From contig OZ249436.1 of the NCBI GenBank assembly GCA_965235115.1, positions 25,298,001 to 25,362,000 on the forward strand: a stretch of 64,000 bases of DNA, in the 5' to 3' direction. The position numbers and the translations under genes are program-made. The stretch is from Laetmonice hystrix. Its lineage: Eukaryota. The notes beneath the pieces were generated by a model. It worked only from the letters and a program-made list of their open reading frames with translations, was not told where the DNA came from and did not search any database. Positions 1 through 64,000 of this stretch are shown in pieces; the stretch's first letter is position 1, and every line of letters starts with the position of its first letter.

Positions 1-887
1 ATCTCATACAAAATACACCCTCCCGGCAGATGACCTGAGAATATTCAACTCTTATGTCCGATATATCCCTGTCCGCTTAGTAGCACCCAGCCGGGCCCCC
101 ATTTTGACATTGCAACACCAATACAGCAAGTGCCCAGCTAACAGCACAAATAACAGGATTCAGGGCTTCCTACCACGTTACAAGTCACAATAGATTGCTG
201 CCTGTCGTAAAAATATACCAGACCATTTTAAAAAGTCACAGAACCCTAATCCGGCCCTAATATGTCACTCCCAGTACCAATACACTCTGGAAGCACCATC
301 AACTGAAATTCAGGCCTAGAACCAAACCTCTCTCTACCAATATCATGCACCTAGTCCGTATACGAGGTTGTAATTTACTTTAATCAACGGGCTGCGCCGC
401 AGCAACCCACTCTGGTCTTTGCAATCTTTTTCAATATGCGTTAACATTTGTAACCAGCTCAACGCGCCTTGTAAAATTTTTCAAAGTGCGTAAAAGTGTG
501 TGTCCACCCCGACACGCTTTCCAAACCACTATACCCACCGAGCGACATCCACTCAAATACAGGCTTCGACCGATCCTCACTGTGCCAATAATCCGCCACA
601 AGGCAAATTCAGTCAATGCAAGCTGGAAAATCGAATGTCAAACCTAATACTCCCCCCCCAGCACGTTAACTGAAAATAATCAACTAGCTTGAAAACTAGA
701 ATATAGCTTTGTTTAGCTAACAATCTACTCTCCCAGCGCCATCAACTCGCATACAGGCGTAAAAGCAAACGCACTGCCCCATATAATGCTCCCAGCCTAA
801 AACGATGTTGCAATTAATTTAAAATTAACAAGATGCACTAGTAATCCGATCCAAGCTTAATTACGTCATTGCTAGTTTCATAACCAA
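1..887. repeat. Subunit A of the dimeric monomer (887 bp)
   Basis: Colinear with 888-1753. The first 60 nt align ungapped at 48/60 identities by hand count. Both subunits end in CATTGCTAGTT..ATAACCAA. Confidence 0.95.
652..659 (+). repeat. Length-variable poly-C tract (7-12 C across monomers; first instance shown)
   Basis: C8 here, C12 at 12935-12946 and C7 at about 23458-23464. It accounts for most of the monomer length variation. Confidence 0.9.
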
Positions 888-1753
888 ATCTCACAGAAAA
901 TACCCCACCCGGGCACATAACCTGAAAATATTCAACTTTTATCTCCAATGTATCCCTGTGCACCTAGTAGCACCCAAGCGGGCCCAATTTTGACATCCCA
1001 ACACAAATACCGCAAATACCCGCCTAATGGCACAAAAAACTTTCTACCCCTTTGCAAGTCACATTAGCGTGCTGCTTGTCGTAAAAAATGGTGCAGACCA
1101 TTTCTAAAGTCACAGTACCCCACTCCCGGCCTAATATTACGTTTCAGTATCCATATACGCTGCAAGCGGCAGGAACTCGAATACAGGCCTAAAAGTAACC
1201 CCAGTCTAGCAATATCATACTCTCATGCCATATACGAGCTTGTAATTATCTTTAATTAATGGGCTCCGCAGCACCAACCCACTGCATTAACATTTGTTTA
1301 ACAGCTTAACGCACCTTGTAAAAAATTTTCAAGTGCGTAAAAATGCGTGTCCACCTCCACATACTTTAAAAATCACCATACCCACCCAGCGACATTCACT
1401 CTAATACACGCCTAAGAGGAACTTCACTGTCCCATTTGATTCTCCAGCACGTATAGGATGTTTTAAGTAACATTCATCCACGGTCTGGCCCAATAACGTG
1501 CAACAAGGCATAGTAAGTCAATGCGACCTCGCATGTCAAACCTAACCCGCCCCCCAGCACATGAGCTGAAAATATTCAAATAGCGTGAAAACTAGAATAT
1601 AGCTTTGCTTAATACCATTATACCATCAACTCGCATTACAGGCCTAATGCGAAGCTCCCAGCCTAAAACGAGTTTCCAATTAATTTAAAGTTAACAAGAT
1701 GCACTAATAATCGATTCCAAGCCTAATTAGGCCATTGCTAGTTGGATAACCAA
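888..1753. repeat. Subunit B of the dimeric monomer (866 bp)
   Basis: Begins ATCTCACAGAAAATACCCCACCC, homologous to the A start. Shares blocks such as TGAAAACTAGAATATAGCTTTG, AAGTGCGTAAAA and TTAACAAGATGCACTA with A. Carries a B-specific insert at about 1435-1491. Confidence 0.95.
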
Positions 1754-3508
1754 ATCTCATACAAAATACACCCTCCCGGCAGATGACCTGAGAATATTCA
1801 ACTCTTATGTCCGATATATCCCTGTCCGCTTTGTAGCACCCAGCCGGGCCCCCATTTTGACATTGCAACACCAATACAGCAAGTGCCCAGCTAACAGCAC
1901 AAATAACAGGATTCAGGGCTTCCTACCACGTTACAAGTCACAATAGATTGCTGCCTGTCGTAAAAATATACCAGACCATTTTAAAAAGTCACAGAACCCC
2001 AATCCGGCCCTAATATGTCACTCCCAGTACCAATACACTCTGTAAGCACCATCAACTGAAATTCAGGCCTAGAACCCACCTCTCTCTACCAATATCATGC
2101 ACCTAGTCCGTATACGAGGTTGTAATTTCCTTTAATCAACGGGCTGCGCCGCAGCAACCCACTCTGGACTTTGCAATCTTTTTCAATATGCGTTAACATT
2201 TGTGACCAGCTCAACGCGCCTTGTAAAATTTTTCAAAGTGCGTAAAAGTGTGTGTCCACCCCGACACGCTTTCCAAACCACTATACCCACCGAGCGACAT
2301 CCACTCAAATACAGGCTTCGACCGATCCTCACTGTGCCAATAATCCGCCACAAGGCAAATTCAGTCAATGCAAGCTGGAAAATCGAATGTCAAACCTAAT
2401 GCTCCCCCCCCCAAGCACGTTAACTGAAAATAATCAACTAGCTTGAAAACTAGAATATAGCTTTGTTTAGCTAACAATCTACTCTCCCAGCGCCATCAAC
2501 TCGCATACAGGCGTAAAAGCAAACGCACTGCCCCATATAATGCTCCCAGCCTAAAACGATGTTGCAATTAATTTAAAATTAACAAGATGCACTAGTAATC
2601 CGATCCAAGCCTAATTACGTCATTGCTAGTTTCATAACCAAATCTCACAGAAAATACCCCACCCGCGCACATAACCTGAAAATATTCAACTTTTATCTCC
2701 AATGTATCCCTGTGCACCTAGTAGCACCCAAGCGGGCCCAATTTTGACATTCCAACACAAATACCGCAAATACCCGCCTAATGGCACAAAAAACTTTCTA
2801 CCCCGTTGCAAGTCACATTAGCTTGCTGCTTGTCGTAAAAAATGGTGCAGACCATTTCTAAAGTCACAGTACCCCACTCCCGGCCTAATATTACGTTTCA
2901 GTATCCATATACGCTGCAAGCGGCAGGAACTCGAATACAGGCCTAAAAGTAACCCCAGTCTAGCAATATCATACTCTCATGCCATATACGAGCTTGTAAT
3001 TATCTTTAATTAATGGGCTCCGCAGCACCAACCCACTGCATTAACATTTGTTTAACAGCTTAACGCACCTTGTAAAAAATTTTCAAGTGCGTAAAAATGC
3101 GTGTCCACCTCCACATACTTTAAAAATCACTATACCCACCCAGCGACATTCTCTCTAATACACGCCTAAGAGGAACTTCACTGTCCCATTTGATTCTCCA
3201 GCACGTATAGGATGTTTCAAGTAACATTCATCCACGGTCTGGCCCAATAACGTGCAACAAGGCATAGTAAGTCAATGCGAGCTCGCATGTCAAACCTAAC
3301 CCGCCCCCCCAGCACATGAGCTGAAAATATTCAAATAGCTTGAAAACTAGAATATAGCTTTGCTTAATACCATTATACCATCAACTCGCATTACAGGCCT
3401 AATGCGAAGCTCCCAGCCTAAAACGAGTTTCCAATTAATTTAAAGTTAACAAGATGCACTAATAATCGATTCCAAGCCTAATTAGGCCATTGCTAGTTGG
3501 AAAACCAA

Positions 3509-6500
3509 ATCTCATACAAAATACACCCTCCCGGCAGATGACCTGAGAATATTCAACTCTTATGTCCGATATATCCCTGTCCGCTTTGTAGCACCCAGCC
3601 GGGCCCCCATTTTGACATTGCAACACCAATACAGCAAGTGCCCAGCTAACAGCACAAATAACAGGATTCAGGGCTTCCTACCACGTTACAAGTCACAATA
3701 GATTGCTGCCTGTCGTAAAAATATACCAGACCATTTTAAAAAGTCACAGAACCCCAATCCGGCCCTAATATGTCACTCCCAGTACCAATACACTCTGTAA
3801 GCACCATCAACTGAAATTCAATCCTAGAACCCACCTCTCTCTACCAATATCATGCACCTAGTCCGTATACGAGGTTGTAATTTCCTTTAATCAACGGGCT
3901 GCGCCGCAGCAACCCACTCTGGTCTTTGCAATCTTTTTCAATATGCGTTAACATTTGTGACCAGCTCAACGCGCCTTGTAAAATTTTTCAAAGTGCGTAA
4001 AAGTGTGTGTCCACCCCGACACGCTTTCCAAACCACTATACCCACCGAGCGACATCCACTCAAATACAGGCTTCGACCGATCCTCACTGTGCCAATAATC
4101 CGCCACAAGGCAAATTCAGTCAATGCAAGCTGGAAAATCGAATGTCAAACCTAATGCTCCCCCCCCCCCAGCACGTTAACTGAAAATAATCAACTAGCTT
4201 GAAAACTAGAATATAGCTTTGTTTAGCTAACAATCTACTCTCCCAGCGCCATCAACTCGCATACAGGCGTAAAAGCAAACGCACTGCCCCATATAATGCT
4301 CCCAGCCTAAAACGATGTTGCAATTAATTTAAAATTAACAAGATGCACTAGTAATCCGATCCAAGCCTAATTACGTCATTGCTAGTTTCATAACCAAATC
4401 TCACAGAAAATACCCCACCCGCGCACATAACCTAAAAATATTCAACTTTTATCTCCAATGTATCCCTGTGCACCTAGTAGCACCGAAGCGGGCCCAATTT
4501 TGACATTCCAACACAAATACCGCAAATACCCGCCTAATGGCACAAAAAACTTTCTACCCCGTTGCAAGTCACATTAGCTTGCTGCTTGTCGTAAAAAATG
4601 GTGCAGACCATTTCTAAAGTCACAGTACCCCACTCCCGGCCTAATATTACGTTTCAGTATCCATATACGCTGCAAGCGGCAAGAACTCGAATACAGGCCT
4701 AAAAGTAACCCCAGTCTAGCAATATCATACTCTCATGCCATATACGAGCTTGTAATTATCTTTAATTAATGGGCTCCGCAGCACCAACCCACTGCATTAA
4801 CATTTGTTTAACAGCTTAACGCACCTTGTAAAAAATTTTCAAGTGCGTAAAAATGCGTGTCCACCTCCACATACTTTAAAAATCACTATACCCACCCAGC
4901 GACATTCACTCTAATACACGCCTAAGAGGAACTTCACTGTCCCATTTGATTCTCCAGCACGTATAGGATGTTTCAAGTAACATTCATCCACGGTCTGGCC
5001 CAATAACGTGCAACAAGGCATAGTAAGTCAATGCGAGCTCGCATGTCAAACCTAACCCGCCCCCCAGCACATGAGCTGAAAATATTCAAATAGCTTGAAA
5101 ACTAGAATATAGCTTTGCTTAATACCATTATACCATCAACTCGCATTACAGGCCTAATGCGAAGCTCCCAGCCTAAAACGAGTTTCCAATTAATTTAAAG
5201 TTAACAAGATGCACTAATAATCGATTCCAAGCCTAATTAGGCCATTGCTAGTTGGATAACCAAATCTCATACAAAATACACCCTCCCGGCAGATGACCTG
5301 AGAATATTCAACTCTTATGTCCGATATATCCCTGTCCGCTTAGTAGCACCCAGCCGGGCCCCCATTTTGACATTGCAACACCAATACAGCAAGTGCCCAG
5401 CTAACAGCACAAATAACAGGATTCAGGGCTTCCTACCACGTTACAAGTCACAATAGATTGCTGCCTGTCGTAAAAATATACCAGACCATTTTAAAAAGTC
5501 ACAGAACCCTAATCCGGCCCTAATATGTCACTCCCAGTACCAATACACTCTGGAAGCACCATTAACCGAAATTCAGGCCTAGAACCAAACCTCTCTCTAC
5601 CAATATCATGCACCTAGTCCGTATACGAGGTTGTAATTTACTTTAATCAACGGGCTGCGCCGCAGCAACCCACTCTGGACTTTGCAATCTTTTTCAATAT
5701 GCGTTAACATTTGTGACCAGCTCAACGCGCCTTGTAAAATTTTTCAAAGTGCGTAAAAGTGTGTGTCCACCCCGACACGCTTTTCAAACCACTATACCCA
5801 CCGAGCGACATCCACTCAAATACAGGCTTCGACCGATCCTCACTGTGCCAATAATCCGCCACAAGGCAAATTCAGTCAATGCAAGCTGGAAAATCGAATG
5901 TCAAACCTAATGCTCCCCCCCCCAGCACGTTAACTGAAAATAATCAACTAGCTTGAAAACTAGAATATAGCTTTGTTTAGCTAACAATCTACTCTCCCAG
6001 CGCCATCAACTCGCATACAGGCGTAAAAGCAAACGCACTGCCCCATATAATGCTCCCAGCCTAAAACGATGTTGCAATTAATTTAAAATTAACAAGATGC
6101 ACTAGTAATCCGATCCAAGCCTAATTACGTCATTGCTAGTTTCATAACCAAATCTCACAGAAAATACCCCACCCGCGCACATAACCTGAAAATATTCAAC
6201 TTTTATCTCCAATGTATCCCTGTGCACCTAGTAGCACCCAAGCGGGCCCAATTTTGACATTCCAACACAAATACCGCAAATACCCGCCTAATGGCACAAA
6301 AAACTTTCTACCCCGTTGCAAGTCACATTAGCTTGCTGCTTGTCGTAAAAAATGGTGCAGACCATTTCTAAAGTCACAGTACCCCACTCCCGGCCTAATA
6401 TTACGTTTCAGTATCCATATACGCTGCAAGCGGCAGGAACTCGAATACAGGCCTAAAAGTAACCCCAGTCTAGCAATATCATACTCTCATGCCATATACG

Positions 6501-9500
6501 AGCTTGTAATTATCTTTAATTAATGGGCTCCGCAGCACCAACCCACTGCATTAACATTTGTTTAACAGCTTAACGCACCTTGTAAAAAATTTTCAAGTGC
6601 GTAAAAATGCGTGTCCACCTCCACATACTTTAAAAATCACTATACCCACCCAGCGACATTCACTCTAATACACGCCTAAGAGGAACTTCACTGTCCCATT
6701 TGATTCTCCAGCACGTATAGGATGTTTCAAGTAACATTCATCCACGGTCTGGCCCAATAACGTGCAACAAGGCATAGTAAGTCAATGCGAGCTCGCATGT
6801 CAAACCTAACCCGCCCCCCCAGCACATGAGCTGAAAATATTCAAATAGCTTGAAAACTAGAATATAGCTTTGCTTAATACCATTATACCATCAACTCGCA
6901 TTACAGGCCTAATGCGAAGCTCCCAGCCTAAAACGAGTTTCCAATTAATTTAAAGTTAACAAGATGCACTAATAATCGATTCCAAGCCTAATTAGGCCAT
7001 TGCTAGTTGGAAAACCAAATCTCATACAAAATACACCCTCCCGGCAGATGACCTGAGAATATTCAACTCTTATGTCCGATATATCCCTGTCCGCTTTGTA
7101 GCACCCAGCCGGGCCCCCATTTTGACATTGCAACACCAATACAGCAAGTGCCCAGCTAACAGCACAAATAACAGGATTCAGGGCTTCCTACCACGTTACA
7201 AGTCACAATAGATTGCTGCCTGTCGTAAAAATATACCAGACCATTTTAAAAAGTCACAGAACCCCAATCCGGCCCTAATATGTCACTCCCAGTACCAATA
7301 CACTCTGTAAGCACCATCAACTGAAATTCAATCCTAGAACCCACCTCTCTCTACCAATATCATGCACCTAGTCCGTATACGAGGTTGTAATTTCCTTTAA
7401 TCAACGGGCTGCGCCGCAGCAACCCACTCTGGTCTTTGCAATCTTTTTCAATATGCGTTAACATTTGTGACCAGCTCAACGCGCCTTGTAAAATTTTTCA
7501 AAGTGCGTAAAAGTGTGTGTCCACCCCGACACGCTTTCCAAACCACTATACCCACCGAGCGACATCCACTCAAATACAGGCTTCGACCGATCCTCACTGT
7601 GCCAATAATCCGCCACAAGGCAAATTCAGTCAATGCAAGCTGGAAAATCGAATGTCAAACCTAATGCTCCCCCCCCCCCAGCACGTTAACTGAAAATAAT
7701 CAACTAGCTTGAAAACTAGAATATAGCTTTGTTTAGCTAACAATCTACTCTCCCAGCGCCATCAACTCGCATACAGGCGTAAAAGCAAACGCACTGCCCC
7801 ATATAATGCTCCCAGCCTAAAACGATGTTGCAATTAATTTAAAATTAACAAGATGCACTAGTAATCCGATCCAAGCCTAATTACGTCATTGCTAGTTTCA
7901 TAACCAAATCTCACAGAAAATACCCCACCCGCGCACATAACCTGAAAATATTCAACTTTTATCTCCAATGTATCCCTGTGCACCTAGTAGCACCCAAGCG
8001 GGCCCAATTTTGACATTCCAACACAAATACCGCAAATACCCGCCTAATGGCACAAACAACTTTCTACCCCGTTGCAAGTCACATTAGCTTGCTGCTTGTC
8101 GTAAAAAATGGTGCAGACCATTTCTAAAGTCACAGTACCCCACTCCCGGCCTAATATTACGTTTCAGTGTCCATATACGCTGCAAGCGGCAAGAACTCGA
8201 ATACAGGCCTAAAAGTAACCCCAGTCTAGCAATATCATACTCTCATGCCATATACGAGCTTGTAATTATCTTTAATTAATGGGCTCCGCAGCACCAACCC
8301 ACTGCATTAACATTTGTTTAACAGCTTAACGCACCTTGTAAAAAATTTTCAAGTGCGTAAAAATGCGTGTCCACCTCCACATACTTTAAAAATCACTATA
8401 CCCACCCAGCGACATTCACTCTAATACACGCCTAAGAGGAACTTCACTGTCCCATTTGATTCTCCAGCACGTATAGGATGTTTCAAGTAACATTCATCCA
8501 CGGTCTGGCCCAATAACGTGCAACAAGGCATAGTAAGTCAATGCGAGCTCGCATGTCAAACCTAACCCGCCCCCCAGCACATGAGCTGAAAATATTCAAA
8601 TAGCTTGAAAACTAGAATATAGCTTTGCTTAATACCATTATACCATCAACTCGCATTACAGGCCTAATGCGAAGCTCCCAGCCTAAAACGAGTTTCCAAT
8701 TAATTTAAAGTTAACAAGATGCACTAATAATCGATTCCAAGCCTAATTAGGCCATTGCTAGTTGGATAACCAAATCTCATACAAAATACACCCTCCCGGC
8801 AGATGACCTGAGAATATTCAACTCTTATGTCCGATATATCCCTGTCCGCTTAGTAGCACCCAGCCGGGCCCCCATTTTGACATTGCAACACCAATACAGC
8901 AAGTGCCCAGCTAACAGCACAAATAACAGGATTCAGGGCTTCCTACCACGTTACAAGTCACAATAGATTGCTGCCTGTCGTAAAAATATACCAGACCATT
9001 TTAAAAAGTCACAGAACCCTAATCCGGCCCTAATATGTCACTCCCAGTACCAATACACTCTGGAAGCACCATTAACCGAAATTCAGGCCTAGAACCAAAC
9101 CTCTCTCTACCAATATCATGCACCTAGTCCGTATACGAGGTTGTAATTTACTTTAATCAACGGGCTGCGCCGCAGCAACCCACTCTGGACTTTGCAATCT
9201 TTTTCAATATGCGTTAACATTTGTGACCAGCTCAACGCGCCTTGTAAAATTTTTCAAAGTGCGTAAAAGTGTGTGTCCACCCCGACACGCTTTTCAAACC
9301 ACTATACCCACCGAGCGACATCCACTCAAATACAGGCTTCGACCGATCCTCACTGTGCCAATAATCCGCCACAAGGCAAATTCAGTCAATGCAAGCTGGA
9401 AAATCGAATGTCAAACCTAATGCTCCCCCCCCCAGCACGTTAACTGAAAATAATCAACTAGCTTGAAAACTAGAATATAGCTTTGTTTAGCTAACAATCT

Positions 9501-12500
9501 ACTCTCCCAGCGCCATCAACTCGCATACAGGCGTAAAAGCAAACGCACTGCCCCATATAATGCTCCCAGCCTAAAACGATGTTGCAATTAATTTAAAATT
9601 AACAAGATGCACTAGTAATCCGATCCAAGCCTAATTACGTCATTGCTAGTTTCATAACCAAATCTCACAGAAAATACCCCACCCGCGCACATAACCTGAA
9701 AATATTCAACTTTTATCTCCAATGTATCCCTGTGCACCTAGTAGCACCCAAGCGGGCCCAATTTTGACATTCCAACACAAATACCGCAAATACCCGCCTA
9801 ATGGCACAAAAAACTTTCTACCCCGTTGCAAGTCACATTAGCTTGCTGCTTGTCGTAAAAAATGGTGCAGACCATTTCTAAAGTCACAGTACCCCACTCC
9901 CGGCCTAATATTACGTTTCAGTATCCATATACGCTGCAAGCGGCAGGAACTCGAATACAGGCCTAAAAGTAACCCCAGTCTAGCAATATCATACTCTCAT
10001 GCCATATACGAGCTTGTAATTATCTTTAATTAATGGGCTCCGCAGCACCAACCCACTGCATTAACATTTGTTTAACAGCTTAACGCACCTTGTAAAAAAT
10101 TTTCAAGTGCGTAAAAATGCGTGTCCACCTCCACATACTTTAAAAATCACTATACCCACCCAGCGACATTCACTCTAATACACGCCTAAGAGGAACTTCA
10201 CTGTCCCATTTGATTCTCCAGCACGTATAGGATGTTTCAAGTAACATTCATCCACGGTCTGGCCCAATAACGTGCAACAAGGCATAGTAAGTCAATGCGA
10301 GCTCGCATGTCAAACCTAACCCGCCCCCCCAGCACATGAGCTGAAAATATTCAAATAGCTTGAAAACTAGAATATAGCTTTGCTTAATACCATTATACCA
10401 TCAACTCGCATTACAGGCCTAATGCGAAGCTCCCAGCCTAAAACGAGTTTCCAATTAATTTAAAGTTAACAAGATGCACTAATAATCGATTCCAAGCCTA
10501 ATTAGGCCATTGCTAGTTGGAAAACCAAATCTCATACAAAATACACCCTCCCGGCAGATGACCTGAGAATATTCAACTCTTATGTCCGATATATCCCTGT
10601 CCGCTTTGTAGCACCCAGCCGGGCCCCCATTTTGACATTGCAACACCAATACAGCAAGTGCCCAGCTAACAGCACAAATAACAGGATTCAGGGCTTCCTA
10701 CCACGTTACAAGTCACAATAGATTGCTGCCTGTCGTAAAAATATACCAGACCATTTTAAAAAGTCACAGAACCCCAATCCGGCCCTAATATGTCACTCCC
10801 AGTACCAATACACTCTGTAAGCACCATCAACTGAAATTCAATCCTAGAACCCACCTCTCTCTACCAATATCATGCACCTAGTCCGTATACGAGGTTGTAA
10901 TTTCCTTTAATCAACGGGCTGCGCCGCAGCAACCCACTCTGGTCTTTGCAATCTTTTTCAATATGCGTTAACATTTGTGACCAGCTCAACGCGCCTTGTA
11001 AAATTTTTCAAAGTGCGTAAAAGTGTGTGTCCACCCCGACACGCTTTCCAAACCACTATACCCACCGAGCGACATCCACTCAAATACAGGCTTCGACCGA
11101 TCCTCACTGTGCCAATAATCCGCCACAAGGCAAATTCAGTCAATGCAAGCTGGAAAATCGAATGTCAAACCTAATGCTCCCCCCCCCCCAGCACGTTAAC
11201 TGAAAATAATCAACTAGCTTGAAAACTAGAATATAGCTTTGTTTAGCTAACAATCTACTCTCCCAGCGCCATCAACTCGCATACAGGCGTAAAAGCAAAC
11301 GCACTGCCCCATATAATGCTCCCAGCCTAAAACGATGTTGCAATTAATTTAAAATTAACAAGATGCACTAGTAATCCGATCCAAGCCTAATTACGTCATT
11401 GCTAGTTTCATAACCAAATCTCACAGAAAATACCCCACCCGCGCACATAACCTGAAAATATTCAACTTTTATCTCCAATGTATCCCTGTGCACCTAGTAG
11501 CACCCAAGCGGGCCCAATTTTGACATTCCAACACAAATACCGCAAATACCCGCCTAATGGCACAAACAACTTTCTACCCCGTTGCAAGTCACATTAGCTT
11601 GCTGCTTGTCGTAAAAAATGGTGCAGACCATTTCTAAAGTCACAGTACCCCACTCCCGGCCTAATATTACGTTTCAGTGTCCATATACGCTGCAAGCGGC
11701 AAGAACTCGAATACAGGCCTAAAAGTAACCCCAGTCTAGCAATATCATACTCTCATGCCATATACGAGCTTGTAATTATCTTTAATTAATGGGCTCCGCA
11801 GCACCAACCCACTGCATTAACATTTGTTTAACAGCTTAACGCACCTTGTAAAAAATTTTCAAGTGCGTAAAAATGCGTGTCCACCTCCACATACTTTAAA
11901 AATCACTATACCCACCCAGCGACATTCACTCTAATACACGCCTAAGAGGAACTTCACTGTCCCATTTGATTCTCCAGCACGTATAGGATGTTTCAAGTAA
12001 CATTCATCCACGGTCTGGCCCAATAACGTGCAACAAGGCATAGTAAGTCAATGCGAGCTCGCATGTCAAACCTAACCCGCCCCCCAGCACATGAGCTGAA
12101 AATATTCAAATAGCTTGAAAACTAGAATATAGCTTTGCTTAATACCATTATACCATCAACTCGCATTACAGGCCTAATGCGAAGCTCCCAGCCTAAAACG
12201 AGTTTCCAATTAATTTAAAGTTAACAAGATGCACTAATAATCGATTCCAAGCCTAATTAGGCCATTGCTAGTTGGATAACCAAATCTCATACAAAATACA
12301 CCCTCCCGGCAGATGACCTGAGAATATTCAACTCTTATGTCCGATATATCCCTGTCCGCTTAGTAGCACCCAGCCGGGCCCCCATTTTGACATTGCAACA
12401 CCAATACAGCAAGTGCCCAGCTAACAGCACAAATAACAGGATTCAGGGCTTCCTACCACGTTACAAGTCACAATAGATTGCTGCCTGTCGTAAAAATATA

Positions 12501-15500
12501 CCAGACCATTTTAAAAAGTCACAGAACCCTAATCCGGCCCTAATATGTCACTCCCAGTACCAATACACTCTGGAAGCACCATTAACCGAAATTCAGGCCT
12601 AGAACCAAACCTCTCTCTACCAATATCATGCACCTAGTCCGTATACGAGGTTGTAATTTACTTTAATCAACGGGCTGCGCCGCAGCAACCCACTCTGGAC
12701 TTTGCAATCTTTTTCAATATGCGTTAACATTTGTGACCAGCTCAACGCGCCTTGTAAAATTTTTCAAAGTGCGTAAAAGTGTGTGTCCACCCCGACACGG
12801 TTTCCAAACCACTATACCCACCGAGCGACATCCACTCAAATACAGGCTTCGACCGATCCTCACTGTGCCAATAATCCGCCACAAGGCAAATTCAGTCAAT
12901 GCAAGCTGGAAAATCGAATGTCAAACCTAATGCTCCCCCCCCCCCCAGCACGTTAACTGAAAATAATCAACTAGCTTGAAAACTAGAATATAGCTTTGTT
13001 TAGCTAACAATCTACTCTCCCAGCGCCATCAACTCGCATACAGGCGTAAAAGCAAACGCACTGCCCCATATAATGCTCCCAGCCTAAAACGATGTTGCAA
13101 TTAATTTAAAATTAACAAGATGCACTAGTAATCCGATCCAAGCCTAATTACGTCATTGCTAGTTTCATAACCAAATCTCACAGAAAATACCCCACCCGCG
13201 CACATAACCTGAAAATATTCAACTTTTATCTCCAATGTATCCCTGTGCACCTAGTAGCACCCAAGCGGGCCCAATTTTGACATTCCAACACAAATACCGC
13301 AAATACCCGCCTAATGGGACAAAAAACTTTCTACCCCGTTGCAAGTCACATTAGCTTGCTGCTTGTCGTAAAAAATGGTGCAGACCATTTCTAAAGTCAC
13401 AGTACCCCACTCCCGGCCTAATATTACGTTTCAGTATCCATATACGCTGCAAGCGGCAGGAACTCGAATACAGGCCTAAAAGTAACCCCAGTCTAGCAAT
13501 ATCATACTCTCATGCCATATACGAGCTTGTAATTATCTTTAATTAATGGGCTCCGCAGCACCAACCCACTGCATTAACATTTGTTTAACAGCTTAACGCA
13601 CCTTGTAAAAAATTTTCAAGTGCGTAAAAATGCGTGTCCACCTCCACATACTTTAAAAATCACTATACCCACCCAGCGACATTCACTCTAATACACGCCT
13701 AAGAGGAACTTCACTGTCCCATTTGATTCTCCAGCACGTATAGGATGTTTCAAGTAACATTCATCCACGGTCTGGCCCAATAACGTGCAACAAGGCATAG
13801 TAAGTCAATGCGAGCTCGCATGTCAAACCTAACCCGCCCCCCCAGCACATGAGCTGAAAATATTCAAATAGCTTGAAAACTAGAATATAGCTTTGCTTAA
13901 TACCATTATACCATCAACTCGCATTACAGGCCTAATGCGAAGCTCCCAGCCTAAAACGAGTTTCCAATTAATTTAAAGTTAACAAGATGCACTAATAATC
14001 GATTCCAAGCCTAATTAGGCCATTGCTAGTTGGAAAACCAAATCTCATACAAAATACACCCTCCCGGCAGATGACCTGAGAATATTCAACTCTTATGTCC
14101 GATATATCCCTGTCCGCTTTGTAGCACCCAGCCGGGCCCCCATTTTGACATTGCAACACCAATACAGCAAGTGCCCAGCTAACAGCACAAATAACAGGAT
14201 TCAGGGCTTCCTACCACGTTACAAGTCACAATAGATTGCTGCCTGTCGTAAAAATATACCAGACCATTTTAAAAAGTCACAGAACCCCAATCCGGCCCTA
14301 ATATGTCACTCCCAGTACCAATACACTCTGTAAGCACCATCAACTGAAATTCAATCCTAGAACCCACCTCTCTCTACCAATATCATGCACCTAGTCCGTA
14401 TACGAGGTTGTAATTTCCTTTAATCAACGGGCTGCGCCGCAGCAACCCACTCTGGTCTTTGCAATCTTTTTCAATATGCGTTAACATTTGTGACCAGCTC
14501 AACGCGCCTTGTAAAATTTTTCAAAGTGCGTAAAAGTGTGTGTCCACCCCGACACGCTTTCCAAACCACTATACCCACCGAGCGACATCCACTCAAATAC
14601 AGGCTTCGACCGATCCTCACTGTGCCAATAATCCGCCACAAGGCAAATTCAGTCAATGCAAGCTGGAAAATCGAATGTCAAACCTAATGCTCCCCCCCCC
14701 CAGCACGTTAACTGAAAATAATCAACTAGCTTGAAAACTAGAATATAGCTTTGTTTAGCTAACAATCTACTCTCCCAGCGCCATCAACTCGCATACAGGC
14801 GTAAAAGCAAACGCACTGCCCCATATAATGCTCCCAGCCTAAAACGATGTTGCAATTAATTTAAAATTAACAAGATGCACTAGTAATCCGATCCAAGCCT
14901 AATTACGTCATTGCTAGTTTCATAACCAAATCTCACAGAAAATACCCCACCCGCGCACATAACCTGAAAATATTCAACTTTTATCTCCAATGTATCCCTG
15001 TGCACCTAGTAGCACCCAAGCGGGCCCAATTTTGACATTCCAACACAAATACCGCAAATACCCGCCTAATGGCACAAAAAACTTTCTACCCCGTTGCAAG
15101 TCACATTAGCTTGCTGCTTGTCGTAAAAAATGGTGCAGACCATTTCTAAAGTCACAGTACCCCACTCCCGGCCTAATATTACGTTTCAGTATCCATATAC
15201 GCTGCAAGCGGCAAGAACTCGAATACAGGCCTAAAAGTAACCCCAGTCTAGCAATATCATACTCTCATGCCATATACGAGCTTGTAATTATCTTTAATTA
15301 ATGGGCTCCGCAGCACCAACCCACTGCATTAACATTTGTTTAACAGCTTAACGCACCTTGTAAAAAATTTTCAAGTGCGTAAAAATGCGTGTCCACCTCC
15401 ACATACTTTAAAAATCACTATACCCACCCAGCGACATTCACTCTAATACACGCCTAAGAGGAACTTCACTGTCCCATTTGATTCTCCAGCACGTATAGGA

Positions 15501-15795
15501 TGTTTCAAGTAACATTCATCCACGGTCTGGCCCAATAACGTGCAACAAGGCATAGTAAGTCAATGCGAGCTCGCATGTCAAACCTAACCCGCCCCCCAGC
15601 ACATGAGCTGAAAATATTCAAATAGCTTGAAAACTAGAATATAGCTTTGCTTAATACCATTATACCATCAACTCGCATTACAGGCCTAATGCGAAGCTCC
15701 CAGCCTAAAACGAGTTTCCAATTAATTTAAAGTTAACAAGATGCACTAATAATCGATTCCAAGCCTAATTAGGCCATTGCTAGTTGGATAACCAA
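3509..15795. repeat. Alternating two-monomer higher-order repeat (Y-X-Y-X-Y-X-Y, period about 3,510 bp)
   Basis: Y monomers carry CTGTAAG, TTCAATCC, TTTCCTTT and GGCAAGAA. X monomers carry ATTAACCG, GGACTTT and GGAAAACC. Rare variants recur 3,510 bp apart: CTTTTCAAACC at about 5781/9291, and CACAAACAAC at about 8051/11561. Confidence 0.9.
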
Positions 15796-18700
15796 ATCTC
15801 ATACAAAATACACCCTCCCGGCAGATGACCTGAGAATATTCAACTCTTATGTCCGATATATCCCTGTCCGCTTAGTAGCACCCAGCCGGGCCCCCATTTT
15901 GACATTGCAACACCAATACAGCAAGTGCCCAGCTAACAGCACAAATAACAGGATTCAGGGCTTCCTACCACGTTACAAGTCACAATAGATTGCTGCCTGT
16001 CGTAAAAATATACCAGACCATTTTAAAAAGTCACAGAACCCTAATCCGGCCCTAATATGTCACTCCCAGTACCAATACACTCTGGAAGCACCATCAACTG
16101 AAATTCAGGCCTAGAACCAAACCTCTCTCTACCAATATCATGCACCTAGTCCGTATACGAGGTTGTAATTTACTTTAATCAACGGGCTGCGCCGCAGCAA
16201 CCCACTCTGGTCTTTGCAATCTTTTTCAATATGCGTTAACATTTGTAACCAGCTCAACGCGCCTTGTAAAATTTTTCAAAGTGCGTAAAAGTGTGTGTCC
16301 ACCCCGACACGCTTTCCAAACCACTATACCCACCGAGCGACATCCACTCAAATACAGGCTTCGACCGATCCTCACTGTGCCAATAATCCGCCACAAGGCA
16401 AATTCAGTCAATGCAAGCTGGAAAATCGAATGTCAAACCTAATACTCCCCCCCCAGCACGTTAACTGAAAATAATCAACTAGCTTGAAAACTAGAATATA
16501 GCTTTGTTTAGCTAACAATCTACTCTCCCAGCGCCATCAACTCGCATACAGGCGTAAAAGCAAACGCACTGCCCCATATAATGCTCCCAGCCTAAAACGA
16601 TGTTGCAATTAATTTAAAATTAACAAGATGCACTAGTAATCCGATCCAAGCCTAATTACGTCATTGCTAGTTTCATAACCAAATCTCACAGAAAATACCC
16701 CACCCGCGCACATAACCTGAAAATATTCAACTTTTATCTCCAATGTATCCCTGTGCACCTAGTAGCACCCAAGCGGGCCCAATTTTGACATTCCAACACA
16801 AATACCGCAAATACCCGCCTAATGGCACAAAAAACTTTCTACCCCGTTGCAAGTCACATTAGCTTGCTGCTTGTCGTAAAAAATGGTGCAGACCATTTCT
16901 AAAGTCACAGTACCCCACTCCCGGCCTAATATTACGTTTCAGTATCCATATACGCTGCAAGCGGCAGGAACTCGAATACAGGCCTAAAAGTAACCCCAGT
17001 CTAGCAATATCATACTCTCATGCCATATACGAGCTTGTAATTATCTTTAATTAATGGGCTCCGCAGCACCAACCCACTGCATTAACATTTGTTTAACAGC
17101 TTAACGCACCTTGTAAAAAATTTTCAAGTGCGTAAAAATGCGTGTCCACCTCCACATACTTTAAAAATCACTATACCCACCCAGCGACATTCACTCTAAT
17201 ACACGCCTAAGAGGAACTTCACTGTCCCATTTGATTCTCCAGCACGTATAGGATGTTTCAAGTAACATTCATCCACGGTCTGGCCCAATAACGTGCAACA
17301 AGGCATAGTAAGTCAATGCGAGCTCGCATGTCAAACCTAACCCGCCCCCCAGCACATGAGCTGAAAATATTCAAATAGCTTGAAAACTAGAATATAGCTT
17401 TGCTTAATACCATTATACCATCAACTCGCATTACAGGCCTAATGCGAAGCTCCCAGCCTAAAACGAGTTTCCAATTAATTTAAAGTTAACAAGATGCACT
17501 AATAATCGATTCCAAGCCTAATTAGGCCATTGCTAGTTGGATAACCAAATCTCATACAAAATACACCCTCCCGGCAGATGACCTGAGAATATTCAACTCT
17601 TATGTCCGATATATCCCTGTCCGCTTAGTAGCACCCAGCCGGGCCCCCATTTTGACATTGCAACACCAATACAGCAAGTGCCCAGCTAACAGCACAAATA
17701 ACAGGATTCAGGGCTTCCTACCACGTTACAAGTCACAATAGATTGCTGCCTGTCGTAAAAATATACCAGACCATTTTAAAAAGTCACAGAACCCCAATCC
17801 GGCCCTAATATGTCACTCCCAGTACCAATACACTCTGGAAGCACCATCAACTGAAATTCAGGCCTAGAACCCACCTCTCTCTACCAATATCATGCACCTA
17901 GTCCGTATACGAGGTTGTAATTTACTTTAATCAACGGGCTGCGCCGCAGCAACCCACTCTGGTCTTTGCAATCTTTTTCAATATGCGTTAACATTTGTAA
18001 CCAGCTCAACGCGCCTTGTAAAATTTTTCAAAGTGCGTAAAAGTGTGTGTCCACCCCGACACGCTTTCCAAACCACTATACCCACCGAGCGACATCCACT
18101 CAAATACAGGCTTCGACCGATCCTCACTGTGCCAATAATCCGCCACAAGGCAAATTCAGTCAATGCAAGCTGGAAAATCGAATGTCAAACCTAATGCTCC
18201 CCCCCCCAGCACGTTAACTGAAAAAAATCAACTAGCTTGAAAACTAGAATATAGCTTTGTTTAGCTAACAATCTACTCTCCCAGCGCCATCAACTCGCAT
18301 ACAGGCGTAAAAGCAAACGCACTGCCCCATATAATGCTCCCAGCCTAAAACGATGTTGCAATTAATTTAAAATTAACAAGATGCACTAGTAATCCGATCC
18401 AAGCTTAATTACGTCATTGCTAGTTTCATAACCAAATCTCACAGAAAATACCCCACCTGGGCACATAACCTGAAAATATTCAACTTTTATCTCCAATGTA
18501 TCCCTGTGCACCTAGTAGCACCCAAGCGGGCCCAATTTTGACATCCCAACACAAATACCGCAAATACCCGCCTAATGGCACAAAAAACTTTCTACCCCGT
18601 TGCAAATCACATTAGCGTGCTGCTTGTCGTAAAAAATGGTGCAGACCATTTCTAAAGTCACAGTACCCCACTCCCGGCCTAATATTACGTTTCAGTATCC

Positions 18701-21700
18701 ATATACGCTGCAAGCGGCAGGAACTCGAATACAGGCCTAAAAGTAACCTCAGTCTAGCAATATCATACTCCCATGCCATATACGAGCTTGTAATTATCTT
18801 TAATTAATGGGCTCCGCAGCACCAACCCACTGCATTAACATTTGTTTAACAGCTTAACGCACCTTGTAAAATTTTTTCAAGTGCGTAAAAATGCGTGTCC
18901 ACCTCCACATACTTTAAAAATCACTATACCCACCCAGCGACATCCACTCTAATACACGCCTAAAAGGAACTTCACTGTCCCATTTGATTCTCCAGCACGT
19001 ATAGGATGTTTCAAGTAACATTCATCCACGGTCTGGCCCAATAACGTGCAACAAGGCATAGTAAGTCAATGCGACCTCGCATGTCAAACCTAACCCGCCC
19101 CCCAGCACATGAGCTGAAAATATTCAAATAGCTTGAAAACTAGAATATAGCTTTGCTTAATACCATTATACCATCAACTCGCATTACAGGCCTAATGCGA
19201 AGCTCCCAGCCTAAAACGAGTTTCCAATTAATTTAAAGTTAACAAGATGCACTAATAATCGATTCCAAGCCTAATTAGGCCATTGCTAGTTGGATAACCA
19301 AATCTCATACAAAATACACCCTCCCGGCAGATGACCTGAGAATATTCAACTCTTATGTCCGATATATCCCTGTCCGCTTAGTAGCACCCAGCCGGGCCCC
19401 CATTTTGACATTGCAACACCAATACAGCAAGTGCCCAGCTAACAGCACAAATAACAGGATTCAGGGCTTCCTACCACGTTACAAGTCACAATAGATTGCT
19501 GCCTGTCGTAAAAATATACCAGACCATTTTAAAAAGTCACAGAACCCCAATCCGGCCCTAATATGTCACTCCCAGTACCAATAGACGCTGGAAGCACCAT
19601 CAACTGAAATTCAGGCCTAGAACCCACCTCTCTCTACCAATATCATGCACCTAGTCCGTATACGAGGTTGTAATTTACTTTAATCAACGGGCTGCGCCGC
19701 AGCAACCCACTCTGGTCTTTGCAATCTTTTTCAATATGCGTTAACATTTGTGACCAGCTCAACGCGCCTTGTAAAATTTTTCGAAGTGCGTAAAAGTGTG
19801 TGTCCACCCCGACACGCTTTCCAAACCACTATACCCACCGAGCGACATCCACTCAAATACAGGCTTCGACCGATCCTCACTGTGCCAATAATCCGCCACA
19901 AGGCAAATTCAGTCAATGCAAGCTGGAAAATCGAATGTCAAACCTAATGCTCCCCCCCCCCAGCACGTTAACTGAAAAAAATCAACTAGCTTGAAAACTA
20001 GAATATAGCTTTGTTTAGCTAACAATCTACTCTCCCAGCGCCATCAACTCGCATACAGGCGTAAAAGCAAACGCACTGCCCCATATAATGCTCCCAGCCT
20101 AAAACGATGTTGCAATTAATTTAAAATTAACAAGATGCACTAGTAATCCGATCCAAGCCTAATTACGTCATTGCTAGTTTCATAACCAAATCTCACAGAA
20201 AATACCCCACCCGCGCACATAACCTGAAAATATTCAACTTTTATCTCCAATGTATCCCTGTGCACCTAGTAGCACCCAAGCGGGCCCAATTTTGACATTC
20301 CAACACAAATACCGCAAATACCCGCCTAATGGCACAAAAAACTTTCTACCCCGTTGCAAGTCACATTAGCTTGCTGCTTGTCGTAAAAAATGGTGCAGAC
20401 CATTTCTAAAGTCACAGTACCCCACTCCCGGCCTAATATTACGTTTCAGTATCCATATACGCTGTAAGCGGCAAGAACTCGAATACAGGCCTAAAAGTAA
20501 CCCCAGTCTAGCAATATCATACTCTCATGCCATATACGAGCTTGTAATTATCTTTAATTAATGGGCTCCGCAGCACCAACCCACTGCATTAACATTTGTT
20601 TAACAGCTTAACGCACCTTGTAAAAAATTTTCAAGTGCGTAAAAATGCGTGTCCACCTCCACATACTTTAAAAATCACTATACCCACCCAGCGACATTCA
20701 CTCTAATACACGCCTAAGAGGAACTTCACTGTCCCATTTGATTCTCCAGCACGTATAGGATGTTTCAAGTAACATTCATCCACGGTCTGGCCCAATAACG
20801 TGCAACAAGGCATAGTAAGTCAATGCGAGCTCGCATGTCAAACCTAACCCGCCCCCCAGCACATGAGCTGAAAATATTCAAATAGCTTGAAAACTAGAAT
20901 ATAGCTTTGCTTAATACCATTATACCATCAACTCGCATTACAGGCCTAATGCGAAGCTCCCAGCCTAAAACGAGTTTCCAATTAATTTAAAGTTAACAAG
21001 ATGCACTAATAATCGATTCCAAGCCTAATTAGGCCATTGCTAGTTGGATAACCAAATCTCATACAAAATACACCCTCCCGGCAGATGACCTGAGAATATT
21101 CAACTCTTATGTCCGATATATCCCTGTCCGCTTTGTAGCACCCAGCCGGGCCCCCATTTTGACATTGCAACACCAATACAGCAAGTGCCCAGCTAACAGC
21201 ACAAATAACAGGATTCAGGGCTTCCTACCACGTTACAAGTCACAATAGATTGCTGCCTGTCGTAAAAATATACCAGACCATTTTAAAAAGTCACAGAACC
21301 CCAATCCGGCCCTAATATGTCACTCCCAGTACCAATACACTCTGGAAGCACCATCAACTGAAATTCAGGCCTAGAACCCACCTCTCTCTACCAATATCAT
21401 GCACCTAGTCCGTATACGAGGTTGTAATTTACTTTAATCAACGGGCTGCGCCGCAGCAACCCACTCTGGTCTTTGCAATCTTTTTCAATATGCGTTAACA
21501 TTTGTAACCAGCTCAACGCGCCTTGTAAAATTTTTCAAAGTGCGTAAAAGTGTGTGTCCACCCCGACACGCTTTCCAAACCACTATACCCACCGAGCGAC
21601 ATCCACTCAAATACAGGCTTCGACCGATCCTCACTGTGCCAATAATCCGCCACAAGGCAAATTCAGTCAATGCAAGCTGGAAAATCGAATGTCAAACCTA

Positions 21701-24505
21701 ATGTTCCCCCCCCAGCACGTTAACTGAAAAAAATCAACTAGCTTGAAAACTAGAATATAGCTTTGTTTAGCTAACAATCTACTCTCCCAGCGCCATCAAC
21801 TCGCATACAGGCGTAAAAGCAAACGCACTGCCCCATATAATGCTCCCAGCCTAAAACGATGTTGCAATTAATTTAAAATTAACAAGATGCACTAGTAATC
21901 CGATCCAAGCCTAATTACGTCATTGCTAGTTTCATAACCAAATCTCACAGAAAATACCCCACCCGCGCACATAACCTGAAAATATTCAACTTTTATCTCC
22001 AATGTATCCCTGTGCACCTAGTAGCACCCAAGCGGGCCCAATTTTGACATTCCAACACAAATACCGCAAATACCCGCCTAATGGCACAAAAAACTTTCTA
22101 CCCCGTTGCAAGTCACATTAGCTTGCTGCTTGTCGTAAAAAATGGTGCAGACCATTTCTAAAGTCACAGTACCCCACTCCCGGCCTAATATTACGTTTCA
22201 GTATCCATATACGCTGCAAGCGGCAAGAACTCGAATACAGGCCTAAAAGTAACCCCAGTCTAGCAATATCATACTCTCATGCCATATACGAGCTTGTAAT
22301 TATCTTTAATTAATGGGCTCCGCAGCACCAACCCACTGCATTAACATTTGTTTAACAGCTTAACGCACCTTGTAAAAAATTTTCAAGTGCGTAAAAATGC
22401 GTGTCCACCTCCACATACTTTAAAAATCACTATACCCACCCAGCGACATTCACTCTAATACACGCCTAAGAGGAACTTCACTGTCCCATTTGATTCTCCA
22501 GCACGTATAGGATGTTTCAAGTAACATTCATCCACGGTCTGGCCCAATAACGTGCAACAAGGCATAGTGAGTCAATGCGAGCTCGCATGTCAAACCTAAC
22601 CCGCCCCCCAGCACATGAGCTGAAAATATTCAAATAGCTTGAAAACTAGAATATAGCTTTGCTTAATACCATTATACCATCAACTCGCATTACAGGCCTA
22701 ATGCGAAGCTCCCAGCCTAAAACGAGTTTCCAATTAATTTAAAGTTAACAAGATGCACTAATAATCGATTCCAAGCCTAATTAGGCCATTGCTAGTTGGA
22801 TAACCAAATCTCATACAAAATACACCCTCCCGGCAGATGACCTGAGAATATTCAACTCTTATGTCCGATATATCCCTGTCCGCTTTGTAGCACCCAGCCG
22901 GGCCCCCATTTTGACATTGCAACACCAATACAGCAAGTGCCCAGCTAACAGCACAAATAACAGGATTCAGGGCTTCCTACCACGTTACAAGTCACAATAG
23001 ATTGCTGCCTGTCGTAAAAATATACCAGACCATTTTAAAAAGTCACAGAACCCCAATCCGGCCCTAATATGTCACTCCCAGTACCAATACACTCTGGAAG
23101 CACCATCAACTGAAATTCAGGCCTAGAACCCACCTCTCTATACCAATATCATGCACCTAGTCCGTATACGAGGTTGTAATTTACTTTAATCAACGGGCTG
23201 CGCCGCAGCAACCCACTCTGGTCTTTGCAATCTTTTTCAATATGCGTTAACATTTGTAACCAGCTCAACGCGCCTTGTAAAATTTTTCAAAGTGCGTAAA
23301 AGTGTGTGTCCACCCCGACACGCTTTCCAAACCACTATACCCACCGAGCGACATCCACTCAAATACAGGCTTCGACCGATCCTCACTGTGCCAATAATCC
23401 GCCACAAGGCAAATTCAGTCAATGCAAGCTGGAAAATCGAATGTCAAACCTAATACTCCCCCCCAGCACGTTAACTGAAAATAATCAACTAGCTTGAAAA
23501 CTAGAATATAGCTTTGTTAAGCTAACAATCTACTCTCCCAGCGCCATCAACTCGCATACAGGCGTAAAAGCAAACGCACTGCCCCATATAATGCTCCCAG
23601 CCTAAAACGATGTTGCAATTAATTTAAAATTAACAAGATGCACTAGTAATCCGATCCAAGCTTAATTACGTCATTGCTAGTTTCATAACCAAATCTCACA
23701 GAAAATACCCCACCCGGGCACATAACCTGAAAATATTCAACTTTTATCTCCAATGTATCCCTGTGCACCTAGTAGCACCCAAGCGGGCCCAATTTTGACA
23801 TCCCAACACAAATACCGCAAATACCCGCCTAATGGCACAAAAAACTTTCTACCCCGTTGCAAATCACATTAGCGTGCTGCTTGTCGTAAAAAATGGTGCA
23901 GACCATTTCTAAAGTCACAGTACCCCACTCCCGGCCTAATATTACGTTTCAGTATCCATATACGCTGCAAGCGGCAGGAACTCGAATACAGGCCTAAAAG
24001 TAACCTCAGTCTAGCAATATCATACTCCCATGCCATATACGAGCTTGTAATTATCTTTAATTAATGGGCTCCGCAGCACCAACCCACTGCATTAACATTT
24101 GTTTAACAGCTTAACGCACCTTGTAAAATTTTTTCAAGTGCGTAAAAATGCGTGTCCACCTCCACATACTTTAAAAATCACTATACCCACCCAGCGACAT
24201 CCACTCTAATACACGCCTAAAAGGAACTTCACTGTCCCATTTGATTCTCCAGCACGTATAGGATGTTTCAAGTAACATTCATCCACGGTCTGGCCCAATA
24301 ACGTGCAACAAGGCATAGTAAGTCAATGCGACCTCGCATGTCAAACCTAACCCGCCCCCCAGCACATGAGCTGAAAATATTCAAATAGCGTGAAAACTAG
24401 AATATAGCTTTGCTTAATACCATTATACCATCAACTCGCATTACAGGCCTAATGCGAAGCTCCCAGCCTAAAACGAGTTTCCAATTAATTTAAAGTTAAC
24501 AAGAT

Positions 24506-24675
24506 GCACTAATAATCGATTCCAAGCCTAATTAGGCCATTGCTAGTTGGATAACCAAATCTCATACAAAATACACCCTCCCGGCAGATGACCTGAGAAT
24601 ATTCAACTCTTATGTCCGATATATCCCTGTCCGCTTAGTAGCACCCAGCCAGGCCCCCATTTTGACATTGCAACA
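24506..24675 (+). repeat. Left copy of a 170-bp direct duplication flanking inverted insert 1 (monomer positions 1701-1753 plus 1-117)
   Basis: Same sequence as 24970-25139 except CCAGGCCC versus CCGGGCCC at 24651. Confidence 0.93.
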
Positions 24676-24971
24676 AGTTGATTATTTTCAGTTAACGTGC
24701 TGGGGGGGGGAGCATTAGGTTTGACATTCGATTTTCCAGCTTGCATTGACTGAATTTGCCTTGTGGCGGATTATTGGCACAGTGAGGATCGGTCGAAGCC
24801 TGTATTTGAGTGGATGTCGCTCGGTGGGTATAGTGGTTTGGAAAGCGTGTCGGGGTGGACACACACTTTTACGCACTTTGAAAAATTTTACAAGGCGCGT
24901 TGAGCTGGTTACAAATGTTAACGCATATTGAAAAAGATTGCAAAGACCAGAGTGGGTTGCTGCGGCGCAGC
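24676..24971 (-). repeat. Inverted monomer fragment 1 (296 bp; reverse complement of monomer positions 391-685)
   Basis: AGTTGATTATTTTCAGTTAACGTGCTG9AGCATTAGG...GGGTTGCTGCGGCGCAGC is the reverse complement of subunit A 391-685. The 61-aa ORF flips to the + strand at 24746-24931. Confidence 0.98.
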
Positions 24972-25139
24972 ACTAATAATCGATTCCAAGCCTAATTAGG
25001 CCATTGCTAGTTGGATAACCAAATCTCATACAAAATACACCCTCCCGGCAGATGACCTGAGAATATTCAACTCTTATGTCCGATATATCCCTGTCCGCTT
25101 AGTAGCACCCAGCCGGGCCCCCATTTTGACATTGCAACA
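24970..25139 (+). repeat. Right copy of the 170-bp direct duplication flanking inverted insert 1
   Basis: The array resumes at GCACTAATAATCG (monomer position 1701). A 2-bp GC overlap is shared with the end of the inverted segment. Confidence 0.93.
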
Positions 25140-26890
25140 CCAATACAGCAAGTGACCAGCTAACAGCACAAATAACAGGATTCAGGGCTTCCTACCACGT
25201 TACAAGTCACAATAGATTGCTGCCTGTCGTAAAAATATACCAGACCATTTTAAAAAGTCACAGAACCCCAATCCGGCCCTAATATGTCACTCCCAGTACC
25301 AATACACTCTGGAAGCACCATCAACTGAAATTCAGGCCTAGAACCCACCTCTCTATACCAATATCATGCACCTAGTCCGTATACGAGGTTGTAATTTACT
25401 TTAATCAACGGGCTGCGCCGCAGCAACCCACTCTGGTCTTTGCAATCTTTTTCAATATGCGTTAACATTTGTAACCAGCTCAACGCGCCTTGTAAAATTT
25501 TTCAAAGTGCGTAAAAGTGTGTGTCCACCCCGACACGCTTTCCAAACCACTATACCCACCGAGCGACATCCACTCAAATACAGGCTTCGACCGATCCTCA
25601 CTGTGCCAATAATCCGCCACAAGGCAAATTCAGTCAATGCAAGCTGGAAAATCGAATGTCAAACCTAATACTCCCCCCCAGCACGTTAACTGAAAATAAT
25701 CAACTAGCTTGAAAACTAGAATATAGCTTTGTTAAGCTAACAATCTACTCTCCCAGCGCCATCAACTCGCATACAGGCGTAAAAGCAAACGCACTGCCCC
25801 ATATAATGCTCCCAGCCTAAAACGATGTTGCAATTAATTTAAAATTAACAAGATGCACTAGTAATCCGATCCAAGCTTAATTACGTCATTGCTAGTTTCA
25901 TAACCAAATCTCACAGAAAATACCCCACCCGGGCACATAACCTGAAAATATTCAACTTTTATCTCCAATGTATCCCTGTGCACCTAGTAGCACCCAAGCG
26001 GGCCCAATTTTGACATCCCAACACAAATACCGCAAATACCCGCCTAATGGCACAAAAAACTTTCTACCCCGTTGCAAATCACATTAGCGTGCTGCTTGTC
26101 GTAAAAAATGGTGCAGACCATTTCTAAAGTCACAGTACCCCACTCCCGGCCTAATATTACGTTTCAGTATCCATATACGCTGCAAGCGGCAGGAACTCGA
26201 ATACAGGCCTAAAAGTAACCTCAGTCTAGCAATATCATACTCCCATGCCATATACGAGCTTGTAATTATCTTTAATTAATGGGCTCCGCAGCACCAACCC
26301 ACTGCATTAACATTTGTTTAACAGCTTAACGCACCTTGTAAAATTTTTTCAAGTGCGTAAAAATGCGTGTCCACCTCCACATACTTTAAAAATCACTATA
26401 CCCACCCAGCGACATCCACTCTAATACACGCCTAAAAGGAACTTCACTGTCCCATTTGATTCTCCAGCACGTATAGGATGTTTCAAGTAACATTCATCCA
26501 CGGTCTGGCCCAATAACGTGCAACAAGGCATAGTAAGTCAATGCGACCTCGCATGTCAAACCTAACCCGCCCCCCAGCACATGAGCTGAAAATATTCAAA
26601 TAGCGTGAAAACTAGAATATAGCTTTGCTTAATACCATTATACCATCAACTCGCATTACAGGCCTAATGCGAAGCTCCCAGCCTAAAACGAGTTTCCAAT
26701 TAATTTAAAGTTAACAAGATGCACTAATAATCGATTCCAAGCCTAATTAGGCCATTGCTAGTTGGATAACCAAATCTCATACAAAATACACCCTCCCGGC
26801 AGATGACCTGAGAATATTCAACTCTTATGTCCGATATATCCCTGTCCGCTTAGTAGCACCCAGCCAGGCCCCCATTTTGACATTGCAACA

Positions 26891-27186
26891 AGTTGATTAT
26901 TTTCAGTTAACGTGCTGGGGGGGGGAGCATTAGGTTTGACATTCGATTTTCCAGCTTGCATTGACTGAATTTGCCTTGTGGCGGATTATTGGCACAGTGA
27001 GGATCGGTCGAAGCCTGTATTTGAGTGGATGTCGCTCGGTGGGTATAGTGGTTTGGAAAGCGTGTCGGGGTGGACACACACTTTTACGCACTTTGAAAAA
27101 TTTTACAAGGCGCGTTGAGCTGGTTACAAATGTTAACGCATATTGAAAAAGATTGCAAAGACCAGAGTGGGTTGCTGCGGCGCAGC
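26891..27186 (-). repeat. Inverted monomer fragment 2 (same sequence and junctions as fragment 1, 2,215 bp downstream)
   Basis: Junctions TTGCAACA|AGTTGATT and GGCGCAGC|ACTAATAA are identical to those of fragment 1. The ORF lies on the + strand at 26961-27146. Confidence 0.98.
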
Positions 27187-30100
27187 ACTAATAATCGATT
27201 CCAAGCCTAATTAGGCCATTGCTAGTTGGATAACCAAATCTCATACAAAATACACCCTCCCGGCAGATGACCTGAGAATATTCAACTCTTATGTCCGATA
27301 TATCCCTGTCCGCTTAGTAGCACCCAGCCGGGCCCCCATTTTGACATTGCAACACCAATACAGCAAGTGACCAGCTAACAGCACAAATAACAGGATTCAG
27401 GGCTTCCTACCACGTTACAAGTCACAATAGATTGCTGCCTGTCGTAAAAATATACCAGACCATTTTAAAAAGTCACAGGACCCAAATCCGGCCCTAATAT
27501 GTCACTCCCAGTACGAATACACGCTGGAAGCACCATCAACTGAAATTCAGGCCTAGAACCCACCTCTCTCTACCAATATCATGCACCTAGTCCGTATACG
27601 AGGTTGTAATTTACTTTAATCAACGGGCTGCGCCGCAGCAACCCACTCTGGTCTTTGCAATCTTTTTCAATATGCGTTAACATTTGTAACCAGCTCAACG
27701 CGCCTTGTAAAATTTTTCAAAGTGCGTAAAAGTGTGTGTCCACCCCGACACGCTTTCCAAACCACTATACCCACCGAGCGACATCCACTCAAATACAGGC
27801 TTCGACCGATCCTCACTGTGCCAATAATCCGCCACAAGGCAAATTCAGTCAATGCAAGCTGGAAAATCGAATGTCAAACCTAATGCTCCCCCCCAGCACG
27901 TTAACTGAAAATAATCAACTAGCTTGAAAACTAGAATATAGCTTTGTTAAGCTAACAATCTACTCTCCCAGCGCCATCAACTCGCATACAGGCGTAAAAG
28001 CAAACGCACTGCCCCATATAATGCTCCCAGCCTAAAACGATGTTGCAATTAATTTAAAATTAACAAGATGCACTAGTAATCCGATCCAAGCCTAATTACG
28101 TCATTGCTAGTTTCATAACCAAATCTTACAGAAAATACCCCACCCGCGCACATAACCTGAAAATATTCAACTTTTATCTCCAATGTATCCCTGTGCACCT
28201 AGTAGCACCCAAGCGGGCCCAATTTTGACATTCCAACACAAATACCGCAAATACCCGCCTAATGGCACAAAAAACTTTCTACCCCGTTGCAAGTCACATT
28301 AGCTTGCTGCTTGTCGTAAAAAATGGTGCAGACCATTTCTAAAGTCACAGTACCCCACTCCCGGCCTAATATTACGTTTCAGTATCCATATACGCTGCAA
28401 GCGGCAGGAACTCGAATACAGGCCTAAAAGTAACCCCAGTCTAGCAATATCATACTCTCATGCCATATACGAGCTTGTAATTATCTTTAATTAATGGGCT
28501 CCGCAGCACCAACCCACTGCATTAACATTTGTTTAACAGCTTAACGCACCTTGTAAAAAATTTTCAAGTGCGTAAAAATGCGTGTCCACCTCCACATACT
28601 TTAAAAATCACTATACCCACCCAGCGACATTCACTCTAATACACGCCTAAGAGGAACTTCACTGTCCCATTTGATTCTCCAGCACGTATAGGATGTTTCA
28701 AGTAACATTTATCCACGGTCTGGCCCAATAACGTGCAACAAGGCATAGTAAGTCAATGCGACCTCGCATGTCAAACCTAACCCGCCCCCCAGCACATGAG
28801 CTGGAGATATTCAAATAGCTTGAAAACTAGAATATAGCTTTGCTTAATACCATTATACCATCAACTCGCATTACAGGCCTAATGCGAAGCTCCCAGCCTA
28901 AAACGAGTTTCCAATTAATTTAAAGTTAACAAGATGCACTAATAATCGATTCCAAGCCTAATTAGGCCATTGCTAGTTGGATAACCAAATCTCATACAAA
29001 ATACACCCTCCCGGCAGATGACCTGAGAATATTCAACTCTTATGTCCGATATATCCCTGTCCGCTTAGTAGCACCCAGCCGGGCCCCCATTTTGACATTG
29101 CAACACCAATACAGCAAGTGCCCAGCTAACAGCACAAATAACAGGATTCAGGGCTTCCTACCACGTTACAAGTCACAATAGATTGCTGCCTGTCGTAAAA
29201 ATATACCAGACCATTTTAAAAAGTCACAGAACCCTAATCCGGCCCTAATATGTCACTCCCAGTACCAATACACTCTGGAAGCACCATCAACTGAAATTCA
29301 GGCCTAGAACCAAACCTCTCTCTACCAATATCATGCACCTAGTCCGTATACGAGGTTGTAATTTACTTTAATCAACGGGCTGCGCCGCAGCAACCCACTC
29401 TGGTCTTTGCAATCTTTTTCAATATGCGTTAACATTTGTAACCAGCTCAACGCGCCTTGTAAAATTTTTCAAAGTGCGTAAAAGTGTGTGTCCACCCCGA
29501 CACGCTTTCCAAACCACTATACCCACCGAGCGACATCCACTCAAATACAGGCTTCGACCGATCCTCACTGTGCCAATAATCCGCCACAAGGCAAATTCAG
29601 TCAATGCAAGCTGGAAAATCGAATGTCAAACCTAATACTCCCCCCCCAGCACGTTAACTGAAAATAATCAACTAGCTTGAAAACTAGAATATAGCTTTGT
29701 TTAGCTAACAATCTACTCTCCCAGCGCCATCAACTCGCATACAGGCGTAAAAGCAAACGCACTGCCCCATATAATGCTCCCAGCCTAAAACGATGTTGCA
29801 ATTAATTTAAAATTAACAAGATGCACTAGTAATCCGATCCAAGCTTAATTACGTCATTGCTAGTTTCATAACCAAATCTCACAGAAAATACCCCACCCGG
29901 GCACATAACCTGAAAATATTCAACTTTTATCTCCAATGTATCCCTGTGCACCTAGTAGCACCCAAGCGGGCCCAATTTTGACATCCCAACACAAATACCG
30001 CAAATACCCGCCTAATGGCACAAAAAACTTTCTACCCCTTTGCAAGTCACATTAGCGTGCTGCTTGTCGTAAAAAATGGTGCAGACCATTTCTAAAGTCA

Positions 30101-32140
30101 CAGTACCCCACTCCCGGCCTAATATTACGTTTCAGTATCCATATACGCTGCAAGCGGCAGGAACTCGAATACAGGCCTAAAAGTAACCCCAGTCTAGCAA
30201 TATCATACTCTCATGCCATATACGAGCTTGTAATTATCTTTAATTAATGGGCTCCGCAGCACCAACCCACTGCATTAACATTTGTTTAACAGCTTAACGC
30301 ACCTTGTAAAAAATTTTCAAGTGCGTAAAAATGCGTGTCCACCTCCACATACTTTAAAAATCACCATACCCACCCAGCGACATTCACTCTAATACACGCC
30401 TAAGAGGAACTTCACTGTCCCATTTGATTCTCCAGCACGTATAGGATGTTTTAAGTAACATTCATCCACGGTCTGGCCCAATAACGTGCAACAAGGCATA
30501 GTAAGTCAATGCGACCTCGCATGTCAAACCTAACCCGCCCCCCAGCACATGAGCTGAAAATATTCAAATAGCGTGAAAACTAGAATATAGCTTTGCTTAA
30601 TACCATTATACCATCAACTCGCATTACAGGCCTAATGCGAAGCTCCCAGCCTAAAACGAGTTTCCAATTAATTTAAAGTTAACAAGATGCACTAATAATC
30701 GATTCCAAGCCTAATTAGGCCATTGCTAGTTGGATAACCAAATCTCATACAAAATACACCCTCCCGGCAGATGACCTGAGAATATTCAACTCTTATGTCC
30801 GATATATCCCTGTCCGCTTTGTAGCACCCAGCCGGGCCCCCATTTTGACATTGCAACACCAATACAGCAAGTGCCCAGCTAACAGCACAAATAACAGGAT
30901 TCAGGGCTTCCTACCACGTTACAAGTCACAATAGATTGCTGCCTGTCGTAAAAATATACCAGACCATTTTAAAAAGTCACAGAACCCCAATCCGGCCCTA
31001 ATATGTCACTCCCAGTACCAATACACTCTGTAAGCACCATCAACTGAAATTCAGGCCTAGAACCCACCTCTCTCTACCAATATCATGCACCTAGTCCGTA
31101 TACGAGGTTGTAATTTCCTTTAATCAACGGGCTGCGCCGCAGCAACCCACTCTGGACTTTGCAATCTTTTTCAATATGCGTTAACATTTGTGACCAGCTC
31201 AACGCGCCTTGTAAAATTTTTCAAAGTGCGTAAAAGTGTGTGTCCACCCCGACACGCTTTCCAAACCACTATACCCACCGAGCGACATCCACTCAAATAC
31301 AGGCTTCGACCGATCCTCACTGTGCCAATAATCCGCCACAAGGCAAATTCAGTCAATGCAAGCTGGAAAATCGAATGTCAAACCTAATGCTCCCCCCCCC
31401 CAAGCACGTTAACTGAAAATAATCAACTAGCTTGAAAACTAGAATATAGCTTTGTTTAGCTAACAATCTACTCTCCCAGCGCCATCAACTCGCATACAGG
31501 CGTAAAAGCAAACGCACTGCCCCATATAATGCTCCCAGCCTAAAACGATGTTGCAATTAATTTAAAATTAACAAGATGCACTAGTAATCCGATCCAAGCC
31601 TAATTACGTCATTGCTAGTTTCATAACCAAATCTCACAGAAAATACCCCACCCGCGCACATAACCTGAAAATATTCAACTTTTATCTCCAATGTATCCCT
31701 GTGCACCTAGTAGCACCCAAGCGGGCCCAATTTTGACATTCCAACACAAATACCGCAAATACCCGCCTAATGGCACAAAAAACTTTCTACCCCGTTGCAA
31801 GTCACATTAGCTTGCTGCTTGTCGTAAAAAATGGTGCAGACCATTTCTAAAGTCACAGTACCCCACTCCCGGCCTAATATTACGTTTCAGTATCCATATA
31901 CGCTGCAAGCGGCAGGAACTCGAATACAGGCCTAAAAGTAACCCCAGTCTAGCAATATCATACTCTCATGCCATATACGAGCTTGTAATTATCTTTAATT
32001 AATGGGCTCCGCAGCACCAACCCACTGCATTAACATTTGTTTAACAGCTTAACGCACCTTGTAAAAAATTTTCAAGTGCGTAAAAATGCGTGTCCACCTC
32101 CACATACTTTAAAAATCACTATACCCACCCAGCGACATTC

Positions 32141-35100
32141 TCTCTAATACACGCCTAAGAGGAACTTCACTGTCCCATTTGATTCTCCAGCACGTATAGG
32201 ATGTTTCAAGTAACATTCATCCACGGTCTGGCCCAATAACGTGCAACAAGGCATAGTAAGTCAATGCGAGCTCGCATGTCAAACCTAACCCGCCCCCCCA
32301 GCACATGAGCTGAAAATATTCAAATAGCTTGAAAACTAGAATATAGCTTTGCTTAATACCATTATACCATCAACTCGCATTACAGGCCTAATGCGAAGCT
32401 CCCAGCCTAAAACGAGTTTCCAATTAATTTAAAGTTAACAAGATGCACTAATAATCGATTCCAAGCCTAATTAGGCCATTGCTAGTTGGAAAACCAAATC
32501 TCATACAAAATACACCCTCCCGGCAGATGACCTGAGAATATTCAACTCTTATGTCCGATATATCCCTGTCCGCTTAGTAGCACCCAGCCGGGCCCCCATT
32601 TTGACATTGCAACACCAATACAGCAAGTGCCCAGCTAACAGCACAAATAACAGGATTCAGGGCTTCCTACCACGTTACAAGTCACAATAGATTGCTGCCT
32701 GTCGTAAAAATATACCAGACCATTTTAAAAAGTCACAGAACCCCAATCCGGCCCTAATATGTCACTCCCAGTACCAATACACTCTGTAAGCACCATCAAC
32801 TGAAATTCAATCCTAGAACCCACCTCTCTCTACCAATATCATGCACCTAGTCCGTATACGAGGTTGTAATTTCCTTTAATCAACGGGCTGCGCCGCAGCA
32901 ACCCACTCTGGTCTTTGCAATCTTTTTCAATATGCGTTAACATTTGTGACCAGCTCAACGCGCCTTGTAAAATTTTTCAAAGTGCGTAAAAGTGTGTGTC
33001 CACCCCGACACGCTTTCCAAACCACTATACCCACCGAGCGACATCCACTCAAATACAGGCTTCGACCGATCCTCACTGTGCCAATAATCCGCCACAAGGC
33101 AAATTCAGTCAATGCAAGCTGGAAAATCGAATGTCAAACCTAATGCTCCCCCCCCCCAGCACGTTAACTGAAAATAATCAACTAGCTTGAAAACTAGAAT
33201 ATAGCTTTGTTTAGCTAACAATCTACTCTCCCAGCGCCATCAACTCGCATACAGGCGTAAAAGCAAACGCACTGCCCCATATAATGCTCCCAGCCTAAAA
33301 CGATGTTGCAATTAATTTAAAATTAACAAGATGCACTAGTAATCCGATCCAAGCCTAATTACGTCATTGCTAGTTTCATAACCAAATCTCACAGAAAATA
33401 CCCCACCCGCGCACATAACCTGAAAATATTCAACTTTTATCTCCAATGTATCCCTGTGCACCTAGTAGCACCCAAGCGGGCCCAATTTTGACATTCCAAC
33501 ACAAATACCGCAAATACCCGCCTAATGGCACAAAAAACTTTCTACCCCGTTGCAAGTCACATTAGCTTGCTGCTTGTCGTAAAAAATGGTGCAGACCATT
33601 TCTAAAGTCACAGTACCCCACTCCCGGCCTAATATTACGTTTCAGTATCCATATACGCTGCAAGCGGCAAGAACTCGAATACAGGCCTAAAAGTAACCCC
33701 AGTCTAGCAATATCATACTCTCATGCCATATACGAGCTTGTAATTATCTTTAATTAATGGGCTCCGCAGCACCAACCCACTGCATTAACATTTGTTTAAC
33801 AGCTTAACGCACCTTGTAAAAAATTTTCAAGTGCGTAAAAATGCGTGTCCACCTCCACATACTTTAAAAATCACTATACCCACCCAGCGACATTCACTCT
33901 AATACACGCCTAAGAGGAACTTCACTGTCCCATTTGATTCTCCAGCACGTATAGGATGTTTCAAGTAACATTCATCCACGGTCTGGCCCAATAACGTGCA
34001 ACAAGGCATAGTAAGTCAATGCGAGCTCGCATGTCAAACCTAACCCGCCCCCCAGCACATGAGCTGAAAATATTCAAATAGCTTGAAAACTAGAATATAG
34101 CTTTGCTTAATACCATTATACCATCAACTCGCATTACAGGCCTAATGCGAAGCTCCCAGCCTAAAACGAGTTTCCAATTAATTTAAAGTTAACAAGATGC
34201 ACTAATAATCGATTCCAAGCCTAATTAGGCCATTGCTAGTTGGATAACCAAATCTCATACAAAATACACCCTCCCGGCAGATGACCTGAGAATATTCAAC
34301 TCTTATGTCCGATATATCCCTGTCCGCTTAGTAGCACCCAGCCGGGCCCCCATTTTTACATTGCAACACCAATACAGCAAGTGCCCAGCTAACAGCACAA
34401 ATAACAGGATTCAGGGCTTCCTACCACGTTACAAGTCACAATAGATTGCTGCCTGTCGTAAAAATATACCAGACCATTTTAAAAAGTCACAGAACCCTAA
34501 TCCGGCCCTAATATGTCACTCCCAGTACCAATACACTCTGGAAGCACCATTAACCGAAATTCAGGCCTAGAACCAAACCTCTCTCTACCAATATCATGCA
34601 CCTAGTCCGTATACGAGGTTGTAATTTACTTTAATCAACGGGCTGCGCCGCAGCAACCCACTCTGGACTTTGCAATCTTTTTCAATATGCGTTAACATTT
34701 GTGACCAGCTCAACGCGCCTTGTAAAATTTTTCAAAGTGCGTAAAAGTGTGTGTCCACCCCGACACGCTTTCCAAACCACTATACCCACCGAGCGACATC
34801 CACTCAAATACAGGCTTCGACCGATCCTCACTGTGCCAATAATCCGCCACAAGGCAAATTCAGTCAATGCAAGCTGGAAAATCGAATGTCAAACCTAATG
34901 CTCCCCCCCCCCAGCACGTTAACTGAAAATAATCAACTAGCTTGAAAACTAGAATATAGCTTTGTTTAGCTAACAATCTACTCTCCCAGCGCCATCAACT
35001 CGCATACAGGCGTAAAAGCAAACGCACTGCCCCATATAATGCTCCCAGCCTAAAACGATGTTGCAATTAATTTAAAATTAACAAGATGCACTAGTAATCC

Positions 35101-38100
35101 GATCCAAGCCTAATTACGTCATTGCTAGTTTCATAACCAAATCTCACAGAAAATACCCCACCCGCGCACATAACCTGAAAATATTCAACTTTTATCTCCA
35201 ATGTATCCCTGTGCACCTAGTAGCACCCAAGCGGGCCCAATTTTGACATTCCAACACAAATACCGCAAATACCCGCCTAATGGCACAAAAAACTTTCTAC
35301 CCCGTTGCAAGTCACATTAGCTTGCTGCTTGTCGTAAAAAATGGTGCAGACCATTTCTAAAGTCACAGTACCCCACTCCCGGCCTAATATTACGTTTCAG
35401 TATCCATATACGCTGCAAGCGGCAGGAACTCGAATACAGGCCTAAAAGTAACCCCAGTCTAGCAATATCATACTCTCATGCCATATACGAGCTTGTAATT
35501 ATCTTTAATTAATGGGCTCCGCAGCACCAACCCACTGCATTAACATTTGTTTAACAGCTTAACGCACCTTGTAAAAAATTTTCAAGTGCGTAAAAATGCG
35601 TGTCCACCTCCACATACTTTAAAAATCACTATACCCACCCAGCGACATTCACTCTAATACACGCCTAAGAGGAACTTCACTGTCCCATTTGATTCTCCAG
35701 CACGTATAGGATGTTTCAAGTAACATTCATCCACGGTCTGGCCCAATAACGTGCAACAAGGCAGAGTAAGTCAATGCGAGCTCGCATGTCAAACCTAACC
35801 CGCCCCCCCAGCACATGAGCTGAAAATATTCAAATAGCTTGAAAACTAGAATATAGCTTTGCTTAATACCATTATACCATCAACTCGCATTACAGGCCTA
35901 ATGCGAAGCTCCCAGCCTAAAACGAGTTTCCAATTAATTTAAAGTTAACAAGATGCACTAATAATCGATTCCAAGCCTAATTAGGCCATTGCTAGTTGGA
36001 AAACCAAATCTCATACAAAATACACCCTCCCGGCAGATGACCTGAGAATATTCAACTCTTATGTCCGATATATCCCTGTCCGCTTTGTAGCACCCAGCCG
36101 GGCCCCCATTTTGACATTGCAACACCAATACAGCAAGTGCCCAGCTAACAGCACAAATAACAGGATTCAGGGCTTCCTACCACGTTACAAGTCACAATAG
36201 ATTGCTGCCTGTCGTAAAAATATACCAGACCATTTTAAAAAGTCACAGAACCCCAATCCGGCCCTAATATGTCACTCCCAGTACCAATACACTCTGTAAG
36301 CACCATCAACTGAAATTCAATCCTAGAACCCACCTCTCTCTACCAATATCATGCACCTAGTCCGTATACGAGGTTGTAATTTCCTTTAATCAACGGGCTG
36401 CGCCGCAGCAACCCACTCTGGTCTTTGCAATCTTTTTCAATATGCGTTAACATTTGTGACCAGCTCAACGCGCCTTGTAAAATTTTTCAAAGTGCGTAAA
36501 AGTGTGTGTCCACCCCGACACGCTTTCCAAACCACTATACCCACCGAGCGACATCCACTCAAATACAGGCTTCGACCGATCCTCACTGTGCCAATAATCC
36601 GCCACAAGGCAAATTCAGTCAATGCAAGCTGGAAAATCGAATGTCAAACCTAATGCTCCCCCCCCCAGCACGTTAACTGAAAATAATCAACTAGCTTGAA
36701 AACTAGAATATAGCTTTGTTTAGCTAACAATCTACTCTCCCAGCGCCATCAACTCGCATACAGGCGTAAAAGCAAACGCACTGCCCCATATAATGCTCCC
36801 AGCCTAAAACGATGTTGCAATTAATTTAAAATTAACAAGATGCACTAGTAATCCGATCCAAGCCTAATTACGTCATTGCTAGTTTCATAACCAAATCTCA
36901 CAGAAAATACCCCACCCGCGCACATAACCTGAAAATATTCAACTTTTATCTCCAATGTATCCCTGTGCACCTAGTAGCACCCAAGCGGGCCCAATTTTGA
37001 CATTCCAACACAAATACCGCAAATACCCGCCTAATGGCACAAACAACTTTCTACCCCGTTGCAAGTCACATTAGCTTGCTGCTTGTCGTAAAAAATGGTG
37101 CAGACCATTTCTAAAGTCACAGTACCCCACTCCCGGCCTAATATTACGTTTCAGTGTCCATATACGCTGCAAGCGGCAAGAACTCGAATACAGGCCTAAA
37201 AGTAACCCCAGTCTAGCAATATCATACTCTCATGCCATATACGAGCTTGTAATTATCTTTAATTAATGGGCTCCGCAGCACCAACCCACTGCATTAACAT
37301 TTGTTTAACAGCTTAACGCACCTTGTAAAAAATTTTCAAGTGCGTAAAAATGCGTGTCCACCTCCACATACTTTAAAAATCACTATACCCACCCAGCGAC
37401 ATTCACTCTAATACACGCCTAAGAGGAACTTCACTGTCCCATTTGATTCTCCAGCACGTATAGGATGTTTCAAGTAACATTCATCCACGGTCTGGCCCAA
37501 TAACGTGCAACAAGGCATAGTAAGTCAATGCGAGCTCGCATGTCAAACCTAACCCGCCCCCCAGCACATGAGCTGAAAATATTCAAATAGCTTGAAAACT
37601 AGAATATAGCTTTGCTTAATACCATTATACCATCAACTCGCATTACAGGCCTAATGCGAAGCTCCCAGCCTAAAACGAGTTTCCAATTAATTTAAAGTTA
37701 ACAAGATGCACTAATAATCGATTCCAAGCCTAATTAGGCCATTGCTAGTTGGATAACCAAATCTCATACAAAATACACCCTCCCGGCAGATGACCTGAGA
37801 ATATTCAACTCTTATGTCCGATATATCCCTGTCCGCTTAGTAGCACCCAGCCGGGCCCCCATTTTGACATTGCAACACCAATACAGCAAGTGCCCAGCTA
37901 ACAGCACAAATAACAGGATTCAGGGCTTCCTACCACGTTACAAGTCACAATAGATTGCTGCCTGTCGTAAAAATATACCAGACCATTTTAAAAAGTCACA
38001 GAACCCTAATCCGGCCCTAATATGTCACTCCCAGTACCAATACACTCTGGAAGCACCATCAACTGAAATTCAGGCCTAGAACCAAACCTCTCTCTACCAA

Positions 38101-41100
38101 TATCATGCACCTAGTCCGTATACGAGGTTGTAATTTACTTTAATCAACGGGCTGCGCCGCAGCAACCCACTCTGGTCTTTGCAATCTTTTTCAATATGCG
38201 TTAACATTTGTAACCAGCTCAACGCGCCTTGTAAAATTTTTCAAAGTGCGTAAAAGTGTGTGTCCACCCCGACACGCTTTCCAAACCACTATACCCACCG
38301 AGCGACATCCACTCAAATACAGGCTTCGACCGATCCTCACTGTGCCAATAATCCGCCACAAGGCAAATTCAGTCAATGCAAGCTGGAAAATCGAATGTCA
38401 AACCTAATACTCCCCCCCCAGCACGTTAACTGAAAATAATCAACTAGCTTGAAAACTAGAATATAGCTTTGTTTAGCTAACAATCTACTCTCCCAGCGCC
38501 ATCAACTCGCATACAGGCGTAAAAGCAAACGCACTGCCCCATATAATGCTCCCAGCCTAAAACGATGTTGCAATTAATTTAAAATTAACAAGATGCACTA
38601 GTAATCCGATCCAAGCCTAATTACGTCATTGCTAGTTTCATAACCAAATCTCACAGAAAATACCCCACCCGCGCACATAACCTGAAAATATTCAACTTTT
38701 ATCTCCAATGTATCCCTGTGCACCTAGTAGCACCCAAGCGGGCCCAATTTTGACATTCCAACACAAATACCGCAAATACCCGCCTAATGGCACAAAAAAC
38801 TTTCTACCCCGTTGCAAGTCACATTAGCTTGCTGCTTGTCGTAAAAAATGGTGCAGACCATTTCTAAAGTCACAGTACCCCACTCCCGGCCTAATATTAC
38901 GTTTCAGTATCCATATACGCTGCAAGCGGCAGGAACTCGAATACAGGCCTAAAAGTAACCCCAGTCTAGCAATATCATACTCTCATGCCATATACGAGCT
39001 TGTAATTATCTTTAATTAATGGGCTCCGCAGCACCAACCCACTGCATTAACATTTGTTTAACAGCTTAACGCACCTTGTAAAAAATTTTCAAGTGCGTAA
39101 AAATGCGTGTCCACCTCCACATACTTTAAAAATCACTATACCCACCCAGCGACATTCACTCTAATACACGCCTAAGAGGAACTTCACTGTCCCATTTGAT
39201 TCTCCAGCACGTATAGGATGTTTCAAGTAACATTCATCCACGGTCTGGCCCAATAACGTGCAACAAGGCATAGTAAGTCAATGCGAGCTCGCATGTCAAA
39301 CCTAACCCGCCCCCCAGCACATGAGCTGAAAATATTCAAATAGCTTGAAAACTAGAATATAGCTTTGCTTAATACCATTATACCATCAACTCGCATTACA
39401 GGCCTAATGCGAAGCTCCCAGCCTAAAACGAGTTTCCAATTAATTTAAAGTTAACAAGATGCACTAATAATCGATTCCAAGCCTAATTAGGCCATTGCTA
39501 GTTGGATAACCAAATCTCATACAAAATACACCCTCCCGGCAGATGACCTGAGAATATTCAACTCTTATGTCCGATATATCCCTGTCCGCTTAGTAGCACC
39601 CAGCCGGGCCCCCATTTTGACATTGCAACACCAATACAGCAAGTGCCCAGCTAACAGCACAAATAACAGGATTCAGGGCTTCCTACCACGTTACAAGTCA
39701 CAATAGATTGCTGCCTGTCGTAAAAATATACCAGACCATTTTAAAAAGTCACAGAACCCTAATCCGGCCCTAATATGTCACTCCCAGTACCAATACACTC
39801 TGGAAGCACCATCAACTGAAATTCAGGCCTAGAACCAAACCTCTCTCTACCAATATCATGCACCTAGTCCGTATACGAGGTTGTAATTTACTTTAATCAA
39901 CGGGCTGCGCCGCAGCAACCCACTCTGGTCTTTGCAATCTTTTTCAATATGCGTTAACATTTGTAACCAGCTCAACGCGCCTTGTAAAATTTTTCAAAGT
40001 GCGTAAAAGTGTGTGTCCACCCCGACACGCTTTCCAAACCACTATACCCACCGAGCGACATCCACTCAAATACAGGCTTCGACCGATCCTCACTGTGCCA
40101 ATAATCCGCCACAAGGCAAATTCAGTCAATGCAAGCTGGAAAATCGAATGTCAAACCTAATACTCCCCCCCCAGCACGTTAACTGAAAATAATCAACTAG
40201 CTTGAAAACTAGAATATAGCTTTGTTTAGCTAACAATCTACTCTCCCAGCGCCATCAACTCGCATACAGGCGTAAAAGCAAACGCACTGCCCCATATAAT
40301 GCTCCCAGCCTAAAACGATGTTGCAATTAATTTAAAATTAACAAGATGCACTAGTAATCCGATCCAAGCCTAATTACGTCATTGCTAGTTTCATAACCAA
40401 ATCTCACAGAAAATACCCCACCCGCGCACATAACCTGAAAATATTCAACTTTTATCTCCAATGTATCCCTGTGCACCTAGTAGCACCCAAGCGGGCCCAA
40501 TTTTGACATTCCAACACAAATACCGCAAATACCCGCCTAATGGCACAAAAAACTTTCTACCCCGTTGCAAGTCACATTAGCTTGCTGCTTGTCGTAAAAA
40601 ATGGTGCAGACCATTTCTAAAGTCACAGTACCCCACTCCCGGCCTAATATTACGTTTCAGTATCCATATACGCTGCAAGCGGCAGGAACTCGAATACAGG
40701 CCTAAAAGTAACCCCAGTCTAGCAATATCATACTCTCATGCCATATACGAGCTTGTAATTATCTTTAATTAATGGGCTCCGCAGCACCAACCCACTGCAT
40801 TAACATTTGTTTAACAGCTTAACGCACCTTGTAAAAAATTTTCAAGTGCGTAAAAATGCGTGTCCACCTCCACATACTTTAAAAATCACTATACCCACCC
40901 AGCGACATTCTCTCTAATACACGCCTAAGAGGAACTTCACTGTCCCATTTGATTCTCCAGCACGTATAGGATGTTTCAAGTAACATTCATCCACGGTCTG
41001 GCCCAATAACGTGCAACAAGGCATAGTAAGTCAATGCGAGCTCGCATGTCAAACCTAACCCGCCCCCCCAGCACATGAGCTGAAAATATTCAAATAGCTT

Positions 41101-44100
41101 GAAAACTAGAATATAGCTTTGCTTAATACCATTATACCATCAACTCGCATTACAGGCCTAATGCGAAGCTCCCAGCCTAAAACGAGTTTCCAATTAATTT
41201 AAAGTTAACAAGATGCACTAATAATCGATTCCAAGCCTAATTAGGCCATTGCTAGTTGGAAAACCAAATCTCATACAAAATACACCCTCCCGGCAGATGA
41301 CCTGAGAATATTCAACTCTTATGTCCGATATATCCCTGTCCGCTTAGTAGCACCCAGCCGGGCCCCCATTTTGACATTGCAACACCAATACAGCAAGTGC
41401 CCAGCTAACAGCACAAATAACAGGATTCAGGGCTTCCTACCACGTTACAAGTCACAATAGATTGCTGCCTGTCGTAAAAATATACCAGACCATTTTAAAA
41501 AGTCACAGAACCCCAATCCGGCCCTAATATGTCACTCCCAGTACCAATACACTCTGTAAGCACCATCAACTGAAATTCAATCCTAGAACCCACCTCTCTC
41601 TACCAATATCATGCACCTAGTCCGTATACGAGGTTGTAATTTCCTTTAATCAACGGGCTGCGCCGCAGCAACCCACTCTGGTCTTTGCAATCTTTTTCAA
41701 TATGCGTTAACATTTGTGACCAGCTCAACGCGCCTTGTAAAATTTTTCAAAGTGCGTAAAAGTGTGTGTCCACCCCGACACGCTTTCCAAACCACTATAC
41801 CCACCGAGCGACATCCACTCAAATACAGGCTTCGACCGATCCTCACTGTGCCAATAATCCGCCACAAGGCAAATTCAGTCAATGCAAGCTGGAAAATCGA
41901 ATGTCAAACCTAATGCTCCCCCCCCCCAGCACGTTAACTGAAAATAATCAACTAGCTTGAAAACTAGAATATAGCTTTGTTTAGCTAACAATCTACTCTC
42001 CCAGCGCCATCAACTCGCATACAGGCGTAAAAGCAAACGCACTGCCCCATATAATGCTCCCAGCCTAAAACGATGTTGCAATTAATTTAAAATTAACAAG
42101 ATGCACTAGTAATCCGATCCAAGCCTAATTACGTCATTGCTAGTTTCATAACCAAATCTCACAGAAAATACCCCACCCGCGCACATAACCTGAAAATATT
42201 CAACTTTTATCTCCAATGTATCCCTGTGCACCTAGTAGCACCCAAGCGGGCCCAATTTTGACATTCCAACACAAATACCGCAAATACCCGCCTAATGGCA
42301 CAAAAAACTTTCTACCCCGTTGCAAGTCACATTAGCTTGCTGCTTGTCGTAAAAAATGGTGCAGACCATTTCTAAAGTCACAGTACCCCACTCCCGGCCT
42401 AATATTACGTTTCAGTATCCATATACGCTGCAAGCGGCAAGAACTCGAATACAGGCCTAAAAGTAACCCCAGTCTAGCAATATCATACTCTCATGCCATA
42501 TACGAGCTTGTAATTATCTTTAATTAATGGGCTCCGCAGCACCAACCCACTGCATTAACATTTGTTTAACAGCTTAACGCACCTTGTAAAAAATTTTCAA
42601 GTGCGTAAAAATGCGTGTCCACCTCCACATACTTTAAAAATCACTATACCCACCCAGCGACATTCACTCTAATACACGCCTAAGAGGAACTTCACTGTCC
42701 CATTTGATTCTCCAGCACGTATAGGATGTTTCAAGTAACATTCATCCACGGTCTGGCCCAATAACGTGCAACAAGGCATAGTAAGTCAATGCGAGCTCGC
42801 ATGTCAAACCTAACCCGCCCCCCAGCACATGAGCTGAAAATATTCAAATAGCTTGAAAACTAGAATATAGCTTTGCTTAATACCATTATACCATCAACTC
42901 GCATTACAGGCCTAATGCGAAGCTCCCAGCCTAAAACGAGTTTCCAATTAATTTAAAGTTAACAAGATGCACTAATAATCGATTCCAAGCCTAATTAGGC
43001 CATTGCTAGTTGGATAACCAAATCTCATACAAAATACACCCTCCCGGCAGATGACCTGAGAATATTCAACTCTTATGTCCGATATATCCCTGTCCGCTTA
43101 GTAGCACCCAGCCGGGCCCCCATTTTTACATTGCAACACCAATACAGCAAGTGCCCAGCTAACAGCACAAATAACAGGATTCAGGGCTTCCTACCACGTT
43201 ACAAGTCACAATAGATTGCTGCCTGTCGTAAAAATATACCAGACCATTTTAAAAAGTCACAGAACCCTAATCCGGCCCTAATATGTCACTCCCAGTACCA
43301 ATACACTCTGGAAGCACCATTAACCGAAATTCAGGCCTAGAACCAAACCTCTCTCTACCAATATCATGCACCTAGTCCGTATACGAGGTTGTAATTTACT
43401 TTAATCAACGGGCTGCGCCGCAGCAACCCACTCTGGACTTTGCAATCTTTTTCAATATGCGTTAACATTTGTGACCAGCTCAACGCGCCTTGTAAAATTT
43501 TTCAAAGTGCGTAAAAGTGTGTGTCCACCCCGACACGCTTTCCAAACCACTATACCCACCGAGCGACATCCACTCAAATACAGGCTTCGACCGATCCTCA
43601 CTGTGCCAATAATCCGCCACAAGGCAAATTCAGTCAATGCAAGCTGGAAAATCGAATGTCAAACCTAATGCTCCCCCCCCCAGCACGTTAACTGAAAATA
43701 ATCAACTAGCTTGAAAACTAGAATATAGCTTTGTTTAGCTAACAATCTACTCTCCCAGCGCCATCAACTCGCATACAGGCGTAAAAGCAAACGCACTGCC
43801 CCATATAATGCTCCCAGCCTAAAACGATGTTGCAATTAATTTAAAATTAACAAGATGCACTAGTAATCCGATCCAAGCCTAATTACGTCATTGCTAGTTT
43901 CATAACCAAATCTCACAGAAAATACCCCACCCGCGCACATAACCTGAAAATATTCAACTTTTATCTCCAATGTATCCCTGTGCACCTAGTAGCACCCAAG
44001 CGGGCCCAATTTTGACATTCCAACACAAATACCGCAAATACCCGCCTAATGGCACAAAAAACTTTCTACCCCGTTGCAAGTCACATTAGCTTGCTGCTTG

Positions 44101-47100
44101 TCGTAAAAAATGGTGCAGACCATTTCTAAAGTCACAGTACCCCACTCCCGGCCTAATATTACGTTTCAGTATCCATATACGCTGCAAGCGGCAGGAACTC
44201 GAATACAGGCCTAAAAGTAACCCCAGTCTAGCAATATCATACTCTCATGCCATATACGAGCTTGTAATTATCTTTAATTAATGGGCTCCGCAGCACCAAC
44301 CCACTGCATTAACATTTGTTTAACAGCTTAACGCACCTTGTAAAAAATTTTCAAGTGCGTAAAAATGCGTGTCCACCTCCACATACTTTAAAAATCACTA
44401 TACCCACCCAGCGACATTCACTCTAATACACGCCTAAGAGGAACTTCACTGTCCCATTTGATTCTCCAGCACGTATAGGATGTTTCAAGTAACATTCATC
44501 CACGGTCTGGCCCAATAACGTGCAACAAGGCATAGTAAGTCAATGCGAGCTCGCATGTCAAACCTAACCCGCCCCCCCAGCACATGAGCTGAAAATATTC
44601 AAATAGCTTGAAAACTAGAATATAGCTTTGCTTAATACCATTATACCATCAACTCGCATTACAGGCCTAATGCGAAGCTCCCAGCCTAAAACGAGTTTCC
44701 AATTAATTTAAAGTTAACAAGATGCACTAATAATCGATTCCAAGCCTAATTAGGCCATTGCTAGTTGGAAAACCAAATCTCATACAAAATACACCCTCCC
44801 GGCAGATGACCTGAGAATATTCAACTCTTATGTCCGATATATCCCTGTCCGCTTTGTAGCACCCAGCCGGGCCCCCATTTTGACATTGCAACACCAATAC
44901 AGCAAGTGCCCAGCTAACAGCACAAATAACAGGATTCAGGGCTTCCTACCACGTTACAAGTCACAATAGATTGCTGCCTGTCGTAAAAATATACCAGACC
45001 ATTTTAAAAAGTCACAGAACCCCAATCCGGCCCTAATATGTCACTCCCAGTACCAATACACTCTGTAAGCACCATCAACTGAAATTCAATCCTAGAACCC
45101 ACCTCTCTCTACCAATATCATGCACCTAGTCCGTATACGAGGTTGTAATTTCCTTTAATCAACGGGCTGCGCCGCAGCAACCCACTCTGGTCTTTGCAAT
45201 CTTTTTCAATATGCGTTAACATTTGTGACCAGCTCAACGCGCCTTGTAAAATTTTTCAAAGTGCGTAAAAGTGTGTGTCCACCCCGACACGCTTTCCAAA
45301 CCACTATACCCACCGAGCGACATCCACTCAAATACAGGCTTCGACCGATCCTCACTGTGCCAATAATCCGCCACAAGGCAAATTCAGTCAATGCAAGCTG
45401 GAAAATCGAATGTCAAACCTAATGCTCCCCCCCCCAGCACGTTAACTGAAAATAATCAACTAGCTTGAAAACTAGAATATAGCTTTGTTTAGCTAACAAT
45501 CTACTCTCCCAGCGCCATCAACTCGCATACAGGCGTAAAAGCAAACGCACTGCCCCATATAATGCTCCCAGCCTAAAACGATGTTGCAATTAATTTAAAA
45601 TTAACAAGATGCACTAGTAATCCGATCCAAGCCTAATTACGTCATTGCTAGTTTCATAACCAAATCTCACAGAAAATACCCCACCCGCGCACATAACCTG
45701 AAAATATTCAACTTTTATCTCCAATGTATCCCTGTGCACCTAGTAGCACCCAAGCGGGCCCAATTTTGACATTCCAACACAAATACCGCAAATACCCGCC
45801 TAATGGCACAAACAACTTTCTACCCCGTTGCAAGTCACATTAGCTTGCTGCTTGTCGTAAAAAATGGTGCAGACCATTTCTAAAGTCACAGTACCCCACT
45901 CCCGGCCTAATATTACGTTTCAGTGTCCATATACGCTGCAAGCGGCAAGAACTCGAATACAGGCCTAAAAGTAACCCCAGTCTAGCAATATCATACTCTC
46001 ATGCCATATACGAGCTTGTAATTATCTTTAATTAATGGGCTCCGCAGCACCAACCCACTGCATTAACATTTGTTTAACAGCTTAACGCACCTTGTAAAAA
46101 ATTTTCAAGTGCGTAAAAATGCGTGTCCACCTCCACATACTTTAAAAATCACTATACCCACCCAGCGACATTCACTCTAATACACGCCTAAGAGGAACTT
46201 CACTGTCCCATTTGATTCTCCAGCACGTATAGGATGTTTCAAGTAACATTCATCCACGGTCTGGCCCAATAACGTGCAACAAGGCATAGTAAGTCAATGC
46301 GAGCTCGCATGTCAAACCTAACCCGCCCCCCAGCACATGAGCTGAAAATATTCAAATAGCTTGAAAACTAGAATATAGCTTTGCTTAATACCATTATACC
46401 ATCAACTCGCATTACAGGCCTAATGCGAAGCTCCCAGCCTAAAACGAGTTTCCAATTAATTTAAAGTTAACAAGATGCACTAATAATCGATTCCAAGCCT
46501 AATTAGGCCATTGCTAGTTGGATAACCAAATCTCATACAAAATACACCCTCCCGGCAGATGACCTGAGAATATTCAACTCTTATGTCCGATATATCCCTG
46601 TCCGCTTAGTAGCACCCAGCCGGGCCCCCATTTTGACATTGCAACACCAATACAGCAAGTGCCCAGCTAACAGCACAAATAACAGGATTCAGGGCTTCCT
46701 ACCACGTTACAAGTCACAATAGATTGCTGCCTGTCGTAAAAATATACCAGACCATTTTAAAAAGTCACAGAACCCTAATCCGGCCCTAATATGTCACTCC
46801 CAGTACCAATACACTCTGGAAGCACCATCAACTGAAATTCAGGCCTAGAACCAAACCTCTCTCTACCAATATCATGCACCTAGTCCGTATACGAGGTTGT
46901 AATTTACTTTAATCAACGGGCTGCGCCGCAGCAACCCACTCTGGTCTTTGCAATCTTTTTCAATATGCGTTAACATTTGTAACCAGCTCAACGCGCCTTG
47001 TAAAATTTTTCAAAGTGCGTAAAAGTGTGTGTCCACCCCGACACGCTTTCCAAACCACTATACCCACCGAGCGACATCCACTCAAATACAGGCTTCGACC

Positions 47101-49000
47101 GATCCTCACTGTGCCAATAATCCGCCACAAGGCAAATTCAGTCAATGCAAGCTGGAAAATCGAATGTCAAACCTAATACTCCCCCCCCAGCACGTTAACT
47201 GAAAATAATCAACTAGCTTGAAAACTAGAATATAGCTTTGTTTAGCTAACAATCTACTCTCCCAGCGCCATCAACTCGCATACAGGCGTAAAAGCAAACG
47301 CACTGCCCCATATAATGCTCCCAGCCTAAAACGATGTTGCAATTAATTTAAAATTAACAAGATGCACTAGTAATCCGATCCAAGCCTAATTACGTCATTG
47401 CTAGTTTCATAACCAAATCTCACAGAAAATACCCCACCCGCGCACATAACCTGAAAATATTCAACTTTTATCTCCAATGTATCCCTGTGCACCTAGTAGC
47501 ACCCAAGCGGGCCCAATTTTGACATTCCAACACAAATACCGCAAATACCCGCCTAATGGCACAAAAAACTTTCTACCCCGTTGCAAGTCACATTAGCTTG
47601 CTGCTTGTCGTAAAAAATGGTGCAGACCATTTCTAAAGTCACAGTACCCCACTCCCGGCCTAATATTACGTTTCAGTATCCATATACGCTGCAAGCGGCA
47701 GGAACTCGAATACAGGCCTAAAAGTAACCCCAGTCTAGCAATATCATACTCTCATGCCATATACGAGCTTGTAATTATCTTTAATTAATGGGCTCCGCAG
47801 CACCAACCCACTGCATTAACATTTGTTTAACAGCTTAACGCACCTTGTAAAAAATTTTCAAGTGCGTAAAAATGCGTGTCCACCTCCACATACTTTAAAA
47901 ATCACTATACCCACCCAGCGACATTCACTCTAATACACGCCTAAGAGGAACTTCACTGTCCCATTTGATTCTCCAGCACGTATAGGATGTTTCAAGTAAC
48001 ATTCATCCACGGTCTGGCCCAATAACGTGCAACAAGGCATAGTAAGTCAATGCGAGCTCGCATGTCAAACCTAACCCGCCCCCCAGCACATGAGCTGAAA
48101 ATATTCAAATAGCTTGAAAACTAGAATATAGCTTTGCTTAATACCATTATACCATCAACTCGCATTACAGGCCTAATGCGAAGCTCCCAGCCTAAAACGA
48201 GTTTCCAATTAATTTAAAGTTAACAAGATGCACTAATAATCGATTCCAAGCCTAATTAGGCCATTGCTAGTTGGATAACCAAATCTCATACAAAATACAC
48301 CCTCCCGGCAGATGACCTGAGAATATTCAACTCTTATGTCCGATATATCCCTGTCCGCTTAGTAGCACCCAGCCGGGCCCCCATTTTGACATTGCAACAC
48401 CAATACAGCAAGTGCCCAGCTAACAGCACAAATAACAGGATTCAGGGCTTCCTACCACGTTACAAGTCACAATAGATTGCTGCCTGTCGTAAAAATATAC
48501 CAGACCATTTTAAAAAGTCACAGAACCCTAATCCGGCCCTAATATGTCACTCCCAGTACCAATACACTCTGGAAGCACCATCAACTGAAATTCAGGCCTA
48601 GAACCAAACCTCTCTCTACCAATATCATGCACCTAGTCCGTATACGAGGTTGTAATTTACTTTAATCAACGGGCTGCGCCGCAGCAACCCACTCTGGTCT
48701 TTGCAATCTTTTTCAATATGCGTTAACATTTGTAACCAGCTCAACGCGCCTTGTAAAATTTTTCAAAGTGCGTAAAAGTGTGTGTCCACCCCGACACGCT
48801 TTCCAAACCACTATACCCACCGAGCGACATCCACTCAAATACAGGCTTCGACCGATCCTCACTGTGCCAATAATCCGCCACAAGGCAAATTCAGTCAATG
48901 CAAGCTGGAAAATCGAATGTCAAACCTAATACTCCCCCCCCAGCACGTTAACTGAAAATAATCAACTAGCTTGAAAACTAGAATATAGCTTTGTTTAGCT
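32141..49000. repeat. Tandem duplication of a 5-monomer block (period 8,770 bp; boundaries approximate)
   Basis: Markers recur at +8,770: TTCTCTCTAAT at 32141/40911, CATTTTTACA at 34351/43121 and CACAAACAAC at about 37041/45811. Confidence 0.88.
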
Positions 49001-52000
49001 AACAATCTACTCTCCCAGCGCCATCAACTCGCATACAGGCGTAAAAGCAAACGCACTGCCCCATATAATGCTCCCAGCCTAAAACGATGTTGCAATTAAT
49101 TTAAAATTAACAAGATGCACTAGTAATCCGATCCAAGCCTAATTACGTCATTGCTAGTTTCATAACCAAATCTCACAGAAAATACCCCACCCGCGCACAT
49201 AACCTGAAAATATTCAACTTTTATCTCCAATGTATCCCTGTGCACCTAGTAGCACCCAAGCGGGCCCAATTTTGACATTCCAACACAAATACCGCAAATA
49301 CCCGCCTAATGGCACAAAAAACTTTCTACCCCGTTGCAAGTCACATTAGCTTGCTGCTTGTCGTAAAAAATGGTGCAGACCATTTCTAAAGTCACAGTAC
49401 CCCACTCCCGGCCTAATATTACGTTTCAGTATCCATATACGCTGCAAGCGGCAGGAACTCGAATACAGGCCTAAAAGTAACCCCAGTCTAGCAATATCAT
49501 ACTCTCATGCCATATACGAGCTTGTAATTATCTTTAATTAATGGGCTCCGCAGCACCAACCCACTGCATTAACATTTGTTTAACAGCTTAACGCACCTTG
49601 TAAAAAATTTTCAAGTGCGTAAAAATGCGTGTCCACCTCCACATACTTTAAAAATCACTATACCCACCCAGCGACATTCACTCTAATACACGCCTAAGAG
49701 GAACTTCACTGTCCCATTTGATTCTCCAGCACGTATAGGATGTTTCAAGTAACATTCATCCACGGTCTGGCCCAATAACGTGCAACAAGGCATAGTAAGT
49801 CAATGCGAGCTCGCATGTCAAACCTAACCCGCCCCCCAGCACATGAGCTGAAAATATTCAAATAGCTTGAAAACTAGAATATAGCTTTGCTTAATACCAT
49901 TATACCATCAACTCGCATTACAGGCCTAATGCGAAGCTCCCAGCCTAAAACGAGTTTCCAATTAATTTAAAGTTAACAAGATGCACTAATAATCGATTCC
50001 AAGCCTAATTAGGCCATTGCTAGTTGGATAACCAAATCTCATACAAAATACACCCTCCCGGCAGATGACCTGAGAATATTCAACTCTTATGTCCGATATA
50101 TCCCTGTCCGCTTAGTAGCACCCAGCCGGGCCCCCATTTTGACATTGCAACACCAATACAGCAAGTGCCCAGCTAACAGCACAAATAACAGGATTCAGGG
50201 CTTCCTACCACGTTACAAGTCACAATAGATTGCTGCCTGTCGTAAAAATATACCAGACCATTTTAAAAAGTCACAGAACCCTAATCCGGCCCTAATATGT
50301 CACTCCCAGTACCAATACACTCTGGAAGCACCATTAACCGAAATTCAGGCCTAGAACCAAACCTCTCTCTACCAATATCATGCACCTAGTCCGTATACGA
50401 GGTTGTAATTTACTTTAATCAACGGGCTGCGCCGCAGCAACCCACTCTGGACTTTGCAATCTTTTTCAATATGCGTTAACATTTGTGACCAGCTCAACGC
50501 GCCTTGTAAAATTTTTCAAAGTGCGTAAAAGTGTGTGTCCACCCCGACACGCTTTCCAAACCACTATACCCACCGAGCGACATCCACTCAAATACAGGCT
50601 TCGACCGATCCTCACTGTGCCAATAATCCGCCACAAGGCAAATTCAGTCAATGCAAGCTGGAAAATCGAATGTCAAACCTAATGCTCCCCCCCCCCCAGC
50701 ACGTTAACTGAAAATAATCAACTAGCTTGAAAACTAGAATATAGCTTTGTTTAGCTAACAATCTACTCTCCCAGCGCCATCAACTCGCATACAGGCGTAA
50801 AAGCAAACGCACTGCCCCATATAATGCTCCCAGCCTAAAACGATGTTGCAATTAATTTAAAATTAACAAGATGCACTAGTAATCCGATCCAAGCCTAATT
50901 ACGTCATTGCTAGTTTCATAACCAAATCTCACAGAAAATACCCCACCCGCGCACATAACCTGAAAATATTCAACTTTTATCTCCAATGTATCCCTGTGCA
51001 CCTAGTAGCACCCAAGCGGGCCCAATTTTGACATTCCAACACAAATACCGCAAATACCCGCCTAATGGCACAAAAAACTTTCTACCCCGTTGCAAGTCAC
51101 ATTAGCTTGCTGCTTGTCGTAAAAAATTGTGCAGACCATTTCTAAAGTCACAGTACCCCACTCCCGGCCTAATATTACGTTTCAGTATCCATATACGCTG
51201 CAAGCGGCAGGAACTCGAATACAGGCCTAAAAGTAACCCCAGTCTAGCAATATCATACTCTCATGCCATATACGAGCTTGTAATTATCTTTAATTAATGG
51301 GCTCCGCAGCACCAACCCACTGCATTAACATTTGTTTAACAGCTTAACGCACCTTGTAAAAAATTTTCAAGTGCGTAAAAATGCGTGTCCACCTCCACAT
51401 ACTTTAAAAATCACTATACCCACCCAGCGACATTCACTCTAATACACGCCTAAGAGGAACTTCACTGTCCCATTTGATTCTCCAGCACGTATAGGATGTT
51501 TCAAGTAACATTCATCCACGGTCTGGCCCAATAACGTGCAACAAGGCATAGTAAGTCAATGCGAGCTCGCATGTCAAACCTAACCCGCCCCCCCAGCACA
51601 TGAGCTGAAAATATTCAAATAGCTTGAAAACTAGAATATAGCTTTGCTTAATACCATTATACCATCAACTCGCATTACAGGCCTAATGCGAAGCTCCCAG
51701 CCTAAAACGAGTTTCCAATTAATTTAAAGTTAACAAGATGCACTAATAATCGATTCCAAGCCTAATTAGGCCATTGCTAGTTGGAAAACCAAATCTCATA
51801 CAAAATACACCCTCCCGGCAGATGACCTGAGAATATTCAACTCTTATGTCCGATATATCCCTGTCCGCTTTGTAGCACCCAGCCGGGCCCCCATTTTGAC
51901 ATTGCAACACCAATACAGCAAGTGCCCAGCTAACAGCACAAATAACAGGATTCAGGGCTTCCTACCACGTTACAAGTCACAATAGATTGCTGCCTGTCGT

Positions 52001-55000
52001 AAAAATATACCAGACCATTTTAAAAAGTCACAGAACCCCAATCCGGCCCTAATATGTCACTCCCAGTACCAATACACTCTGTAAGCACCATCAACTGAAA
52101 TTCAATCCTAGAACCCACCTCTCTCTACCAATATCATGCACCTAGTCCGTATACGAGGTTGTAATTTCCTTTAATCAACGGGCTGCGCCGCAGCAACCCA
52201 CTCTGGTCTTTGCAATCTTTTTCAATATGCGTTAACATTTGTGACCAGCTCAACGCGCCTTGTAAAATTTTTCAAAGTGCGTAAAAGTGTGTGTCCACCC
52301 CGACACGCTTTCCAAACCACTATACCCACCGAGCGACATCCACTCAAATACAGGCTTCGACCGATCCTCACTGTGCCAATAATCCGCCACAAGGCAAATT
52401 CAGTCAATGCAAGCTGGAAAATCGAATGTCAAACCTAATGCTCCCCCCCCCCAGCACGTTAACTGAAAATAATCAACTAGCTTGAAAACTAGAATATAGC
52501 TTTGTTTAGCTAACAATCTACTCTCCCAGCGCCATCAACTCGCATACAGGCGTAAAAGCAAACGCACTGCCCCATATAATGCTCCCAGCCTAAAACGATG
52601 TTGCAATTAATTTAAAATTAACAAGATGCACTAGTAATCCGATCCAAGCCTAATTACGTCATTGCTAGTTTCATAACCAAATCTCACAGAAAATACCCCA
52701 CCCGCGCACATAACCTGAAAATATTCAACTTTTATCTCCAATGTATCCCTGTGCACCTAGTAGCACCCAAGCGGGCCCAATTTTGACATTCCAACACAAA
52801 TACCGCAAATACCCGCCTAATGGCACAAAAAACTTTCTACCCCGTTGCAAGTCACATTAGCTTGCTGCTTGTCGTAAAAAATGGTGCAGACCATTTCTAA
52901 AGTCACAGTACCCCACTCCCGGCCTAATATTACGTTTCAGTATCCATATACGCTGCAAGCGGCAAGAACTCGAATACAGGCCTAAAAGTAACCCCAGTCT
53001 AGCAATATCATACTCTCATGCCATATACGAGCTTGTAATTATCTTTAATTAATGGGCTCCGCAGCACCAACCCACTGCATTAACATTTGTTTAACAGCTT
53101 AACGCACCTTGTAAAAAATTTTCAAGTGCGTAAAAATGCGTGTCCACCTCCACATACTTTAAAAATCACTATACCCACCCAGCGACATTCACTCTAATAC
53201 ACGCCTAAGAGGAACTTCACTGTCCCATTTGATTCTCCAGCACGTATAGGATGTTTCAAGTAACATTCATCCACGGTCTGGCCCAATAACGTGCAACAAG
53301 GCATAGTAAGTCAATGCGAGCTCGCATGTCAAACCTAACCCGCCCCCCAGCACATGAGCTGAAAATATTCAAATAGCTTGAAAACTAGAATATAGCTTTG
53401 CTTAATACCATTATACCATCAACTCGCATTACAGGCCTAATGCGAAGCTCCCAGCCTAAAACGAGTTTCCAATTAATTTAAAGTTAACAAGATGCACTAA
53501 TAATCGATTCCAAGCCTAATTAGGCCATTGCTAGTTGGATAACCAAATCTCATACAAAATACACCCTCCCGGCAGATGACCTGAGAATATTCAACTCTTA
53601 TGTCCGATATATCCCTGTCCGCTTAGTAGCACCCAGCCGGGCCCCCATTTTGACATTGCAACACCAATACAGCAAGTGCCCAGCTAACAGCACAAATAAC
53701 AGGATTCAGGGCTTCCTACCACGTTACAAGTCACAATAGATTGCTGCCTGTCGTAAAAATATACCAGACCATTTTAAAAAGTCACAGAACCCTAATCCGG
53801 CCCTAATATGTCACTCCCAGTACCAATACACTCTGGAAGCACCATCAACTGAAATTCAGGCCTAGAACCAAACCTCTCTCTACCAATATCATGCACCTAG
53901 TCCGTATACGAGGTTGTAATTTACTTTAATCAACGGGCTGCGCCGCAGCAACCCACTCTGGTCTTTGCAATCTTTTTCAATATGCGTTAACATTTGTAAC
54001 CAGCTCAACGCGCCTTGTAAAATTTTTCAAAGTGCGTAAAAGTGTGTGTCCACCCCGACACGCTTTCCAAACCACTATACCCACCGAGCGACATCCACTC
54101 AAATACAGGCTTCGACCGATCCTCACTGTGCCAATAATCCGCCACAAGGCAAATTCAGTCAATGCAAGCTGGAAAATCGAATGTCAAACCTAATACTCCC
54201 CCCCCAGCACGTTAACTGAAAATAATCAACTAGCTTGAAAACTAGAATATAGCTTTGTTTAGCTAACAATCTACTCTCCCAGCGCCATCAACTCGCATAC
54301 AGGCGTAAAAGCAAACGCACTGCCCCATATAATGCTCCCAGCCTAAAACGATGTTGCAATTAATTTAAAATTAACAAGATGCACTAGTAATCCGATCCAA
54401 GCCTAATTACGTCATTGCTAGTTTCATAACCAAATCTCACAGAAAATACCCCACCCGCGCACATAACCTGAAAATATTCAACTTTTATCTCCAATGTATC
54501 CCTGTGCACCTAGTAGCACCCAAGCGGGCCCAATTTTGACATTCCAACACAAATACCGCAAATACCCGCCTAATGGCACAAAAAACTTTCTACCCCGTTG
54601 CAAGTCACATTAGCTTGCTGCTTGTCGTAAAAAATGGTGCAGACCATTTCTAAAGTCACAGTACCCCACTCCCGGCCTAATATTACGTTTCAGTATCCAT
54701 ATACGCTGCAAGCGGCAGGAACTCGAATACAGGCCTAAAAGTAACCCCAGTCTAGCAATATCATACTCTCATGCCATATACGAGCTTGTAATTATCTTTA
54801 ATTAATGGGCTCCGCAGCACCAACCCACTGCATTAACATTTGTTTAACAGCTTAACGCACCTTGTAAAAAATTTTCAAGTGCGTAAAAATGCGTGTCCAC
54901 CTCCACATACTTTAAAAATCACTATACCCACCCAGCGACATTCACTCTAATACACGCCTAAGAGGAACTTCACTGTCCCATTTGATTCTCCAGCACGTAT

Positions 55001-58000
55001 AGGATGTTTCAAGTAACATTCATCCACGGTCTGGCCCAATAACGTGCAACAAGGCATAGTAAGTCAATGCGAGCTCGCATGTCAAACCTAACCCGCCCCC
55101 CAGCACATGAGCTGAAAATATTCAAATAGCTTGAAAACTAGAATATAGCTTTGCTTAATACCATTATACCATCAACTCGCATTACAGGCCTAATGCGAAG
55201 CTCCCAGCCTAAAACGAGTTTCCAATTAATTTAAAGTTAACAAGATGCACTAATAATCGATTCCAAGCCTAATTAGGCCATTGCTAGTTGGATAACCAAA
55301 TCTCATACAAAATACACCCTCCCGGCAGATGACCTGAGAATATTCAACTCTTATGTCCGATATATCCCTGTCCGCTTAGTAGCACCCAGCCGGGCCCCCA
55401 TTTTGACATTGCAACACCAATACAGCAAGTGCCCAGCTAACAGCACAAATAACAGGATTCAGGGCTTCCTACCACGTTACAAGTCACAATAGATTGCTGC
55501 CTGTCGTAAAAATATACCAGACCATTTTAAAAAGTCACAGAACCCCAATCCGGCCCTAATATGTCACTCCCAGTACCAATACACTCTGGAAGCACCATCA
55601 ACTGAAATTCAGGCCTAGAACCCACCTCTCTCTACCAATATCATGCACCTAGTCCGTATACGAGGTTGTAATTTACTTTAATCAACGGGCTGCGCCGCAG
55701 CAACCCACTCTGGTCTTTGCAATCTTTTTCAATATGCGTTAACATTTGTAACCAGCTCAACGCGCCTTGTAAAATTTTTCAAAGTGCGTAAAAGTGTGTG
55801 TCCACCCCGACACGCTTTCCAAACCACTATACCCACCGAGCGACATCCACTCAAATACAGGCTTCGACCGATCCTCACTGTGCCAATAATCCGCCACAAG
55901 GCAAATTCAGTCAATGCAAGCTGGAAAATCGAATGTCAAACCTAATGCTCCCCCCCCCCAGCACGTTAACTGAAAAAAATCAACTAGCTTGAAAACTAGA
56001 ATATAGCTTTGTTTAGCTAACAATCTACTCTCCCAGCGCCATCAACTCGCATACAGGCGTAAAAGCAAACGCACTGCCCCATATAATGCTCCCAGCCTAA
56101 AACGATGTTGCAATTAATTTAAAATTAACAAGATGCACTAGTAATCCGATCCAAGCTTAATTACGTCATTGCTAGTTTCATAACCAAATCTCACAGAAAA
56201 TACCCCACCCGGGCACATAACCTGAAAATATTCAACTTTTATCTCCAATGTATCCCTGTGCACCTAGTAGCACCCAAGCGGGCCCAATTTTGACATCCCA
56301 ACACAAATACCGCAAATACCCGCCTAATGGCACAAAAAACTTTCTACCCCGTTGCAAATCACATTAGCGTGCTGCTTGTCGTAAAAAATGGTGCAGACCA
56401 TTTCTAAAGTCACAGTACCCCACTCCCGGCCTAATATTACGTTTCAGTATCCATATACGCTGCAAGCGGCAGGAACTCGAATACAGGCCTAAAAGTAACC
56501 TCAGTCTAGCAATATCATACTCCCATGCCATATACGAGCTTGTAATTATCTTTAATTAATGGGCTCCGCAGCACCAACCCACTGCATTAACATTTGTTTA
56601 ACAGCTTAACGCACCTTGTAAAATTTTTTCAAGTGCGTAAAAATGCGTGTCCACCTCCACATACTTTAAAAATCACTATACCCACCCAGCGACATCCACT
56701 CTAATACACGCCTAAAAGGAACTTCACTGTCCCATTTGATTCTCCAGCACGTATAGGATGTTTCAAGTAACATTCATCCACGGTCTGGCCCAATAACGTG
56801 CAACAAGGCATAGTAAGTCAATGCGACCTCGCATGTCAAACCTAACCCGCCCCCCAGCACATGAGCTGAAAATATTCAAATAGCTTGAAAACTAGAATAT
56901 AGCTTTGCTTAATACCATTATACCATCAACTCGCATTACAGGCCTAATGCGAAGCTCCCAGCCTAAAACGAGTTTCCAATTAATTTAAAGTTAACAAGAT
57001 GCACTAATAATCGATTCCAAGCCTAATTAGGCCATTGCTAGTTGGATAACCAAATCTCATACAAAATACACCCTCCCGGCAGATGACCTGAGAATATTCA
57101 ACTCTTATGTCCGATATATCCCTGTCCGCTTAGTAGCACCCAGCCGGGCCCCCATTTTGACATTGCAACACCAATACAGCAAGTGCCCAGCTAACAGCAC
57201 AAATAACAGGATTCAGGGCTTCCTACCACGTTACAAGTCACAATAGATTGCTGCCTGTCGTAAAAATATACCAGACCATTTTAAAAAGTCACAGAACCCC
57301 AATCCGGCCCTAATATGTCACTCCCAGTACCAATAGACGCTGGAAGCACCATCAACTGAAATTCAGGCCTAGAACCCACCTCTCTCTACCAATATCATGC
57401 ACCTAGTCCGTATACGAGGTTGTAATTTACTTTAATCAACGGGCTGCGCCGCAGCAACCCACTCTGGTCTTTGCAATCTTTTTCAATATGCGTTAACATT
57501 TGTGACCAGCTCAACGCGCCTTGTAAAATTTTTCGAAGTGCGTAAAAGTGTGTGTCCACCCCGACACGCTTTCCAAACCACTATACCCACCGAGCGACAT
57601 CCACTCAAATACAGGCTTCGACCGATCCTCACTGTGCCAATAATCCGCCACAAGGCAAATTCAGTCAATGCAAGCTGGAAAATCGAATGTCAAACCTAAT
57701 GCTCCCCCCCCCAGCACGTTAACTGAAAAAAATCAACTAGCTTGAAAACTAGAATATAGCTTTGTTTAGCTAACAATCTACTCTCCCAGCGCCATCAACT
57801 CGCATACAGGCGTAAAAGCAAACGCACTGCCCCATATAATGCTCCCAGCCTAAAACGATGTTGCAATTAATTTAAAATTAACAAGATGCACTAGTAATCC
57901 GATCCAAGCCTAATTACGTCATTGCTAGTTTCATAACCAAATCTCACAGAAAATACCCCACCCGCGCACATAACCTGAAAATATTCAACTTTTATCTCCA

Positions 58001-58806
58001 ATGTATCCCTGTGCACCTAGTAGCACCCAAGCGGGCCCAATTTTGACATTCCAACACAAATACCGCAAATACCCGCCTAATGGCACAAAAAACTTTCTAC
58101 CCCGTTGCAAGTCACATTAGCTTGCTGCTTGTCGTAAAAAATGGTGCAGACCATTTCTAAAGTCACAGTACCCCACTCCCGGCCTAATATTACGTTTCAG
58201 TATCCATATACGCTGTAAGCGGCAAGAACTCGAATACAGGCCTAAAAGTAACCCCAGTCTAGCAATATCATACTCTCATGCCATATACGAGCTTGTAATT
58301 ATCTTTAATTAATGGGCTCCGCAGCACCAACCCACTGCATTAACATTTGTTTAACAGCTTAACGCACCTTGTAAAAAATTTTCAAGTGCGTAAAAATGCG
58401 TGTCCACCTCCACATACTTTAAAAATCACTATACCCACCCAGCGACATTCACTCTAATACACGCCTAAGAGGAACTTCACTGTCCCATTTGATTCTCCAG
58501 CACGTATAGGATGTTTCAAGTAACATTCATCCACGGTCTGGCCCAATAACGTGCAACAAGGCATAGTAAGTCAATGCGAGCTCGCATGTCAAACCTAACC
58601 CGCCCCCCAGCACATGAGCTGAAAATATTCAAATAGCTTGAAAACTAGAATATAGCTTTGCTTAATACCATTATACCATCAACTCGCATTACAGGCCTAA
58701 TGCGAAGCTCCCAGCCTAAAACGAGTTTCCAATTAATTTAAAGTTAACAAGATGCACTAATAATCGATTCCAAGCCTAATTAGGCCATTGCTAGTTGGAT
58801 AACCAA

Positions 58807-60502
58807 ATCTCATACAAAATACACCCTCCCGGCAGATGACCTGAGAATATTCAACTCTTATGTCCGATATATCCCTGTCCGCTTTGTAGCACCCAGCCGG
58901 GCCCCCATTTTGACATTGCAACACCAATACAGCAAGTGCCCAGCTAACAGCACAAATAACAGGATTCAGGGCTTCCTACCACGTTACAAGTCACAATAGA
59001 TTGCTGCCTGTCGTAAAAATATACCAGACCATTTTAAAAAGTCACAGAACCCCAATCCGGCCCTAATATGTCACTCCCAGTACCAATACACTCTGGAAGC
59101 ACCATCAACTGAAATTCAGGCCTAGAACCCACCTCTCTCTACCAATATCATGCACCTAGTCCGTATACGAGGTTGTAATTTACTTTAATCAACGGGCTGC
59201 GCCGCAGCAACCCACTCTGGTCTTTGCAATCTTTTTCAATATGCGTTAACATTTGTAACCAGCTCAACGCGCCTTGTAAAATTTTTCAAAGTGCGTAAAA
59301 GTGTGTGTCCACCCCGACACGCTTTCCAAACCACTATACCCACCGAGCGACATCCACTCAAATACAGGCTTCGACCGATCCTCACTGTGCCAATAATCCG
59401 CCACAAGGCAAATTCAGTCAATGCAAGCTGGAAAATCGAATGTCAAACCTAATACTCCCCCCCCAGCACGTTAACTGAAAATAATCAACTAGCTTGAAAA
59501 CTAGAATATAGCTTTGTTTAGCTAACAATCTACTCTCCCAGCGCCATCAACTCGCATACAGGCGTAAAAGCAAACGCACTGCCCCATATAATGCTCCCAG
59601 CCTAAAACGATGTTGCAATTAATTTAAAATTAACAAGATGCACTAGTAATCCGATCCAAGCTTAATTACGTCATTGCTAGTTTCATAACCAAATCTCACA
59701 GAAAATACCCCACCCGGGCACATAACCTGAAAATATTCAACTTTTATCTCCAATGTATCCCTGTGCACCTAGTAGCACCCAAGCGGGCCCAATTTTGACA
59801 TCCCAACACAAATACCGCAAATACCCGCCTAATGGCACAAAAAACTTTCTACCCCGTTGCAAGTCACATTAGCGTGCTGCTTGTCGTAAAAAATGGTGCA
59901 GACCATTTCTAAAGTCACAGTACCCCACTCCCGGCCTAATATTACGTTTCAGTATCCATATACGCTGCAAGCGGCAGGAACTCGAATACAGGCCTAAAAG
60001 TAACCTCAGTCTAGCAATATCATACTCCCATGCCATATACGAGCTTGTAATTATCTTTAATTAATGGGCTCCGCAGCACCAACCCACTGCATTAACATTT
60101 GTTTAACAGCTTAACGCACCTTGTAAAAAATTTTCAAGTGCGTAAAAATGCGTGTCCACCTCCACATACTTTAAAAATCACTATTTGATTCTCCAGCACG
60201 TATAGGATGTTTCAAGTAACATTTATCCACGGTCTGGCCCAACAACGTGCAACAAGGCATAGTAAGTCAATGCGAGCTCGCATGTCAAACCTAACCCGCC
60301 CCCCAGCACATGAGCTGAAAATATTCAAATAGCTTGAAAACTAGAATATAGCTTTGCTTAATACCATTATACCATCAACTCGCATTACAGGCCTAATGCG
60401 AAGCTCCCAGCCTAAAACGAGTTTCCAATTAATTTAAAGTTAACAAGATGCACTAATAATCGATTCCAAGCCTAATTAGGCCATTGCTAGTTGGATAACC
60501 AA
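58807..60502. repeat. Shortened monomer (1,696 bp) with a 56-bp deletion in subunit B
   Basis: AATCACTAT|TTGATTCTCC at 60183-60184 lacks monomer positions 1380-1435. ORF spacing 59236 to 60932 is 1,696. Confidence 0.96.
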
Positions 60503-63500
60503 ATCTCATACAAAATACACCCTCCCGGCAGATGACCTGAGAATATTCAACTCTTATGTCCGATATATCCCTGTCCGCTTTGTAGCACCCAGCCGGGCCC
60601 CCATTTTGACATTGCAACACCAATACAGCAAGTGCCCAGCTAACAGCACAAATAACAGGATTCAGGGCTTCCTACCACGTTACAAGTCACAATAGATTGC
60701 TGCCTGTCGTAAAAATATACCAGACCATTTTAAAAAGTCACAGAACCCCAATCCGGACCTAATATGTCACTCCCAGTACCAATACACTCTGGAAGCACCA
60801 TCAACTGAAATTCAGGCCTAGAACCCACCTCTCTCTACCAATATCATGCACATAGTCCGTATACGAGGTTGTAATTTACTTTAATCAACGGGCTGCGCCG
60901 CAGCAACCCACTCTGGTCTTTGCAATCTTTTTCAATATGCGTTAACATTTGTAACCAGCTCAACGCGCCTTGTAAAATTTTTCAAAGTGCGTAAAAGTGT
61001 GTGTCCACCCCGACACGCTTTCCAAACCACTATACCCACCGAGCGACATCCACTCAAATACAGGCTTCGACCGATCCTCACTGTGCCAATAATCCGCCAC
61101 AAGGCAAATTCAGTCAATGCAAGCTGGAAAATCGAATGTCAAACCTAATACTCCCCCCCCAGCACGTTAACGGAAAATAATCAACTAGCTTGAAAACTAG
61201 AATATAGCTTTGTTAAGCTAACAATCTACTCTCCCAGCGCCATCAACTCGCATACAGGCGTAAAAGCAAACGCACTGCCCCATATAATGCTCCCAGCCTA
61301 AAACGATGTTGCAATTAATTTAAAATTAACAAGATGCACTAGTAATCCGATCCAAGCTTAATTACGTCATTGCTAGTTTCATAACCAAATCTCACAGAAA
61401 ATACCCCACCCGGGCACATAACCTGAAAATATTCAACTTTTATCTCCAATGTATCCCTGTGCACCTAGTAGCACCCAAGCGGGCCCAATTTTGACATCCC
61501 AACACAAATACCGCAAATACCCGCCTAATGGCACAAAAAACTTTCTACCCCGTTGCAAATCACATTAGCGTGCTGCTTGTCGTAAAAAATGGTGCAGACC
61601 ATTTCTAAAGTCACAGTACCCCACTCCCGGCCTAATATTACGTTTCAGTATCCATATACGCTGCAAGCGGCAGGAACTCGAATACAGGCCTAAAAGTAAC
61701 CTCAGTCTAGCAATATCATACTCCCATGCCATATACGAGCTTGTAATTATCTTTAATTAATGGGCTCCGCAGCACCAACCCACTGCATTAACATTTGTTT
61801 AACAGCTTAACGCACCTTGTAAAATTTTTTCAAGTGCGTAAAAATGCGTGTCCACCTCCACATACTTTAAAAATCACTATACCCACCCAGCGACATCCAC
61901 TCTAATACACGCCTAAAAGGAACTTCACTGTCCCATTTGATTCTCCAGCACGTATAGGATGTTTCAAGTAACATTCATCCACGGTCTGGCCCAATAACGT
62001 GCAACAAGGCATAGTAAGTCAATGCGACCTCGCATGTCAAACCTAACCCGCCCCCCAGCACATGAGGTGGAGATATTCAAATAGCTTGAAAACTAGAATA
62101 TAGCTTTGCTTAATACCATTATACCATCAACTCGCATTACAGGCCTAATGCGAAGCTCCCAGCCTAAAACGAGTTTCCAATTAATTTAAAGTTAACAAGA
62201 TGCACTAATAATCGATTCCAAGCCTAATTAGGCCATTGCTAGTTGGATAACCAAATCTCATACAAAATACACCCTCCCGGCAGATGACCTGAGAATATTC
62301 AACTCTTATGTCCGATATATCCCTGTCCGCTTAGTAGCACCCAGCCGGGCCCCCATTTTGACATTGCAACACCAATACAGCAAGTGCCCAGCTAACAGCA
62401 CAAATAACAGGATTCAGGGCTTCCTACCACGTTACAAGTCACAATAGATTGCTGCCTGTCGTAAAAATATACCAGACCATTTTAAAAAGTCACAGAACCC
62501 CAATCCGGCCCTAATATGTCACTCCCAGTACCAATACACTCTGGAAGCACCATCAACTGAAATTCAGGCCTAGAACCCACCTCTCTCTACCAATATCATG
62601 CACCTAGTCCGTATACGAGGTTGTAATTTACTTTAATCAACGGGCTGCGCCGCAGCAACCCACTCTGGTCTTTGCAATCTTTTTCAATATGCGTTAACAT
62701 TTGTGACCAGCTCAACGCGCCTTGTAAAATTTTTCAAAGTGCGTAAAAGTGTGTGTCCACCCCGACACGCTTTCCAAACCACTATACCCACCGAGCGACA
62801 TCCACTCAAATACAGGCTTCGACCGATCCTCACTGTGCCAATAATCCGCCACAAGGCAAATTCAGTCAATGCAAGCTGGAAAATCGAATGTCAAACCTAA
62901 TGCTCCCCCCCCCCAGCACGTTAACTGAAAAAAATCAACTAGCTTGAAAACTAGAATATAGCTTTGTTTAGCTAACAATCTACTCTCCCAGCGCCATCAA
63001 CTCGCATACAGGCGTAAAAGCAAACGCACTGCCCCATATAATGCTCCCAGCCTAAAACGATGTTGCAATTAATTTAAAATTAACAAGATGCACTAGTAAT
63101 CCGATCCAAGCCTAATTACGTCATTGCTAGTTTCATAACCAAATCTCACAGAAAATACCCCACCCGCGCACATAACCTGAAAATATTCAACTTTTATCTC
63201 CAATGTATCCCTGTGCACCTAGTAGCACCCAAGCGGGCCCAATTTTGACATTCCAACACAAATACCGCAAATAGCCGCCTAATGGCACAAAAAACTTTCT
63301 ACCCCGTTGCAAGTCACATTAGCTTGCTGCTTGTCGTAAAAAATGGTGCAGACCATTTCTAAAGTCACAGTACCCCACTCCCGGCCTAATATTACGTTTC
63401 AGTATCCATATACGCTGCAAGCGGCAAGAACTCGAATACAGGCCTAAAAGTAACCCCAGTCTAGCAATATCATACTCTCATGCCATATACGAGCTTGTAA

Positions 63501-64000
63501 TTATCTTTAATTAATGGGCTCCGCAGCACCAACCCACTGCATTAACATTTGTTTAACAGCTTAACGCACCTTGTAAAAAATTTTCAAGTGCGTAAAAATG
63601 CGTGTCCACCTCCACATACTTTAAAAATCACTATACCCACCCAGCGACATTCACTCTAATACACGCCTAAGAGGAACTTCACTGTCCCATTTGATTCTCC
63701 AGCACGTATAGGATGTTTCAAGTAACATTCATCCACGGTCTGGCCCAATAACGTGCAACAAGGCATAGTAAGTCAATGCGAGCTCGCATGTCAAACCTAA
63801 CCCGCCCCCAAGCACATGAGCTGAAAATATTCAAATAGCTTGAAAACTAGAATATAGCTTTGCTTAATACCATTATACCATCAACTCGCATTACAGGCCT
63901 AATGCGAAGCTCCCAGCCTAAAACGAGTTTCCAATTAATTTAAAGTTAACAAGATGCACTAATAATCGATTCCAAGCCTAATTAGGCCATTGCTAGTTGG

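Follow-up and report, generated by a model that had tools for sequence, protein, structure and literature searches.

Organization of the array

The window analysed here, a 64,000-bp stretch of the Laetmonice hystrix genome, is occupied from end to end (1..64000, + strand) by a single satellite in head-to-tail arrangement, whose composition is uniform (43% GC). Its monomer is about 1753 bp long; 36 full or near-full units were recognized by mapping on window 1-1753, with 98.6-100% identity and a mean pairwise difference between monomers of 13.4 substitutions (0.76%). The monomer is a dimer of an 887-bp and an 866-bp half (~69% alike), and represents an old higher-order repeat that is by now homogenised at 1753 bp; weaker periods near 430-450 and 600-640 bp are also visible inside it. 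The Rfam search gave no match at E<=1 for window 1-4000, a span of over two monomers, and the longest stop-to-stop frame in 22800-27500 has 87 aa; with no Rfam match and no frame above this length, an RNA gene or a coding repeat was rejected. A literature search on annelid satellites gave no named family for the repeat.

Every unit contains a C-tract (monomer 651-659, e.g. window 25673-25679) of 7 to 12 bases, whose length differs even between substitution-free monomer pairs; the same length variants appear in contigs of public sequencing runs. In window 1754-15795, two haplotype classes alternate and form a local two-monomer higher-order repeat of 3509 bp, with exact tracts of up to 4630 bp. 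Furthermore, three long-range duplications of several monomers with exact identity are found in the window: 13378-18207 and 51129-55958 (4830 bp), 1-2412 and 28989-31400 (2412 bp), and 35765-40910 and 44534-49679 (5146 bp). One monomer (58807-60502; unit of 1696 bp) carries a 57-bp deletion at 60181-60183, with a 2-bp overlap at the join and a single copy in the window.

Structure of the rearranged segment

The scar at 24506-25139 was mapped by self-BLAST and by mapping on the reference monomer (window 1-1753). It begins with a left 170-bp copy of monomer 1701-1753 plus 1-117 (24506..24675, + strand), of which 24559-24675 correspond to monomer 1-117. This is followed by a 296-bp insert on the opposite strand (24676..24971, - strand) that runs from monomer position 685 back to 391, is 99.3% identical to the monomer and carries the haplotype 416T 452A 483A 649G C9 677T. 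The + strand then resumes with the right 170-bp copy (24970..25139), whose first part, 24970-25022, is monomer 1701-1753. The minus-strand match of the insert (E 6e-150) is beyond chance. The two 170-bp copies form a direct repeat at an offset of 464, with one mismatch at monomer position 93, 24 bp before the left junction: the left copy has the private allele 93A (window 24651), found in 0 of 35 intact monomers, and the right copy has 93G. There is no overlap at the left junction and a 2-bp overlap (GC, 24970-24971) at the right one. The strand switches, the resumption at 1701 and the repeated 170 bp had been described in a first-pass annotation and were confirmed base by base, and the overlaps that it gave for the junctions were measured again with the same result. 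Together with the forward copy of monomer 391-685 (25412..25705, + strand), the insert forms a 296-bp inverted repeat (99.0% alike) around a 440-bp spacer.

For comparison, 200,000 random inverted junctions were drawn in this monomer; 57% of these have no overlap and 15% have an overlap of at least 2 bp, which places the observed 0 and 2 bp at chance level. Similarly, there is no excess of microhomeology flanking both junctions (p 0.18-0.62). The scar behaves like a two-jump template switch, yet it lacks the above-chance microhomology or microhomeology that would mark FoSTeS or MMBIR proper (0 and 2 bp), and MMBIR is not singled out, because the junction overlaps match chance; the assignment to the FoSTeS/MMBIR class in the first-pass annotation is therefore not distinguished from end joining. 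FoSTeS and MMBIR are events of replication that require factors of break-induced replication or fork restart, and their error-prone synthesis leaves new point mutations near junctions. One private substitution lies 24 bp from the left junction, which is not significant against 22 singletons in the 35 monomers, five of them in a single monomer (haplotype H, below).

Several other candidates were rejected. Recombination between inverted repeats (NAHR, DUP-TRP/INV-DUP) was rejected, as both junctions are without inverted homology; the best self-inverted match of the monomer, 30 bp at 462-491, lies away from the junctions. A transposon with target-site duplication was rejected on the grounds that the insert is 99% satellite, with frames of at most 87 aa and no Rfam match in window 1-4000. 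A 5-bp hairpin stem ends at the right switch point, as one does at 24 of 1751 positions per strand, which is not significant, the four breakpoints having been examined post hoc; the right switch point ranks at the 9th percentile for local folding energy, and the other three breakpoints are ordinary in this respect. The paralogy (~70%) of the insert's 685 end with the duplicated 170 bp is equalled by 44% of 257 alternative donor offsets. The scar is a neutral mutation scar that implies no function.

Duplication of the scarred unit

The complete 634-bp scar recurs 2215 bp downstream (26721-27354) with 0 differences, a second copy that was absent from the first-pass annotation and that contradicts its picture of an otherwise unidirectional array. 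Self-comparison resolves it into a second left 170-bp copy with 93A (26721..26890, + strand), a second insert identical to the first (26891..27186, - strand) and a second right 170-bp copy (27185..27354, + strand). The only minus-strand monomer matches in the 64 kb are the two inserts and their paralogue echoes, and the junction 16-mers occur twice each in the window (left, 24668 and 26883; right, 24964 and 27179). The identity extends beyond the scars, in that 22941-25263 and 25156-27478 are the same over 2323 bp (0 differences), i.e. the 2215-bp scarred unit is tandemly duplicated within 22941..27478 (+ strand). The variant unit holds the 296-bp inverted repeat and its 440-bp spacer, with arms that are 99.0% and 99.3% alike.

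Three monomers on the + strand surround the two scars, and SNPs distinguish them. The upstream monomer (22808..24558) has a haplotype termed G (79T, 334A, 649A, 714A, C7), and the downstream monomer (27238..28988) has a haplotype termed H, the most divergent in the window with at least 13 substitutions to any other. The monomer between the scars (25023..26773) is a mosaic of the two: it is H-like up to position 133 (79A and the rare 133A, which is found in one of 35 other monomers) and carries G alleles throughout from position 242, which places the exchange in monomer 134-241 (window 25156-25263). Because the monomer between the scars is a G/H recombinant, the scarred unit was duplicated after the scar had formed; and both scars have the private 93A and a 9-C tract in common, therefore these alleles predate the duplication. 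This SNP mosaic shows that an allele with a single scar, in the order G - scar - H, was duplicated once when H and G exchanged sequence within positions 134 to 241. From what is generally known of satellites, the route would be unequal sister exchange or slippage. The second copy is the best internal evidence for a biological scar.

Copy gain, copy loss and the donor of the insert

In a tandem array with a 1753-bp period, a gain of 464 bp and a loss of 1289 bp are equal and leave the same letters; because of this, the coordinates cannot show that nothing was lost. In the deletion register, what is left of one monomer between G and H is 464 bp, namely 1-117, the reversed 391-685, and 1701-1753, in collinear order, with losses of 273 and 1015 bp. 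The first-pass annotation had stated that nothing is lost and that the net gain is 464 bp; this stands in the duplication register only and is not valid generally, since modulo 1753 those 273 and 1015 bp may equally be lost. Its argument against a cut-and-flip inversion fails, as positions 117, 391, 685 and 1701 fit an in-place inversion with flanking deletions equally well, and for the reciprocal loss of 391-685 that it had named as the mark of a conventional inversion, the coordinates alone leave room. As a general caution, a duplication with an inverted copy and an inversion with deletions read alike in tandem arrays, and the mechanism is assignable only via monomer haplotypes.

When the insert was compared with the 36 monomers over 391-685, it had 0 substitutions to one monomer (H), one substitution to 22, two to six and three to seven. 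The candidate donor is thus the H segment at 27627..27920 (+ strand), with a C-tract of 7 versus 9 bases; the haplotype of H over 391-685 is common to no other monomer. An unrelated destroyed neighbour would rarely match, because only two of 33 pairs of neighbouring monomers agree fully over this interval. By our estimate, and before priors, these haplotypes favour copying from H, 568 bp past the departure point, at odds of about ten to one. The 2-base difference in the C-tract carries little weight against H as donor; four of 22 substitution-free monomer pairs differ by at least 2 in this tract. Against H as donor, its match is made up of three alleles that are each common (452A, 649G, 677T), H being without a private SNP in 391-685, and H has C7 and 714A in common with G, from which it may have gained them by conversion. 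Three distant monomers (17549, 36008 and 44777) have one substitution to the insert and the same 9-C tract, and they are as close to the insert as H is when the tract change is scored as one event. Both 170-bp copies carry 79A as H does, versus 79T in G, though this is weak, as 22 of 35 monomers carry A. For a gain of both segments, with none of the segment between them, the H match is favourable, the C-tract and 93A differ, and the copy counts are undefined modulo 1753.

Origin of the scar

We put about even confidence in an explanation by two events, a local two-jump inverted copy and, later, one tandem duplication of the scarred unit. In the first event, synthesis along the array would have switched away from its template at monomer position 117 and used the opposite strand for 296 bp (685 back to 391), from 568 bp ahead in the same monomer, before it restarted on the original strand at 1701, 170 bp behind the departure point. 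The product, a b d' b c d e, is the structure observed, and the presumed route to it is a replicative local two-jump copy of the FoSTeS or break-induced kind, without real microhomology. In the second event, which is recorded in the SNP mosaic, unequal homologous exchange or slippage at 134-241 of the monomers flanking the scar would have doubled the 2215-bp unit. Within 464 bp, the explanation requires a new substitution (93A) as well as one change of tract length, and its order of switch points is 4-1-3-2, with the return before the departure. Of the two template switches proposed in the first-pass annotation, a local two-switch copy remains the best single reading, and the H haplotype supports a local donor.

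Two other origins of the first event have to be weighed against this one. In the deletion register, a monomer between G and H would have undergone an in-place inversion flanked by deletions (del-INV-del, order 1-3-2-4), so that 118-390 and 686-1700 were lost and 391-685 was kept in reverse, through the end joining of two breaks or a forward jump at a stalled fork, and the same duplication would have followed; the 170-bp 'duplication' would then merely reflect the periodicity of the array. Its arithmetic is identical modulo 1753 (464-bp remnant, losses of 273 and 1015 bp), its four switch points are collinear in one monomer, its 93A and C9 require no new mutation if they were inherited from the destroyed monomer, the chance-level overlaps suit end joining, and 1-3-2-4 is the commonest type of short template switch in the part of a survey consulted (PMC5453318). 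We consider it possible but on the unlikely side, as the destroyed monomer must match the otherwise unique haplotype of H over 391-685, which two of 33 adjacent pairs do, and 93A is found in 0 of 35 intact monomers. A local donor haplotype is, on the other hand, compatible with a staggered break, in which the two strands would be nicked at points separated by 170 bp (after 117 and at 1701). Fill-in of the overhangs would double the 170 bp, and NHEJ or polymerase theta would join in between, in reverse, a 296-bp piece copied or captured from neighbouring satellite. Such a course explains the return before the departure without reopening a new duplex and accounts for the junction overlaps of 0 and 2 bp, and tandem duplications by fill-in were shown experimentally in mouse and human cells (PMC8355091); the known cases in the part of that source consulted have overhangs of ~50 bp and no inverted insert of this size, and a second process is needed to supply the insert. 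As a separate reading, the staggered break appears distinctly unlikely to us; a staggered break with a templated or captured insert nevertheless fits as well as a copy by fork restart, and the two are inseparable by sequence. Taken jointly, the readings with a local copy are probable.

A library or assembly artefact, either a chimera from amplification or a scarred unit falsely doubled in tandem, is very unlikely in our judgement, and the evidence on it comes in part from public sequencing runs. Five of eight such runs, from two studies (one organism and a marine metagenome), share part of the stretch; contigs of four of them (X1, X3, X4 and X5; at most two samples) were compared with 24590-25053. 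None among the contig pieces listed for these four runs bridges the junctions 24675/24676 and 24970/24971, and among the same pieces, loose contig ends at 24675, 24676, 24970 and 24971 continue as normal monomer. At 24654-24669, X3 has a mean depth no different from that of its single normal-monomer contig listed for this bin. The runs share only 0.57-0.63 of sampled words with the stretch, which counts on both sides, in that they are possibly from another animal. Contigs furthermore drop rare satellite variants at depths of at least 25,000, and 2847 further pieces fall outside the listing. The two scarred units are 100% identical, and amplification chimeras are mostly local inversions (>85%, in the part of PMC1855051 consulted). 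Against a chimera, one molecule would need two junctions and would then have to be duplicated by homology, both copies having the private SNP in common. Complementarity is present in 93.5% of local inverted chimeras according to the same part of that source, whereas it is absent from the left junction here. For a false join, no more than 108 bp of exact overlap would be available, and exact identity tracts of up to 5146 bp are normal for this array. The scar looks like a real allele, given that it has two junctions, that its copies share a private SNP and that homologous duplication came later.

In three runs of one organism, all 29 bins are covered very deeply (single contigs at 25,000), as for an abundant and varied satellite. 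Over 24590-25053, many contigs of runs X3-X5 are only 90-95% alike, and their depth is ~10x higher over monomer 1720-30 than over 391-685, where summed contig depth is no copy number; this pattern of divergence and depth hints at related satellite subfamilies or at dispersed copies of monomer 1720-30 elsewhere in the genome. A joint of 'opposite strands' in X1 was rejected as an inversion, as it corresponds to the paralogous half of the monomer (1302-1408) in normal orientation.

Significance

If real, the scar records two dated steps in the evolution of a satellite, first a complex rearrangement and then duplication through unequal exchange, and is a tidy example of how satellites gain inverted parts that is useful as a teaching and benchmark case. 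It is plausible that the 2215-bp variant, with two copies in 64 kb, is a first step toward a dyad-bearing satellite. The further claim that the 2215-bp unit is founding a new satellite subfamily, characterized by a long inverted repeat within the unit, is tentative and rather unlikely: one homology-free copy with return before departure would make the 296-bp arms in a single step, unequal exchange would begin to amplify the unit, and more copies would lie elsewhere in the array. If true, this would offer a direct view of the birth of monomers like those of Tribolium TmSat2. A paralogous scar, or a paralogue of H, could adjoin the window upstream, because 28989-32497, to the right of H, repeats the first two monomers of the window.

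Comparison with known systems

The scar belongs to a known class of rearrangement and is not a new mechanism, pathway or function. By titles and the beginnings of abstracts, no printed case of this exact scar within a satellite was found, and the consulted part of a centromere atlas preprint (10.64898/2026.09.17.752431) holds nothing on such junctions.

The closest counterpart is an isomer of the DUP-NML-INV/DUP rearrangements, in which a distal segment stands inverted between two direct copies of a proximal segment (PMC6902434, in part). As there, tail-to-tail and head-to-head junctions and the derivative a b d' b c d e are seen in the duplication register, and both junctions lie in cis (117 to 685 and 391 to 1701; 296 bp apart on one strand). 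Unlike the cases in the part of that source consulted, the scar spans hundreds of bases, not kilobases to megabases, sits in a tandem array that allows no count of gained copies, has junctions without Alu/LINE or microhomeology, and was later amplified in tandem.

The four-point model of short-range template switching (Loytynoja and Goldman 2017; PMC5453318, in part) likewise comprises a departure, a copy of nearby reverse complement and a return, with no pre-existing repeat needed. In the consulted part of that survey, no type with point 4 before point 1 is given among short human-chimp events and 1-3-2-4 is the commonest (45%); the order here is 4-1-3-2 in the duplication register, i.e. a class unobserved there, or 1-3-2-4 with 1.3 kb lost. 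The fragment of 296 bp is set against much shorter events in the survey, which thus has only a loose bearing.

Fill-in at staggered breaks leads to tandem duplication (CST / Pol alpha-primase, then NHEJ or TMEJ; PMC8355091, in part), and the scar shares with it a direct duplication at the break and little microhomology; the overhangs in the consulted part of that source are short and no long inserts in inverted orientation are given there.

Satellites with inverted segments are known from Tribolium, in the part of PMC13081366 consulted: TmSat2 of Tribolium madens has imperfect inverted repeats of ~300 bp within the monomer and thousands of conserved inversion sites, and the 1061-bp satellite of T. 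brevicornis likewise has inverted segments. For human alpha satellite, the consulted part of PMC4920115 gives inversions in 154 reads. Like the monomers of these satellites, the 2215-bp unit holds an inverted repeat (296 bp); unlike satellites of the TmSat2 type as described there, it has two copies in 64 kb, arms that are 99% alike, a 440-bp spacer and an unchanged direction of the array. The scarred unit is at an early stage and falls short of an established family or a macro-dyad.
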